From the NCBI GenBank assembly GCA_019689675.1, contig JADGGZ010000001.1:1912-65911 (forward strand): a DNA stretch of 64,000 nt. The letters run 5' to 3'. Position 1 is the first letter of the stretch, and each line of letters opens with the position of its first letter. This DNA is from Rhodospirillales bacterium (GTDB lineage Bacteria; Pseudomonadota; Alphaproteobacteria; ATCC43930; CGMCC-115725). Made by a program: the position numbers and the translations under genes. This document shows positions 1-64,000 of the stretch, piece by piece. The notes below the pieces were generated by a model. That model saw only the letters and a program-made list of their open reading frames with translations. It was not told the origin of the DNA and did no database searches.

Positions 1-286
1 GGTGAGAGGTTCCCGTTTCAGCGACCATCATCGGGTGCGACGTTTCCCCGCTTCGCGGCGTCACGTTCGAGGCGGCATCGACCCATCCGAGGGGCGATCA
101 GCCGCCAGAGCGCGTCGCGTGGGGGACGAGAGCGACGAGCTTTGCCTGCCTGCCGGTGTTGGAGGTCGCAGAAGCGGCGCCAGACTGACTTTCAGGCGAT
201 AGTCGACTTCACCCTCGTAGAATCGGTCGATAATGCTCGGAAAGCACCGCCTGTCGCAGGTGGCGCTCGGGCGGGGCGCGGGAGGC

Positions 287-1585
287 TCAGATGCCGCCGG
301 CCGCGGCTGAGCGATCGTGGCCGGTCGCGCGCTCGCCTCGAAGAAGGCGGACCGCCTCCGGTTCCAGCACCGGGACCTTGAAGGTGGCCAGGTAGTCGAG
401 TCCCGGAAGCGCGGCGGATATCTCCAGCTCCCAGAAGAATCCATTCATGCCGCCGTCCAGCGTCGTGGCGGGACGGTCGGTAGGGAGCAGGAAGCTTACC
501 GGCATCGTGAGGTTGCCGCTTCCCGCCGGCGCGTGCCCGGCGCTCAGCTGCTCCCCCTCCCAGAGCACGTCGCGGTGATAGATGGTTCGGGTGGAGGAAC
601 CGGCGCCGTCGGTGCGGCGCGTCTCCTGCCAGCGATGAATGCATCGGAGAACGAGGCGAAATCCGTCGGGGAGCACCATCGACTGCGGCACGCCGGTCTC
701 GATCTCCCCGAGCAGGCGTCTGCCCAGCGTTGCTGGCGACTCCCGGAGAAGCAGCCGGCTTTCCTTGAATTTCCGCTGCCGGAGGCTCTGCAGCACGACC
801 GAGTTGAAAAGCGCGACGGCGACGACGCCGGAGCCGGCTGCGATGAGCCAGGCGAGCCAATCGTTCGAGTAGAGAGCGCCCGCGAGCCCGGCCAAAGCGA
901 ACAGAATCCAGAGCGCGGCGGCGAGTTTGAGCATGGGGCCGCCGCGGCTCTCCTCGGCGAGGATTCGGCCCTCCGCCCAGTCCGGCCGCTGCGCCCAGCG
1001 TTCGCGCAACCACGCCGCCTTGGCGGCTTCGATTTCGGCGGCTGACGCATTCTCGTCGACATGAATGACGCTCGCCTGCCGGCGAATGCCGCGCCTTCCA
1101 TGGAGCGTTCGGATCGGGGCCTCCGCGCCGCCGACGAGCACCGCCTTCTTGCCCGGGGGCGGCGCGAACACGCGGCGGACGAGGATCCCGATCCCGATGA
1201 AGACGGACCCGAAGGCGACGACCGCAAAGCCGGCCGGGTCGTCGTAAGCCATGACGGCGCCGATGAGGGCGACAGCGGCGCCGAACGCCGTGAAGAGGAT
1301 CCCGCCGAGCCTCGGCAGGTCGAGCGTGCCGTCGGCGAAGCGACGCGCCGCGACGCGCAGCAGGACGCCGATACCGAGAAAGAGGGCGGGGCCGAAGAGA
1401 AGGCCGGGCTCCGGCTGCGTCTCGCCCGCGAGGACGAGCCCGGAGACGGCGACGAACACGAGCACGGCCAGGCCGATGGAGGCCGAGCCGGCTATGCGCG
1501 CGGGCGCGGCGAGCGCGGCCAGCTCCGGCGGTGGTGCCGCGGCGGCGCCTTCCGCGCCTCGGTCGCCGGTTCCCGTGTCGGCCAT
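287..1585 (-). CDS. multi-pass membrane protein of unknown function with soluble C-terminal domain
   Basis: 432-aa ORF with high GC3. It has two clusters of hydrophobic helices (e.g. IGLAVLVFVAVSGLVLAG, LWILFALAGLAGALY) and a ~150-aa beta-rich tail ending ...FKVPVLEPE. No family recognised by eye. Confidence 0.6.
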   Translation of the reverse strand: MADTGTGDRGAEGAAAAPPPELAALAAPARIAGSASIGLAVLVFVAVSGLVLAGETQPEPGLLFGPALFLGIGVLLRVAARRFADGTLDLPRLGGILFTAFGAAVALIGAVMAYDDPAGFAVVAFGSVFIGIGILVRRVFAPPPGKKAVLVGGAEAPIRTLHGRRGIRRQASVIHVDENASAAEIEAAKAAWLRERWAQRPDWAEGRILAEESRGGPMLKLAAALWILFALAGLAGALYSNDWLAWLIAAGSGVVAVALFNSVVLQSLRQRKFKESRLLLRESPATLGRRLLGEIETGVPQSMVLPDGFRLVLRCIHRWQETRRTDGAGSSTRTIYHRDVLWEGEQLSAGHAPAGSGNLTMPVSFLLPTDRPATTLDGGMNGFFWELEISAALPGLDYLATFKVPVLEPEAVRLLRGERATGHDRSAAAGGI

Positions 1586-1690
1586 AGCGCTGATTATGAG
1601 GGCGGCGCCGCATGCTGTGCACTCTCAAGTTTCATAGAGCCGGAACGCACGCGCGATCGTTCGGCACCGTGCGGCGTGTCACCTCGCGCC

Positions 1691-2980
1691 TCAAGCGGCG
1701 GCGGTGTAGCCCGGAAAGAGTCTCGCGCTTTCGACGTGGAAGGTCTCGGCCGGGACGCGGCCCTGTTCGTCCCGCGACAGCTCCCGCCTGATGCGCGTCA
1801 GGAAGTGCATGCGGAGCTGGCCCTTGTTCTTCACATCGACGACGCCGCGATCCTCGAAGTCGAAAAGAGACTTCACCCGGCTCATCGCCGCTTCCGAAAG
1901 ATTGATGCGGCCGGCTGCCCCCGCCGCCTCCATGCGCGCGGCGATGTTCACCGCATCGCCCCAGACGTCGTAGATGAATTTCCGCTGACCGACGACACCG
2001 GCCATCACCGGGCCGGTGTGAAGTCCGATGCGCAGCTCCCATCGCGGAAGATGCAGTTTCTCGCGCTGGCGGTTGACCCTCGCCATGTAGTCCTGCATCG
2101 CGAGCGCGGCGAGGCACGCGTCGACGGCATGCGTGCGCGAGGGCTCGGGCAGCCCGCCGGCGCACATGAAAGCGTCGCCGATCGTCTTCAGCTTTTCGAG
2201 ACGATGCCGCTCGGCGATCTCGTCGAATGCAGAGAAGAACTGGTCGAGCTGCTCGACGAGTCCCTTCGGGTCCATTCGCTCGGTCAAGCGCGTGAAGCCC
2301 TCGAAATCCGCGAACATGACGGTCGCCGATTCATAGAAGCGGGGCACGACGCGATCCTGGTCGCGGAGTTCCCTCACGATGCTGTCGGGAAGGATGTTGC
2401 GCAGAAGCCGATTGGACTTGTCGCGCTCGGCGGCGATCTCGGCGTGCATCTCTTCGAGCTGTCGCATCCGCTCGTCGAGCTTCCGCAAGCTGCGGCGGAG
2501 CTCGAGCTGGCTCACGACCTGACGCGCGAGGCGGCGAATGGCCTCGGTCTGCTCGAAGGTCAGCTCGCGGGGCTGGAAGTCCACGACGCAAAGCGTCCCC
2601 AACGCGTAGCCATCGGGGTTGATGAGAGGCATCCCGCAATAGAGGCGCAGATGCGGCTCGCCCGCGACGGTCGGGTTGTTCGCGAACCTCTCGTCCTGCG
2701 AAAGATCGGGAACGACGAGAAGGTCGTTGCCGCAGATCGTGGCGCTGCAGATCGATATCTCGCGCGGCATTCCGGTGTAATCCGGGGGAGCACCGTATTT
2801 CGACTTCTTCCAGTCGCGCGTCTCGTCGATGAAGCCGATGACCGCGACAGGGCACCCGCAGATCTGGGCCGCGAGCTCGGTGATCTCGTCGTAGGCCAGC
2901 TCCGGGCCCGTATCGAGAATGGCATAGGACCGCAGAGCGGAGAGCCTCATCGCCTCGCTTTCCGACGGCTCGACGGGCAT
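1691..2980 (-). CDS. GAF-domain class III adenylate/guanylate cyclase
   Basis: 429-aa ORF with an N-terminal GAF-like region, a coiled-coil linker and a cyclase core (VMFADFEGFT, GDAFMCAGG, GLHTGPVMAGVVG, YDVWGDAVNIAARME). Confidence 0.85.
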   Translation of the reverse strand: MPVEPSESEAMRLSALRSYAILDTGPELAYDEITELAAQICGCPVAVIGFIDETRDWKKSKYGAPPDYTGMPREISICSATICGNDLLVVPDLSQDERFANNPTVAGEPHLRLYCGMPLINPDGYALGTLCVVDFQPRELTFEQTEAIRRLARQVVSQLELRRSLRKLDERMRQLEEMHAEIAAERDKSNRLLRNILPDSIVRELRDQDRVVPRFYESATVMFADFEGFTRLTERMDPKGLVEQLDQFFSAFDEIAERHRLEKLKTIGDAFMCAGGLPEPSRTHAVDACLAALAMQDYMARVNRQREKLHLPRWELRIGLHTGPVMAGVVGQRKFIYDVWGDAVNIAARMEAAGAAGRINLSEAAMSRVKSLFDFEDRGVVDVKNKGQLRMHFLTRIRRELSRDEQGRVPAETFHVESARLFPGYTAAA

Positions 2981-3100
2981 GGTCTGTCTCCCTTCCTGGA
3001 CGGCGGAGGGCTTCAGCTCGACTGTCGGCGGCGGCTCGCGTCGTTGAAGGAGAGTAACAGACAGGCGATCCGCGCGCGACTCGCCGCGCCGCGCCGCAGC

Positions 3101-3292
3101 TCAGGCGCCGGGAGATTTCGCGCGCCGGTGCCTCTTGCGCCTTTTCCGCGCAGGCGGAGGCTTCATCGCGCCGAGCGCGGCGGCGATCATCGCGCGCTGC
3201 TGTCGCTGCATCGCCGAGACCGCCGCGCTCGTCCACCAGCCGGCGACCGTGTTGGCCCATGTCAGCATGAGGCTTCGTGGCGATCCCTTCAT
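3101..3292 (-). CDS. small hypothetical protein (63 aa)
   Basis: ATG is preceded by AAGGGAG. Third-position GC is mostly high and the tail is basic. No family recognised. Confidence 0.4.
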   Translation of the reverse strand: MKGSPRSLMLTWANTVAGWWTSAAVSAMQRQQRAMIAAALGAMKPPPARKRRKRHRRAKSPGA

Positions 3293-3353
3293 GCGCTCCC
3301 TTTCGACACCACCCTTGATGGCGAACGCTGAAGGAGCCGAACCCGCACAATTT

Positions 3354-3909
3354 CTATTTGACGCCGATCGCCATCGAGTAGGGGCCAGTGAGCGGCGCGA
3401 GCTGCAGATTGACGAAGCCGGCCTCGCGCATCCAGGCGAGACACTCGCTTCCCGTGTAGTCGAAGCCTTCCGGCGTCGCGAGCAGCATGCCGAGACTCAT
3501 GAGAAGACCCGACTCGTTCACGCGCCGCTCGTCGTCGATCATCTGATCGTAGACGATGAGCGCACCTCCCGCGGGAAGAGCCTCGTATGCCTTGCGCAAC
3601 ACCATGCGCTTCGCGTCGAGCCCCCAGTCGTGAAGGATATGACCCATCACCAGAACTTCGGCGGGCGGCAGCGGCTCTTCGAAGAAGTCGCCGGGATGGA
3701 CGCGAGCCGGCTGCCGACGGGCGCGCGTCGACGTAGCGGCGGAAAACCGGCGCCACTTCCGGAAGGTCGAATCCGCCGCCCGCGAGGTGCGGATGCGCGG
3801 CCGCAATGACAGCGGCTGCGACCGGGAGGCCGAGCCCGGCGAAGCCGTGCAGAAAGAGCTCGATCTCGGCCGGATCCGCGTACATCGCCTTGAGTCGCGA
3901 GCAGCTCAT
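3354..3909 (-). pseudogene. SAM-dependent O-methyltransferase remnant (5'-truncated, frameshifted)
   Basis: The C-terminal half (HPGDFF...VMGHILHDWGLD...GGALIVYD...) lies in the frame of ORF 3354-3806. The upstream part (AMYADPAEIELFLHGF...AAHPHLAGGGFDLPEV) lies in the frame of ORF 3289-3909. The frames switch around 3700-3725, and the N-terminal dimerisation region is absent. Confidence 0.6.
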
Positions 3910-4072
3910 CCTCGCGAGCCGGGTTCACGAGGAGGAGGTGTACGACCGCAGTATCGACGTTCAGATCCTGCGGCTCCGGCGCAAGCTCGAGCCCGACCCC
4001 GCGAACCCGCGGCTCATCAGGACCGAGCGGGGCGTCGGGTATCTCTTGGCGGCGGACGTCGAGAAGAGCTGA
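3890..4072 (+). pseudogene. OmpR/PhoB-type response regulator remnant (winged-helix C-terminus only)
   Basis: Only LSREQLI...YDRSIDVQILRLRRKLEPDPANPRLIRTERGVGYLL is present. There is no receiver domain, and the sequence upstream in frame is non-homologous. Confidence 0.65.
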
Positions 4073-4979
4073 CGAAGCCGCTGCTGCGCGGCGCCGCTTT
4101 CGCCATCTCCTCGCGCAGCCATGCGGCAAGAAGCCGTCCGTCCCGCTGCCGGAGAAGGCCCGGCCGGGCGACGAGCCAGAAAGCGGTGCTGGTCTCGACG
4201 GGCTCCTCCAGCATCGCGACCCGTCCGGAGCTGATATCGTCGGCCGAAACCGGCAGCCGCGCCAGCGCGATCCCGAGACCTCTCGCCACCGCCTCCATCG
4301 CCATATGCGCGGTGTCGAAGCGCAGGCCGCGCGCGGGATCGGGTGCCGCAATGCCCCGCCGCGCCGCCCAGGCGGCCCAGTCCTCGCGCACCGACGTGAG
4401 ATGGATCGCGGGAAGCCGCGCCAGGGCGGCCGCGACGGAAAGCCCGGCAAGCGCCGGCGGGGCGACCGGGGCGAAAAGCTCCTGCGCGAGATGCTGCCAC
4501 TCGCCAGGGCCGGTCGGCTCCCGCGCCATGCGGATCGCGAGGTCCCAGCGGCCGTCGCCGAGCTCGACCCATTCGTGTTCGGTGGTGATGGCAAGCGCGA
4601 GCGCAGGGTGGCGCTGCCGCAGGGCGGGAAGGCGCGGCAGCAGCCATCGCGCGGCGAAAGTCGGCGGCGCGCTCAGCCTCAGCCCGGCCGCCTCGCGCGC
4701 CGAGGTCAGTTTTTCGATCGTGCGTCCAATCTCGTCGAAGGCTCGGCTCGCCGCTGCCGAAAGCTCCTGACCCGAGGGCGTGAGCCTGAGGCCGCGCGGG
4801 TCGCGATGGAAGAGCGGGAACCCGAGCCGATCCTCGAGCGCGCGGACGGCATGGCTGACGGCGCTCGGCGTGACGCCGAGCTCCTCGGCGGCCGCTGTGA
4901 AGCTGCCGTGCCGCCCCGCCGCCTCGAAAAGCCTCAATGGGGTCAGCGGTGGAAGATTGTGCCTCGCCACGGGCGACAT
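4017..4979 (-). CDS. LysR-family transcriptional regulator (GcvA-like)
   Basis: HTH region LRLFEAAGRHGSFTAAAEELGVTPSAVSHAVRALEDRLGFPLF plus a LysR substrate-binding domain. Start is taken at the second Met (MSPVARH). Confidence 0.85.
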   Translation of the reverse strand: MSPVARHNLPPLTPLRLFEAAGRHGSFTAAAEELGVTPSAVSHAVRALEDRLGFPLFHRDPRGLRLTPSGQELSAAASRAFDEIGRTIEKLTSAREAAGLRLSAPPTFAARWLLPRLPALRQRHPALALAITTEHEWVELGDGRWDLAIRMAREPTGPGEWQHLAQELFAPVAPPALAGLSVAAALARLPAIHLTSVREDWAAWAARRGIAAPDPARGLRFDTAHMAMEAVARGLGIALARLPVSADDISSGRVAMLEEPVETSTAFWLVARPGLLRQRDGRLLAAWLREEMAKAAPRSSGFVSSSRRPPPRDTRRPARS

Positions 4980-5142
4980 TTTCCCATCGCCAGGTCGGCC
5001 GCAGCGCCACTGCATGGCTGATCTGCTCGCGGCGCGATCCTGAGCGCCGGACCGCGCCAGGGGGCCGGTCTTGAACCGCCTTCATGACGTTTGAGGAAGT
5101 CTCGTTTGCCGGCGCGAGCCGGTCGGGAGCAGCGTCCTCGCC

Positions 5143-5958
5143 ATGGACGGAATTGCTCGCTCGACGCCCGAAAGGGGCCTTAAAACCGCAAGCCACGGCG
5201 CGGTCGCCCTGCTGACCCTCGACCGCCCGGCGCGGCTCAACGCGCTCGACGCCGGGCTCATCGATGCTCTTCACGAGACGCTCGATGCGATCGAGATCGA
5301 TCCCGGAACGCGCGCCGTGATCCTGACCGGGGCCGGCGACAAGGCCTTTTCCGCCGGCGCCGATGTGCACGCCTTCGCCGAGGTGATCACCGGAAACGCT
5401 CCGGCCGCGATGCGCGATTTCGTGCGCCGCGGTCAGGCGCTGACCTCGCGCATCGAGAACTTCCCGAAGCCCGTCATCGTCGCGGTGAACGGCCTCGCCT
5501 ACGGCGGCGGGTGCGAGATCGTCGAGGCGGCGCCGCTCGCAATCGCCGCCGCGCACGCAACCTTCGCCAAGCCGGAAATACGTCTCGGTTTCCCGCCGCC
5601 GTTCGGCGGCACGCAGCGCCTTGCCCGCCTCATCGGGCGCAAGAGGGCGCTCGCGATGATCCTGGGCGCAGCTCCGATCGGTGCGGAAGAGGCCGTGGCC
5701 ATCGGTCTCGTCAACCGCGTCGTCCCTCGTCCGGAGCTGCTCGATGCGGCGATGGCGATGGCGCGAGAGATCATCGTCCATTCGCCGCTCGCCGTCGCGG
5801 CCGCGCTCGCCGCGGTCACGCGCGGGCTCAATCTCTCGATCGACGAGGGACTCGCCGTCGAGGCGGCGGCCTTCGCTCGAATGCAGCCGACGCGGGATCT
5901 CCGCGAAGGCATCGCCGCCTTTCGCGAAAAGCGGGCGCCGCGCTTTGCCGGAGCGTAG
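5143..5958 (+). CDS. enoyl-CoA hydratase/isomerase (crotonase) family protein
   Basis: 271 aa with crotonase motifs (LTLDRPARLNAL, ILTGAGDKAFSAGADV, VAVNGLAYGGGCE). It is divergent from the LysR gene. Confidence 0.9.
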   Translation: MDGIARSTPERGLKTASHGAVALLTLDRPARLNALDAGLIDALHETLDAIEIDPGTRAVILTGAGDKAFSAGADVHAFAEVITGNAPAAMRDFVRRGQALTSRIENFPKPVIVAVNGLAYGGGCEIVEAAPLAIAAAHATFAKPEIRLGFPPPFGGTQRLARLIGRKRALAMILGAAPIGAEEAVAIGLVNRVVPRPELLDAAMAMAREIIVHSPLAVAAALAAVTRGLNLSIDEGLAVEAAAFARMQPTRDLREGIAAFREKRAPRFAGA

Positions 5959-5961
5959 GCG

Positions 5962-6192
5962 ATGTGCATCCGGCCCGAGAATCTCCCGTGGCTGCAGCTC
6001 CTCGGGGCGCCGGCGGCGAAGGAACGAGGGGCGAGGACGCTTTCGCGCCTCGTCTCGGTCGTGCGGCTCTGGCGCGAGCGGGCGCGGGCGAGGGCGGAGC
6101 TCGCGCGCCTCACCGATCGGGAGCTCAGGGACATCGGCATTTCCCGTTGCGATGTCTACCGGGAAATCTGGAAGCCGTTCTGGCGCAAATGA
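5962..6192 (+). CDS. DUF1127-type small protein
   Basis: 76 aa with the characteristic C-terminus LARLTDRELRDIGISRCDV. It starts 3 nt after the hydratase stop. Confidence 0.7.
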   Translation: MCIRPENLPWLQLLGAPAAKERGARTLSRLVSVVRLWRERARARAELARLTDRELRDIGISRCDVYREIWKPFWRK

Positions 6193-6285
6193 AGGGTGCC
6201 ATCCCCGACCGCCCCGGCGCCGGGCGAAACGCGCGCTCGAGGCGGCGTTTCGTCCTATCCAGGCCGAGCTTCCTGAACCGGCGCG

Positions 6286-7575
6286 ATGTCGCTTGCGACG
6301 CCGCGCGGCAGCCATACGAAAGGTGCTGGAACGATGACGGATAAACGAGCAAGCACGGCGACACGGAACGGGACGATCCTCGTCATCGTATCGGCAGCGC
6401 TCGTCTTGAGCGCCGGGATGGGCGTGCGGCAGACCTTCGGGCTGTTCGTCGGCCCGTTCTCGGTCGAGGGCGGCGTGCCGGTCGCTCTCGTCGCCTTCGC
6501 GATCGGGCTTCACAATCTCGTTTGGGGCGCGGCCCAACCCTTCGCGGGCGCTGCCGCCGACCGCTTCGGCTGCGCGCCGGTCGTCGCCTTCGGCGCGGCG
6601 ACCTTCGCCGCGGGGCTCGCGCTTCCCGCCGCCATGCCATCGGGCCTCATGCTGATCGTCGGCATGGGACTGCTGGTCGGAATCGGCATCAGCTGCACCA
6701 GCTTCGCCGTCGTGCTGGCGGCGGTCGGACGGGTCGCCTCGGTCGAGACTCGCAGCATGGCGCTCGGCCTCGCGAGCGCCGGCGGATCGTTGGGCCAGGT
6801 GCTGATGCTGCCCGTCGCGCAAGGGACGATGGAGATGTCGGGCCTTTCCGCTTCTCTCCTCGTCCTCGCCGTCCTGATGCTCGCCGCGGCGCCGCTCGGG
6901 ATCGCGCTCGACCGCCGGGGGCCCGGCGCGGCTCCAGCGGCGGATGCTTCGGCGCCTCCGTTGCGCGAGGCGCTCGCCGAGGCGGGGCGGCATCGCGGCT
7001 ATCGTCTTCTGACGCTCGGCTTCTTCACTTGCGGGTTTCAGCTCGCTTTCATCGCCACCCATCTGCCGGGGTATCTCTACGTCTGTCAGATGCCCGCGAG
7101 CCTCGCGGCGACGGCTCTCGCCGTCATCGGGTTCTTCAACATGGTCGGAACCTGGGCGTGCGGGTGGCTCGGCGGCCGCTTTCGCCAGCAGAACGTCCTC
7201 GGCTGGCTCTATCTCATGCGTGGCGCTGCGATCGCCGCCTTCTTCCTTCTGCCGAAAACCGACGCCTCGGTCTTCGTCTTCGCGGCCGTGATGGGGCTCA
7301 CCTGGCTCGGCACCGTGCCCTTGACGAGCGGGCTCGTGGCCAAGCTCTTCGGGACGCGCCATCTCGGGACGCTTTTCGGCGTCTGCTTCCTCAGCCACCA
7401 GATCGGCTCGTTCCTGGGCGCCTGGCTCGGCGGCTTCGTCTTCGACGCGACCGGTTCCTATTCCCTCGTCTGGGCGACGACGGCCGCGGCCGGGCTCGCC
7501 GCGGCGATGCTGCATTTCCCGATCGACGACCGTGCCGTGAAGGGGCCGGCGTCCTCCGGCCTCGCGCGCGCGTGA
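6286..7575 (+). CDS. MFS transporter
   Basis: 429-aa ORF with about 12 hydrophobic helices. An alternative start is at 6334 (MTDKRAS). Confidence 0.85.
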   Translation: MSLATPRGSHTKGAGTMTDKRASTATRNGTILVIVSAALVLSAGMGVRQTFGLFVGPFSVEGGVPVALVAFAIGLHNLVWGAAQPFAGAAADRFGCAPVVAFGAATFAAGLALPAAMPSGLMLIVGMGLLVGIGISCTSFAVVLAAVGRVASVETRSMALGLASAGGSLGQVLMLPVAQGTMEMSGLSASLLVLAVLMLAAAPLGIALDRRGPGAAPAADASAPPLREALAEAGRHRGYRLLTLGFFTCGFQLAFIATHLPGYLYVCQMPASLAATALAVIGFFNMVGTWACGWLGGRFRQQNVLGWLYLMRGAAIAAFFLLPKTDASVFVFAAVMGLTWLGTVPLTSGLVAKLFGTRHLGTLFGVCFLSHQIGSFLGAWLGGFVFDATGSYSLVWATTAAAGLAAAMLHFPIDDRAVKGPASSGLARA

Positions 7576-7591
7576 AAGTGCGGCGCCGGCG

Positions 7592-8413
7592 CTACTGTGC
7601 CGGCTTGCCGGTCAGTTCCGCCTCCTCGGCCGCCTCGCGCTCGGCGCGGCGCTTCTCGACAAGCCTGCACGACCAGATCGAGAGCTCGTAGAGCGTAAGC
7701 ATCGGGAGCGCGAGGCTGACCTGGCTGATGACGTCCGGGGGCGTGACGATCGCGGCGAAGATGAACATGCCGACGATCGCGTAGCGCCGCTTCTCGGCGA
7801 GCCCCTGCGACGAGACGAGCCCGACACGCGCCATCAGCGTCAGCAGTACCGGCAGCTGGAAGGCCAGGCCAAAGGCGAACATCAGGGTCATCACGAGGCT
7901 GAGATACTCGTTGACCTTGGCCTCGAGCTGGATCGGAAGCTGGCCGGGCGCGCCGGGCGGCGTTTCGAAGGAAAGAAAGAAGCGCCAGGCGAGCGGCAGC
8001 ACGATGTAGTAGACGAGCGCCCCGCCCAGCACGAACAGCACCGGCGTCGCGAACAGGTAGGGCAGGAACGCCCTGCGCTCGTTCTTGTAGAGACCCGGCG
8101 CGACGAACATCCAGATCTGACTCAAGACGATCGGGAACGCGACCGAGAACCCCGCCCAGAACGCGACCTTGAGGTAGGTGAAGAACGCCTCGGTGAGATC
8201 GGTGAAGATCATGCGCCGATCGCCGCCGCGCTCGGCGAGAGCGTCGGCAAGCGGCCGGGTCAGGAAGGCGTAGATATCGTCGGCGAAGTAGTACGCGACC
8301 GCGAAGCCGATCACGATCGCCACGACCGAATAGAGAAGGCGGTTGCGCAGCTCGACCAGATGGTCGATCAGCGGCATCCGGCCTTCTTCGAGATCTTCCT
8401 CGTTGGGCTCCAT
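7592..8413 (-). CDS. tatC: twin-arginine translocase subunit TatC
   Basis: 273 aa with PLIDHLVELRNRLLYS and a six-TM TatC pattern. Confidence 0.95.
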   Translation of the reverse strand: MEPNEEDLEEGRMPLIDHLVELRNRLLYSVVAIVIGFAVAYYFADDIYAFLTRPLADALAERGGDRRMIFTDLTEAFFTYLKVAFWAGFSVAFPIVLSQIWMFVAPGLYKNERRAFLPYLFATPVLFVLGGALVYYIVLPLAWRFFLSFETPPGAPGQLPIQLEAKVNEYLSLVMTLMFAFGLAFQLPVLLTLMARVGLVSSQGLAEKRRYAIVGMFIFAAIVTPPDVISQVSLALPMLTLYELSIWSCRLVEKRRAEREAAEEAELTGKPAQ

Positions 8414-8435
8414 GGGTGCCGAAAAGGTCCCGGGA

Positions 8436-8873
8436 TCAGAGGTTCGCGGCCTTGGGCGGCGGAAGCGCCGCGTCGCCTTCGGACGAGTCCTTCGGCGCCA
8501 CCGTCTCTTCGGCGGCCGGCGACTCCCCGGCAGGGGCTGGCGGCTCGAGCGCTTTCGGCTTCCCGGGCGCGTCGAGGTCGAGCTCGGGCGGCCGCAGCGC
8601 CTCGGCGAGCGAGCCGGTCGGGTCCACCGTCTTCTCGAATTCCTTCTCGATGTCGATTTCGGTCGCCTTCTTGACCTGCGCGCGCACCTCCTCGAGCTCG
8701 GCCTCGCGGACCATCTCGTCGAGGCTGGCTCGGAACTCGCCCGAGATCTGTCGTGCCTTGCGCAGCAGCATCCCGGCCGTTTTCAACGCCTTCGGCAGGT
8801 CCTTGGGGCCGATCACGATGAGGGCGACGACACCGATCACCAGAAGCTCGGACCACCCGATGTCGAACATCAT
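8436..8873 (-). CDS. tatB: twin-arginine translocase subunit TatB
   Basis: MFDIGWSELLVIGVVALIVIGPKDLPKALKTAG followed by an amphipathic helix and an acidic/Pro-rich tail. It lies directly upstream of tatC. Confidence 0.85.
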   Translation of the reverse strand: MMFDIGWSELLVIGVVALIVIGPKDLPKALKTAGMLLRKARQISGEFRASLDEMVREAELEEVRAQVKKATEIDIEKEFEKTVDPTGSLAEALRPPELDLDAPGKPKALEPPAPAGESPAAEETVAPKDSSEGDAALPPPKAANL

Positions 8874-9061
8874 CCCCTACGCGAAACGCCGCCCCAGCGA
8901 GGGGCGCGCGGATATTGGCAGAAAGGGAATAATGCCGCAACGCAGGGCGCCCCGGGCGCGTCGCCTCCGCGGAGGGGCATGAAGCCCCTCTCTTTCTCGC
9001 CGGACGCGAGGTCTTGATCGACCGTGATCGCGCAGCCGCGCGCGGAGCCTTCCCCTCGACT

Positions 9062-9790
9062 ATGATGGTCGACATGCGCCGCGGTGTGTGGACGAGATGG
9101 CTGCCGCTCGCTTTGGTCGTCGCCGCGATCGCGGCGGCGCTCCTGCTGCGCCTCGACCGCTACCTCGCCTTCGAGACGCTCGCCCTTCATCGCAATTGGC
9201 TGCTCCGCGAGGTCGAGGAGCAGGGTGCGCTCGGCGTCCTCGCCTTCATCGTCGGCTATGCCGGAGCGACAGGGCTGTCGATCCCCGGTGCCACGGTGCT
9301 GACGCTCATGGGCGGCTTCCTGTTCGGCCCGTTTTGGGGAACGGTCTATGCGGTGCTCGGCGCGACGCTCGGCGCGACGGCCATCTTCCTCATCGCGCGG
9401 ACCGCGTTCGGCGATATGCTGCGCCGCCGCGCCGGCCCGTTCGCGCGCAAGCTCGAGAGCGGCTTCCGCCGCGACGCCTTCTACTATCTCCTTTTCCTGC
9501 GTCTCGTCCCGGTGTTCCCGTTCTGGCTCGTGAATCTCGTTCCCGCGCTTTTCGACATGAAGCTTCGGAGCTTCGTCGCCGCGACGGTGATCGGGATTCT
9601 GCCGGCGACCGCCGTCTATGCCGGCCTCGGCGACGGGCTCGGCGCGGTTCTCGATGCGGGCGAGAAGCCGGAGCTCGACATCGTGCTGCAGCCGCGCGTG
9701 CTCCTTCCGCTCCTCGCGCTCAGCGTGCTCGCGCTCCTGCCCGTGGCGGTGCGGCATTGGCGGCGCAATGCCGCCGGGGAGGGTGCTTGA
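9062..9790 (+). CDS. TVP38/TMEM64 (DedA-related) family membrane protein
   Basis: Multi-TM protein with the motif LRLVPVFPFWLVNLVPALF. The start is uncertain (TTG 9014, ATG 9062/9074). Confidence 0.8.
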   Translation: MMVDMRRGVWTRWLPLALVVAAIAAALLLRLDRYLAFETLALHRNWLLREVEEQGALGVLAFIVGYAGATGLSIPGATVLTLMGGFLFGPFWGTVYAVLGATLGATAIFLIARTAFGDMLRRRAGPFARKLESGFRRDAFYYLLFLRLVPVFPFWLVNLVPALFDMKLRSFVAATVIGILPATAVYAGLGDGLGAVLDAGEKPELDIVLQPRVLLPLLALSVLALLPVAVRHWRRNAAGEGA

Positions 9791-11202
9791 GCACGCGCGA
9801 GGTGGATCTCTGCATCATCGGCGCCGGGTCGGGCGGCCTTTCCGTCGCTTCCGTCGCGGCCCAGCTCGGTGTCCGAACGGTTCTCGTCGAACGCGGCAAG
9901 ATGGGCGGCGACTGCCTCAACTACGGTTGCGTGCCTTCGAAATCGCTGCTCGCGGCGGCGAAGGCGGCGGACGCGGCCCGCCACGCGGCGCGGCTCGGCA
10001 TCGGCCTTCCTCCTCCTTCCGTCGACTTCGCCGCCGTGATGCGGCACGTCCACGGCGTGATCGACGCGATCGCGCCGAACGATTCCGAGTCGAGGATGAC
10101 CGGGCTCGGCGTCGAGGTCGTCCGCGGCGAGGCGCGCTTTGCCGGGCCGCAGGAGATCGAGGTCGACGGCGCGCGCATCCGTGCCCGCCGAATCGTCGTC
10201 GCCACCGGCTCCTCGCCGGCGCCGCCGCCGATCCCTGGCCTCGAGGAAACGCCCTATCTCACCAACGAAACGGTCTTCGACAACGAGGTCCTGCCGGAGC
10301 ATCTTCTCGTCGTCGGCGGCGGGCCGATCGGGCTCGAGATGGCGCAGGCGCACCGGCTTCTCGGCGCCCGCGTCACCGTTCTCGAGGCGGCGCGGCTCCT
10401 CGGCAAGGACGATCCCGAGCTCGTCGAGCTGCTCCGGCTGCGGCTGCGCGCCGACGGCATCGCGATCCGCGACGGCGTCAAGATCGTCCGCGTCGAGCGC
10501 ACGCCGGGCGGAGTCGCCGCGACGCTCGAGGACGGCGAGCGCATCGACGCCACGCACCTGCTCGTGGCCGCCGGCCGCCGGGCGAATGTCGAGGGGCTCG
10601 CGCTCGAGAGGGCGGGGATCGCCTATTCCGAGAAGGGGATCGAGGTCGATGCCCGGCTGCGTACGACGAACGGCAAGGTGTACGCGATCGGCGACGTCGC
10701 CGGCGGGCCGCAATTCACGCACGTCGCCGGCTATCACGCCGGGATCGTGATCCGCAACGTGCTCTTCCGCTGGCCGGCGAAAGTCGATTACCGGGCGTTG
10801 CCCTGGGTCACTTACACCACGCCGGAGCTCGCCCATGTCGGCCTCACCGAGGAGGCTGCGCGCGCGCGAGAAGGCGACCGGCTCACGATCCTGCGCTGGC
10901 CGCTTTCGGAGAACGACCGTGCGCAGACGGAGCGTTCGACGCAAGGGCTTCTCAAGGTGGTGGCGAACCGGCGCGGCAAGGTGCTCGGGGCCTCGATCCT
11001 GGCGCCGAACGCCGGCGAGCTCATTCAGCTCTGGTGCCTCGCGATACAGGAAGGGGTCGGCGTCAAGGCCATTGCCGGGATGATCGCGCCCTATCCCACT
11101 CTCGGCGAGATCTCGAAGCGCGCGGCGGGCACGTTCTTTCTGCCGATGCTTTTCTCGGGCCGCGCCAAGAGGCTCGTCCGTTTTCTGGCAAAGCTCGGCT
11201 AG
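9787..11202 (+). CDS. pyridine nucleotide-disulfide oxidoreductase (mercuric reductase / dihydrolipoamide dehydrogenase-like)
   Basis: VDLCIIGAGSGGLSVA...GGDCLNYGCVPSK redox-active CxxxxC, an NAD fold VVGGGPIGLEMA, and a dimerisation domain. The TTG start overlaps the upstream stop (TTGA); an alternative GTG is at 9802. Confidence 0.85.
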   Translation: MSTREVDLCIIGAGSGGLSVASVAAQLGVRTVLVERGKMGGDCLNYGCVPSKSLLAAAKAADAARHAARLGIGLPPPSVDFAAVMRHVHGVIDAIAPNDSESRMTGLGVEVVRGEARFAGPQEIEVDGARIRARRIVVATGSSPAPPPIPGLEETPYLTNETVFDNEVLPEHLLVVGGGPIGLEMAQAHRLLGARVTVLEAARLLGKDDPELVELLRLRLRADGIAIRDGVKIVRVERTPGGVAATLEDGERIDATHLLVAAGRRANVEGLALERAGIAYSEKGIEVDARLRTTNGKVYAIGDVAGGPQFTHVAGYHAGIVIRNVLFRWPAKVDYRALPWVTYTTPELAHVGLTEEAARAREGDRLTILRWPLSENDRAQTERSTQGLLKVVANRRGKVLGASILAPNAGELIQLWCLAIQEGVGVKAIAGMIAPYPTLGEISKRAAGTFFLPMLFSGRAKRLVRFLAKLG

Positions 11203-11281
11203 CGCGGATCCCCCTCATGAGGCCGCTCTTCTCTCGTCGTGATCGCTATGCAGGCGGGAGCATGCCGAAAGGAGGCGAGAC

Positions 11282-12673
11282 TTGAAGAGCCTCTCGGCCC
11301 GGCTGCTGGTGCTGACGATCGGCTTCGTCATGCTCGCCGAGGTGCTCATCTTCGTGCCTTCGGTCGCGCGCTACCGGCTGACCTGGCTCGAATCGAAGAT
11401 CGCGGCCGGCCACCTCGCCGCGCTCGCTCTCGAGGAGGCGCCCGACAACATGGTGAGCCGAGAGCTCGCGCGCCAGCTCCTCGCCCATGTCGGGGCGCGC
11501 GCCATCGTGCTGCGCAAGCCGAACAACACGAAGCTGATGGTCGACAGCGACATGCCGACGACGATCGACGGGACGGACGATTTGCGCGAGATGCATGTCC
11601 TGAGCGCGATCGGCGACGCCTTCGCCGCGCTGTTCCGGACCGAGCCCCACGTGATCCGCGTGCTCGGCCGGAGTCCGCAAAACGCCGAGACCTTGGTCGA
11701 GGTCGTGCTCGACGAGAGCCCTTTGCGCGGCGAGATCGCAGGCTTCGCGATCCGGATCCTCCAGCTCTCGCTCGTGATCTCGCTCATCACGGCGGCTCTC
11801 GTCTATTTCAGCCTGCAATGGCTGCTGGTCCGGCCTATGCGTCGCATGGTCGCGGCGATGACGTCGTTCCGCGAAGACCCCGAGGACGCCTCGCGCGTCG
11901 TTCAGCCGACGAGTCGCGGCGACGAGGTAGGGCTCGCCGAGCGCGAGCTGGCGCAGCTCCAGGAGACGGTACGCCAGGCATTGGCTCAGCGCGCGCATCT
12001 CGCCGCGCTCGGCACGGCGGTCAGCAAGATCAATCACGATTTGAAGAACATGCTCGCGACGGCGCGGCTGCTTTCCGACAGTCTCGCCGACAGCGGCGCG
12101 CCCGAGGTGCGCCGCGTCGCGCCGCGTCTTCTCGAGGCGCTCGACCGCGCCGTCGCGCTTTGCGCACGAACGCTCGACTTCACCCGCGAGGGCGCGCCGC
12201 CCCTGCATCGGCGTCGCTTCCGTCTCGCCGAGCTCGTCGCCGAGCTCGAGCCCGCGCTCGGCCTTCCGCAGGCGGACGGGCCGTTGCTCGTCGAGCGCAT
12301 CGATCCGGCTCTCGTGATCGATGCCGACCGGGATCAGCTCTTTCGCGTACTTTTCAATCTCGCGCGCAATGCGATCGAGGCAGGGGCGCGCCGTGTCGAG
12401 ATCGCCGCCGAGCCGGAGCAAGCGCAGATCGCGATCCTCGTGGGCGACGACGGGCCCGGGCTTCCGCCCAAGGCTCGCGAGAACCTCTTTCGACCGTTCG
12501 CAGGCTCGGCACGGCCAGGAGGCACCGGGCTCGGGCTCGCTGTTGCGCGCGAAGTGATGCGCGCTCACGGCGGCGACATCGTGCTCGAGCGCAGCGATGC
12601 GGCCGGAACCGTCTTCCGCCTCCGCCTGCCGTCGCGCGCGGTCGCGCTCGATGCGGCGGGCCGCGCCGCGTGA
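11282..12673 (+). CDS. sensor histidine kinase
   Basis: TTG start 6 nt after AAAGGAGG. Two TM segments, H-box SKINHDLKNML, and an ATPase domain (NLARNAIEA, DDGPGLP, GTGLGLAV). No response-regulator gene is adjacent. Confidence 0.85.
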   Translation: MKSLSARLLVLTIGFVMLAEVLIFVPSVARYRLTWLESKIAAGHLAALALEEAPDNMVSRELARQLLAHVGARAIVLRKPNNTKLMVDSDMPTTIDGTDDLREMHVLSAIGDAFAALFRTEPHVIRVLGRSPQNAETLVEVVLDESPLRGEIAGFAIRILQLSLVISLITAALVYFSLQWLLVRPMRRMVAAMTSFREDPEDASRVVQPTSRGDEVGLAERELAQLQETVRQALAQRAHLAALGTAVSKINHDLKNMLATARLLSDSLADSGAPEVRRVAPRLLEALDRAVALCARTLDFTREGAPPLHRRRFRLAELVAELEPALGLPQADGPLLVERIDPALVIDADRDQLFRVLFNLARNAIEAGARRVEIAAEPEQAQIAILVGDDGPGLPPKARENLFRPFAGSARPGGTGLGLAVAREVMRAHGGDIVLERSDAAGTVFRLRLPSRAVALDAAGRAA

Positions 12674-12684
12674 GCCCCTCGGGG

Positions 12685-12712
12685 TTGTGCAGGCGGCCTC
12701 CCTAGGCATAAT
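12685..12712 (+). promoter_or_regulatory. possible sigma70-type promoter (TTGTGC-N16-CATAAT)
   Basis: The hexamers stand out in GC-rich DNA. The -10 element ends 9 nt before the ATG at 12722, which would give a near-leaderless transcript. Pattern match only. Confidence 0.25.
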
Positions 12713-12721
12713 GCAGGTTCT

Positions 12722-13258
12722 ATGCGCAGGCGGGCTCGCACGATGACCCTGGTACTGGGCGCGCTCGCCATCATCGGCGCCGGCGTGGTCGGCATTCGCC
12801 TTTGGCTGGGCCGCGCCGCCGAGCTCCAGGTGCAGCCGAGCGAGATCGTCGAATTCCGCGCTCTCGGGCCCGCCGCGCGGCACAACCGCTTCGTGATGTG
12901 CCCTGCCGAGGTCTGCGCCAACGTGGCCGACGCGCAGAGCCCGGTCTTCGAGATGAGCTGGGAGCGGCTGCGCGACTACTGGAACGAGGCGATCGCGATG
13001 CAGCCGCGTCTCGAGCTGGTCGCAGCCGACCCCGACGGGCGCAAGCTCACCTACATTCAGCGCTCGTTGTTCTTCCGGTTCCCAGACATCATCACGGTGG
13101 AGTTCATGCCGGTCGGCGAGAGCCGCTCCACGCTCGCGATAGCCAGCCACTCGCGCTACGGATTCAGCGACTTCGGCGTCAACGAGGACCGTGTCGAGAC
13201 CTGGGCTTCGCTTTTGGTGCAGATGATGCGCAAGGAGCAGGTATCCTTCGCGCGATGA
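12722..13258 (+). CDS. DUF1499 family protein
   Basis: 178 aa with an N-terminal TM/signal anchor and [12 protein letters not shown]...[13 protein letters not shown], typical of DUF1499. Confidence 0.7.
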
Positions 13259-13881
13259 AAGCGACACCGCCGCTCCGGCCCCGCGTCTACGCGATCGATG
13301 GCTTCGTGCCGGTGATCCACCCGACCGCCTTCGTCCATCCGACCGCCGTGCTGACCGGCGACGTCATCGTCGGTCCGGGCTGCTATGTCGGGCCGTGCGC
13401 GAGCCTACGCGGCGACTTCGGCCGGCTCATCCTCGAGGCCGGGGCGAACGTCCAGGACGGCTGCATCATGCACGGCTTTCCCGAGGCCGACACCGTGATC
13501 GAGGAGGACGGGCATATTGGTCACGGCGCGATCGTGCATGGCGCGCGCATCGGCAAGAACGCGCTCGTCGGCATGAACGCGGTCGTCATGGACGGGGCGG
13601 TCGTCGGGGAATCGGCGATCGTCGCAGCGATGGCCTTCGTCAAGGCGGCGTTCGAGGTGCCGGCGCGGCATCTGGCGGCGGGAATTCCGGCCAGGATCGT
13701 GCGCGAGCTGAGCGAAGAGGAGATCGCCTGGAAGCGCTCGGCGACGGGCGAGTACCAGGAGCTGACCCGGCGCTGCCTTGCGACCTTGGTCGAGGCGGAG
13801 CCGCTCGCAGAGCCCGAGCCCGGGCGCGGCCGCATCGCTGCCGGAACGACCCCGCCGAAGTACCGGCTGGGAAAGGAATAG
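13255..13881 (+). CDS. gamma-class carbonic anhydrase / PaaY-like hexapeptide-repeat protein
   Basis: Left-handed beta-helix repeats ([27 protein letters not shown]..., [14 protein letters not shown]). ATGA overlap with the DUF1499 stop. Confidence 0.85.
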
Positions 13882-13896
13882 CGCGTCCCGATCCGC

Positions 13897-16569
13897 TCAG
13901 GCGGCCGGCTGGAGTTCGACCCGCACCTCGACGATGTTGGGGTCCTCGCTGTCGCGGCGCCGCACGAAGCCGAGCTCCGTCGCCATCTGCAGCATCGTCG
14001 TGTTCTCGCGCAGCACCTTGCCGGTGACGGCCTGGATCCCGCGGCTTTTCGCGTAGGCGATCATCTCCTGCATGAGGAGATATCCGAGCCCCTTTCCCTT
14101 CATGTCGCTGCGCACGAAGACCGCGTACTCGGCTTCGATGTTGTCCGGGTCGGCCGAGATCCGCACGGCGCCGAGGATCTCGCCCTCGCGCTCGGCGACG
14201 AACGCCATCTCGCGGTCGTAGTCGATCTGGGTGAGACGCGCGGCGAGCTGCGGCGAAAGCCGTTTCAGCGGCGTGAAAAAACGCAGCCGCAGATCCTCGG
14301 CCGTGCTCTTCTCGAGCATCGCCTGGATGAGCGGCTCGTCCTCCGGCCGTATCGGGCGAAGCAGGAACGCACGGCCGTCGGGGAGCCGCCCCTCCTTCTC
14401 GAGCCGCTTCGGGTAGGGCCGGATCGCGAGCCGCTGCGTGCCGGGGAGGGCGGGTTCGGCGACCTTGATCCGGGCGTCGAGCGCGAGCACGCCGCTCGGC
14501 AGCGCGAGGAGCGGGTTGATGTCGAGCTCGATCACCTCCGGGAAGTCGATGACGAGCTGCGCCACCTTCATCAGCGTGACCGCGATCGCGTCGAGATCCG
14601 CCGGCGGCCGGCCGCGATAGCCTTTGAGGAGCGCGGCGACCCGCGTGCGGCTCATCATCTCGCGCGCGAGATGGAGATTGAGCGGCGGCAGGCCGAGCGA
14701 CTTGTCGTCGATCACTTCGACGGCCACGCCGCCGTGGCCGAAGAGGACGACCGGGCCGAAGAGCGCGTCCTCGACGACGCCGACGATGAGCTCCACGGCC
14801 TCGCGGACCGGCGCCATTTCCTGCACGGTGAAGCCGTCGATCCGCGCATCGGGCCGCTCGGCGCGGACCCGCTCGAGCATGCGCTCGGCGGTGGCGCGCA
14901 CGCGCTCGGGCGAGGCGAGATTGAGCTCGACGCCGCCGACGTCGGTCTTGTGCGTGATGTCCGGGGAGAGAATTTTGAGCGCGACCGGGCGCCCGATCCT
15001 GGCCGCCGCCGCGCCCGCCTCCTCGGGCGTCGCGACTGCGACGGTCTCGACGGTCGGCACGCCGTAGGCCCGCAGCACCGACTTCGCCTCGGGCTCGGTG
15101 AGCCAGCCCCGGCCCTCCGCGAGCGCGGGCGCGATCACGGCGCGCGCGGCCGGCTCGTTGACGGCGAAAAGCTCCGGCACCGAGGGAGGCACCTGAATCA
15201 GCATCTCCTGGCTGCGGCGATAGCGCACCAGGTGCATGAACGCGCGCACCGCCTGCTCGGGCGTGGCGAAAGTCGGGATGCGCGCCTCCGCGAGGCAGCG
15301 TCGCGCCTCGGCCGCCGTGCTCTCGCCGACCCAGCTCGTCACGACGGGCGCGTGCCGGCCGGCGAGCGCTTCGACGACGGCGCGCGCCGCCGCGACCCCG
15401 TCGGCGATCGCGGTCGGGCAGTTGATGACGAGGATTCCGTCGGCGTTCGGCTCCTCGAGCAGCGCGTTGATCGCCGCCTTGTACCGCTCCGGCCCGGCAT
15501 CGCCGATGATGTCGATCGGATTGCCGCGCGACCAGGTGCGCGGCAGCGCTGCGTCGAGCCGCTGGATGGTCTCCGGCGACAGCTCGGCAAGGCGCCCCTT
15601 CTCGAGCTCGATCCTGTCGGTCGCGAGGACGCCGAGCCCGCCGCCGTTCGAGACGATCGCGAGCCGGTCGCCCTTCGGCTCGAGCCCCGAGGCCAGCGTC
15701 TCGACCGCGGCGAAGATCTCGTCGAGCTCGTAGACGCGCAGCATGCCGGCACGACGGAAGGCGGCGTCGTAGACCGCATCCGTGCCGGCGAGCGCGCCCG
15801 TGTGGGAGGAGGCGGCGCGAGCCCCGGCGGCGCTCCGCCCGGCCTTGATGACGACGACCGGCTTGGCGCGGGCGGCGGCGCGCGCCGCCGACATGAACTT
15901 CCGCGCGTGCGTCACCGCCTCGACGTAGAGGAGGATCGCGCGGGTGTCGGCGTCCGCGGCGAGATAGTCGAGCATGTCGCCGAAGTCGACATCGGCCATG
16001 TTGCCGAGCGAGACGAGGTGGGAGAAGCCGATGCCGCGCGCGCTCGTCCAGTCGAGCACCGAGGTGACGACGGCGCCCGACTGGCCGACGAAGGCGAGGT
16101 CGCCCCGCTTCGCCGGCACATGCGCGAAGGTCGCGTTGAGCCCGATCGCCGGCACCATGACGCCGAGGCAGTTGGGGCCGAGCACGCGCAGGAGATGGGG
16201 CTTGGCCGCGTCGAGAATCTGCTGCTGGAGCGCGCGTCCGGCCTCGCCGCCCTCGCCGAAGCCGGCCGAGAGGACGATCGCCGCCTTCGTCCCGCGCGCG
16301 CCGAGCTCGGCGACGAGCCCTGGCACGGTGGCAGGGGGCGTCGCGATCACCGCGAGATCGGGGACGCAGGGCAGCTCTGCGACTGAGGAATAGGCAAGCG
16401 TCGACTGGATCGAGGTCTCGTGAGGGTTGACCGGCATGACCGGCCCCGCGAAGCCTCCGCTGAAGAGATTGCGCGCGACGACCTCGCCGACGGAACGAGG
16501 CTGACGGCTGGCGCCGATCAAGGCGACGGAGCGCGGCCGGAAGAGCCGATCGAGGTGCCGGATCGACAT
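13897..16569 (-). CDS. bifunctional acyl-CoA synthetase (NDP-forming)-like / GNAT acetyltransferase (Pat-type protein acetyltransferase)
   Basis: 890 aa with an N-terminal CoA-binding region (PRSVALIGAS), succinyl-CoA-ligase-like and ATP-grasp regions, and a C-terminal GNAT (VRSDMKGKGLGYLLMQEMIAYA). Confidence 0.85.
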   Translation of the reverse strand: MSIRHLDRLFRPRSVALIGASRQPRSVGEVVARNLFSGGFAGPVMPVNPHETSIQSTLAYSSVAELPCVPDLAVIATPPATVPGLVAELGARGTKAAIVLSAGFGEGGEAGRALQQQILDAAKPHLLRVLGPNCLGVMVPAIGLNATFAHVPAKRGDLAFVGQSGAVVTSVLDWTSARGIGFSHLVSLGNMADVDFGDMLDYLAADADTRAILLYVEAVTHARKFMSAARAAARAKPVVVIKAGRSAAGARAASSHTGALAGTDAVYDAAFRRAGMLRVYELDEIFAAVETLASGLEPKGDRLAIVSNGGGLGVLATDRIELEKGRLAELSPETIQRLDAALPRTWSRGNPIDIIGDAGPERYKAAINALLEEPNADGILVINCPTAIADGVAAARAVVEALAGRHAPVVTSWVGESTAAEARRCLAEARIPTFATPEQAVRAFMHLVRYRRSQEMLIQVPPSVPELFAVNEPAARAVIAPALAEGRGWLTEPEAKSVLRAYGVPTVETVAVATPEEAGAAAARIGRPVALKILSPDITHKTDVGGVELNLASPERVRATAERMLERVRAERPDARIDGFTVQEMAPVREAVELIVGVVEDALFGPVVLFGHGGVAVEVIDDKSLGLPPLNLHLAREMMSRTRVAALLKGYRGRPPADLDAIAVTLMKVAQLVIDFPEVIELDINPLLALPSGVLALDARIKVAEPALPGTQRLAIRPYPKRLEKEGRLPDGRAFLLRPIRPEDEPLIQAMLEKSTAEDLRLRFFTPLKRLSPQLAARLTQIDYDREMAFVAEREGEILGAVRISADPDNIEAEYAVFVRSDMKGKGLGYLLMQEMIAYAKSRGIQAVTGKVLRENTTMLQMATELGFVRRRDSEDPNIVEVRVELQPAA

Positions 16570-16674
16570 GGGACCGTGGTAAGGCCGTCTCCGCCCCGCC
16601 GCAAGCGGCAGTTTCTCGCCGTCACGGCAGGAGCGGCGAGGAAGGCCAAAGCCTGCGCGACCGGAAAGCGCGGC

Positions 16675-17403
16675 CTACCCGTATCTCAGGAGCCGCGCGC
16701 GGTTGCGGTGCAGCCACTCGCGATGCCGCGCGGACCCGGGAGCGAGGCGTTCGACGAGGCGCCAGAAACGGACGCCGTGGTTGAGGTGGACGAGGTGGGC
16801 GACCTCGTGCGCGACGACGTAGTGGAGCACCGGCTCGGGCGCGAGAATGAGGCGCCAGGAGAAGGCGAGCGCGCCGGACGCGGCGCAGCTTCCCCATCGG
16901 GTCTTGGTGTCGCGGACGGTGACGCGGGTGACCCGGCGCCCGATCTCGGCCGCAAGCCGGCGCGAGCGCGACGAGAGCTCGCGTCGGGCGAGCGCGACGA
17001 GCGCGTCCCGCACACGGCGGCCGACGTGCGGCGCCTCGCCGCCGACCCGGATCTCGCCCTCCTCGATGACCGTGCCGTTGCGCCAGCGCGGGCCGAGATG
17101 GACGATCCGATGCGGGACGCCGAGAACCGGGATCTCGGCGCCGTCGGAGAACGGCACGCGCGGCGGCTGCTCGGCGAGATGAGAGAGCAGCCACGCCCGC
17201 TGCTGCTCGAGAAAGCCCATGCCGGCATGGAGCGGAACGCCTTTCGGGAGCACCAGCTCGACCGCGTCGGCGCTCTCGTCGATCCGCAGCGCGATCCGTT
17301 GCGCGCGGGTCGAGACGCGGACGCGGACGGGGGTGCTCTCGAGGAATTGGATACGGGATGCAGGCACTCGTTGGAGTAGAATCGCGCGCGTCGGCAAACG
17401 CAA
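16675..17403 (-). CDS. YgjP-like (DUF45) metal-dependent hydrolase
   Basis: 242 aa with the C-terminal motif YVVAHEVAHLVHLNHGVRFW (HExxH). Confidence 0.8.
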   Translation of the reverse strand: MRLPTRAILLQRVPASRIQFLESTPVRVRVSTRAQRIALRIDESADAVELVLPKGVPLHAGMGFLEQQRAWLLSHLAEQPPRVPFSDGAEIPVLGVPHRIVHLGPRWRNGTVIEEGEIRVGGEAPHVGRRVRDALVALARRELSSRSRRLAAEIGRRVTRVTVRDTKTRWGSCAASGALAFSWRLILAPEPVLHYVVAHEVAHLVHLNHGVRFWRLVERLAPGSARHREWLHRNRARLLRYG

Positions 17404-17498
17404 GGGAATGAAGGTCGCGGGACCCGCGTCCGGGTCCGATCCCGGCCCCTTGCCGCCGCGCCGGGATTCGGGGTAGACCCCGCGCGCGCTTCACCTAA

Positions 17499-18482
<984 letters not shown>

Positions 18483-18537
18483 GGTTTTCTTAGGGCCGGT
18501 TCAGGCCCATCTATTGCCCGAATGGGAAAAAGGGGAG

Positions 18538-18555
18538 GGGGCGCCGCGGCGCCCC
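18538..18555. terminator. perfect 18-bp GC palindrome between mdh and sucA (possible attenuator or terminator)
   Basis: GGGGCGCCGCGGCGCCCC equals its own reverse complement. There is no T-tract after it. Confidence 0.3.
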
Positions 18556-18564
18556 CCTGACTGC

Positions 18565-21417
<2,853 letters not shown>

Positions 21418-21454
21418 CTACTTCCGCGTCTCTTCTCTCGTCCGAGGACTTCCG

Positions 21455-22681
21455 ATGACCGACATCACAGTGCCGACGCTCGGCGAGAGCGTGACCGAGG
21501 CGACCGTCGCCAAGTGGCTGAAGAAGGCCGGCGAGGCCGTCGCGCAGGACGAGCCGCTCGTCGAGCTCGAGACGGACAAGGTGACGCTCGAGGTGAATGC
21601 GCCGACGGCGGGCGTGCTCTCCGAGATCGCTGCGCCCGAAGGCGCCACCGTCAATGTCGGCGGCCTCCTCGGGCGGATCGGCGACGGCGCCGCCGCGACG
21701 CCCGCGCCGGCGAAGAAGGCGGCGGCGCCGGCCGCCGCGCCGCCGGTTGCCGCGGAGAAGCCGCAGCCCGCTGCGGCGCCGAGCGCGCTCGAGCGGTCGG
21801 GGCCCGCCGTGCGCAAGCTCATCGAAGAAAAGGGGCTCGATCCCGCCGCCATCGCCGGCACCGGCAAGGACGGGCGCATCACCAAGGAGGACGTCCTCGC
21901 GCATCTCGAGAAGGCTGCGCCGGAGGCGCGCGCCCCGGCGCCGGCAGCGGAGGTCCGCGAGGCGCCGCCGCGCGAGACCGGCCCCCGCGAGCATCGCGTG
22001 CGCATGTCGCGCCTGCGCAGGCGGATCGCCGAGCGCCTCAAGGAGGCGCAGAACACCGCGGCGATGCTGACGACCTTCAACGAGATCGACATGAGCGCCG
22101 TCCTCGCGCTGCGCGAGAAGTATCGGGACGTCTTCGAGAAGAAGCACGGCGTCCGGCTGGGCTTCATGTCGCTCTTCGTCAAGGCCTCGATCGTCGCCTT
22201 GAAAGAGCTCCCCGCGATCAACGCCGAGATCGACGGCGAGGACATCGTCTACAAGAACCACTACGACTTCGGCATCGCCGTCGGCACCGAACAGGGTCTC
22301 GTCGTGCCGGTGGTGCGCGACTGCGACCGGCTCTCGTTCGCCGAGATCGAGAAGAAAATCGCCGATCTCGGGCGCCGCGCGCGCGACGGAAAGCTCAGCC
22401 TCGAGGAGCTGTCGGGCGGCACGTTCACGATCACGAACGGCGGCATCTACGGCTCGCTCATGTCGACGCCGATCCTGAACCCGCCGCAGTCGGGCATCCT
22501 CGGGATGCACAAGATCGAGAAGCGGCCGGTCGCGATCGGCGACAAGGTCGAGATCCGGCCGATGATGTACGTCGCGCTCTCCTACGATCATCGCATCGTC
22601 GACGGGCGCGAAGCGGTAACCTTCCTCGTGCGCGTGAAGGAGTGCCTCGAGGATCCCGAGCGGATGCTGTTCGAGATCTGA
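21455..22681 (+). CDS. sucB: dihydrolipoyllysine-residue succinyltransferase (E2o)
   Basis: Lipoyl domain ([10 protein letters not shown]), an Ala/Pro linker, E3-binding region, and catalytic domain with DHRIVDG. Confidence 0.95.
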
Positions 22682-22689
22682 TGAGCGCC

Positions 22690-22800
22690 TCCCCGCTCTC
22701 GGGAGAGGGACGGACCCGCGAAGCGGGGGGTGAGGGCCTCTCGCGGGATCCCGCGCGTTCGCCGACCGCCCTCACCTGGGCCCTCTGCCGCGGACGGAAG
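22690..22800. repeat. REP-like structured intergenic element (three nested or adjacent hairpins)
   Basis: CCCGCgaaGCGGG (22715-22727). GGTGAGGGC (22729-22737) pairs with GCCCTCACC (22768-22776). These enclose the perfect palindrome CGCGGGATCCCGCG (22742-22755). Confidence 0.4.
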
Positions 22801-22817
22801 AGGGAAGAGAGGAGCGC

Positions 22818-24209
22818 ATGGCAGACAGTTTCGACCTTTTGGTGATTGGTGCGGGACCCGGCGGCTATCCGGCAGCGATCCGCGCGGCGCAGCTCGGGAT
22901 GAAGGTCGCCTGTGCCGAGATGCGCGAGACCTTGGGCGGGACGTGCCTCAATGTCGGATGCATCCCCTCCAAGGCGCTGCTCCAATCCTCCGAGAAGCTC
23001 GAGTCGGCGCGGCACGCGCTCGCGCAGCACGGCATCAGGCTGAAGGGGATCGAGGTCGATCTCGCGGCGATGCTCGCGCGAAAGGACAAGGTCGTCTCCG
23101 ACAACGTGCGCGGCATCGAGTTTCTGTTCAAGAAGCACAAGATCGAGTGGCTCAAGGGCAAGGCGCGGCTCGCCGGTCCCGGCAAGGTCGAGGTCGCCGG
23201 CCGTACCGTGTCGGCGAAGAACATCGTCATTGCCACCGGATCCGACGTGATGCCTCTGCCTGGCGTCGACATCGACGAGAAGCGCATCGTCTCCTCGACG
23301 GGCGGGCTCGCGCTCGACGCCGTGCCGAAGAAAATGGTCGTCGTCGGCGCCGGCTATATCGGACTGGAGCTCGGCTCCGTATGGCGGCGTCTCGGCGCCG
23401 AGGTCACGGTCGTCGAGTTCCTCGACCGCGTCACACCCGGCATGGACGCCGAGCTCGCCAAGCACCTGCAGCGGATCCTCACGCGGCAAGGCATGAAGTT
23501 CCAGCTCGGCAGCAAGGTCACCGGGGCGAAGAACGGGAAGAACGCCGTCACGCTCGTCGTCGAGCCGGCGAACGGCGGCGACAAGTCGGAGCTGAAGGCC
23601 GACGTCGTCCTGGTCGCGATCGGGCGGCGTCCCTACACCGAAGGGCTCGGGCTCGAGAGCGTCGGCATCCAGACCGACAACCGCGGCCGCATCCCGGTCG
23701 ACAAGCAGTACCGCACGGCCGCCGAGGGCATCTACGCGATCGGTGACGTGATCGCCGGGCCGATGCTCGCGCACAAGGCCGAGGAGGAGGGCGTCGCGGT
23801 CGCCGAGATCATCGCCGGGCAGAAGCCGCATATCGACTACGACGCGATTCCCTCGGTGGTCTACACTTGGCCCGAGGTCGCGACGGTCGGCAAGTCGGAG
23901 GAAGATCTGAAGGCGGACGGGCGCGAATATCGCGTCGGCAAGTTCCCGTTCAGCGCGAACGGCCGCGCCCGTGCCAACGGGGATACCGAGGGTTTCGTGA
24001 AAATCCTCGCCGACGCCAGGACCGACCGGGTCCTCGGCGTGCACATCATCGGTCCCGACGCGGGGACGATGATCGCCGAGGCGGCGCTCGCGATGGAGTA
24101 CGGCGCCTCTTCGGAGGACATCGCCCGCACCTGCCATGCCCATCCGACGCTCAACGAGGCGGTGAAGGAGGCGGCGCTCGCCGTCGCGGGGCGGGCCCTC
24201 CATATTTAG
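22818..24209 (+). CDS. lpdA: dihydrolipoyl dehydrogenase (E3)
   Basis: DLLVIGAGPGGYPAAIRAAQLG...GGTCLNVGCIPSK, 463 aa. Confidence 0.95.
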   Translation: MADSFDLLVIGAGPGGYPAAIRAAQLGMKVACAEMRETLGGTCLNVGCIPSKALLQSSEKLESARHALAQHGIRLKGIEVDLAAMLARKDKVVSDNVRGIEFLFKKHKIEWLKGKARLAGPGKVEVAGRTVSAKNIVIATGSDVMPLPGVDIDEKRIVSSTGGLALDAVPKKMVVVGAGYIGLELGSVWRRLGAEVTVVEFLDRVTPGMDAELAKHLQRILTRQGMKFQLGSKVTGAKNGKNAVTLVVEPANGGDKSELKADVVLVAIGRRPYTEGLGLESVGIQTDNRGRIPVDKQYRTAAEGIYAIGDVIAGPMLAHKAEEEGVAVAEIIAGQKPHIDYDAIPSVVYTWPEVATVGKSEEDLKADGREYRVGKFPFSANGRARANGDTEGFVKILADARTDRVLGVHIIGPDAGTMIAEAALAMEYGASSEDIARTCHAHPTLNEAVKEAALAVAGRALHI

Positions 24210-24213
24210 GCGC

Positions 24214-24582
24214 GTGGAGCACGAGCCCTGCCGCCTTTCCGAGTCCGAGCGCCGGGTCTTGCGTGCGCGCGCCGCGGCCAGGATGCGCCCCATCACCGTG
24301 CATCCTCCGAGGCGCTCGGCCTGGCGGCGCTGGGGCGTGATCGGCCTGGGCTGGACCTTCATCGTTCTCGGCGCCCTCGGAATGTTCCTACCGGTTCTGC
24401 AGGGTTTTCTTTTCCTCGCGATCGGAATCGCGCTTCTGGCGCGCGAGGTCGAATGGGTCCGCCGCCGCCGCGAGCAGTTTTATGACCGCCACCCCACGCT
24501 CCGCGCATGGAACGACAAGGCGGAGCAGTGGATTGAACGGCAGGGACGCCGCGTCGTCTCGTTCTTCCGCGGGCGCGCTTGA
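24214..24582 (+). CDS. small two-TM membrane protein (PGPGW/YbaN-like)
   Basis: WGVIGLGWTFIVLGALGMFLPVLQGFLFLAIGIALLAREVEW. The start is uncertain (GTG 24214 or ATG 24283). Confidence 0.5.
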   Translation: MEHEPCRLSESERRVLRARAAARMRPITVHPPRRSAWRRWGVIGLGWTFIVLGALGMFLPVLQGFLFLAIGIALLAREVEWVRRRREQFYDRHPTLRAWNDKAEQWIERQGRRVVSFFRGRA

Positions 24583-24613
24583 CCGCCCCCGCTTCGCTCT
24601 CTAGAGGAGCCGG

Positions 24614-24847
24614 ATGCTAGGCGGCCCGCTCGGCAAGCTCCTCCTTCTCATCGTCGTGATCGCCGCGGTCTGGTACGGCGTCAAATACATTGGCCGGGTC
24701 AACCAGATCCGCGAAGAGCAGCGACGCCGCGCGCCGCGCCCGGACGGGCGGTCCCGCCAGATCGACGACATGGCGAAATGCCGCGTCTGCGGCGCCTACG
24801 TCACGGCCGACGCGCGCAACTGCGGCCGCGCCGACTGCCCCTTCTGA
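24614..24847 (+). CDS. small membrane-anchored protein with C-terminal Cys4 zinc-ribbon-like motif
   Basis: 77 aa with an N-terminal TM (LLLLIVVIAAVWYGV) and CRVCGAYV...CGRADCPF. Confidence 0.5.
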   Translation: MLGGPLGKLLLLIVVIAAVWYGVKYIGRVNQIREEQRRRAPRPDGRSRQIDDMAKCRVCGAYVTADARNCGRADCPF

Positions 24848-24851
24848 TCCC

Positions 24852-25607
24852 TCATCCGCTCAGCGTCTGCCCGCCGTCGACGCTGATCACCTGGCCGGTG
24901 ACCCAGCTCGCCAAGGGCGAGGCGAGGAAGAGCGCGACGTTCGCGACTTCTTCGGGCGTGCCGAGCCGGCCGAACGCGATGCGCTTCAAGACGTTGTTGT
25001 AGAGCGCGGGATCTTCCGTCTTTCGCCGCTCCCAGGTGCCGCCCGGGAACTCGATCGAGCCCGGCGTGATGCAGTTCACCCGGATGCCTTTCGGCGCGAG
25101 CAGCGCCGCCTGCGACGTCGTGTAGTTGATGACCGCGGCCTTCACCGCCGCGTAGGCCGGCGTCCGCGTCGAAGGCTTGAGGCCGGAGATCGAGGAGATG
25201 TTGACGATGCTGCCGCGCGCCTTCGCGAGGTGCGGCTCCGCCGCGCGAGAGGCGCGGACGACCGCGAGGAGATCGACCGCGATTCCCGCCGCCCAGGCGG
25301 CCTCGTCGTCGCCGAGCCCGAACCCCGACGCGTTGTTCACGAGAATGTCGATGCCGCCGAGCGCTTCGGCCGCCTCCGCGATGTAGCGCCCGATCGCCGC
25401 GCCGTCGGCGAGGTCGCAGACGGCGGCGTGCGCCTTCCGCCCGTGCGCGGCGAGCTCCGTCCGCGTCCGCTCGAGCGCCTGCGCGCCGCGCGCGCAGATC
25501 GAGACGTCCGCGCCCGCCGCGGCGAACCCGGCGGCGATCGAGCGGCCGATGCCGCGGCTGCCGCCGCAGACGACGACGCGGCGGCCGGCGAAGTCGAAGC
25601 CGGTCAT
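24852..25607 (-). CDS. SDR-family oxidoreductase
   Basis: 251 aa with VCGGSRGIGRSIA, NNAS and YAAVKAA. The ATG overlaps the upstream stop (ATGA). Confidence 0.9.
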   Translation of the reverse strand: MTGFDFAGRRVVVCGGSRGIGRSIAAGFAAAGADVSICARGAQALERTRTELAAHGRKAHAAVCDLADGAAIGRYIAEAAEALGGIDILVNNASGFGLGDDEAAWAAGIAVDLLAVVRASRAAEPHLAKARGSIVNISSISGLKPSTRTPAYAAVKAAVINYTTSQAALLAPKGIRVNCITPGSIEFPGGTWERRKTEDPALYNNVLKRIAFGRLGTPEEVANVALFLASPLASWVTGQVISVDGGQTLSG

Positions 25608-26797
25608 TGCTGCGGCCGGAGCTTCTTCACCTCCTCGTCGGAGGGGAGGTACTTGGCCCCGTCGGCATAGTACCAGTCGGTCATCGTGCCGCGCCCTTCC
25701 TTGACGGTGGTCTTTCCCACATAGGCGCCCATCGTCGACTGATGGTCGGAGGCGCGGAACTTGGCCTTTCCGAACGGCGTGTCGAACTCGAGCCCCGCCA
25801 TCGCGGCCAGCATCTTCTCGGTGTCGGTCGATCCCGCCTTCTGCAGCATCGCCGCGATCGCCTTGATCGTCGAGTAGCCCACGATCGAGCCGAGGCGCGG
25901 GTAGTCGTTGTACTTCTTCCGGTAGGCGTCGCGGAACGCGGTGTGCTCGGGCGTGTCGATCTGCTCCCAGGGATAGCCGGTCACGATCCAGCCCTGCGGC
26001 GTCTCGTCCTTCAGCGGGTCGAGATACTCGGGCTCGCCGGTCAGGAGGGAGACGACGTGGCGGTTCTTGAAGAGCCCCCGCGTCTCGCCCTCGCGCACGA
26101 ACTTCGGCAGGTCGACGCTGAAGGTCACGTTGAAGATGGCATCGGGCTGTGCCGCGAGAAGGGCTTGTACCGTCGGCCCGGCCTCGATCTTCCCGAGCGC
26201 CGGCCACTGCTCGGCGACGAAGGTGACCTCGGGCCGCTTCTCCTGCAGCAGCTTCTTGAACGCCGCGACCGCGGACTGGCCGTACTCGTAGTTCGGCGCA
26301 ACCGTCGCCCACTTCTTCGCCGGCAGCTTGGCCGCCTCTTCGGCGAGCATCGCCGCCTGCATGTAGGTCGAAGGCCTCAGGCGCCACGTGTAGTGATTTC
26401 CCTTCGACCAGACGAGCGCGTCGGTGAGCGGCTCGGAGGCGAGATACATGATCTTGTTCTGCGCCGCGAAGTCGGCCAGGGCGAGGCCGACATTGGAAAG
26501 GAAGCCGCCCGCGATGAGCGCGACCTTCTCGTTCGCGACGAGCTCGTTGGCCGCGCGGACCGCGTCCTCGGGCTTCAGGCGGTCGTCGCGGCTCACGACC
26601 TCGAGCTTGCGCCCGAGAACGCCGCCCTTTTCATTCACCTCGTCGACGGCGAGCTGCCAGCCGTTCCGGTACGGCCCGGTGAACGCGGCCAGCCCGGTAT
26701 AGGAATTGATCTCGCCGATCTTGATCGGTTCCTGCTGCGCCGCCGCAGGCAGCGCGAGCGCGGCGAGCGCCAGCCCGAGAACGATGGATCTCTTCAT
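25604..26797 (-). CDS. ABC transporter substrate-binding protein (LivK / branched-chain amino-acid type)
   Basis: Signal peptide MKRSIVLGLALAALALPAAAQ, then IKIGEINSYTGLAAFTG... periplasmic-binding type I fold. SD AGGGGAG is upstream. Confidence 0.85.
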   Translation of the reverse strand: MKRSIVLGLALAALALPAAAQQEPIKIGEINSYTGLAAFTGPYRNGWQLAVDEVNEKGGVLGRKLEVVSRDDRLKPEDAVRAANELVANEKVALIAGGFLSNVGLALADFAAQNKIMYLASEPLTDALVWSKGNHYTWRLRPSTYMQAAMLAEEAAKLPAKKWATVAPNYEYGQSAVAAFKKLLQEKRPEVTFVAEQWPALGKIEAGPTVQALLAAQPDAIFNVTFSVDLPKFVREGETRGLFKNRHVVSLLTGEPEYLDPLKDETPQGWIVTGYPWEQIDTPEHTAFRDAYRKKYNDYPRLGSIVGYSTIKAIAAMLQKAGSTDTEKMLAAMAGLEFDTPFGKAKFRASDHQSTMGAYVGKTTVKEGRGTMTDWYYADGAKYLPSDEEVKKLRPQQ

Positions 26798-26810
26798 CTG
26801 CTGCTCCCCT

Positions 26811-27395
26811 TTATCGTTGGCCGTCCCAGACCGAAATTTCCGATGCTTTGAGCCCGCCCACGCGCGCATGCACGCGCGGGCCCGTCATCATCGCCAAGAC
26901 GTAGACGATTTCGTCGGCGCGCGGCGCGTCCGGAACCCCGACCTCGATCGCGTCGAAGTGGCTGCGCACATAGGCGGCGTTGACGTGATGAAGCGGCACG
27001 TCGAGACGCGCTCCGATCCCGGCGACCTTGGTCGCGGACGGAACGATCGCCTTCGCGCCGCCCAGCACCTCGCGCATGGCGTAGCCGCCAGCGACGTGAA
27101 AGAGCGCGCCGTGCTCGAGCTCTCCCGAGCCGCCGATGATCGAGCCCTTGCCATAGGCTTCGATCGCCTTCGGATCGCCGCCGAGCCCGGCGACCAAGCG
27201 GCGCGACATCTCGAGGCCGAGCGGCTTCAGCGCCTCGATCATGGGCGTGATGTCGGGCTCGTAGCGGCCGGCATAGGGATTGTGGATGACCGCGCACACC
27301 GCGCCCTTCAGCGTCGGGCGGGGTGGCGGCGGGCCGAACTCGTGGCGGATCTCCTCGACCACGAGATGGAACTTGCGGACGCGCACCAGCTCCAT
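26811..27395 (-). CDS. 'amino acid synthesis' family protein (PF06684/DUF1185-like)
   Basis: 194 aa: MELVRVRKFHLVVEEI...AVIHNPYAGRY...AYGKGSIIGGSGELEHGA. SD AGGAG lies in the 9-nt spacer. Confidence 0.7.
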   Translation of the reverse strand: MELVRVRKFHLVVEEIRHEFGPPPPRPTLKGAVCAVIHNPYAGRYEPDITPMIEALKPLGLEMSRRLVAGLGGDPKAIEAYGKGSIIGGSGELEHGALFHVAGGYAMREVLGGAKAIVPSATKVAGIGARLDVPLHHVNAAYVRSHFDAIEVGVPDAPRADEIVYVLAMMTGPRVHARVGGLKASEISVWDGQR

Positions 27396-27404
27396 GCGGC
27401 TCCT

Positions 27405-28355
27405 TCAGGAAATGACGCGAACTTCGCCTTGCAATAGCAGCACGGCGGCGATGATCCGTCCAGCGCGCTGCAGCGCCCGCGCGCGTTCGGCCCCGCGGTC
27501 GAGCGCGGCGGCGATCGTCTGCCGCGGAAGAGCTCCGACCTCGACGGTGACGAGGCGCTCGCCGAGATCGCTGTCGGGATCGAGCGCGCGGGCGGGCGCA
27601 CGCCGCACCGCGGCGTCACCGGCGTCGACGGCGTTGGCGACGAGCGTCGCCGCCGCGTCCGCTTCGGCGGCCGAGCGCGCGAGCACGGTCGCCGCATCGG
27701 CGATCCCGAGCGAGAAGCTGCGCCCGCCTGCGCCGCTCGTCGCGATGCCGCGGATGGGGCTCTCGGCGTCGATCGTGGCGATGCTGTCGATCGCCGGATG
27801 CCGGACGTCCCCGACGATCCCGGCGCGAATCCGTTCGCCGGGGGCGAGATGGAGCGCGATGTCGCCGCCGTCGTTGACATAGGCCTTGGCGAGCCGGCGG
27901 CCGCGCAGCATCGCCGCCAGCACCTCGTCGGCGACGGCGCCCGCGACCGCCGCCATCGGCGTGATGAATTCCGATGCCGCGAACGGCGAGCAGGCGGCCA
28001 CCATCCGCCGCGCGGTGGGACCCTCGACGCCGGGATGCGTCGCATCGAGGGGGCGGCGGAGAAGCGGCAGCTCTTCGACGAGGCCCGGCAGGATTCCGGG
28101 GAAGACCTCCCATGCCTGCGCGTAGGCGGCGCGGACTTCGTCTTCCTCTCCCCACGCCTCGATGACGAGATCGATCGGGCCGTGATTGAGATGGAGGCGT
28201 CGATCGGGAAGAAAGCGCGCCTGCGCGCCGTTGGCCGCCGTGGCGGCCGCGCTTTCGCTCGCCGCCGTCCCGGCGCGAGCGGGGGACCATGCGGGGTCGC
28301 GCGGGTTCCCGGTTCGCTGCGGGCGATGTGCCGCCGGCGATGAAGCGATCGTCAC
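27405..28355 (-). CDS. UPF0280 family protein (ApbE-like fold)
   Basis: ...RLHLNHGPIDLVIEAWG...TPMAAVAGAVADEV...ATSGAGGRSFSLGIADA. The GTG start overlaps the upstream TGA (GTGA). Confidence 0.7.
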   Translation of the reverse strand: MTIASSPAAHRPQRTGNPRDPAWSPARAGTAASESAAATAANGAQARFLPDRRLHLNHGPIDLVIEAWGEEDEVRAAYAQAWEVFPGILPGLVEELPLLRRPLDATHPGVEGPTARRMVAACSPFAASEFITPMAAVAGAVADEVLAAMLRGRRLAKAYVNDGGDIALHLAPGERIRAGIVGDVRHPAIDSIATIDAESPIRGIATSGAGGRSFSLGIADAATVLARSAAEADAAATLVANAVDAGDAAVRRAPARALDPDSDLGERLVTVEVGALPRQTIAAALDRGAERARALQRAGRIIAAVLLLQGEVRVIS

Positions 28356-29776
28356 TTCACCTCGAGCGGCCACGGATTCTCCTCGCGCCATGGCTCGGCA
28401 CGGGCGTTGGTCGCTGCGAGCACGTCCTCGAGGCGGCGCACCGAGTCCATATGCCCGCCGATCGCCTCGTAGTCGGAAAGCCGCATCGTGAACTCGATCG
28501 GGCTCACGAGCGCCGGCGTCGGGACGTAGCCGAACGCCTTGTCCGGCATCTGCGTCACGTCGACCATGAACGTGATGCCGCCGCCGGGCCAGACATAGGT
28601 CGGCGCCCCGCCGCAGGTGACGCGCGTCAGGAGCTCCTTCACCGAGCGCGTGAGGCGCACCGGGTTCTCGGTGACGCCGGCGCGCAGGCTCCCGCCCGCG
28701 CCCGCCATGTAGAGCACCGAGACGAGCGCGGGCTCGCAGTTCTCGCCGATGCGGTCCACGACCTTGCGGACGGGTTCCGGCATCGGCGCCTTCACCGGGC
28801 GAAGATTCTCGTCGAGGACGAACCACTCGGCTTCCTGACCCGTCGTCGAGACCATGAGGAGGCGGAGTCCCGGATAGGCGGTCTTGGGATCGATCCTTTC
28901 GATGATCGCGAGCGGGTCGGTGATGTCGGTCCCGCCCCATCCGGTTCCGGGCTCGGCGACCTGGAAGTAGCGGCCGGGCGTCGATTTGCGCCCGCGGACG
29001 CGTATTCCCTGCGGCTTCATGTCGAGGAAGCGCCCGGCCTGGTGCTCGGAGAGGACGCCGGTGATGTGGTCGTCGACGACGATCACCTCGTCGACATGCC
29101 CGTGCCATTGCTTTGCGAACATGCCGATCGTCGCCGAGCCGCAGCCGACCCGCATCCGCTCCTCGCGCGCCCCGTTGATGATCGGCGGCCGACCCGCCGC
29201 GATCGTCATCGTCGCGCCGCCGTCCACGGCGAGCTCGACGGGCTCCTTGTTGCAGAGCTTGAGGAGCGTGTCGCAGGTGACGACGCCCTCCTTCTTGCTG
29301 CCGCCGGTGAGGTGCCGGACGCCGCCCAGGGCCAGCATCTGCGAGCCGTATTCCGCCGTCGTCACGTGTCCGACCTGCTCGCCTTCGACTCTTACCGGCG
29401 CCTGCTCCGGCCCGACGAAGCGGTCGGTGTCGATCTTCACCTTGACGCCGCAATAGCTGAAGATTCCCTCGGTCACGACCGTGACCACGTCGACGTCGTC
29501 GGCCTTGCTGGCGACGATGAAAGGCGCGGGCTTGTAGTCGGGATAGGTCGTGCCGGCGCCGATCCCGGTGACGAAGATCTCGCCGTTCCAGCCTTCGGCT
29601 TGGGCGAGGAACGGCACCATCCGCCCGGCCCTGCGCTGCGCGACGACGACCGGGTCGAGGCGCGTGAGCTTGCCGGCGACGTTGCCGTAGCGGTCGCAGG
29701 CGCCGGTGCGACCCTCGCGGATGCGGCAGAGAACCGGGCAGGCGTCGCAGGTGACGATGCCCGCGTCTTCACTCAC
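28352..29776 (-). CDS. 6-hydroxynicotinate reductase-like Fe-S protein
   Basis: 474 aa with an N-terminal Cys cluster CDACPVLCRIREGRTGAC. It resembles proteins annotated as 6-hydroxynicotinate reductase. The GTG start overlaps the upstream gene by 8 nt. Confidence 0.65.
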   Translation of the reverse strand: MSEDAGIVTCDACPVLCRIREGRTGACDRYGNVAGKLTRLDPVVVAQRRAGRMVPFLAQAEGWNGEIFVTGIGAGTTYPDYKPAPFIVASKADDVDVVTVVTEGIFSYCGVKVKIDTDRFVGPEQAPVRVEGEQVGHVTTAEYGSQMLALGGVRHLTGGSKKEGVVTCDTLLKLCNKEPVELAVDGGATMTIAAGRPPIINGAREERMRVGCGSATIGMFAKQWHGHVDEVIVVDDHITGVLSEHQAGRFLDMKPQGIRVRGRKSTPGRYFQVAEPGTGWGGTDITDPLAIIERIDPKTAYPGLRLLMVSTTGQEAEWFVLDENLRPVKAPMPEPVRKVVDRIGENCEPALVSVLYMAGAGGSLRAGVTENPVRLTRSVKELLTRVTCGGAPTYVWPGGGITFMVDVTQMPDKAFGYVPTPALVSPIEFTMRLSDYEAIGGHMDSVRRLEDVLAATNARAEPWREENPWPLEVK

Positions 29777-32405
29777 GGACCGCCTCCTTCAGCGCGGCAC
29801 GGACCCGGTCCGGTGTCGCCGGCACATGGCGCAGGCGCACGCCGGTCGCGTCGTAAATGGCGTTGAGGATCGCCGGCGCCGTCGGAATGAGCGCCGGCTC
29901 GCCGATGCCCTTGGCGCCCCACGGCCCGAGCGGCTCGGGGTCCTCGATCAGGATGCACTCGATCGGCGGCACGTCGCCGATCGTCGGGATGAGATAGTCG
30001 TGGAGATTCTCGGTGCGGCCGGGCACGTACTCCTCCATGAGCGCGAGGCCGAGCCCCTGCGCGACGCCGCCATGGATCTGGCCCTCGACCTGGGTGGGGT
30101 TGATCGCGCGGCCGACGTCATGCGCGGCGACGATCCGCGTCACCTTGACGGTGCCGAGCGCGCGGTCGACCTCGACCTCGGCCATCTGCGCGGCGAAGGC
30201 GTAGGTCGCGTACGGCACGCCCTGGCCGTTGGCGTCGAGCGGCGTCGTCGGCGGGTCGAACGTCCCTTCGCCCACGAGGTCGGCGGCGCCGACGACGCCC
30301 CCGTTCTCGATCTCGACCCGGTTCTTGCCGGTGCGCGCGAGGATCTTGCGGCGAAGATCCTCGCCGGCGCGCTTCGCCGCAGCGCCCGAGATGAAGGTCT
30401 GGCGCGAGGCCGAGGTCTTGCCGGCGTCGGCGGTGAGGTCGGTGTCGCCCATGACGACGCGGATCGCTTCGACCGGCACGCCGAGCGCATCGGCGACGAT
30501 CTGCGTCATGATCGTGTTGGAGCCTTGGCCGATGTCGACCGCGCCGTTGAAAAGCATGATGCGGCCGGCGCTATCGAGCGCGACGCGCATCGTCGAGGGG
30601 TTCGACATCGAGGTGTTGCCGATGCCGTACCACATGCAGGCTAGGCCGACGCCTCTTCCCGGGGTGCGCCGCGCCTTCGCCGACTGCCAATGCGGCCTCA
30701 GCGCATCGAGGCATTGCGCGATGCCGACGCTCGCCTCGAGCCGCTGCCCCGTCGCGATCGCGTCCCCTTTTCTCAGCGCGTTGCGGTAACGGAACTCGAG
30801 CGGGTCGATGCCGAGCTTTTCCGCGAGCTCGTCGATGAGGGTCTCGGTCGCGACGGCGATCTGCGGCACGCCGAAGCCGCGGAAGGCGCCCGACGGCGTG
30901 CCGTTCGTGTAGATCGCGCGGCCGACCGCGCGGACGTTCGGCACGACGTAGGGGCCGCTCGCATGAACGGGGACGCGGTTGGCGACCGTCGGTCCCCACG
31001 AGGCGTAGGCGCCCGTGTCGAGCTCCGCCTCGACATCGACGGCGAGAAGGCGTCCCTCCGCATCGGCCGCGATCCGCGCCGCGATCCGCGCCGGATGACG
31101 TTTCGTGGTCGAGGCCATCGACTCGGGGCGCGTGTAGACGCAGCGCACCGGGCGCTCCAGAACCCAGGCGGCCGTGGCGATGAGCGGCTGGACCGAAAGG
31201 TCGAGCTTGCCGCCGAAGCCGCCGCCGACCGCCGAGGGGATGATGCGCACCCGCTCCGGCGCGATGCCGAGCACGAGCGCGATCTCGTCCCGGTCCATGT
31301 AGGGCGTCTGCGTGGTGACGAAGATCTCGATCCGCTCGCCGACGCGCCGCGCGAATCCGGCCTCCGGCTCGATATAGGCGTGCTCGACGTAGGAGGTGCG
31401 GTAGACGCCCTCGGCGACCGCCGCGGCGCGCTCGATGCCGGCGGCGACGTCGCCGCGCTGCAGGCGGCCCTCGACGAGAACGTTGTCGGGTCGGTTCTCG
31501 TGCAGCGCCGGTCCACCGCGCGCCGTCTCGAAGGTGACCGGCGGACGCGGCGTCCATTCGATCGGCAGCTCGTCGTCGCCGATCGACTCCACGGTGACGC
31601 GGTCGCCGACGAGGGCGAGCACCGCCTCGCCGCGAAAGCGCACCTCGTTCTCGGCGAGAACCGGCTGGTCCTTGATGTCGGGGTAGATGCCGAAGCGGTT
31701 GCGGCCCGGCACGTCGGCTGCGGTGAGGACGCGGACGAGCCCCGGCCACGCGGCGTGGAGCGGCGCGAAGTCGCCGAGCGTGAAGCGCGCGCTCGGATAG
31801 GGCGAGCGCACGACGCGCAGCCAGAGCGCGTCGGCGGGCGCCTGGTCCCCGCCGTACTTCTCCGTGCCGTCGAGCTTGGCGATGCCGTCCACCTTCGGGA
31901 GCCGCGCGCCCACGGCCTCGCCCGGGCGCGGCGCGACGGCTTTCGCTTCGAGGCCGAGGCTCAGCACCGCCTCGACGATCTTGCGGTAGCCGGTGCAGCG
32001 GCAGAGCACGCCGCCGAGCGCGTCGAGCACGGCGGCCTCGTCGGGGCGCGGATTGCGCTGCAGGAGGTCGGCGGCCGCCATCAGCATTCCCGGCGTGCAG
32101 ATGCCGCACTGCGCCGCGCCGTAGCGGTGGAACGCCTCCTGAAGGCTCGAGAGCCGGCCGCCGCGCGCGAGGCCCTCGACGGTGACGACATTGCGTCCCT
32201 CGGCCTGCGCCACCGGCACGAGACAGGCGCAGACCTGGGCGCCGTCGAGGAGGACCGTGCAGGCGCCGCAATCGCCGGCGTCGCACCCGATCTTCGTTCC
32301 GGTAAGGCCGAGCGCGTCGCGCAAGACATGCGCGAGCCGTGCGGCGGGTTCCGCCTCGACGCTGACGGGCGTGCCGTTGACGGTGAGGGCGAACGCGGCC
32401 TTCAT
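29769..32405 (-). CDS. xanthine-dehydrogenase-family molybdenum hydroxylase, fused [2Fe-2S] + molybdopterin-binding subunit
   Basis: 878 aa. The N-terminus carries GCDAGDCGACTV and CGICTPGM...CRCTGY (two 2Fe-2S sites), followed by aldehyde-oxidase/XDH a/b hammerhead and MoCo domains. ATGA overlap with the FAD subunit. Confidence 0.9.
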   Translation of the reverse strand: MKAAFALTVNGTPVSVEAEPAARLAHVLRDALGLTGTKIGCDAGDCGACTVLLDGAQVCACLVPVAQAEGRNVVTVEGLARGGRLSSLQEAFHRYGAAQCGICTPGMLMAAADLLQRNPRPDEAAVLDALGGVLCRCTGYRKIVEAVLSLGLEAKAVAPRPGEAVGARLPKVDGIAKLDGTEKYGGDQAPADALWLRVVRSPYPSARFTLGDFAPLHAAWPGLVRVLTAADVPGRNRFGIYPDIKDQPVLAENEVRFRGEAVLALVGDRVTVESIGDDELPIEWTPRPPVTFETARGGPALHENRPDNVLVEGRLQRGDVAAGIERAAAVAEGVYRTSYVEHAYIEPEAGFARRVGERIEIFVTTQTPYMDRDEIALVLGIAPERVRIIPSAVGGGFGGKLDLSVQPLIATAAWVLERPVRCVYTRPESMASTTKRHPARIAARIAADAEGRLLAVDVEAELDTGAYASWGPTVANRVPVHASGPYVVPNVRAVGRAIYTNGTPSGAFRGFGVPQIAVATETLIDELAEKLGIDPLEFRYRNALRKGDAIATGQRLEASVGIAQCLDALRPHWQSAKARRTPGRGVGLACMWYGIGNTSMSNPSTMRVALDSAGRIMLFNGAVDIGQGSNTIMTQIVADALGVPVEAIRVVMGDTDLTADAGKTSASRQTFISGAAAKRAGEDLRRKILARTGKNRVEIENGGVVGAADLVGEGTFDPPTTPLDANGQGVPYATYAFAAQMAEVEVDRALGTVKVTRIVAAHDVGRAINPTQVEGQIHGGVAQGLGLALMEEYVPGRTENLHDYLIPTIGDVPPIECILIEDPEPLGPWGAKGIGEPALIPTAPAILNAIYDATGVRLRHVPATPDRVRAALKEAVRE

Positions 32406-33220
32406 GCGAGCGTCGCGATCGCGCGCTCGATGAGCGTCCGTGCCGCATCGCGCCGATAGGCGGCGGTGCCGCGCACGTCGTCGATCGGTGCGAGCGGCGC
32501 GAGATGCGAATCCGACACCGCGATGCCGCGCGTGCCGGCGAGGTCCCGCTCGAGCGCGGGAAGGCGCCGCGCCGTCTCCGCGCAGGCGCCGACCGCGATC
32601 CGGGCGGCCGCGATCGTGCCGTCCTCGGCGCGCTCGATCACCGCCGCGACCATGACGATCGAGATGACGAGATAGCGCCGCGCGCCGAGCTTCAAGAAGG
32701 TGGAGCGCGTCTCGCGCCTCGGTTTCGGGACGATAATCGCCGCGACGAGTTCGTCGGGATGACGCGCCGTGCGCCGGTTGCCGAGCACGAACTCGGCGAC
32801 CGCGAGGCGGCGTGTGCCGCGCGCCGAGACGAGCTCGACCTTCGCATCGAGCGCGAGGAGGCAGGGAATGCCGTCCGCCGCGGGCGAGGCGTTGCAGAGA
32901 TTGCCGGCGATCGTGGCCGCGTTCTGGATCTGCACGCCGCCGACTTCGCGCGCGGCGCGCTTCAGCCCGTCGAAGAGCGGCGGAAGCTCCGCCTCGATGA
33001 GCTCCGTCCAGGTCGTCGCGGCGCCGATACGAAACCCGTCGGAGGTCTCGGCGATGCCGCGCAAATCCGCCACCCGCGTGATGTCGAGAATGTCTTCGCG
33101 GATCGCGCGGCCGACGCGGGCGGGATAGAAATCGGTCCCTCCGGCAAGGATCGTCAACGGCTGCGCCGCGAGCGCCGCTACTGCCTCCTCGATCCGCTCC
33201 GGGCGCAAGTACACCGGCAT
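32402..33220 (-). CDS. xanthine-dehydrogenase-family FAD-binding subunit (CoxM-like)
   Basis: 272 aa: LTILAGGTDFYP, IQNAATIAGNLCNASPAADG, and the CO-dehydrogenase flavoprotein C-terminal region. Confidence 0.9.
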   Translation of the reverse strand: MPVYLRPERIEEAVAALAAQPLTILAGGTDFYPARVGRAIREDILDITRVADLRGIAETSDGFRIGAATTWTELIEAELPPLFDGLKRAAREVGGVQIQNAATIAGNLCNASPAADGIPCLLALDAKVELVSARGTRRLAVAEFVLGNRRTARHPDELVAAIIVPKPRRETRSTFLKLGARRYLVISIVMVAAVIERAEDGTIAAARIAVGACAETARRLPALERDLAGTRGIAVSDSHLAPLAPIDDVRGTAAYRRDAARTLIERAIATLA

Positions 33221-33233
33221 TCCGCCCCGAACT

Positions 33234-33249
33234 CGTTCGCGTACGAACG
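33234..33249. promoter_or_regulatory. inverted repeat CGTTCG-N4-CGAACG upstream of the hydroxylase operon
   Basis: It lies 14-29 nt upstream of the FAD-subunit ATG (33220), so it could be an operator or a 5'-UTR hairpin. Pattern only. Confidence 0.2.
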
Positions 33250-33323
33250 ATCTTGCGGCAGCGCGAGGCCGAGCGCAATCGTCATGGCGCGGGCGGCCGG
33301 CGACGGAGCGGCGACCGCGCGGC

Positions 33324-35852
33324 TCAGCGCTTCGCTTTCATGGCGGGATCGCCCGCCGGATCGCCGGCCTTGCCGAAGAGATGGGCGTTGCGCGCGAGGA
33401 AGAGCTGGAAGGTCTCGTAAAGCGACCGTTCCGCGGCATCGGCCTCTCGCGGCGTCGCCTCGAGCGACTGCAGAAACTGCTCGAAGAGGCGGCGGAGCTC
33501 GGGATCGAGCTGCGCCATCTCCGCCGGTTGAGGCGCGGTTCCAGCGCGGGCGGCTTCTGCGGCGGCGATCGCGGCCTCCGCCTCGCGGAAGAGCTGGGCC
33601 AGCTCCTCCGGATCGAAGGGCTCGTCCCGCGGCGGCGCCCCCACGATGGCGTCGATCGTCGCCGCCGCAGCAGAATCCGCCGCAGCAGAATCCCCCGCGG
33701 CGGGCTCCGACGCGACGGCGACCGCGCTCGCTGCCGGCTCGGGCGGCGCCGCCTCGGCAGGCTCGGAAGGTTCCGTCGCCGCGACGGGCGCGGGCTCGGC
33801 GGACCCGGCGGACGTCTCGTCGCCATCCACCGACGCGAGGTCGGGCGGCCCGGCTGCCGCTTCCTGAGAGGCGGGCGGCTCGGCCGCTTCCGCCGCGACG
33901 GCTTGGGCGGGCGGCGGAGATGTCTCGGGTGCCTCGGCCGCCGTCCTTTCCGCCGGTTCGGCCGGCGGCTGGGCGCCGGGCTCGGGGGACGTCGGGATTT
34001 CGGCCGCGACCGCCGCTTCGGCTGTCGCCGGCGGCGACGGCTCCGCCGCGGGAGCCGCGTCGGCGTTCGCCGAAGCCTCGGGCGCGTTCGCGGCCTCGGG
34101 CGGTTCGGGAAGGGGTGCGGAAGGCGACGGCGAATCGGCATCGGCAATCTCGGCCGATTCGGTGGTCGCCAGGGGCGCGGGCGCGGGGGAGTCCGGCAGT
34201 TCAGCCGCGTCCGTCTCCTCGATCGCCGCAGGCGGCGGGGGCGGCTCGACCGCGGCGTCGGCGACGGCGTTCTCCAAAGCGGCGGGAGGATCGGGTGGCG
34301 CCGTGCTCTCCACCGCCGACGGCGCTTCTGGCGAGGCGGGCTCGGCCGCAGCCCGCGCCGCCGCTTCGCCGACGGCGGGCTCGGAGGCGGCCGGCGTCGC
34401 GGCGACCGGCAGCAGCACGGGATCGGTCCTGGAGGACTCCGCTGCCGAGAGCGTGTTCGGGAGAGTGCCGCCGACCGGCTCCGCCGCCGGAAAAGGCGGC
34501 GGCTCGGGCGGGCCCTCTTCCGTCACGCGGGCGGGAGGCGCGGAAGGCGCAGCCGTCTCCACGACGGGTGCAGCGTCGGCCGCTATTGCGGGCGACGCTC
34601 CATCCGGCGAAGGGCGCGGTGCCGCGGCCGGCATCGCTGCGGTCGTGTCCTCCTCGCGCGGTCCGGGCAGGTTCGTGGCATTGCTTCCGCCCGACGGCAG
34701 CACCAGAGCTGTCGGCCCCGGAGCAGGAGCGACGGGGTCGTTTTGGTGCTCGAAAACGCGCGGACCGAGCAGAAGCACGGGAGTGGCGACCGCAACCAGC
34801 GCGATGGCGGCGACGGCGCTCGCCATGAGCGCCGTTCGTCGCAGTTGCCGCGAAGCGGCGGTCGGCGGCGGTGCTGCTCCAGCCGCGCTCGGCGGCGACG
34901 GCGCGGGGTGGGGCGGCCGTTCGTTCGGGCGTGGCGCGATGGTGATCGGCGGAAGGCCGCTCGATGCGGGCGCAGACGCCGGTCGGGCGTCCTCGACCGC
35001 CGCCCGCAGCGCTTTCTCGAGCGCCGCCTCTTCAGGCGCCGCCGCAGGCGGGACCGGGGGAGGCAACGGCGCCGAAGGGGTTGCCGGCGCGGTGCCGTCG
35101 GCGATGTCGGCGAGAGTGACCGTCGAGCGTCCTGCGCCGACCGCACGCTCGAGCGCCTCGCTCGCGAGCCGCGTCAGCGGGCCCGGGAGGCCGCCCGACA
35201 GGTCTCCGAGCGCCTCCATTACGGGTCCCGGAAAGGTCTCGAGCGGAAGCCGGGCGGCACGAAGGCGCGATCTCAGGAAATGCTCGACCTGACCCGGCGA
35301 CAGGCGCGGCATCGCGATCGTGCCGACAACCGCTTCCACGAGGGTCCTGCCGCGCAGCAGCTCGGACGAAGCCTGCCGCGTCGCGAGCAGCACTGTGACC
35401 GCGGGGAAGCCCTTCCCGGGCGCTGCGAGCTCGGCGAGCGCTGCGAGCGCCGAAGGGGAGAGCTTCTCGGCATCATCGACGAGAAGCGCCGGGTAGGGCA
35501 TCGTCACGGGCGAGAGCACCCGGCGGATTCGCGCGAGCGGCGCCTCGTTTTCCGAAGGCGCCGCCTTCAGCGCCTCGAGCACCGCCTTGTAGAGGTCCTC
35601 GGTTGTCGTCCGTGGCGTCGCCGAGATCGTTTTCGCGACGATGCCGGGCTCGGCGTCGATCGCCAGCTGGCGGAGCGCGATGGTCTTGCCGCTGCCCTCC
35701 GGGCCGGTCAGCACCACGATGCCGTGCCGGTCCTGGAGGTGGCCCACGAGGATCTGCAGCACACGATCGAGCGAGGCGCTGACATGCGGCCGGCCGACGG
35801 CGGCGTCGCGCAGCAGCTTCGCAGCGATCACGGTTTCTGCGAGCGGCGGCAT
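33324..35852 (-). CDS. ExeA-like AAA ATPase with one TM helix and a long acidic Pro/Ala/Glu-rich C-terminal region
   Basis: Start MPPLAETV follows AGGAGGG. Walker A is GPEGSGKT and Walker B is ALLVDDAE. The TM helix is at about aa 341-363 (ALMASAVAAIALVAVATPVLLLG). Then come ~380 aa of low complexity and a ~90-aa helical end. Confidence 0.75.
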   Translation of the reverse strand: MPPLAETVIAAKLLRDAAVGRPHVSASLDRVLQILVGHLQDRHGIVVLTGPEGSGKTIALRQLAIDAEPGIVAKTISATPRTTTEDLYKAVLEALKAAPSENEAPLARIRRVLSPVTMPYPALLVDDAEKLSPSALAALAELAAPGKGFPAVTVLLATRQASSELLRGRTLVEAVVGTIAMPRLSPGQVEHFLRSRLRAARLPLETFPGPVMEALGDLSGGLPGPLTRLASEALERAVGAGRSTVTLADIADGTAPATPSAPLPPPVPPAAAPEEAALEKALRAAVEDARPASAPASSGLPPITIAPRPNERPPHPAPSPPSAAGAAPPPTAASRQLRRTALMASAVAAIALVAVATPVLLLGPRVFEHQNDPVAPAPGPTALVLPSGGSNATNLPGPREEDTTAAMPAAAPRPSPDGASPAIAADAAPVVETAAPSAPPARVTEEGPPEPPPFPAAEPVGGTLPNTLSAAESSRTDPVLLPVAATPAASEPAVGEAAARAAAEPASPEAPSAVESTAPPDPPAALENAVADAAVEPPPPPAAIEETDAAELPDSPAPAPLATTESAEIADADSPSPSAPLPEPPEAANAPEASANADAAPAAEPSPPATAEAAVAAEIPTSPEPGAQPPAEPAERTAAEAPETSPPPAQAVAAEAAEPPASQEAAAGPPDLASVDGDETSAGSAEPAPVAATEPSEPAEAAPPEPAASAVAVASEPAAGDSAAADSAAAATIDAIVGAPPRDEPFDPEELAQLFREAEAAIAAAEAARAGTAPQPAEMAQLDPELRRLFEQFLQSLEATPREADAAERSLYETFQLFLARNAHLFGKAGDPAGDPAMKAKR

Positions 35853-35892
35853 CGATCTGCCCTCCTGGGCCGCCGCGCGGCGGCTGTCCGCG

Positions 35893-37479
35893 CTAGCGGG
35901 GGTCGAGCCAGACATTGACCAGATCCTGCTCGAGGTAATGGCTCGGAGTGTTGTTCCAGCCGTGGAGGCGCGCGCTGTGGGCGACGATGCGATTCCACCA
36001 TAGGAACGGCACGGCATATGCCTGGTCGAGCGCGCGGCGCTCGAACTCGCGGACGATCTCGGCCCGTTGCGGGCGGTCGGAAGTGATCGCCTGCCCGACA
36101 TAGAGCGCGTCGAGGAAATCGTCGCTCGACCGCGCGTAGTTGCTCGGCGAAAGATCGGCCGACACGTATTTCGCCAGCTGCAAGGTCGGATCGTCGAAGT
36201 AGTCGCCGCCGAAATCGATGCTGACGTCGAAATCGCCCGATTCGAGCGCCGATTGCCAGTCCTTCGTGCCGAGCTTCGTCTCGCTCGCGACGACCCCGAT
36301 CTGCCGCCACGCGTCGATAAGGTATTCGCCGGCGGCCGCGTAGGGGATCGCGATGTTGCGGTTGTTCAGCTTGAACGAAAGCTTTTCGACGCCGGCCTCG
36401 GCGAGAAGCCGAACCGCTTCGGCGCGCGAGGCGCGGATATCGCGGCTGAAGCCCGGCAGCTCGGCGAGGGCGCTCTCGGGCGTCGCCATCGCGAAGCCTG
36501 GGCGCATGATGCCGCCGACGAACTTGAGGTAGGTGGTCCGCGAGAGGCTTTCGGCCGCCTCCCAGCGGTCGATCGCGAGCGAGAGGGCCCGCCGCACCCT
36601 CGCGTCGTCGAACGGCTTGCGCTTGGTGTTGAAGACGATCAGGAGATTGAGCAGCCACGGGCTCTCGTGGACGACGATGTCGTTGCCGCGCGCGGCGAGG
36701 AGCCGGTCGCGCTCGGCGGGCGAGACGCTGCGGAACTGCGCCTCGACCTTTCCGCTCTCGAGCGCCTCGAGCGCCGGCGCCCCGGTCGCGAAGGTCGCCC
36801 GGTAGCCGTCGAGATAGGGTCGGCCCGGGATGAAGTACCGGTCGAACCGCTTGCCGACCCAGTGCTTGCCGGGCACGTGCTCGACGAACTCGAAGGCGCC
36901 GGTGCCGAGAATGTTCTTGGCCGGGAACGTCGGATCCTGCGCCAGCTTCGCGGCGCTGTAGATGCAGTTCCAGGGGCTGGCGAATCCCGCCAGCATCGAG
37001 GCCTCGGGCCACTGCAGTTTGAAGACGACGGTGCGCGGGTCGGGCGTCTCAATCGCGCCGATCGCGGCATGAGCCGCCCGCCGCGGCGACTTCACTCCGG
37101 GCGGCGGCGCGATGATGCGCTCGTAGCTCGCCTTGACGTCGGCCGAGGTCAGCTTGGAGCCGTCGTGAAAAAGCACGTTCGGCCGCAGCTTGAACGTGTA
37201 GGTCTTCTGATCGGCGGAGACCGTCCAGCTCTCCGCGAGATCGCCCTTCACCTCTGGATAGTTCGCCCCGTCGAACTTGAGCAGCGTCGAGTAGTGCGGC
37301 GCGATCGGGTGGATGAACGCGAACGAGATGTTCTGGTGACAGTCGTAGTTCGGCGGCTCGTTGTCGACGACGAACTCGAGCGTGCCGCCGCGGTGCGGCT
37401 GCGTCTCGGCGAGGGCCCATCCGGGCAGGAATGCCGCGAGAGCGACGAGCGGGAGCAGACGACGACCGCATGCCGGCAT
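35893..37479 (-). CDS. ABC transporter substrate-binding protein, family 5 (peptide/nickel type)
   Basis: Signal peptide MPACGRRLLPLVALAAFLPGWALA, then GGTLEFVVDNEPPNYD...TYTFKLRPNVLFHDG..., 528 aa. Confidence 0.85.
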   Translation of the reverse strand: MPACGRRLLPLVALAAFLPGWALAETQPHRGGTLEFVVDNEPPNYDCHQNISFAFIHPIAPHYSTLLKFDGANYPEVKGDLAESWTVSADQKTYTFKLRPNVLFHDGSKLTSADVKASYERIIAPPPGVKSPRRAAHAAIGAIETPDPRTVVFKLQWPEASMLAGFASPWNCIYSAAKLAQDPTFPAKNILGTGAFEFVEHVPGKHWVGKRFDRYFIPGRPYLDGYRATFATGAPALEALESGKVEAQFRSVSPAERDRLLAARGNDIVVHESPWLLNLLIVFNTKRKPFDDARVRRALSLAIDRWEAAESLSRTTYLKFVGGIMRPGFAMATPESALAELPGFSRDIRASRAEAVRLLAEAGVEKLSFKLNNRNIAIPYAAAGEYLIDAWRQIGVVASETKLGTKDWQSALESGDFDVSIDFGGDYFDDPTLQLAKYVSADLSPSNYARSSDDFLDALYVGQAITSDRPQRAEIVREFERRALDQAYAVPFLWWNRIVAHSARLHGWNNTPSHYLEQDLVNVWLDPR

Positions 37480-37526
37480 GGGGAACACCTCGGCAGGAGA
37501 GGGCGGATCGAGAGGCGGCGCGGCGG

Positions 37527-38648
37527 TCAGCGCATGCCCTGCTGCTGCCGCCACCGCTGGAATTGCGAGAAGAGCTCCTCCTTGCGCTGCTGGGTGAGCG
37601 TGACGCCGCCCGCCTTGCTGCGCTCGTCGAGGAAGCGGATGAAGATCTCCTTGAGATCGGCGACCGCCGGCGCGGCGACGGGGTTCTGCTGCAGCCACGC
37701 CGCGGCGGGAGGAAAGCGCCGCCAGCCGGCGAGCTCGGCGCGAATGTCGGCCTCGCGCCATTTCGGGTGGTGGGCCGGGGTGCGCAGCTTGTCGAACTGC
37801 GTAAAGAGGGCGTCGACCAGCCGCGCCATGTTGCGGAAGCGCTCGCTGTCGGGCGGCAGGTTCGCCGCCGCGAGCACGACCGGGACCGCGATCGTCTCGA
37901 CGCTCTTCGCCGGGTCGATGATCCCCGGATAGTCCTCGCTCGTGAGGGTCGCGCGCGAATAGGTCTTCGCCAGCTCCTCGTCGAGCGGGACCGGGAGGAA
38001 ATGCGCGCCCTTCGGCAGGCTTCGCCCGGCGAAGGCCGGAACCGGCTTGCCGCCGACCGCCGCCACCGCGGCGATCTCGCCCTTGCCGAGCTTGTCGAGC
38101 GCCGTCGCCTCGTCGAAGGCGGTGACCTCGACCCCCATGTTCAGCCTCTTGAGAAGATTGGCGACCGTCACCGCCGTGCCGCTGCCGGCCGGCTCGACGT
38201 TGACCTTCTTTCCGGCGAGGTCCTCGATCGTCTGTATGTCCTCGCGCGCGAGGATATGCAGCTCCGCGTTGCCGAGCGAAGTCACGAGGCTCACCGCGGC
38301 ACGATCCTTCTCCGGGGTCGCATCGGCCTGCAGGATCGCGAGATCGACGCCGCGCAGCAGGCGAAGATCCGTCACGGCCTGCTGCGCCCCTTTGCCAAGC
38401 ACCGGGAGAAGCCGGCGCGTCGCCCCGTCGTCGAGAACGTTCGCGAGATCGGCGGCCATGCGCGCGGCGGTGCTGTCGATCCGCCAGGTCACCATCGTCA
38501 CGGTGCCGCGATTGACCGTCTCGCTGGTCGCGGCGGGCCGTGTTGCTCCCGTCTGCGCCGCCCCCGGCGCGACGCCGCCGAGCAAGGCGGAGAGCGCGGC
38601 CGCCGAGGTTGTGAGCAAGACCCGCCTGAGGAAGGTGGAACCGGTCAT
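37527..38648 (-). CDS. TAXI-family (TRAP-associated, NMT1-like) solute-binding protein with C-terminal extension
   Basis: RR-containing signal peptide (STFLRRVLLTTSAAALSALLG), a TAXI-like core (LAILQAD..., LAGKKVNVEPAGSGTAVT) and a ~70-aa helical tail. Confidence 0.7.
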   Translation of the reverse strand: MTGSTFLRRVLLTTSAAALSALLGGVAPGAAQTGATRPAATSETVNRGTVTMVTWRIDSTAARMAADLANVLDDGATRRLLPVLGKGAQQAVTDLRLLRGVDLAILQADATPEKDRAAVSLVTSLGNAELHILAREDIQTIEDLAGKKVNVEPAGSGTAVTVANLLKRLNMGVEVTAFDEATALDKLGKGEIAAVAAVGGKPVPAFAGRSLPKGAHFLPVPLDEELAKTYSRATLTSEDYPGIIDPAKSVETIAVPVVLAAANLPPDSERFRNMARLVDALFTQFDKLRTPAHHPKWREADIRAELAGWRRFPPAAAWLQQNPVAAPAVADLKEIFIRFLDERSKAGGVTLTQQRKEELFSQFQRWRQQQGMR

Positions 38649-38978
38649 GAAAAACGCCCGCGCCGGCTGTGGAACGATCGGAAGGAGCGCGCCGGCGCCC
38701 CGGACCCCCCTCCATCGACGCCGCATTATCTCCACGGCGCCTGTCCGGGACGATAGTAAAACGTGGTTAATTGAAGGTTAACTGAAACTGTCTGGCATGC
38801 TTTGCGGTTGATGGAATAAATACAAACGATGGTTGTGGGCTCTGAGATTACAAAGATTTCGGGCGCTGACTTAGCGAATTCGCTCAACAAAATCGTGGAT
38901 ACCGCCCTAGTGGCCTAATTTTGTCACAGTCGACTAAGCCGAATTTGCTTGACTTGTCTTCTGCGACTCGATCGACAA

Positions 38979-39007
38979 GGGCCGCGGCGGTAGTCCCGCC
39001 GCGGCCC
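38979..39007 (-). terminator. GC-rich hairpin downstream of the T1SS adaptor gene
   Basis: 12-bp stem GGGCCGCGGCGG / CCGCCGCGGCCC with a 5-nt loop, 26 nt after the stop at 39033. Only a weak T-tract follows. Confidence 0.55.
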
Positions 39008-39032
39008 CGATGATCCCGCGCTCGCGCGGCCG

Positions 39033-40382
39033 CTATTTTTCCCGGAACGCCCGGTGGAAGCTGTCGAGGATCGGCGCCAGGGCGTAGAGCGCCACCGTGG
39101 TCTCGCCGGTCTTGATCATCGCTTCGGCCGGCATGCCGGGGTAGAGCTCGACCTCGCCGGCGAGGCGCTCGAGCTGCTTCTCGTCGAGGCGCACCTTCGC
39201 CGCGTAGTACGGCTGGTTCGTCCTCTGATCGACGAGCCGGTCGGCCGAGACGTAGATGACCTTGCCGTCGATGTCCGGCGTGCGCCGCTGCTTGTAGGGG
39301 ATCAGCCGCACATGCGCCGCGAGCCCCTCGCGCACGACGTTGATGTCCTCGGGTCTCACATGGACCGTGACGACGAGGTTGTCCTTCGCCGGAACGAGAT
39401 CCATGAGCGGCTCGCCGGCCCGGATGACGCCCCCGCGGGTATGAACCTTGAGGTCGGTGACGATGCCGTGCTGCGGCGCCTTGACCTCGATCCGGCTCAG
39501 GACGTCGGCCGCCGCCTGCATCTGCTCGGTGAGCTCGTGAATCTTCTGCTGCGTGTCGCGCAGCTGCGTCGCCACCTCGTTCTGGGTGTCGTTCTGCTGA
39601 TTGAGGATCTGGACCTCGCTCTCGGCGATGGTCTGCTGCGCCTTGGCGATGAGGGCGACGAGCTCGCCCCGGCGGCCTTCGATGTCGGCGAGGTCGCGCT
39701 GAAGCTGGAGGAGGCGCGGCTTGCGCTCCAGCCCCTTGTCCACCAGCGCCTTGAGGCCGTTGATCTCCTCGTTGATGAGGGCGATGCGCTGCTCCGCGGC
39801 GATCTCCTGCGCGCGATAGCCGACGATCTCCTCCTTCACCTGCGCCATGCGCTGCTCGATCACCTGGCGCTTCGATTGGAACAGCTCGCGCCGGGTGGCG
39901 AAGATGCGCTCCTGACCGGCCATCACCTGCGCGACCGAGGGATCGTTCTTCTGCAGCTCGAGCTGCGCCGGCCAGGTGATCGTGTCGCGGCCGTCGCGTT
40001 CGGCGATGAGCCGCGCCTCCCGCGCGAGCGCGTCCCAGTACTGGCCCTGGAGCGCGGCAAGCGTCGTGCGCGGCTTGGTGTCGTCGAGCCGGATCAGCGG
40101 CTGGCCCGGCTGCACCTCGTCGCCGTCCTTGACGAGAATCTCGCCGACGATGCCGCCTTCGAGGTGCTGGATGGTCTTGCGGTTCGTCTCGGCCTCGAGA
40201 TAGCCCGATCCGATCGCCGCGCTTTCGAGCGGGGCGAACACCGACCAGATCCCGAAGACCCCGATGAAGAGCGCGACGGTGGCGAGCCCGGCGATCGCGA
40301 TGCCGCGTGCCATCGCGATCGGCGTCTCGGGCGGAGAGGACTGCTCGATCTCCTCGACGACGGCGAGGCTGGTGCTGCTCAT
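39033..40382 (-). CDS. HlyD-family type I secretion periplasmic adaptor
   Basis: 449 aa with an N-terminal TM, long coiled coils, and the C-terminal ...AGEVELYPGMPAEAMIKTGETT motif typical of T1SS MFPs. Confidence 0.9.
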   Translation of the reverse strand: MSSTSLAVVEEIEQSSPPETPIAMARGIAIAGLATVALFIGVFGIWSVFAPLESAAIGSGYLEAETNRKTIQHLEGGIVGEILVKDGDEVQPGQPLIRLDDTKPRTTLAALQGQYWDALAREARLIAERDGRDTITWPAQLELQKNDPSVAQVMAGQERIFATRRELFQSKRQVIEQRMAQVKEEIVGYRAQEIAAEQRIALINEEINGLKALVDKGLERKPRLLQLQRDLADIEGRRGELVALIAKAQQTIAESEVQILNQQNDTQNEVATQLRDTQQKIHELTEQMQAAADVLSRIEVKAPQHGIVTDLKVHTRGGVIRAGEPLMDLVPAKDNLVVTVHVRPEDINVVREGLAAHVRLIPYKQRRTPDIDGKVIYVSADRLVDQRTNQPYYAAKVRLDEKQLERLAGEVELYPGMPAEAMIKTGETTVALYALAPILDSFHRAFREK

Positions 40383-40398
40383 GGCTTCCTCTCCTTCC

Positions 40399-42135
40399 TC
40401 AGGCGGTCTGCTTCTGCGCCAGCGTGTGGCCGCGTTGTGCCGCGACCTGCTGCTGCGCCACCTTTTGTGCCGCCGCGTTGAGCTTGGCGATCACCTCGGC
40501 GCGGTCGCCGAACGCGTCGACCATTCCGTGACGCAGCACGAGGAGCTTGTCGGCCTGGCCGAGGATGCTCGGTCGATGCGCGATGACGACGACGGTGGTG
40601 CCCTGCGCTTTCAGATGCGTGATCGCGCGCACGAGCGCCTCCTCGCCCTCGTGATCGAGGCTGGCGTTCGGCTCGTCGAGCACGACGAGCCGCGGCCTTC
40701 CGAAGAGCGCCCGCGCGAGTCCGAGGCGCTGGCGCTGCCCGCCCGAAAGCTTGAGCCCGCCTTCGCCGATCTCGCTGTCGTAGCCGCGCGGCAGGCGCAT
40801 GATCGTCTCGTGCAGCCCGACGAGCGTCGCCGCCTCGATCACCTGCGCCGGTTCCGCGTTGGCGAGGCGCGCGATGTTCTCCCGCACGGAGCCGGCGAAG
40901 AGCTCGATGTCCTGCGGCAGGTAGCCGATATGCTTCGCTCCGCCGGAATCGAGCCAGACCTGGATGTCGGCGCCGTCGAGGCGCACGTTGCCGGCGGTCG
41001 GGATCCACGAGCCCGCGATGAGGCGGGCGAGCGTCGACTTGCCCGCGGCTGAGGGACCGATGATGCCGAGGACCTGACCCGGGTTGAGCCCGAAGGACAC
41101 GCCGCGCAGCGCCGGCGTGTCCGAGCCCGGCGGCACGTAGGTGACGCGCTCGACGACGAGCTCGCCCTCCGGCCGCGGCAGCTCCATGCCCTTCTCGCGC
41201 GGCGGCGCCGAACGGAGGAGCTCGTCGAGGCGGCGATAGGCGAGGCGCGCGGAGACCAGCGACTTCCAGGTCCCGATGGCGTTCTCGACCGGCGCCAGCG
41301 CGCGGCCGAGAAGGAAGGAGCTCGCGAACATCGCGCCGGCGCTCGCCTCCTGATGGATGACGAGCCAGGCGCCGGTCGCCAGGATCACCGTCTGGACCAT
41401 GAGCCGCGCGTATTTCGAAAGGCCGAGCACGATGGCTCCGCGATTGCCGGCCTCCAGGGTCGCCGCGCGGCCTTCGCGGTTGTCCCGCCGCCACAGCCGC
41501 ACGATGCCGTCCAGCATTCCCATCGCGCGGATGACTTCGGCGTTGCGCAGCGCCGACTCGGTCCGGGTATGGGTGCGGTTCACCGCGAGGTTGGCGCTGC
41601 GGAGCGGCCGGCGCGTCGAGAACTCGTTGACGAGGGCGAGGCCGAAGAGGAGCACGCCGCCCAGCACGCCGACGACGCCCAGCATCGGGTGGAGCACGAA
41701 CAGCAACAGGATGAAGAGCGGCGCCCAGGGCGCATCGAGCAGCGGCGCGATCGCCGGGCCGGAAAGGAAGCCCTTCACCGTGGCGAGGTCGCGCAGGCTC
41801 TGGCCCGCCTTGGTCGGCTCATGGCGAAGCGCGACGTGGAGCGCGCTGCCGAGGACCGCCGGGCCGAGCCGCTCGTCGAGCCACATCCCGAGCCGGGCGA
41901 GAAGCTGTCCGCGAAGCGCGTCCATGACCGCCAGCACGGCGAGCGCGATCCCCGTGATGAGGGTCAGCATCAGGAGCGTGTCGATGCTGCGCGACGACAG
42001 GACGTGGTCGAAGACCTGCATCATGTATATCGGCGAGGCCAGGACCAGAAGGTTCAGAGCGAAGCTGAAGACAAGCAGAACGGCTGCGGTGCCTCGGCAC
42101 GCTCTGAGTGCGGACTGGATTTCGGTTTCGCGCAT
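40399..42135 (-). CDS. type I secretion system permease/ATPase (PrtD/AprD type, no C39 or CLD domain)
   Basis: 578 aa with six TM helices, Walker A GPSAAGKST, signature LSGGQRQR and Walker B LVVLDEP. Confidence 0.9.
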   Translation of the reverse strand: MRETEIQSALRACRGTAAVLLVFSFALNLLVLASPIYMMQVFDHVLSSRSIDTLLMLTLITGIALAVLAVMDALRGQLLARLGMWLDERLGPAVLGSALHVALRHEPTKAGQSLRDLATVKGFLSGPAIAPLLDAPWAPLFILLLFVLHPMLGVVGVLGGVLLFGLALVNEFSTRRPLRSANLAVNRTHTRTESALRNAEVIRAMGMLDGIVRLWRRDNREGRAATLEAGNRGAIVLGLSKYARLMVQTVILATGAWLVIHQEASAGAMFASSFLLGRALAPVENAIGTWKSLVSARLAYRRLDELLRSAPPREKGMELPRPEGELVVERVTYVPPGSDTPALRGVSFGLNPGQVLGIIGPSAAGKSTLARLIAGSWIPTAGNVRLDGADIQVWLDSGGAKHIGYLPQDIELFAGSVRENIARLANAEPAQVIEAATLVGLHETIMRLPRGYDSEIGEGGLKLSGGQRQRLGLARALFGRPRLVVLDEPNASLDHEGEEALVRAITHLKAQGTTVVVIAHRPSILGQADKLLVLRHGMVDAFGDRAEVIAKLNAAAQKVAQQQVAAQRGHTLAQKQTA

Positions 42136-42292
42136 CGGGCTCTTCCGGGCACTGAGTGAGGTCCGCGGAAGGTGGCGGGATATGGTTAATGAAAATTCAA
42201 GCCCGTCTCGCGAGAGGGTTCTGATACTTCACGAAACCTATGGTTTTGTTTGAGACACTCTCGATTAACTTTCTAATGCGACTTTCCTCATC

Positions 42293-43129
42293 ATGACCTC
42301 CGCCGCCGTTGCCCGCGCCGCCGCGCTGCCCGATCCGGAGCTGGTCAGTGGGATTCGCCGCGCCAGCCGCGCTGCCGGCGTCGACTTCGGCTACCTCATG
42401 GCGCAGGCCGCGCGGGAAAGCGGGTTCCGTCCCGACGCCAAGGCGCGCACGAGCTCGGCGACCGGGCTCTTCCAGTTCGTCGAGGCCACCTGGCTCGACC
42501 TCGTCAAGCGGCACGGGGGAGCGCACGGTATCGTGGCCGACGCGTCCGACGCCGAGCTTCTGGCGCTGCGCGAGGATCCCGCGCTCTCGGCGGCCATGGC
42601 GGCCGAGTACGCGCGCGAAAACAAGGCGAGGCTCGAGACGGCGCTCGGGCGCGAGGCGGGCAGGGCCGAGCTCGCGCTTGCGCATTTTCTCGGGCCGGGC
42701 GGCGCGATCCGCTTCCTCGAGGGTCTTGCCGCCAATGCCGGGACCGAGGCTGCCAGGCTCCTCCCCGAGGCCGCTGCCGCGAACCGTTCGGTCTTCTACG
42801 GCCGCGACGGGGCCGCTCGCAGCCTCGGCGAGATCTGGGACGATTTCAGCCGCCGCATCGAGCGCGAGGCGGCGGCGTGGAGCGCACCCGAACCTCTCGC
42901 GGCCCTGCATGCGCCCGCCGCTACGGAACCGGCGACCGGAACGGCTCGCGGAATTCCCGAAGCCCGCCCCGCGACGTCGGAGGCCGTCCCCGCTCGGGCG
43001 AGGCTTTCGGCGCCGCGCCTCAGCCGCCCGACCCTCGCGATGCTCGACGCGCTCGCCTTCGTCGCGCTGAAGCTGATCGGTCAAGGGGCGGAGTCGAATC
43101 GGGCATACTCGCGCCGCGAAGACTTGTGA
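42293..43129 (+). CDS. lytic transglycosylase (SLT domain) protein
   Basis: AQAARESGFRPDAKARTSSATGLFQF (the E-S ... GLxQ motif). No obvious N-terminal signal peptide. Confidence 0.75.
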   Translation: MTSAAVARAAALPDPELVSGIRRASRAAGVDFGYLMAQAARESGFRPDAKARTSSATGLFQFVEATWLDLVKRHGGAHGIVADASDAELLALREDPALSAAMAAEYARENKARLETALGREAGRAELALAHFLGPGGAIRFLEGLAANAGTEAARLLPEAAAANRSVFYGRDGAARSLGEIWDDFSRRIEREAAAWSAPEPLAALHAPAATEPATGTARGIPEARPATSEAVPARARLSAPRLSRPTLAMLDALAFVALKLIGQGAESNRAYSRREDL

Positions 43130-43320
43130 TTTGGTGGTCGAAATAAGTCCTATTTGGACTTGACTTATCCCTGAAAGGACATTACCGAGGTCGGGCCCGG
43201 TGCCGGCGATCCGTCGCGCGTGCCGTCGCGCAGCGAGGAGAATCCCGCGCGGCCGGCGCGCGGGACCCGGGCGCGCAGGGAGGAGAGCCTGCATTTTTCC
43301 TGCATTTGCAGGAGCGCGGG

Positions 43321-43941
43321 TCAGTCGCAGACCCGATAGGGACCGAGGTCGAGATGGAAGTGATCTCGGTGGTTCCGGTCGGTCTCGGGCGTCAGGACGA
43401 TTGAGAAATACCGGCACGCGCCGGTCGCAACGGCGCGGAGGAACCGCCCCGCGTTGCCCTCGTTCCAGTCGCGGGCGACGCTGATCCGGCGCCCGTCGGC
43501 GAGCTCGAACCCGGCGAGGTCGAGCGCGCGCCCGCTCGCGTGCTCGCTCATCCGAAAGAGGCTGCCCGTGCGCCGACGGCAGTCCCAGGCGCCGAGATGG
43601 CTGAGGCGCCGGACGGGCTGGCCGAAATGGCGCGCGGCCTCCGGCTGCACGACGTCTCGGGTGAAAGCGGCGAGGGCGGCCGCGAGCGGGCAGCCGACGA
43701 GCGCGGGCCGCTCGAGCACGGCGCCCCCGGCGGCCTCGACCCGGATCGGGTCGGCGATGGCACAGCGCCTGCGGCCGCTCGGAGAGGCGGCGGGCGTCCA
43801 CCGGACAGCCTCCGGCGCGAGTGCCGCGTAGCAGGCGGCGCCGGCGGCATAGCGCGGCGGCGGCGGCATCGGAGGCCGATCGGCGGCGCAGCCGGCGAGC
43901 ACGAAGAGAGCGAGAAACCGGAAGAAGAGGCGGCTGCTCAG
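43321..43941 (-). CDS. extensin-like C-terminal domain lipoprotein
   Basis: Lipobox FVLAGC, then ...GRALDLAGFELADGRRISV...HRDHFHLDLG, typical of the Extensin_like_C family. There is no ATG/GTG/TTG near the signal peptide, so I placed the start at CTG 43941 (GGGAAGG lies 8 nt upstream). The start is uncertain. Confidence 0.6.
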   Translation of the reverse strand: MSSRLFFRFLALFVLAGCAADRPPMPPPPRYAAGAACYAALAPEAVRWTPAASPSGRRRCAIADPIRVEAAGGAVLERPALVGCPLAAALAAFTRDVVQPEAARHFGQPVRRLSHLGAWDCRRRTGSLFRMSEHASGRALDLAGFELADGRRISVARDWNEGNAGRFLRAVATGACRYFSIVLTPETDRNHRDHFHLDLGPYRVCD

Positions 43942-43956
43942 CGTTACAACCTTCCC

Positions 43957-44964
43957 ATGTCGATTCCAGACAACGACCGGCGCCTCGACGTCTTCCGCGG
44001 TGCGAGAGTGCTCATCACCGGAGGGCTCGGCTTCATCGGCTCGACGCTCGCGCGCCGCCTGGCGACGCTCGGCGCCGACGTTCTCATCGTCGACAGCCTC
44101 ATCCCGGAATACGGCGGCAATCTGTTCAACATCGCCGGATTCGAAGACCGCGTCAGCGTCAATATCTCGGACATCCGCGACATCTACGGCCTGAAGCACC
44201 TCCTCAAGGGGCGCCAGTACCTCTTCAACCTCGCGGGGCAGACGAGCCATCTCGACTCGATGGCGGAGCCCGTGATCGACCTCGAGATCAATTGCCGGGC
44301 ACAGCTCACTCTGCTCGAGGCGTGCCGGCAGGTGGCGCCCGACATCAAGATCGTCTTCGCCTCGACCCGGCAGATTTACGGCCGCCCGGCCTATCTCCCG
44401 GTCGACGAGCGCCATCCGCTCCACCCGGTCGACGTCAACGGCGTCAACAAGATGGCCGGCGAGGCCTATCACATCCTCTATCACGAGGTGTACGGCATCC
44501 GGGCCTGCGCGCTGCGCCTCACCAACACCTACGGGCCGCGCATGCGGATCAAGGATGCGCGGCAGACCTTCGTCGGGATCTGGGTGCGCGCCGTCCTCGA
44601 GGGAAAGCCGTTCGAGGTCTGGGGCGGCGACCAGCTCCGCGACTTCACCTACGTCGACGACGCGGTCGATGCCTTTCTTCTTGCCGCGACCACGGACGCG
44701 GCGGCGGGGCGCGTCTTCAACGTCGGCGGAGAGGAGGTGGTCAGCCTCCGGGAGCTGGCGGATGCGCTCGTCGCCGCGAACGGCAGCGGCCGATACGTCG
44801 TCCGCGAGTTTCCTGCCGAGCGCAAGCGGATCGACATCGGCGATTACTACGCCGCCGACTCGCTGTTCCGCGAGACGGTGCAGTGGCGGGCGCGCGTGCC
44901 GCTCGCCGAGGGGCTCCAGCGGACGCTCGCCTTCTTCCGCGAGAACCTGGAGCGGTACCTGTGA
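43957..44964 (+). CDS. NAD-dependent sugar epimerase/dehydratase
   Basis: VLITGGLGFIGSTLARRL, YxxxK region (GEAYHILYH), 335 aa. Confidence 0.85.
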   Translation: MSIPDNDRRLDVFRGARVLITGGLGFIGSTLARRLATLGADVLIVDSLIPEYGGNLFNIAGFEDRVSVNISDIRDIYGLKHLLKGRQYLFNLAGQTSHLDSMAEPVIDLEINCRAQLTLLEACRQVAPDIKIVFASTRQIYGRPAYLPVDERHPLHPVDVNGVNKMAGEAYHILYHEVYGIRACALRLTNTYGPRMRIKDARQTFVGIWVRAVLEGKPFEVWGGDQLRDFTYVDDAVDAFLLAATTDAAAGRVFNVGGEEVVSLRELADALVAANGSGRYVVREFPAERKRIDIGDYYAADSLFRETVQWRARVPLAEGLQRTLAFFRENLERYL

Positions 44965-46082
44965 TCGCGCAATGCGACCTCGCGGCCGGCTATCTCGCGC
45001 ATCGGGACGCGATCGATGCGGCGGTGCGCCGGGTGCTCGAAAGCGGCTGGTACATCCTCGGCCAGGAGGTCGCCGCCTTCGAGAGCGAGTTCGCGGCCTA
45101 TATCGGCGTGGCGCACGGAGTCGGGGTCGGCAACGGCACCGATGCTCTCGCGCTGGCGCTGCGCGCGGTCGGCGTCGCGCCGGGCGATCTCGTCGCCACC
45201 GTGTCGCACACTGCGGTCGCCACCGTCGCGGCGATCGAGATGGTCGGGGCGCGGCCGCTCCTCGTCGACATCGAGCCCGAGACCTTTACCATGGACCCTG
45301 CCTCGCTCGAGCGAGCGCTGCGCGAGGCGCCGGGGCGCGTCGCGGCGGTCGTGCCGGTCCATCTCTACGGTCAGGCGGCGGACCTCGCGGCGATCACCGG
45401 CCTCGCCGGTCAGCACGGCGCGGCGCTCGTCGAGGATTGCGCGCAGGCGCATGGCGCGATGCTCGACGGTCGCCGGCTCGGCACGTTCGGCGATGCCGCG
45501 TGCTTCAGCCTCTACCCGACGAAGAATCTGGGCGCCCTCGGCGACGGGGGGATCGTCGTGACGAAGGACGAAGCCCTCGCGGCAAAGCTCCGCGAGCTGC
45601 GCGAGTACGGCTGGCGCGAGCGCTATGTCAGCCATGTCGCCGGGGTCAATTCGAGGCTCGACGAGCTGCAGGCGGCGATCCTCCGCGCGAAGCTCCCGGC
45701 GCTCGACCGCGAGAACGCCCGCCGCGCGGAAATCGCGGCGGGCTACGACGCGGGACTCGCCGGCAGCGGGCTCGCGCTTCCCGTGCGCCGGCCCGGCGCA
45801 AGCCACGTCTTCCATCAGTACGTCGTCCGCGCGCCGGCGCGCGATGCCCTCCGGGAGCGCCTCCGCGCGGCCGGGATCGGAACAAACATCCACTATCCCG
45901 TGCCGGTGCATCTGCAGCCGGCCTATCGCGGCCGCGTGCTCCTCGCTCCGGGCGGGCTGCCGGCGAGCGAGGCGGCGGCGCGGGAGGTGCTGAGCCTGCC
46001 GATGTATCCGCAGCTCGATGACGACGCGGTGCGGCGGGTGACAGCCGTCCTTCGCGAAATCGGCGCCGCGCGCGAGGCGTGA
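44961..46082 (+). CDS. DegT/DnrJ/EryC1/StrS-family sugar aminotransferase
   Basis: GNGTDAL, LYPTKNLGALGDGG (PLP lysine), SRLDELQAAIL. The GTG overlaps the epimerase stop (GTGA). Confidence 0.9.
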   Translation: MIAQCDLAAGYLAHRDAIDAAVRRVLESGWYILGQEVAAFESEFAAYIGVAHGVGVGNGTDALALALRAVGVAPGDLVATVSHTAVATVAAIEMVGARPLLVDIEPETFTMDPASLERALREAPGRVAAVVPVHLYGQAADLAAITGLAGQHGAALVEDCAQAHGAMLDGRRLGTFGDAACFSLYPTKNLGALGDGGIVVTKDEALAAKLRELREYGWRERYVSHVAGVNSRLDELQAAILRAKLPALDRENARRAEIAAGYDAGLAGSGLALPVRRPGASHVFHQYVVRAPARDALRERLRAAGIGTNIHYPVPVHLQPAYRGRVLLAPGGLPASEAAAREVLSLPMYPQLDDDAVRRVTAVLREIGAAREA

Positions 46083-46121
46083 TCGCGTCTGACGCGCGCC
46101 GGGCGCGGGAGGGCGGGGAGG

Positions 46122-47045
46122 TCAGAGGCCGAGCGCCGAAAGCGCCGGGCCGAGCTCTTGGCGGGTCTCGCCGAGCTTCTCCCACGGATCGGAGCGCCGC
46201 CGTGCGATCAGTGCCGGCACGGTGCGCAGCGAGAACGCGCTCTGATCGAGGCCCGGCCCGAGATCCGACCAGGCGATCGGCATCGATACGGTGGCGCCGC
46301 GGCGGGCGCGGGTGGAATAGGCCGCCACCGCGGTCGCGCCGCGCCCGTTCCGGAGATAATCGACGAAGATCCGGCCGCCGCGCGCCTTCTTCGCCATCGC
46401 GATCGTGAACCGCTCCGGCGCGTCCTTCGCCATGCCGGCGGCGAAAGCGCGTGCGAACGGCTTCACGACGCTCCAGTCGTGGCGCGGCTCGATCGGCACG
46501 ACCACGTGAAGCCCCTTGCCGCCCGTCGTCTTGAGAAAGCTCTCGAGGCCGAGCGCGGCGAGGCGGTCGCGGACCTCGAAAGCGGCCGTCGCCACCCGGT
46601 CCCAGGCGACGTCCGGGCCGGGGTCGAGATCGAAGACGAGCCGGTCGGGCGTCTCGAGGCGGTCGATGGTGGAGCCCCAGGGATGAATTTCGAGCACCCC
46701 CATCTGCGCCAGCGCGACGAGACCGGCACGATCGTCGATCCAGAGATAGGTCGAGCTTCCCTTCTCGTGTTCCGCCGTCCCGGTACCGTCGGGGATCTCG
46801 ACGCGCCGCACCTCGTCGGGAACGCCCGAGCCGACATGCTTCTGGAAGAAGCACGCCTCGCCCGAGCCTTCGGGGCAACGCACGAGGCTCAGCGGACGGC
46901 GCGCCATATGCGGCAGCGCAGCGTCGGCGACAGCGACGTAGTACTCGGCGAGCGCCTGCTTCGTGATTCCCTGCTCGGCGTAGAGAACCTTGTCCGGGCT
47001 GGTGAGGCGGACGCCTTCGATCGCTACTGCGGCGTTTCCCGTCAT
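46122..47045 (-). CDS. stand-alone LigD-type polymerase/primase domain protein (NHEJ PolDom)
   Basis: 307 aa: LTSPDKVLY, RCPEG...CFFQKH, LVFDLDPGP, KTTGGKGLHVVVP, IFVDYLRN. Confidence 0.85.
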   Translation of the reverse strand: MTGNAAVAIEGVRLTSPDKVLYAEQGITKQALAEYYVAVADAALPHMARRPLSLVRCPEGSGEACFFQKHVGSGVPDEVRRVEIPDGTGTAEHEKGSSTYLWIDDRAGLVALAQMGVLEIHPWGSTIDRLETPDRLVFDLDPGPDVAWDRVATAAFEVRDRLAALGLESFLKTTGGKGLHVVVPIEPRHDWSVVKPFARAFAAGMAKDAPERFTIAMAKKARGGRIFVDYLRNGRGATAVAAYSTRARRGATVSMPIAWSDLGPGLDQSAFSLRTVPALIARRRSDPWEKLGETRQELGPALSALGL

Positions 47046-47111
47046 TGTCGCTCAGGGGAACGATACGGGTGAGGGTGCTGTTCCTTCGGGTAAAGCCCGT
47101 CCAATCAGGAG

Positions 47112-47363
47112 ATGATGATGTCGTTGCGGATCACGATGATTTCCCTCGCATGCGTGTCGCTTCTGGCCGCGTGCGGCACGACGACGGAGGACCGCGCGAT
47201 CAGCGGCGGTGCGCTCGGCGCGGGTGTCGGCGCAGGCGCGGGAGCGCTCACCGGCGGAAACGTGCTCGGCGGCGCGTTGCTCGGCGGCGCGGCCGGCGCG
47301 GCGGGCGGTGCCCTTACCGACGAAAAGGATATCGATCTCGGCAGGCCGATCTGGAAGCGCTGA
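47112..47363 (+). CDS. glycine-zipper lipoprotein
   Basis: Lipobox LLAACG followed by GGALGAGVGAGAGALTGGNVLGGALLGGAAGAAGGA. Confidence 0.75.
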   Translation: MMMSLRITMISLACVSLLAACGTTTEDRAISGGALGAGVGAGAGALTGGNVLGGALLGGAAGAAGGALTDEKDIDLGRPIWKR

Positions 47364-47391
47364 GCGCGCCCCGAAGCGCTCGGCGCGATTG

Positions 47392-47472
47392 CTAGCCTGC
47401 GAGGGCGAGTCCGACGAGGAAAACGAGTGCGATCGCAGAGATCGCCGACCAGGCGTCTGCCGACAGCAACAT
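47392..47472 (-). CDS. candidate 26-aa hydrophobic micro-protein
   Basis: MLLSADAWSAISAIALVFLVGLALAG*. The ATG follows GGGAGGGGG by 6 nt. Below the ORF-track size cut-off. Confidence 0.4.
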   Translation of the reverse strand: MLLSADAWSAISAIALVFLVGLALAG

Positions 47473-47568
47473 GACGCGCCCCCTCCCGGCTTCGTTCGAC
47501 CGGTCGAGCTTCCGCCCCTAATCGTTAGCGACTCGTAAACGCGCTCGGCGAGAGCGCGAGCGGGCGAC

Positions 47569-47600
47569 GACCAGGAATCGCCGAGACCAGGAATCGCCGA
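47569..47600. repeat. perfect tandem duplication of a 16-mer (GACCAGGAATCGCCGA x2), plus a degenerate third copy at 47605-47620
   Basis: Read directly from the sequence. It lies in the divergent spacer between the two small ORFs. Confidence 0.8.
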
Positions 47601-47690
47601 CGATGACCTGGAAATGACCCGAGGCGCGCCACACATTCTTCATGTTTCGGCGCGAGAGTCGCGCTGTCAGCACATTGCACGGGAGGGCGA

Positions 47691-47855
47691 ATGTCGCGCA
47701 CTTGGAATTGCCGCCGCGAGCCGACCCTCAAGGAGCTGCTCGAGGACGACGTGATGCGCCTCGCGATGCGGAGCGCCGGCCTCGACGCGGAAACCTTCAA
47801 ACTGCAGCTTCGCGAGGCGGCGGAGCGGATGCGCGCCGACATCGAGGCGCGCTGA
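47691..47855 (+). CDS. candidate 54-aa hypothetical protein
   Basis: MSRTWNCRREPTLKELLEDDVMRLAMRSAGLDAETFKLQLREAAERMRADIEAR*. The ATG follows GGGAGGG by 3 nt. Composition is protein-like, unlike the Arg-rich overlapping ORF 47642-47932. Confidence 0.5.
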   Translation: MSRTWNCRREPTLKELLEDDVMRLAMRSAGLDAETFKLQLREAAERMRADIEAR

Positions 47856-47941
47856 TCGAGCGGCGTACGCCGGGTCGGCGCGGCGCCGCGCTGCCCTCGC
47901 GGGTGGCGCCCGGGGTCGCGGGAGCGCTATAGAGCGCTTCC

Positions 47942-49117
47942 GTGACCGTTCTCTTCGCCATCGTCTTCATCGATCTCATCGGCTTCGGGCTCGTTATCCC
48001 GCTGCTGCCGTTCTACGCCGAGCTCCACGGCGCGTCGCCCGAGCTCGTGACGCTGGCGATGGCGAGCTACTCGGCCGCCCAGCTCGTCGCGGCGCCGGTT
48101 CTCGGACGGCTCAGCGACCGGTGGGGCCGTCGCCCGATCCTCATCGTCAGCCTCGCGGGCTCGACGCTATCGTATCTCTGGCTGGGCTTCGCGTACGGGC
48201 TCTGGGTGATCTTCGCCTCGCGCCTCCTCGCCGGTGCCTGCGCCGGCAACATCGCCGCGGCGCAGGCCTATATCGGCGACGTGACGCGGCCCGAGGAGCG
48301 CGCCCGCGGCATGGGCATGATCGGCGCCGCCTTCGGCCTCGGCTTCATCCTCGGGCCGGCGCTCGGCGGGCTTCTCGCCGGCAGCGAGCCGACGCCGCAG
48401 GCTCTGGCGCTGCCGGCCTTCGTCGCGGCCGGGCTCTCTTTCCTCGCGCTTCTCGGCGTCCTCTTCGTCCTGCCGGAAAGCCTCCCACCCGAACGCCGGG
48501 GCGCCCGGAGCAGGAAGCGCAGCGAAATGGTGCTCGATGCGCTGAGACGGCCCGAGATGCGCCGGCTCGTTCTTCTCTACTTCATCGTCATCGTCGCTTT
48601 CGCGGGCATGGAGACGACCTTCGCGATGTGGGCCGAGCGGCAGTTCGGCTGGGGGCCGGCCCAGGTCGGCGGCGTCCTCGCTTATGTCGGCGTGCTTTCC
48701 GCCGCCGTGCAGGGCGGCCTCATCGGGCGGCTCGCGCGCCGCTTCGGCGAGGAGCGGCTGCTGGTTGCGGGCCTGGCGGCGATCTGCGTGGGGCTCATCG
48801 TCACGCCGCTGGCGTACAGCCTTCCCGCGCTCCTCGGCGGAACCGCCTTCATGGCGCTCGGCATGGGGCTGACCCAGCCCTCGATCTCGAGCCTTCTCTC
48901 GCGCGCAGCCGGGCGCGAGCGCCAGGGCGAGACGATGGGCGTGGCCCAGTCGGCCGGCAGCTTCGCCCGGATCGTGGGCCCTGCGCTCGCCGGCGTGCTC
49001 TTCGGCGCCTTCGGGCGGCAGGCGCCGTTCTGGTCGGGCGCGCTCATCCTCGCCGTCGCCGTTCTCCTCGCCTGGCGGCTCGAAAGGCGCGACGCCCCCG
49101 CCGCGGCGCAACCGTGA
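47942..49117 (+). CDS. MFS transporter (Tet/TCR-like)
   Basis: FIDLIGFGLVIPLLPFYA, GRLSDRWGRRP, 12 TM helices, 391 aa, GTG start. Confidence 0.85.
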   Translation: MTVLFAIVFIDLIGFGLVIPLLPFYAELHGASPELVTLAMASYSAAQLVAAPVLGRLSDRWGRRPILIVSLAGSTLSYLWLGFAYGLWVIFASRLLAGACAGNIAAAQAYIGDVTRPEERARGMGMIGAAFGLGFILGPALGGLLAGSEPTPQALALPAFVAAGLSFLALLGVLFVLPESLPPERRGARSRKRSEMVLDALRRPEMRRLVLLYFIVIVAFAGMETTFAMWAERQFGWGPAQVGGVLAYVGVLSAAVQGGLIGRLARRFGEERLLVAGLAAICVGLIVTPLAYSLPALLGGTAFMALGMGLTQPSISSLLSRAAGRERQGETMGVAQSAGSFARIVGPALAGVLFGAFGRQAPFWSGALILAVAVLLAWRLERRDAPAAAQP

Positions 49118-50949
49118 CCGATCTCCGCGGCGGGCGCGAGCCGGTCCGGCCGAAGGGAACGACGCGCGAGGATCTGCGCAGCCTCGTCCGCCTCGCGCCC
49201 TATCTCTGGCCGAAGGGGGAGCTGGGGCTGCGCCTGCGCGTCCTCGCCGCCATCGGCTTCCTCGTCGCGGCGAAGCTCGTCAATGTCTATGTGCCGATCC
49301 TCTACAAGAAGGCGGTGGACGCGCTCTCGGGTCCCGAGATCGTCGTCGTCCCGGTGGCGCTCGTTCTCGGCTACGGCCTTGCCCGCGTCGGCGCGCAGAC
49401 CTTCGCCGAGCTTCGCGAGGCGATCTTCTCGCGTGTCGAGCAGCACGCGGTCCGTCTCGTCGGCCTCTCGACCTTCCGCCATCTGCACCGGCTTTCGCTC
49501 CGCTTCCATTTGGAGCGGCAGACCGGCGGCCTCTCGCGAGCGATCGAGCGCGGCATACGCGGCGTCGAGTTCCTGCTTTCGTTCATGCTCTTCAACCTCG
49601 TGCCGACGCTGTTCGAGATCCTGCTCGTCTGCGGCGTTCTCTGGCACTTCTACGAGGCGCGCTTCGCCGCGGTGACGTTCGTCACGGTCGTGGTCTACGT
49701 CGTCTACACGACCCTGATCACCGACTGGCGGGTCAAGTTCCGCCGAGAGATGAACGAGCGCGACAGCGAGGCGAACACCAAGGCGATCGACAGTCTCCTC
49801 AACTACGAGACGGTGAAGTACTTCGCGAACGAGGAGCACGAGGCGCAGCGCTTCGACCGCGCGCTCCGGGCCTATGAGCGCGCGGCCGTGAAGAGCCAGA
49901 CGACGCTCTCGCTCCTCAATGTCGGTCAGGGATTCGTCATCTCGATCGGGCTCGTGGCCGTCATGCTGATGGCCGGGCAAGGCGTCGTAAACGGGACGAT
50001 GACGGTCGGCGACTTCGTCCTGGTGAACACGTATCTCATCCAGCTCTACATGCCGCTCAACTTCCTCGGCATGGTCTACCGCAACATCAAGCAGTCGCTG
50101 ACCGATCTCGAGAAGATGTTCCAGCTTCTGGCCGTCCGGCCCGAGATCGAGGACAAGCCGGGAGCGCCGGCGCTCGCGGTGCCGCGCGGCGAGATCGTCT
50201 TCGAGGACGTGCATTTCCGCTACGACGAGCGCCGCCCGATCCTGAAGGGCGTGTCGTTCCGCGTGCCCCCCGGCCGCACGCTCGCGATCGTCGGCCCGTC
50301 GGGAAGCGGAAAGTCGACGATCGCTCGTCTCCTTTTCCGCTTCTACGACATCGAGCGCGGCGCGATCCGCATCGACGGCCAGGATATCCGCGACGTGACC
50401 CAGGACTCGCTCCGCCGCGCGATCGGCGTCGTGCCGCAGGACACCGTGCTCTTCAACGACACCATCCGCTACAACATCGCCTACGGCCGGCCGAGCGCGA
50501 CGGACGAGGAGATCGAGGCGGCCGCGCGTCTGGCGCGGATCGACGAGTTCGTGCGCCGCCTGCCGGACGGCTACGCGACTCCCGTGGGCGAGCGCGGCCT
50601 CAAGCTCTCCGGCGGCGAGAAGCAGCGCGTGGCGATCGCGCGCGTCATCCTCAAGGCGCCGAAGATCCTCGTCTTCGACGAGGCGACGAGCGCGCTCGAC
50701 ACGAAGACCGAGCGGGCGATCCAGGCGAGCCTCGACGAGGTCTCGGCCGACCGCACGACCCTCGTCATCGCGCACCGGCTCTCCACCGTCGTCGATGCGG
50801 ACGAAATTCTCGTTCTCGACGACGGGATCGTGCGTGAGCGCGGAACCCATGCCGAACTCCTCGCGCGCGGCGGCGCCTATGCCGAGATGTGGCGGCGGCA
50901 GCAGGAAGCGGACGCTCGTGCTGCCGCGCTCGCCGAGAGCGCCGAGTAG
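49114..50949 (+). CDS. ABC transporter permease/ATPase, Atm1/ABCB7/HMT1-like
   Basis: LAPYLWPKG...VAAKLVNVYVPILYKKAVDAL, Walker A GPSGSGKST, signature LSGGEKQR. The GTG overlaps the MFS stop (GTGA). Confidence 0.85.
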   Translation: MTDLRGGREPVRPKGTTREDLRSLVRLAPYLWPKGELGLRLRVLAAIGFLVAAKLVNVYVPILYKKAVDALSGPEIVVVPVALVLGYGLARVGAQTFAELREAIFSRVEQHAVRLVGLSTFRHLHRLSLRFHLERQTGGLSRAIERGIRGVEFLLSFMLFNLVPTLFEILLVCGVLWHFYEARFAAVTFVTVVVYVVYTTLITDWRVKFRREMNERDSEANTKAIDSLLNYETVKYFANEEHEAQRFDRALRAYERAAVKSQTTLSLLNVGQGFVISIGLVAVMLMAGQGVVNGTMTVGDFVLVNTYLIQLYMPLNFLGMVYRNIKQSLTDLEKMFQLLAVRPEIEDKPGAPALAVPRGEIVFEDVHFRYDERRPILKGVSFRVPPGRTLAIVGPSGSGKSTIARLLFRFYDIERGAIRIDGQDIRDVTQDSLRRAIGVVPQDTVLFNDTIRYNIAYGRPSATDEEIEAAARLARIDEFVRRLPDGYATPVGERGLKLSGGEKQRVAIARVILKAPKILVFDEATSALDTKTERAIQASLDEVSADRTTLVIAHRLSTVVDADEILVLDDGIVRERGTHAELLARGGAYAEMWRRQQEADARAAALAESAE

Positions 50950-50955
50950 CCGGCG

Positions 50956-52002
50956 ATGAGCGGGCTGGACGAGGGTGCACTCCGTCCTTTCCGTGCCGTC
51001 GCGGCTGATGCTAAGAGCCGCGGGATGGAAGAAACCGAGCGTCTTGCGGCGGCGCTGCGCGGCGGCGACCGGCGCGCCCTGGCGCGCGCGATTACGCTCA
51101 TCGAGTCGACGCGCGAGGATCACCGGCAGCGTGCCGAGGCGCTGCTCGCACGGCTTCTGCCCGGCCCGACCGGGACGATCCGGCTCGGCATCTCGGGCGT
51201 CCCCGGGGTCGGCAAGTCGAGCTTCATCGAGCGCTTCGGGCTCCACGCGATCGCCGCCGGCCATCGCGTCGCCGTGCTCGCTGTCGACCCTTCCTCCAAG
51301 CGCGGCGGCGGCTCGATTCTCGGCGACAAGACCCGCATGGCCGAGCTCGCGCGCCACCGCTCGGCCTTCATCCGCCCGTCGCCGGCCGGGACGACCCTCG
51401 GCGGCGTCGCACGGCGCACGCGCGAGGCGATGCTGCTCTGCGAGGCGGCCGGGTTCGACGTCGTCTTCATCGAGACGGTGGGTGTCGGACAATCGGAGAC
51501 GGCGGTCTCCGACCTCGTCGACATGTTCCTCCTGCTGCTGCTTCCGGCCGGCGGCGACGAGCTTCAGGGGGTGAAGCGGGGCATCGTCGAGCTCGCCGAC
51601 CTTATCCTCGTCAACAAGGCCGACGGAGAGCTCCGGCCGGCGGCGATGCGCACGGTCGCGGACTATCGCAATGCGCTCCGCCTCCTGCGCACGGGATCAA
51701 ACGCGTGGCGCCCCGAGGTCCTCGCGGTTTCCGCGCTCGAAGGCACCGGGATCGAGGCCGCCTGGGATCTGGTTCTGCGCCACCACGCGGCGACAGAGGC
51801 CTCGGGCGAGCGCCAGCGCCGCCGGGCCGAGCAGGCGCGGGCGGCACTCTGGGCCGAGCTCGCCGAAAGCCTTGTCGAGCGGCTGCGCGCCGATCCGCGG
51901 GTCGCGGCTGCGCTGCCGGCGCTCGAGGCCAAGGTGAGCGCCGGCGCGGCCAGCCCCTCGGCCGCGGCGCGCGAGATCCTGGCCCGGTTCCTCGAGGCTT
52001 GA
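50956..52002 (+). CDS. meaB: methylmalonyl-CoA mutase-associated G3E GTPase MeaB/ArgK
   Basis: [34 protein letters not shown]. An alternative start is at 51025. Confidence 0.85.
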
Positions 52003-52061
52003 CGCGCGCGCACCGAACCCTTAGAAAGCGCGGCTTTCCGAGAGATCCCCAAAGGTCACCC

Positions 52062-52364
52062 ATGTCGCGCAAGTGCACGATCACCGGCAAGGGCGTGCAG
52101 GTCGGTCACAACGTCAGCCACGCCAACAACAAGACGAAGCGGCGCTTCCTGCCCAATCTGCAGACCGTGTCGCTCCAGTCCGACGTCCTCGGCGTGCCCG
52201 TGCGTCTGCGCCTCTCCACGCGCGCCATCCGCACGATCGAAAAGCAGGGGGGTCTCGACGCCTTCCTCAGCGAAACGCCCGCCTCCAAGCTCAGCGAGGA
52301 GGCGCGGCGCCTCAAGCGCCGGCTCGAAGCTTCGCGCGCGAAGAAAGAGGGCGCTGCCGCCTGA
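52062..52364 (+). CDS. rpmB: 50S ribosomal protein L28
   Basis: [34 protein letters not shown]..., 100 aa. Confidence 0.95.
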
Positions 52365-53140
52365 GCCGGGCGGAGGACATCGCACTCTGGCTGTTCGAGC
52401 GCCGCCGCTCGAAGCAGCAGCTGCTGCCGCTTCCTCAGGAGCTGCGTCCCGCCGGCATAGACGAGGCCTACGCCGCCCAGGAGGCCTTGCACGGCCTTTA
52501 CAGCCGTAGCGGGCGCGGGGCGATCGGCGGCGCCAAGGTCGCGATCACGACGGCCGTGATGCAGCGGCTGATGAAGATCGGCGAGCCCTGCGGCGGTGCC
52601 GTCTTCGCCGGAGAGATCTACCGATCGCCCGCGACGCTTCGCATGGCCGATTTCGGCCGCGTCGCCGTGGAATGCGAGATCGCGGTGACGCTCGGCCGCG
52701 ACCTTCCGGGCGGCCAGAGCCGGGACGAGGTCGCGGAGGCGATCGAGTCCTGCCATGCCGCGATCGAGCTCATCGACGACGCGCGTGCCGAGTACGGGCT
52801 CTTCGATGCTTTGAACCTCATCGCCGACAATGCCTGGAATGCGGGCCTCGTGCTGGGCCCGCCAGTGAAGGAGTGGCGCCACCTCGATCTCGCGTCGCTC
52901 GCCGGCACGATGACGGTCGGCGGACGCCTCGCCGGGCGCGGGACGGGCGCGGACGTGCTCGGCCACCCGCTGAACGCCCTGGTCTGGCTCGCGGACACGC
53001 TCGCGCGACGTGGAAGGCCGCTGCGCGCAGGCATGGTGATCACCACCGGCAGCATCGTCGCGACGCAATGGCCGCAGCCCGGCGAAACCGTCGAGGTCGA
53101 CATCGAGGCGCTCGGCAAGGCGATGGCATCGTTCGTCTGA
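52361..53140 (+). CDS. 2-keto-4-pentenoate hydratase (MhpD)-like / FAH-fold hydratase
   Basis: [11 protein letters not shown]...GAKVAITT...ECEIAV...VITTGS. There is no in-frame ATG/GTG/TTG between 52073 (inside rpmB) and about 52484. The start is placed provisionally at CTG 52361, which overlaps the rpmB stop. Confidence 0.65.
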
Positions 53141-53194
53141 TCGCGTGAACGGCCTTTATCAGGGTCGACGGGTTCGAGGCAGCAGCCCGAGCTT

Positions 53195-54136
53195 CTATTT
53201 CGCCAGCAGCGTCTTCGGCAGCATCGCATGGACGCCCTTGTTGCCGTCGACGAGCTGCGTCACCCGAAGATCGACGGCGAGGCTGCAGGTCATGTAGGCG
53301 TCGATCGGCGAAAGGCCGGCGGCTTCGCCGAGGAACGCGATCATCTCCCGCAGGGCCTGCTTCGCCGCGTCGTCGAGATCCTCGTTGAGCCCGAGGGCGA
53401 TGTGATGCGTCGGCGTCTCCGCCCGCGGCATGGCGAGCTTCATGTCCTTGCGGAGAACGAGACGGAACGTGCCGGCGAGCGCCGTTTCGAGCGCGGTGAG
53501 GCAAACCTCGCCGTCGCCCTGGACCCCGTGCCCGTCGCCGACCGAGAAGAGCGCACCCGGCGCCCAAACCGGAAGGTAGAGCGTCGTGCCGGCGACGAGC
53601 TCCTTCAGGTCGATGTTGCCGCCGAATTCGCGCGGGACGATCGACGTGACGGCGCCGTAGACCGGCGGCGGCGCCACGCCCATGACGCCGAAGAACGGGC
53701 TGAGGCGTATCTCCTTGCCCCAGGGCAGGGTCGCCGTGCCGCGCTGACGGTCGATCGCGACGTGCCAGAGCTTCCGCTGCGGAAAGTCCTCCGGGAGCGT
53801 TCCGGCGAGCGGCCGGACGATCGTCCAGCCCCAATTCTGCCGACAGTCGATCGAAAGAATCTGCACCTCCAGCACGTCGCCGGGCTCGGCGTGTTCGACC
53901 GCGACCGGGCCGGTGAGGATGTGCCCGGGAAAAAGAGGGCGCAGCGTCCCGAGAATGTCGCGGTGCTCGGACAGAACCTCGAAGGGCGGCGGCGGCAGCA
54001 CCTCCTCGGACCCGGAGACGCACTCGATCGTGACGGTGTCGCCGGAGCGGAGCGTCAGGACCGGTTCGAGCTTCGCGTCGAAATAGCCCCAATGGCAGGT
54101 CGCCGGGCTCGAACGGAGGGTGTGGTGGCGAGACAT
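53195..54136 (-). CDS. acetamidase/formamidase family protein
   Basis: 313 aa: CHWGYFDA, GPVAVEHAEPGDVLEVQI, GNIDLKEL, GDGHGVQGDGEV. Confidence 0.85.
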   Translation of the reverse strand: MSRHHTLRSSPATCHWGYFDAKLEPVLTLRSGDTVTIECVSGSEEVLPPPPFEVLSEHRDILGTLRPLFPGHILTGPVAVEHAEPGDVLEVQILSIDCRQNWGWTIVRPLAGTLPEDFPQRKLWHVAIDRQRGTATLPWGKEIRLSPFFGVMGVAPPPVYGAVTSIVPREFGGNIDLKELVAGTTLYLPVWAPGALFSVGDGHGVQGDGEVCLTALETALAGTFRLVLRKDMKLAMPRAETPTHHIALGLNEDLDDAAKQALREMIAFLGEAAGLSPIDAYMTCSLAVDLRVTQLVDGNKGVHAMLPKTLLAK

Positions 54137-54180
54137 GCGGCCGATGATGCCTTCCGCCGCCCTCGCGGTCACGCGATGCG

Positions 54181-55524
54181 TTACTTGCCGCCGAGAGCCT
54201 CGACCGCGCGCTGTACGAGCTTGGCGTCGTCGCTGTCCGGCGGCAGCAAAGCGAGGAGCCGGCGCCATTGTGCAAGCGCCTGCTCCTTGTCGTGGCGCTG
54301 CGCGGCGGCAAGGCCGAGGTACCAGAGCGCCTCGGTGTTTTCGGGATCGATCTCCGCGACCTTGCGCATGTCGGCGAGGAAGGCCTCGGGAAGCGGCTTC
54401 TCGGGGGCGGCGCCGCCTTCCTTGTCGAGCAAAGCACGCGCGTGGTCGAGAAGCGCCTCTTTGTCGCCCGGCCGCAGCGCCACGACCCGCGCCAGCGCGC
54501 TCTCCGCCTTCTCTTTCTCGCCCAGGACGCGATAGGCGCGGCCAAGGCGTTGCCATCCGGCGGCGTCATCGGGCGACTCGGCGAGACGCGCGGCAAGGTT
54601 GTCGACCATCGAGCGGATCATCTTCATCCGCTCCTCGGGGCTCATCCGCTCTGCCGCGGAAATGTCCGCCGAGGAAGGGCCGCGCTGCGCCTCCGGAACG
54701 GGGAGGCCGGCGGCACGCGCCGTCTCTTCGATCCGCTGCCGCAGCATGGCGCGCCACGGGGCGTCGGCGGGCGTGTCGGCCTCCAACTGGCGCCAGGCCT
54801 CGATCGCGTCCGCCGGGCGCCCCGCCTGCGCGGCCGCAAGCGCGAGGTAGTAGCGCGCCGGCGCATTGCCGGGGTCCTTGGCGGCCGCGGTTTCGAAGGC
54901 CTTCCGCGCGGCCGGGGTCACGATGCCGTTGCTCGAGAGCACGAGCATCTCCCCGTACCCCGCCGCCGCATCCGCCCGGTCGTCCGTGAGAGCCATGGCG
55001 CGACGGTAGGACTCCGCCGCCGCCTGATACCGTTCCAGCGCCGCTTGGGCGCGGGCGAGAAGGACCCAGCCCTCGGCATCCTCGGGGTTCTTCTCGACCC
55101 GGTCGGCGAGGCGCTCGGCCGAGAGGGCGAGGCCCTTCGGCGCGCCCGGCGGCACGCGCGCGGCGATCGGCTGATCCGGGACGCCCGGCGAGCCGATCGC
55201 GAGATAGACGGATCCCGCGGCGACCGCCACCGCGACGCCGACGGCGCCGAGCCAAAGAGGCTTTCTACCCTGGACCTCGACGGCGGCAGCCTCGTCGGAG
55301 GTCGCGAGCAAGCGCCGCTCGACCTCGAGACGCGCCGAAGCGGCCTCGGCCGGCGTCAGCACGCCTCGCTCGACCTCGCGCTCGATCTCCGCGAGCTGAT
55401 CCTTGTAGACGGCCCGGTCATAGGCGCTCCGGCCGCGCGATGCCTTCGGCGGGCGCAGCGCGGGCAGAAGGACGAGGGCCACCGCCAGCAGGCTGAAGAG
55501 AGCCGCGAAGACCCAGAACATCAT
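54181..55524 (-). CDS. ccmI: c-type cytochrome biogenesis protein CcmI (CycH)
   Basis: N-terminal TM, YKDQLAEIEREVERGVL, a second TM, then TPR repeats. Confidence 0.85.
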   Translation of the reverse strand: MMFWVFAALFSLLAVALVLLPALRPPKASRGRSAYDRAVYKDQLAEIEREVERGVLTPAEAASARLEVERRLLATSDEAAAVEVQGRKPLWLGAVGVAVAVAAGSVYLAIGSPGVPDQPIAARVPPGAPKGLALSAERLADRVEKNPEDAEGWVLLARAQAALERYQAAAESYRRAMALTDDRADAAAGYGEMLVLSSNGIVTPAARKAFETAAAKDPGNAPARYYLALAAAQAGRPADAIEAWRQLEADTPADAPWRAMLRQRIEETARAAGLPVPEAQRGPSSADISAAERMSPEERMKMIRSMVDNLAARLAESPDDAAGWQRLGRAYRVLGEKEKAESALARVVALRPGDKEALLDHARALLDKEGGAAPEKPLPEAFLADMRKVAEIDPENTEALWYLGLAAAQRHDKEQALAQWRRLLALLPPDSDDAKLVQRAVEALGGK

Positions 55525-55973
55525 CCGTCGAGAAGGCTTTCGAGCCGGCGCCGTTCCTCAGGCGAGAGCGGCGCGGTCGGTTCCGGGCGCGCGCGGCGGC
55601 GGCGGAAGTAGACAGCCACCGCGATCGCGCCGAGCGCGAGCACCACGGCGGGCGCGAACCACATCGGCCAGGTAACCGGCTTCACGGGCGGCCGGAGAAG
55701 GACGAAGTCGCCGTAACGCGCGACGATCCAATCGATCACCTGCTCGTTCGTGTCGCCCGCTTTCAGCCGCTCGCGCACAATGATGCGCAGGTCATGCGCG
55801 AGATCGGCGTCGGAATCGTCGATCGACTGGTTCTGGCAGACCAGGCATCGCAGCTCCTGGCTGATCTCCCTCGCGCGCGCCTCGAGCGCAGGATCGGCGA
55901 GCCGCTCCTGGGGCGTCACCGCGACAGCCGGGACCGCGAGCAGGAGCAGGAGCAGGAAGGCCCCGATTTTCAC
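55521..55973 (-). CDS. ccmH: cytochrome c-type biogenesis protein CcmH (CycL)
   Basis: Signal peptide, LRCLVCQNQSIDDSDA motif, C-terminal TM. 4-nt overlap with ccmI. Confidence 0.9.
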   Translation of the reverse strand: MKIGAFLLLLLLAVPAVAVTPQERLADPALEARAREISQELRCLVCQNQSIDDSDADLAHDLRIIVRERLKAGDTNEQVIDWIVARYGDFVLLRPPVKPVTWPMWFAPAVVLALGAIAVAVYFRRRRARPEPTAPLSPEERRRLESLLDG

Positions 55974-56029
55974 AGCGCTTCAGATAGAGTTTGCGGGTTC
56001 GAGGCGCAATCGCCGCCTCGGGGCGGGCG

Positions 56030-57508
56030 TCAGATGCCGAACGCCTTTTCGCGCCGGCGTTGCACCGAGGAAGGAATGCGCAGGGACTCGCGGTACTTGG
56101 CGACTGTGCGCCGGGCGATGTCGATCCCCTCCGCCTTCAGGATCTCGACGATCCTCTCGTCCGAGAGGACGTCGTCGGCGGTTTCCGAATCGATCAGGCT
56201 CTTGATTCGGAAGCGGACCGCCTCGGCCGAGTGCGCATCGCCGCCGCCCGCGGCCGGAATCGCGGACGTGAAAAAATACTTCAGCTCGAAAATGCCGCGC
56301 GGCGTCTGCATGTACTTGTTCGTCGTCACGCGGCTCACCGTGCTCTCGTGCATCGAGATCGCATCGGCGATGTCGCGCAGGATGAGCGGCCGGAGGTGCT
56401 GCACGCCCCATAGGAAGAATGCTTCCTGCTGCCGCACGATCTCGGTAGCCACCTTGAGAATCGTGGTCGCGCGCTGATGCAGGGACTTCACCAGCCAGTT
56501 CGCCGACTGCAGGCGCTCGGCGAGGTATTCGCGCTCCCTTCTGTCCTTGGCGGCCCGGCTCACCTTGGCGTAGTAGCGCTGGTTCACCAGCACCCGCGGC
56601 AGGGTCTCGGTGTTGAGCTCGACATGCCAGCCGCCGCCGGGCAGCGGCCGCATCAGGATGTCGGGGGTGATCGGCGGCGCTTCGTCCGTGCCGAAGGCGA
56701 AGCCGGGCTTCGGATCGAGGGCCTTGATCTCCGCGATCATCTCCGCGAGGTCTTCGGCGTCGACCTCGCAAATGCGCATGAGCTGGGCGACGTCGCGGCT
56801 GGCGAGAAGCGGGAGGTTCTCGATCAGCCTCTGCATCGCCGGATCGAGGCGATCGCGCTCGCGGAGCTGAATCGCAAGGCACTCGGCGAGATTGCGCGCG
56901 CAGACACCCGGAGGGTCGAAGCGCTGCAGGCGGGCGAGGGTCTCCTCGACGCGCTCGACAGGGCAGCCGAGCCGGCCGGCTACCTGCGCGAGATCGCCGG
57001 TGACGTAGCCGGCCTCGTCGACGAGCTCGACGAGGTTCATGGCGATCATTCGGTCGGCGGGATCGTGGAACTCGACATTAATCTGGCCGACAAGGTGGTC
57101 GCGCAGCGTGATTCCGTGCGCGACGGCTCGCTCGATCCCGGGCGCTTCGGCGCCGTCGAGTGCCGCGCCCCGCGTCCGCCACGCCTCGGGATCGCCGCCG
57201 AAATCCTGATCGCCCGCGCCTTCGCTGCCGGCCTCGGCCTGCCAGAGCTCGGCCGCCTCGATTGCCGCCTCGATTGCCGCCTCGCTCGCCTCGTCGCCGA
57301 CGTCCGGCTCGGCCATGCCCTCGTGGGCTGGCTCGCCCGACGGCTCGCGTTCGTCGCGCTCGAGAAGCGGATTCTGCTCGAGCTCGCTCTCGATGTACTG
57401 GGCGAGCTCGAGATTCGAGAGCTGCAGCAGCTTGATCGCCTGCTGCAGTTGCGGCGTCATGACGAGCGCCTGCGTCTGCCGCAGGTCGAGGCGCTGCACG
57501 AGAGCCAT
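56030..57508 (-). CDS. rpoN: RNA polymerase sigma-54 factor
   Basis: MALVQRLDLRQTQALVMTPQLQQAIKLLQLSNLEL..., an acidic region II, and a C-terminal RpoN box (ARRTVAKYR). Confidence 0.95.
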   Translation of the reverse strand: MALVQRLDLRQTQALVMTPQLQQAIKLLQLSNLELAQYIESELEQNPLLERDEREPSGEPAHEGMAEPDVGDEASEAAIEAAIEAAELWQAEAGSEGAGDQDFGGDPEAWRTRGAALDGAEAPGIERAVAHGITLRDHLVGQINVEFHDPADRMIAMNLVELVDEAGYVTGDLAQVAGRLGCPVERVEETLARLQRFDPPGVCARNLAECLAIQLRERDRLDPAMQRLIENLPLLASRDVAQLMRICEVDAEDLAEMIAEIKALDPKPGFAFGTDEAPPITPDILMRPLPGGGWHVELNTETLPRVLVNQRYYAKVSRAAKDRREREYLAERLQSANWLVKSLHQRATTILKVATEIVRQQEAFFLWGVQHLRPLILRDIADAISMHESTVSRVTTNKYMQTPRGIFELKYFFTSAIPAAGGGDAHSAEAVRFRIKSLIDSETADDVLSDERIVEILKAEGIDIARRTVAKYRESLRIPSSVQRRREKAFGI

Positions 57509-57520
57509 GGTTAAGTCGTT

Positions 57521-58291
57521 CTAAAGGCTGAACCTTTCGCCGAGGTAAACGCGCCTGACATCGGCGTCGGCGACGATCTCCCCGGGTCGACCCTCCATGA
57601 GCACGCGCCCCTCGTGAAGAATGTAGGCGCGATCGACGATATCGAGCGTCTCGCGCACGTTGTGGTCGGTGATGAGGACGCCGATTCCTCGATCCTTGAG
57701 ATGCGCGACGAGCTCGCGAATGTCGTTGACGGCGATCGGGTCGATTCCCGCGAGCGGCTCGTCGAGCAAAATGAAATGCGGCTGCGTGGCGAGCGCACGC
57801 GCGATCTCGACGCGGCGCCGCTCGCCGCCCGAAAGCGCCATCGCCGGCGCCCGGCGAAGATGCGTGATCGAGAACTCGGCGAGGAGGGCGTCGAGCGTCG
57901 CCTCGCGGGCGTCCTTCAACGGTTCCACGACCTCGAGCACGGCGCGGATGTTCTGCTCGACCGACAGGCCCCGGAAGATCGAAGCTTCCTGCGGCAGGTA
58001 GCCGATTCCGAGACGGGCGCGGCGGTACATGGGCAGGTCCGTGATGTCCTGCCCGTCGAGCTGCACCGTTCCGACGTCGGGCGAGATAAGCCCGGTGATG
58101 ATGTAGAAGCAGGTCGTCTTGCCGGCGCCGTTCGGGCCGAGCAGCCCGACGGCTTCGCCGCGCTGAACCGAGACCGAGACGTCGCGCAGCACCGGCCGCT
58201 TCTTGAAGCTCTTCCCGAGATTGCGCGCCGCCAGCCCGGCATTGTCCGTGACAAGGCGGATCGGGCGGCGCGATGCCTCGTCGCCCTTCAT
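57521..58291 (-). CDS. lptB: LPS export ABC transporter ATP-binding protein LptB
   Basis: [28 protein letters not shown], 256 aa. Confidence 0.9.
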
Positions 58292-59136
58292 CGCTTGCTC
58301 CCCGGCTCCGATGGAGCGGCGGCGCCCTTTTGGGAGTCCGGAATGACGAGCCCCTGGACCCGCCCGCCGGTGCTCGGTCCTGCGATCATCCGGCTCACGT
58401 TGTTGTTCAGATCGACCACCGCTGTCTCGCCCCTGATCTCGTCGTCACCGCGGGTGATGGTCACGTTGCCGGTCAGCGTCACCAATCCGGTGTCGAGGTT
58501 GTAAACGCCCGCGCGGCCGCGCGCCACCTCTTGCGGCGTCGAGACATGGACCCCCCCATGCGCATCGACGCGGCTGATCCGCGCCTGGCCCTCGGGCGGA
58601 CGCTCGACATGCGCGACGAGAACGTCGGCGTTGACGCGCCTGTCGCCGCGGATCGCCACAGCGTTGCCGCGGGCGACCGCCTGATTCTTCGCATCGTACC
58701 ACTCGAGGCTGTCGCGCGCGGTAATGACGTCGCTCGGAGTCGTGAGCTTCAGATCCTTGCCGGTGACGATCACCACTGCCTGGTCCAGGTCGTAGATCGC
58801 GCGGTCGCCTGTGACGGTCTGCGTCTCCGAGGCGAGGATCACGCGGCCTTCGGCAACGACGCGGTAGATCTCGTTCCCGCCCTGGTCGGACCTGCTCGCG
58901 CCGGGCTTCGGGCGGTAATAGGCTGTGAGGGTGTCGGCGCGAACGGATACCCTGCCGCGCGTCGCCTTGGCGTTCCCGCGCGCGACGTAGGCGCGCTCTT
59001 TCTCGTGCCACTCGATTCCCTGGCTCGCCTCGATCTCGAGCGGTTTGTCCTGATCGCGCCCGCCGAGGCCGAGGACCTGCGCCTCGCCCGCGAGCGGCGT
59101 CAGAACGAGCGCCGCGGCGAGGATCAAGGCCTTCAA
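58288..59136 (-). CDS. lptA: LPS transport periplasmic protein LptA (OstA-like)
   Basis: Signal peptide plus repetitive OstA-type beta-jellyroll repeats. 4-nt overlaps on both sides. Confidence 0.8.
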
Positions 59137-59777
59137 CGGTTCTCCTCGGCCGCGCTTTCGAGCAGCATGCGCGCGCGGCCCGTGAAGATCACGACCGCCC
59201 CCTTGTCGAGAATGCGGAAACCTTCCGACTCGACTTCGCCCGAAGGCCCGTGCCCCTGCACGGGCTCATGCCCTTCCGCCGTGCCGGCCTCGAGGTCGAC
59301 CTTGGCGCTCTCGGTCCGGAACGTCATGCCCTTGTCGTGATAGAGATTGACGTCGCCGTACAGGTCGATCTGTTTCGGCTGGGTGTGGTAGAGGCCGGTT
59401 TCGGCCGTGACCGCGACCCAAGCGCCGTTCTCGAGCGCGAGGTCGGCCTTCGGAGCCTCGAGGCTGACGAGGTCGTCCTTGGCGCCTGTTTGCCGCGCAA
59501 CGTCGGCCGTGATCGCGAAAGGGCGATCGTGGCGGTCGAGCCCTGTATAGCGGGCGTTGATCATGCTGAGATCGCGGGCGGCGCCGAGGTCGATGCGCGG
59601 AATCGACGAGCCGAGGCGCGACAGCCCGTCCTGGATCTGCGGCCAGGCGCCGACGAGCAGCACCAGAGCCGCCGCGAACATCGGCAGGAGCCATTTGAGC
59701 CAGGCGACCACGCGGGTGTGACGGCCGCTCGCCCGAACCGTGCGCCGCGTGCGGCCGATGACCCCGATATCGGCCAT
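59133..59777 (-). CDS. lptC: LPS export system protein LptC
   Basis: Single N-terminal TM (WLKWLLPMFAAALVLLVGAW) plus an LptC-like beta domain, positioned between kpsF and lptA. Confidence 0.75.
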   Translation of the reverse strand: MADIGVIGRTRRTVRASGRHTRVVAWLKWLLPMFAAALVLLVGAWPQIQDGLSRLGSSIPRIDLGAARDLSMINARYTGLDRHDRPFAITADVARQTGAKDDLVSLEAPKADLALENGAWVAVTAETGLYHTQPKQIDLYGDVNLYHDKGMTFRTESAKVDLEAGTAEGHEPVQGHGPSGEVESEGFRILDKGAVVIFTGRARMLLESAAEENR

Positions 59778-60769
59778 CAGGCCACTCCCGCCCGCAGGCA
59801 GTCGTGGATGTGGAGGATGCCCTGCGGTCGGCGCTCCTCGTCCACGACCATAAGGCTGGTGATCGCGTGCTCGTTCATGATGGCGAGAGCTTCGGCCGCG
59901 AGCGCGCCGGCGTCGATCGTCTTCGGGTTCGCCGTCATGACTTCCTCGACGGGGCGCGCGAGAAGATCCTTCTCCATATGGCGCCGCAGGTCCCCGTCGG
60001 TGACGATGCCCGCCAGCCGGCCGCCCTGGGTGACGCCGACGCAGCCGAAGCTCTTGGCGGTCATGACCAGCACGGCCTCGCTCATCGGCGTCCCGCGCGG
60101 AACGAGCGGGACCGCGTCTCCCGCGTGCATGATCTCGGCCACGCGCAAGAGCCGGCGCCCGAGCCGGCCGCCCGGGTGGAAGATCTTGAAATCGTCGCTC
60201 GAAAACCCCTTGCGCTCGAGGAGCGCGACCGCGATCGCATCGCCGAGCGCGAGCATCATCGTCGTCGAGGTGGTCGGCGCCAGTCCGAGCGGACACGCCT
60301 CCTCGGTCGCCGGCAGCACAAGGGCGACGTCCGCAGCCTCGGCAAGGACGCTCTTGGCGCGCCGCGTCATGGCGACGAGGGGGATCCGGAAGCGTGTCGC
60401 GTAGGCGATGATGTCGTCGAGCTCGGCCGTCTCGCCCGAGTTCGAGAGAGCCAGGACCGCGTCTCCCGACGCAATCATGCCGAGATCGCCGTGGCTTGCC
60501 TCGCCGGGATGGACGAACTGCGCCGGCGTGCCGGTCGATGCGAGCGTCGCCGCGATCTTGCGCGCCACATGACCGCTCTTGCCCATGCCGGTGACGACGA
60601 CGCGCCCGCGCACAGCGGCGAAGACCTCGATCGCTGCGGCGAAGCTGGCGTCGAGGCTCGCCGCGAGTGCCTCGAGTCCGCGCTTCTCGGCGAGAAGAAC
60701 GCGGCGCGCGACCTCGATGTCGGCGGCAGGGCTGCCGCGTTCGGCGACCACAGAGACGGAACTCGGCAT
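59777..60769 (-). CDS. kpsF: arabinose-5-phosphate isomerase (KpsF/GutQ family)
   Basis: SIS domain (VVVTGMGKSGHVARKIAATLASTGTPA) plus tandem CBS domains. Confidence 0.9.
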   Translation of the reverse strand: MPSSVSVVAERGSPAADIEVARRVLLAEKRGLEALAASLDASFAAAIEVFAAVRGRVVVTGMGKSGHVARKIAATLASTGTPAQFVHPGEASHGDLGMIASGDAVLALSNSGETAELDDIIAYATRFRIPLVAMTRRAKSVLAEAADVALVLPATEEACPLGLAPTTSTTMMLALGDAIAVALLERKGFSSDDFKIFHPGGRLGRRLLRVAEIMHAGDAVPLVPRGTPMSEAVLVMTAKSFGCVGVTQGGRLAGIVTDGDLRRHMEKDLLARPVEEVMTANPKTIDAGALAAEALAIMNEHAITSLMVVDEERRPQGILHIHDCLRAGVA

Positions 60770-60849
60770 GATTATTGCTGTACTTCGTTGCAGGGCACTA
60801 TGGGGAGCGCCGCCGCAAACGTCAACGGACGGGCCGGCGGGGCTCTTCC

Positions 60850-61461
60850 TCAGTGCGCGAAAATGTCCTGCTCGGCCCAGCCGTGGTCGTCGAGCAGAGC
60901 GCGTGTCGGCAGGAAGGAGAAGCAGGCCTGGGCGAGGTCGGTGCGACCCTCGCGCGCGAGCATCGCGTCCAGCTTGCGCTTCAATTCATGCAGGTGAAGC
61001 ACGTCGGAGGCGGCGTAGCGGAGCTGTTCCTCGGTGAGCTCGTCGGCGCCCCAGTCGGAGCTCTGCTGCTGCTTCGAGAGATCGACCCCGAGGAGATCCT
61101 TGACGAGATCCTTCAACCCGTGACGGTCGGTGAAGGTGCGGGCGAGGCGGGAGGCGATCTTCGTGCAGTAAACCGGCTTCGTTACGACGCCCAGATAATG
61201 ATAAAGCGCGGCGATATCGAAACGCGCGAAATGGAAGAGCTTTAAAACCTCGGGGTCGGCGAGGAGCGCCTTGAGCCGCGGCGCCTCGTACCGTCCCGGC
61301 GCAAGCTGGACGAGATGGCAGTTCCCGTCGCCCGCGGAAAGCTGCACGAGGCAGAGCCGGTCGCGCTGCGGGTTGAGCCCCATCGTCTCGGTGTCGATCG
61401 CGACCACGGGTCCGAGCTGGACCTCGGCCGGAAGATCGTCACGGTAGAGATGGATGGTCAC
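60850..61461 (-). CDS. rnd: ribonuclease D (short DEDD 3'-5' exonuclease form)
   Basis: VAIDTETMGL, FHFARFDIAAL, QLRYAASDVLHL, 203 aa. Confidence 0.85.
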   Translation of the reverse strand: MTIHLYRDDLPAEVQLGPVVAIDTETMGLNPQRDRLCLVQLSAGDGNCHLVQLAPGRYEAPRLKALLADPEVLKLFHFARFDIAALYHYLGVVTKPVYCTKIASRLARTFTDRHGLKDLVKDLLGVDLSKQQQSSDWGADELTEEQLRYAASDVLHLHELKRKLDAMLAREGRTDLAQACFSFLPTRALLDDHGWAEQDIFAH

Positions 61462-61514
61462 GCGAATGCCGCCTGCGAATTGAGCGACGAGGCGGCGCGG
61501 CGCGAGAGAAGGTT

Positions 61515-61601
61515 TGGTGCCCAGGAGAAGACTCGAACTTCCACGACCTTTCGGTCACTAGAACCTGAATCTAGCGCGTCTACCAATTCCGCCACCTGGG
61601 C
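61515..61601 (-). tRNA. tRNA-Leu (anticodon CAG)
   Basis: The reverse complement reads GCCCAGGTGGCGGAATTGGTAGACGCGCTAGATTCAGGTTCTAG...GGAAGTTCGAGTCTTCTCCTGGGCACCA. It has a 7-bp acceptor stem, anticodon loop TTCAGGT, a long variable arm and an encoded CCA. Confidence 0.95.
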
Positions 61602-61703
61602 ACCGGCTGAGGTGGGGTGGAGGTAATCGCCGGCGCGCGGCTTGTCAATCGCGCGCAGCCGCCCCTATACGGACCGGGAGCGAAGAGGAGGGGCAGAGCG
61701 CAA

Positions 61704-62663
61704 ATGCGAATCCGCCGTGTGACGGTGTTCGGCGCATCCGGCTTCATCGGCCGCTACGTCGTGAAGCGCCTGGGCCAGCGCGGCATCATCGTCGCGGCCG
61801 CCGGCCGCGATCCCGATCGTGCCGGAGTACTGAGGCCGATGGGCGATGTCGGGCAGATCGCGCCGATCCGCGCTGACGTCACGAACGAGGCCGAGGTCCG
61901 CGCTGCGATGACCGGGGCCGACGCCGTGGTCAACCTCGTTGGAATCCTTCACGAAAGCGGCGGACAGGCGTTCGAGCCCGTCCACCGGGACGCCCCGGCG
62001 CGGCTCGGCCGGCTTGCCGCCGAGCTGGGCGTGCGGCGGGTCGTCCATGTCTCGGCGCTCGGCGCCGACCCCGGTTCGAGCGCGGCCTACGCGCGCACGA
62101 AGGCCGAAGGCGAGAGCTCATTGCGGCACGCCTTCCCGGCTGCCGTCGTGCACCGCCCCTCGGTCGTGTTCGGGCCGGAGGACCAGTTCTTCAATCGCTT
62201 CGCAGCCATGATCCGCGACTTCCCGATCTTGCCGCTGATCGGCGGCGGACATACGCGCTTCCAGCCGGTCTATGTCGGCGACGTGGCCGACGCGATCGTC
62301 AAGACGCTGCTCGAGCCCGGGCACGACGGCCGCACCTACCAGCTCGGCGGGCCGCGGGTCTACACGTTCAGGGAGCTGCTGGAGCTTCTCCAGCGGGAGC
62401 TCGGCCGCCGACGGCCGATGATCTCGGCCCCGTGGGGCATCGCAAAGCTGAAGGCCCGCTTCTTCGAGCTTCTGCCGAACCCGCCGCTCACGCGCGACCA
62501 AGTCGAGCTGCTGAAGCATGACAACGTCGTTGACCGGGGCGCCCCCGGCCTCGCCGAGCTGGGGATCGAGGCGACCGCCGTCGAGGTGATCCTGCCGACC
62601 TATATGGACCGGTTCCGCAAAGGCGGGTGGTTCACGCGGTACGGATCGGTCAAGGTAAGCTAA
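61704..62663 (+). CDS. NAD(P)H-binding, complex I NDUFA9-like SDR family protein
   Basis: VTVFGASGFIGRYVVKRL, ...YARTKAEGE..., 319 aa. Confidence 0.8.
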   Translation: MRIRRVTVFGASGFIGRYVVKRLGQRGIIVAAAGRDPDRAGVLRPMGDVGQIAPIRADVTNEAEVRAAMTGADAVVNLVGILHESGGQAFEPVHRDAPARLGRLAAELGVRRVVHVSALGADPGSSAAYARTKAEGESSLRHAFPAAVVHRPSVVFGPEDQFFNRFAAMIRDFPILPLIGGGHTRFQPVYVGDVADAIVKTLLEPGHDGRTYQLGGPRVYTFRELLELLQRELGRRRPMISAPWGIAKLKARFFELLPNPPLTRDQVELLKHDNVVDRGAPGLAELGIEATAVEVILPTYMDRFRKGGWFTRYGSVKVS

Positions 62664-62698
62664 ATGTCCCATATCGGAACTAATTTGGCTGGAGGATT

Positions 62699-62793
62699 GG
62701 CTGCGCCGTGCCAGTCCGAATGGTGTTTCGGCGCGCCAGCACCAAAATAGGTAAGCGATTTTTCCCTAATCGAGAAAAATTGCTGGCGCAGCC
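62699..62793 (+). promoter_or_regulatory. nested inverted repeats in the AT-richer gltD upstream region
   Basis: The outer arms are GGCTGCGCC (62699-62707) and GGCGCAGCC (62785-62793). The inner arms are GCGATTTTTC (62755-62764) and GAAAAATTGC (62774-62783). The element ends 49 nt before the gltD ATG. Confidence 0.3.
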
Positions 62794-62841
62794 GTCGGAG
62801 TGACCCTATAAGTACCCGGCTCTCACCGGGGCGGGGGGTCC

Positions 62842-64000
62842 ATGCCGCAGAAGCTTCTGAAGTTCGTGTCGGTCGACAAGGCGATGCCGCAGAAACGGCT
62901 CGCATCCGAGCGGCGGCGCGACTTCGACGAGATCTACCGGGAATTCGCAGCGGAAAAGGCTGCCGAGCAGGCGGGCCGTTGCTCGCAATGCGGCATTCCC
63001 TTCTGCCAGGTGCATTGCCCTCTCCACAACAACATCCCCGACTGGCTGAAGCTGACTGCCGAGGGCCGGCTCGAGGAGGCCTACGAGGTCGCCTCGGCGA
63101 CCAACAACCTCCCCGAGATCTGCGGCCGCATCTGCCCCCAGGACCGGCTCTGCGAGGGTAACTGCGTCATCGAGAAGGGCTTCTCCTCGGTGACCATCGG
63201 CGCGGTCGAGCGCTACATCACGGAGACGGCCTGGGAGCAGGGATGGGTCCAGCCGGCAAAGCCCCGCCGTGAGAACGGCCGCTCCATCGGGGTGATCGGG
63301 GCGGGCCCGGCGGGGCTCGCGGCGGCCGAGCAGATGCGCCGCAAGGGCTACGCGGTCGAGGTCTACGATCGCTACGACCGTGTGGGCGGCCTGCTCGTCT
63401 ACGGCATTCCCAACTTCAAGCTCGAGAAGCACGTCGTGGCGCGCCGCCAGGCGCTCTACGAGGCCGCCGGGATCCGCTTCACCCTGAACACCGAGGTCCG
63501 GGACCTCGAAGCCCTTCGCGCCCGGCACGACGCCGTCCTCATCGCGACGGGCGTCTACAAGGCGCGCGAGATGGCGGCGCCCGGGATCGGGCTCGCCGGG
63601 ATCGTGCCCGCTTTGGCCTATCTCACCGCCTCGAACCGGGTCGGCTTCGGCGACAAGGTGCCGGAGTTCGAATCAGGGGTCTTGAACGCCGCCGGCAAGA
63701 ACGTGGTGGTGATCGGCGGCGGCGACACCGCCATGGATTGCGTGCGTACCGCCATCCGGCAGGGCGCCAAGTCGGTGAAATGCCTCTACCGGCGCGACCG
63801 CGCCAACATGCCGGGCTCGCAGCGGGAAGTGGCGCACGCCGAGGAGGAAGGCGTCGAGTTCGTGTGGCTCGCCGCGCCCGAAGCCTTCATCGGCGAGGGG
63901 CGCGTCAGCAAGGTGCGGGCTCACCGCATGCATCTCGGCATTCCGGACAGCACCGGGCGCCAGGTGCCGCAGCCGATCGAGGGCTCGACCTTCCACCTCG
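62842..64000 (+). CDS. gltD: glutamate synthase small (beta) subunit, 5' partial (runs off the window)
   Basis: MPQKLLKFVSVDK..., CSQCGIPFCQVHCPLHNNIPDW, ICPQDRLCEGNC, GVIGAGPAGLAAA, VVVIGGGDTAMDC. Absent from the ORF track because it has no stop in the window. Confidence 0.9.
   Translation, partial: MPQKLLKFVSVDKAMPQKRLASERRRDFDEIYREFAAEKAAEQAGRCSQCGIPFCQVHCPLHNNIPDWLKLTAEGRLEEAYEVASATNNLPEICGRICPQDRLCEGNCVIEKGFSSVTIGAVERYITETAWEQGWVQPAKPRRENGRSIGVIGAGPAGLAAAEQMRRKGYAVEVYDRYDRVGGLLVYGIPNFKLEKHVVARRQALYEAAGIRFTLNTEVRDLEALRARHDAVLIATGVYKAREMAAPGIGLAGIVPALAYLTASNRVGFGDKVPEFESGVLNAAGKNVVVIGGGDTAMDCVRTAIRQGAKSVKCLYRRDRANMPGSQREVAHAEEEGVEFVWLAAPEAFIGEGRVSKVRAHRMHLGIPDSTGRQVPQPIEGSTFHL

Follow-up and report, generated by a model that had tools for sequence, protein, structure and literature searches.

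The nicotinate genes of Eubacterium barkeri encode a nicotinate dehydrogenase (NdhFSLM), 6-hydroxynicotinate reductase (Hnr, EC 1.3.7.1) and an enamidase (Alhapel et al. 2006). Aerobic conversion of nicotinate via 6-hydroxynicotinate to 1,4,5,6-tetrahydro-6-oxonicotinate (THON) is the route of Azorhizobium caulinodans (Kitts 1989/1992, as cited in PMC3511419 and PMC9304392), and a conserved proteobacterial cluster is described in the text and Fig. 4 of PMC3511419, namely AZC_2790-2804 of A. caulinodans ORS571, blr3818-3830 of Bradyrhizobium japonicum and the loci of R. palustris HaA2 and Bradyrhizobiaceae SG-6C. The nic cluster of Pseudomonas putida has the same first step, a Mo-dependent C6 hydroxylation of nicotinate, and includes a MarR-type regulator, NicR. 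However, after hydroxylation the P. putida pathway is oxidative, proceeding via the decarboxylating monooxygenase NicC and then a ring-cleaving dioxygenase.

The operon analysed here lies in a 64-kb window, which is the whole stretch of DNA that was examined. It consists of seven minus-strand genes, 33220..24852, read directly from the sequence, and is preceded by a palindrome.

33234..33249, no strand: palindrome CGTTCG-N4-CGAACG, lying 14-29 nt before the start codon of G1
32402..33220, minus strand: G1, FAD-binding subunit of predicted nicotinate dehydrogenase (272 aa; PF00941 and PF03450)
29769..32405, minus strand: G2, fused 2x[2Fe-2S] and molybdopterin subunit of predicted nicotinate dehydrogenase (878 aa; Pfam and 3hrd matches)
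28352..29776, minus strand: G3, short-form Hnr homologue (474 aa; named homologues)
27405..28355, minus strand: G4, UPF0280 protein of ApbE-like fold (start at GTG 28355 gives 316 aa, start at GTG 28373 gives 322 aa; NF003322)
26811..27395, minus strand: G5, PF06684 protein ('AA_synth', DUF1185), type A paralogue (194 aa; PF06684)
25604..26797, minus strand: G6, substrate-binding protein of the LivK/Peripla_BP_6 type, periplasmic, signal peptide present (397 aa; PF13458)
24852..25607, minus strand: G7, classical SDR oxidoreductase (251 aa; adh_short and adh_short_C2)

The organism is known only from metagenome contigs, which are approximately 94 % identical to the window.

Four of the six junctions are overlaps (4, 8, 4 and 4 nt) and the other two are spacers of 9 and 13 nt. 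The G1/G2 and G6/G7 junctions are ATGA overlaps, G2 and G3 overlap by 8 nt (GTGAGTGA), and the G3/G4 junction is GTGA. Other gene callers choose an in-frame GTG at 28373 as the start of G4 in place of 28355, and G4 is coupled to G3 with either start. The spacers are AGGAGCCGC (9 nt, G4/G5) and AGGGGAGCAGCAG (13 nt, G5/G6), and a pattern scan detected no terminator-like signal within the operon above shuffle expectation. Short overlaps alone are common in operons at 70 % GC, and the conserved gene order described below carries more weight than the overlaps in treating the genes as a functional unit.

G1 contains the Pfam domains PF00941 and PF03450, and its top match among solved structures is the FAD subunit of E. 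barkeri nicotinate dehydrogenase, NdhF (3hrd_C, E = 1.5e-25). The domains found in G2 were Fer2, Fer2_2, Ald_Xan_dh_C, MoCoBD_1 and MoCoBD_2. Residues 164-570 of G2 match NdhL (3hrd_A) with 285.7 bits, the next PDB entry scoring 176.8, and G2 also matches the E. barkeri chains NdhM (3hrd_B, 218 bits) and NdhS (3hrd_D, 131 bits). These matches show a specific relationship of the Mo-hydroxylase to the nicotinate dehydrogenase of E. barkeri, with G2 the predicted equivalent of NdhS, NdhL and NdhM together. None of the XDH-family NCBIfam models reached its equivalog cut-off, and specificity is not readable from the sequence. Both points favour an alternative in which the same hydroxylate-then-reduce logic is applied to isonicotinate, picolinate, quinolinate or a substituted nicotinate, and nicotinate is not the physiological substrate in this lineage. 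However, G2 is far closer to the E. barkeri enzyme than to any other solved XDH-family enzyme, and further evidence on this alternative comes from the related loci considered below.

For G3 there was no match among the Pfam and NCBIfam models or the PDB entries, and it is placed by its homologues, which at 64-80 % identity carry the name 6-hydroxynicotinate reductase in NCBI and JGI. Over the full length of G3, identity to the ferredoxin-domain forms of anaerobes is 38-46 %. The N-terminal motif C10-x2-C13-x3-C17-x9-C27, which begins 9 residues after the start of G3, is invariant family-wide; across 21 sequences with identities down to 30 %, these four Cys and 19 further positions do not vary. 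The long-form homologues are longer by approximately 55 residues, which include two CxxCxxCxxxCP motifs and give Pfam Fer4 matches. E. barkeri Hnr presumably has this 2x[4Fe-4S] domain itself, given its reported cluster content, and it is also said to carry a covalent flavin. A homologue from a Bradyrhizobiaceae strain is given in PMC3511419 as 42 % identical to E. barkeri Hnr, and the same source states that this strain grows on nicotinate and 6-hydroxynicotinate. It is through such family members and literature that G3 can be tied to E. barkeri Hnr, and on this basis it is assigned to the Hnr family as a short form. The AF2 model of G3 was poor (pLDDT 63), with no fold match and no recognizable flavin-binding domain, and G3 contains no canonical ApbE flavinylation motif ([S/T]GA[S/T]).

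The original prediction had described a coupled operon of seven genes joining an XDH-family hydroxylase to an Hnr-like reductase of 474 aa, with nicotinate or a related heterocyclic carboxylate as a possible substrate in an aerobe. All of the genes and junctions were confirmed in the minus-strand sequence and the operon is real. Each of the domain assignments was also confirmed, that of G3 via the named homologues and the family-wide four-Cys motif. The 3hrd matches and the 8-nt G2/G3 overlap support the pairing of hydroxylase and reductase, and the closeness of G2 to NdhL supports nicotinate as the likely substrate in an aerobic alphaproteobacterium. What was not supported was the proposal of a candidate undescribed pathway, as it is preceded by the Azorhizobium THON route, by the cluster in PMC3511419 and by the RefSeq annotation, which already names these cluster genes. 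The reductive nicotinate route and the cluster in aerobic alphaproteobacteria being already in the literature and RefSeq, little is added at the level of the pathway, and the operon is largely an ordinary representative of a known cluster type, apart from two conserved partner proteins.

The locus differs from each of the described systems. The first two reactions, the protein families and the four-Cys motif of the Hnr family are shared with E. barkeri. However, NdhS, NdhL and NdhM are fused here into one protein of 878 aa, G3 is without the 2x[4Fe-4S] ferredoxin domain that anaerobe homologues have at their N-terminus, the window includes no enamidase or later fermentation genes, and the host is an aerobe. 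Relative to the cluster in PMC3511419, as the Azorhizobium locus is described there, the copy here has no enamidase, permease, ATPases or MarR regulator, has a single PF06684 paralogue where that cluster has two, and has a unique SDR as its last gene. Relative to NicAB of P. putida, the present hydroxylase possesses an FAD subunit and no cytochrome c domain, and the step that follows is reductive via Hnr.

A gene-neighbourhood survey, also suggested at the outset, was run on 80 related species-level genomes, with locus counts expressed per 68, 69 or 50 loci. The architecture recurs in the 80 related genomes and in 26 plasmids. The FAD and Mo genes are directly upstream of Hnr in 54/68 loci, and the Hnr/UPF0280 pairing is conserved, with UPF0280 directly downstream of Hnr in 64 of 69. 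The accompanying hydroxylases are of the FAD-Mo type or the NicAB type, the latter adjoining the Hnr-UPF0280-PF06684 module on Neorhizobium and Comamonadaceae plasmids. The association of one reductase module with two hydroxylase architectures points to 6-hydroxynicotinate as the common intermediate. An ABC transporter was found in 21 of the 50 related loci. An orthologue of enamidase (PDB 2vun, E = 2e-111) is present in 18/50 loci and HyuAB in 15/50, so that 33/50 have one or the other and 17/50 have neither within 10 kb. In these relatives, ring opening is by enamidase or HyuAB, and enamidase is always accompanied by a second (type B) PF06684 paralogue. The downstream module thus takes two mutually exclusive forms, enamidase with type B PF06684 or HyuA/HyuB (ATP-dependent lactam hydrolase type), and the second suggests an undescribed alternative for the THON ring-opening step, in the related genomes and not in this window.

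In the 64-kb window, tblastn with queries that included the enamidase orthologue found no enamidase, HyuA or HyuB, and no THON ring-opening enzyme is encoded there; MarR, FNR and Liv permease or ATPase genes are likewise absent from it. Therefore, the pathway is incomplete here and the identity of the substrate is by homology only. The absence of a ring-opening enzyme, MarR and transporter, together with the unique appended SDR, means that the downstream chemistry may differ here, which is again a point in favour of a substrate other than nicotinate. However, G1 to G6 have orthologues (57-64 % median identity) in clusters that include enamidase and NicR-type regulators, and the upstream palindrome is common to those clusters. 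We consider another substrate unlikely.

The palindrome is present as a single exact copy in the window. With no more than 1 mismatch, it was found 18-70 nt upstream of the FAD-subunit gene in seven related loci (L001, L019, L034, L045, L058, L059 and L071), and also in MarR, Ena, SBP or Hnr intergenic regions of a further three (L086, L091 and L092). In the 1.58 Mb scanned, 11 of 17 matches are in cluster intergenic regions. It is likely an operator for a MarR (NicR-like) regulator encoded outside the window.

The last three genes are of different kinds. G5 matches PF06684 with 231.3 bits (cutoff 27) and the solved members 3byq (E = 6e-62) and 2qtp (E = 1e-40). Against the PF06684 copies of Neorhizobium, its identity is 63 % for type A and 43 % for type B, and G5 is the only paralogue in the window, of type A. 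G6 matches PF13458 (Peripla_BP_6) with 254 bits. In related loci, orthologues of G6 (median 64 % identity) have permease and ATPase genes after them (one and two, respectively), while no Liv-type partner of either kind was found for G6 within the whole 64 kb, and the earlier observation of a binding protein lacking both holds across the entire window. G7 matches adh_short_C2 with 184 bits, and its PDB matches are to generic SDRs only. No orthologue of G7 with >40 % identity was found in the related loci, other than in two contigs of the same species (L001 and L002). The SDR and the transporter-less binding protein are lineage-specific.

It had been proposed that the UPF0280 protein, the PF06684 protein and the SDR are catalytic and replace the clostridial enamidase and its successors in aerobes, opening the ring of THON and processing the product. 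That neither enamidase nor HyuAB is in the window, or within 10 kb in the 17 related loci counted above, would fit this proposal. However, related aerobic loci have enamidase or HyuAB besides UPF0280 and PF06684, and UPF0280 also follows Hnr in three anaerobe loci that carry enamidase. As UPF0280 follows Hnr beside enamidase, and ring opening in relatives is by enamidase or HyuAB, UPF0280 and PF06684 are not replacements. In addition, the presence or absence of type A PF06684 is not associated with that of Ena or Hyu (Fisher p = 0.24 and 0.55), PF06684 is entirely absent from several complete FAD-Mo-Hnr-UPF0280-HyuAB clusters, the SDR is unique to this lineage, and the fold of UPF0280 is that of a flavin transferase and not a hydrolase. 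We regard replacement of the clostridial enzymes as very improbable.

G4 belongs to the separate UPF0280 family, subfamily NF003322 (375.5 bits, cutoff 290). For homologues of G4, the precomputed annotation is PF27030 AbpE_bact, with a faint match to PF02424 (Pfam ApbE) in just occasional cases, and G4 itself matched no Pfam model, PF02424 included, in the library used. The AF2 model of G4 (pLDDT 93.4) has an ApbE-like fold. The top 40 PDB matches found by Foldseek are 2o34 followed by FmnB/ApbE/Ftp flavin transferases, with probability up to 1.00, and for matches that include 7esc, 7esa, 1vrm, 6nxi, 5mgy, 4ifw, 3pnd and 4xgv the probabilities are 0.9-1.0 and TM 0.3-0.5. When G4 was aligned by hhalign with a single ApbE sequence (from L089), segments corresponding to NxGGD, ATSG and ADAxAT were paired (NDGGD/NAGGD, ATSG/ATSG and EADAAAT/EADALAT) and the His-containing loop of ApbE was unmatched, in an alignment with a probability of just 1.5 %. 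The first approximately 40 residues of G4 are not conserved, the conserved part beginning at about residue 43, and direct reading of the N-terminus (MTIASSPAAHRPQRTGNPRD...) revealed no hydrophobic signal segment and no lipobox, which would make G4 cytoplasmic. G4 shares the fold of the ApbE/Ftp/FmnB FMN transferases (PF02424), and the three segments may be common to both, but G4 differs from them in lacking a PF02424 match, a signal peptide, a lipobox and apparently the His loop, and in that Hnr, its presumed client, lacks the canonical flavinylation motif.

G4 is probably a maturation factor or partner of Hnr. A different possibility is that G4 is a stoichiometric FAD-binding subunit that takes electrons from NAD(P)H and replaces the missing ferredoxin domain of G3, rather than a maturation enzyme. 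The translational coupling of G3 and G4 and the universal adjacency of Hnr and UPF0280 are consistent with this, as is the apparent retention of the FAD/Mg-binding motifs of the ApbE fold with the catalytic His loop unaligned (in the same 1.5 % probability alignment), and there is no FNR gene nearby in the closest 50 genomes. However, UPF0280 also adjoins long-form Hnr, which already has a 2x[4Fe-4S] entry domain, and a separate ferredoxin-NADP reductase gene adjoins Hnr in Rhodobacterales, Rhizobiaceae and Comamonadaceae clusters. Apparent Hnr-UPF0280 fusions in the representative library resemble gene-calling or frameshift artefacts. An electron-entry role for G4 is in our view doubtful.

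We think it likely that the operon is the front end of reductive (THON) nicotinate catabolism in an aerobic alphaproteobacterium, with the following roles for its parts. The analysis shows the gene structure, the family memberships, the conserved gene order and the ApbE-like fold; what the substrate is, what G4 does, which electron donor serves the reductase and how the operon is regulated are predictions from these. G1 and G2 would form a two-subunit nicotinate dehydrogenase of the E. barkeri type (FAD; 2x[2Fe-2S] and Mo-cofactor) converting nicotinate to 6-hydroxynicotinate, which the short-form Hnr, G3, would reduce to THON. G4, as the obligate companion of Hnr, would most likely load or hold the Hnr flavin, acting as its maturation factor or forming a subunit with it. 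G5 would be an optional accessory of type A, G6 would capture the periplasmic substrate and pass it to a transporter whose genes lie elsewhere, and G7 would be a lineage-specific addition. Transcription is probably from upstream of G1, under a NicR/MarR-type repressor binding the palindrome at 33234-33249.

More generally, and only tentatively, we suggest that the NF003322 proteins of UPF0280 may be cytoplasmic flavin transferases of the ApbE type, or FAD-handling partners, for the flavin of Hnr, and that type B PF06684 may be obligate to enamidase and type A accessory to Hnr/UPF0280. If true, this would be the first function for UPF0280 and would bring a catabolic enzyme of the cytoplasm within the range of ApbE-type flavinylation. 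The pairing, in aerobes and anaerobes, of Hnr, which has no Pfam model and no structure, with a UPF0280 protein that has the ApbE fold provides a testable lead on the function of this UPF and on how Hnr acquires its flavin.

The seven minus-strand genes listed here form a real, coherent operon, a reduced version of a cluster type already described. It consists of a core (FAD subunit, Mo subunit, 6-hydroxynicotinate reductase (Hnr) homologue and UPF0280 protein), a type A PF06684 protein, a binding protein that has no transporter partner and an SDR specific to this lineage.

Genes of the operon, with positions in the window
33220..32402, minus strand: G1, FAD subunit, 272 aa, with PF00941 and PF03450
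32405..29769, minus strand: G2, fused 2x[2Fe-2S] and MoCo subunit, 878 aa, with Fer2, Fer2_2, Ald_Xan_dh_C, MoCoBD_1 and MoCoBD_2
29776..28352, minus strand: G3, 474 aa, Hnr family by the names of its homologues
28355..27405, minus strand: G4, UPF0280 protein, 316 aa, NF003322 at 375.5 bits (cutoff 290)
27395..26811, minus strand: G5, PF06684 protein, 194 aa, 231 bits
26797..25604, minus strand: G6, LivK-type binding protein, 397 aa, with Peripla_BP_6
25607..24852, minus strand: G7, classical SDR, 251 aa

The GC content of the window is ~70 % and spurious ORFs are many; the frames of G1 to G7 were singled out by codon-position GC. Read on the minus strand, the junctions reported in the original prediction are exact, namely ATGA, an 8 nt overlap (GTGAGTGA), GTGA, a 9 nt spacer with AGGAG, a 13 nt spacer with AGGGGAG, and ATGA, and its domain assignments all hold in Pfam and NCBIfam profile searches. 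For G4, other gene callers choose an in-frame GTG at 28373, which gives a 322 aa form. A pattern scan found no terminator signal above shuffle expectation within the operon, and no signal in the promoter and terminator scan exceeded shuffle expectation. No paralogues of G1 to G7 were found elsewhere in the window. A 477 aa and 195 aa pair at 11243-13258, considered as a second Hnr/PF06684 pair, was ruled out, as one gene encodes a histidine kinase and the other a DUF1499 protein.

The operon stands as an island, with unrelated genes on both sides. Upstream on the same strand are genes for an AAA_22/STAND-type protein, an SBP_bac_5 protein and an NMT1_3 binding protein.

Other features of the window
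17499-24209, plus strand: mdh, sucA, sucB and lpdA, housekeeping genes downstream of the operon and convergent with it
24337-24579 and 24650-24844, plus strand: two small convergent ORFs directly past the operon end
33327-35846, minus strand: large AAA_22/STAND-type NTPase gene directly upstream of the operon
39036-42228: HlyD and ABC exporter pair (type I secretion-like)
46125-47051: stand-alone LigD primase-polymerase domain gene
56033-57520: rpoN adjoining an LptB-like ATPase gene
61518-61601, strand not given: tRNA, the sole Rfam match in the window

One of the small ORFs encodes a DUF454-like membrane protein (81 aa in the same-species contig L001) and the other a protein of 77 aa that has a single hydrophobic segment and a CxxC...CxxxxC motif in its C-terminal part. 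JGI metagenome contigs with the same gene order share ~94 % DNA identity with the window. The N-terminal ~300 residues of the NTPase are 89 % identical to the L001 copy and the rest is 69 % identical or unalignable, compared with ~94 % DNA identity elsewhere. Sister clusters have a MarR gene at the position taken here by the NTPase gene.

The original prediction was that G1 to G7 may encode an undescribed pathway in which an N-heterocycle is hydroxylated and then reduced. Nicotinate and 6-hydroxynicotinate both support growth of Bradyrhizobiaceae strain SG-6C, whose Hnr homologue is 42 % identical to the Eubacterium barkeri enzyme and whose hnr cluster is conserved in Azorhizobium caulinodans ORS571, B. 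japonicum USDA110 and R. palustris HaA2 (PMC3511419). Consecutive cluster genes are also found on annotated plasmids of Neorhizobium, Comamonadaceae, Sulfitobacter, Pleomorphomonas and Sagittula. The core of the prediction is therefore right, but the pathway is not an undescribed one. No ring-opening module is present here within 64 kb. The window contains no enamidase, hydantoinase/oxoprolinase (HyuAB) pair, Liv-type permease or ATPase, ferredoxin-NADP reductase (FNR), or MarR or TetR gene related to those of sister clusters. We consider it likely that the operon carries out the conversion of nicotinate to 6-hydroxynicotinate and then to 1,4,5,6-tetrahydro-6-oxonicotinate (THON).

The closest solved relatives of the hydroxylase depend on the region compared. 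Over its full length, G2 scores highest with fused Desulfovibrio aldehyde oxidoreductases, because the FeS and Mo architecture is common to both. The substrate-binding MoCo region (residues 164-570) matches 3hrd_A, the large subunit (NdhL) of the E. barkeri nicotinate dehydrogenase, at 285.7 bits, with the next solved XDH-family protein at 176.8. The C-terminal part of G2 matches NdhM (218 bits) and the N-terminal part NdhS (131 bits), and the best PDB match of G1 is NdhF.

By sequence, G3 has no relatives in Pfam, NCBIfam or the PDB. Its family is large and tightly conserved, with >8000 members scored, the top 120 at 74-97 % identity, and 1293 cluster representatives at 50 % identity, and many members are named 6-hydroxynicotinate reductase by NCBI and JGI. 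Full-length relatives with 30-46 % identity are found in anaerobes, e.g. Deltaproteobacteria and Desulfomonilaceae, and have ~55 additional N-terminal residues with two CxxCxxCxxxCP motifs and Pfam Fer4 matches. The C-x2-C-x3-C-x9-C motif that opens G3 is present in these proteins after the Fer4 part. The E. barkeri Hnr, as Alhapel et al. are said to have found in 2006, contains two [4Fe-4S] clusters, one [2Fe-2S] cluster and a covalent flavin. This cofactor content fits the long form, and G3 is thus a short form that has no ferredoxin domain. The AF2 model of G3 was poor (pLDDT 63) and Foldseek found no PDB match below E = 0.4; a faint GCV_T_C Pfam match and a dimethylglycine oxidase fold match (~90 columns) were too weak and were set aside. 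In a search of representatives, the proteins P0131 (982 aa) and P0133 (969 aa) combined the Hnr-family core with Fe-S motifs and a GltD-like NAD(P)H/FAD oxidoreductase module, which is either fused to the core or interrupts it. They resemble self-sufficient forms of the reductase that depend on NAD(P)H, and fit Hnr as a catalytic core fed via Fe-S clusters. Apparent Hnr-UPF0280 and Mo-Hnr fusions in the representative library were short or frameshifted metagenome calls and were left out as evidence.

The neighbourhood census included one genome per species, covering the best 80 of 595 relatives (68-78 % identity to G3), and used tblastn with the seven window proteins and neighbour proteins from two plasmid loci as queries. 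The FAD and Mo genes were directly upstream of Hnr in 54 of the 68 loci with enough flank, and UPF0280 was directly downstream in 64/69. At least one PF06684 gene was found in 36 of 50 loci and two in 17/50, while a binding protein with permease was present in 21/50. An SDR of any kind was found in 7/50 loci, none of them >40 % identical to G7, which had only generic SDR matches in the PDB and NCBIfam. Three anaerobe-type loci have the order FeS, FAD, Mo, amidohydrolase, Hnr with Fer4, UPF0280, with PF06684 added in one. UPF0280 is thus a constant partner of Hnr, with PF06684 an optional one. The proposal that UPF0280 and PF06684 proteins substitute for enamidase was not borne out, as UPF0280 adjoins Hnr also in the anaerobe-type loci that have an amidohydrolase.

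The AF2 model of G4, built from 30 homologues, was of high quality (pLDDT 93.4, pTM 0.91). The Foldseek top 40 was headed by 2o34 (DVU1097, itself a UPF0280 protein), and all the others were flavin transferases, namely FmnB, ApbE of five species and Treponema and E. coli Ftp, with probabilities up to 1.00 and TM 0.3-0.5. A PDB profile search with the UPF0280 alignment found 2o34 alone and no ApbE, and G4 did not match Pfam ApbE. Using hhalign with a true ApbE from locus L089, the probability was 1.5 %, with NDGGD paired with NAGGD, ATSG with ATSG and EADAAAT with EADALAT, and the His-containing loop unaligned. We take these stretches to be the FAD- and Mg-binding segments of ApbE. Fold and weak hhalign pairing together suggest the ApbE link, and G4 has no signal peptide; it may be a cytoplasmic flavin-handling partner of Hnr. 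Within such a role, G4 would most likely be the transferase that makes the covalent flavin of Hnr, with a stoichiometric FAD subunit the less likely reading. A specific role of G4 as flavin transferase of Hnr is a tentative proposal that falls somewhat short of probable. Hnr lacks the canonical ApbE target motif, and the invariant or near-invariant T430, T387, C212 and Y143 of G3 are only candidates for flavin attachment. The first ~40 residues of G4 are rich in Ala, Pro and Arg and unconserved among homologues (query coverage ~86 %). There is no other in-frame start before the conserved RLHLNHGPID segment, which suggests that this lineage does have the N-terminal extension. In the literature, no function was found for UPF0280, DUF375 or PF27030, and nothing on ApbE with hydroxynicotinate.

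In related loci, PF06684 proteins fall into two paralogues, types A and B. G5 is type A (63 % identical to the Neorhizobium A copy, 43 % to the B copy), which sits after UPF0280 and is independent of both ring-opening modules. An enamidase orthologue (2vun, E = 2e-111) was found in 18/50 census loci and HyuA/HyuB in 15/50, and the two were never found together. Across L007-L086, they are mutually exclusive downstream modules (e.g. L013, L016, L070 and L080 versus L044, L056, L060 and L068). Type B was present in all 18 enamidase loci, enamidase in none of 24 loci lacking type B (Fisher p ~9e-8, for loci that are not phylogenetically independent), and type B in only 1 of 15 HyuAB loci. This distribution suggests that in related genomes the THON lactam ring may alternatively be opened by HyuAB in an ATP-dependent way, and that type B may be an enamidase-specific partner.

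The 103 nt gap upstream of G1 includes a perfect palindrome, CGTTCGTACGCGAACG, at 33234-33249, the only exact copy in the window. CGTTCG-N4-CGAACG, with up to one mismatch, lies directly upstream of the FAD gene in seven related loci and in MarR, Ena, SBP or Hnr intergenic regions of three more, and 11 of 17 matches in 1.58 Mb fall in cluster intergenic regions. The palindrome is probably an operator for a MarR/NicR-type regulator, which is encoded in many sister clusters and absent from the window.

An FNR gene adjoins the Hnr module in four of five plasmid loci inspected (L005, Neorhizobium; L006, Comamonadaceae; L090, Sulfitobacter pontiacus; L092, Sagittula stellata), suggesting that electrons usually pass from NADPH via FNR to the [2Fe-2S] cluster of short-form Hnr. 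No FNR gene was found near Hnr in the 50 closest genomes or in the window, so a housekeeping FNR may be the donor in this lineage, or possibly the hydroxylase. A rule that FNR accompanies Hnr only with a NicAB-type hydroxylase, with direct transfer from hydroxylase to Hnr otherwise, was rejected, as Sulfitobacter and Sagittula pair FNR with an FAD-type hydroxylase. The Sulfitobacter locus also includes CoA ligase, acyl-CoA dehydrogenase, enoyl-CoA hydratase and 3-hydroxyacyl-CoA dehydrogenase genes, which fit the glutarate branch of the Azorhizobium pathway.

The function of UPF0280, with its ApbE fold and position as obligate neighbour of Hnr, and the roles of the two PF06684 paralogues are made more testable by this analysis.
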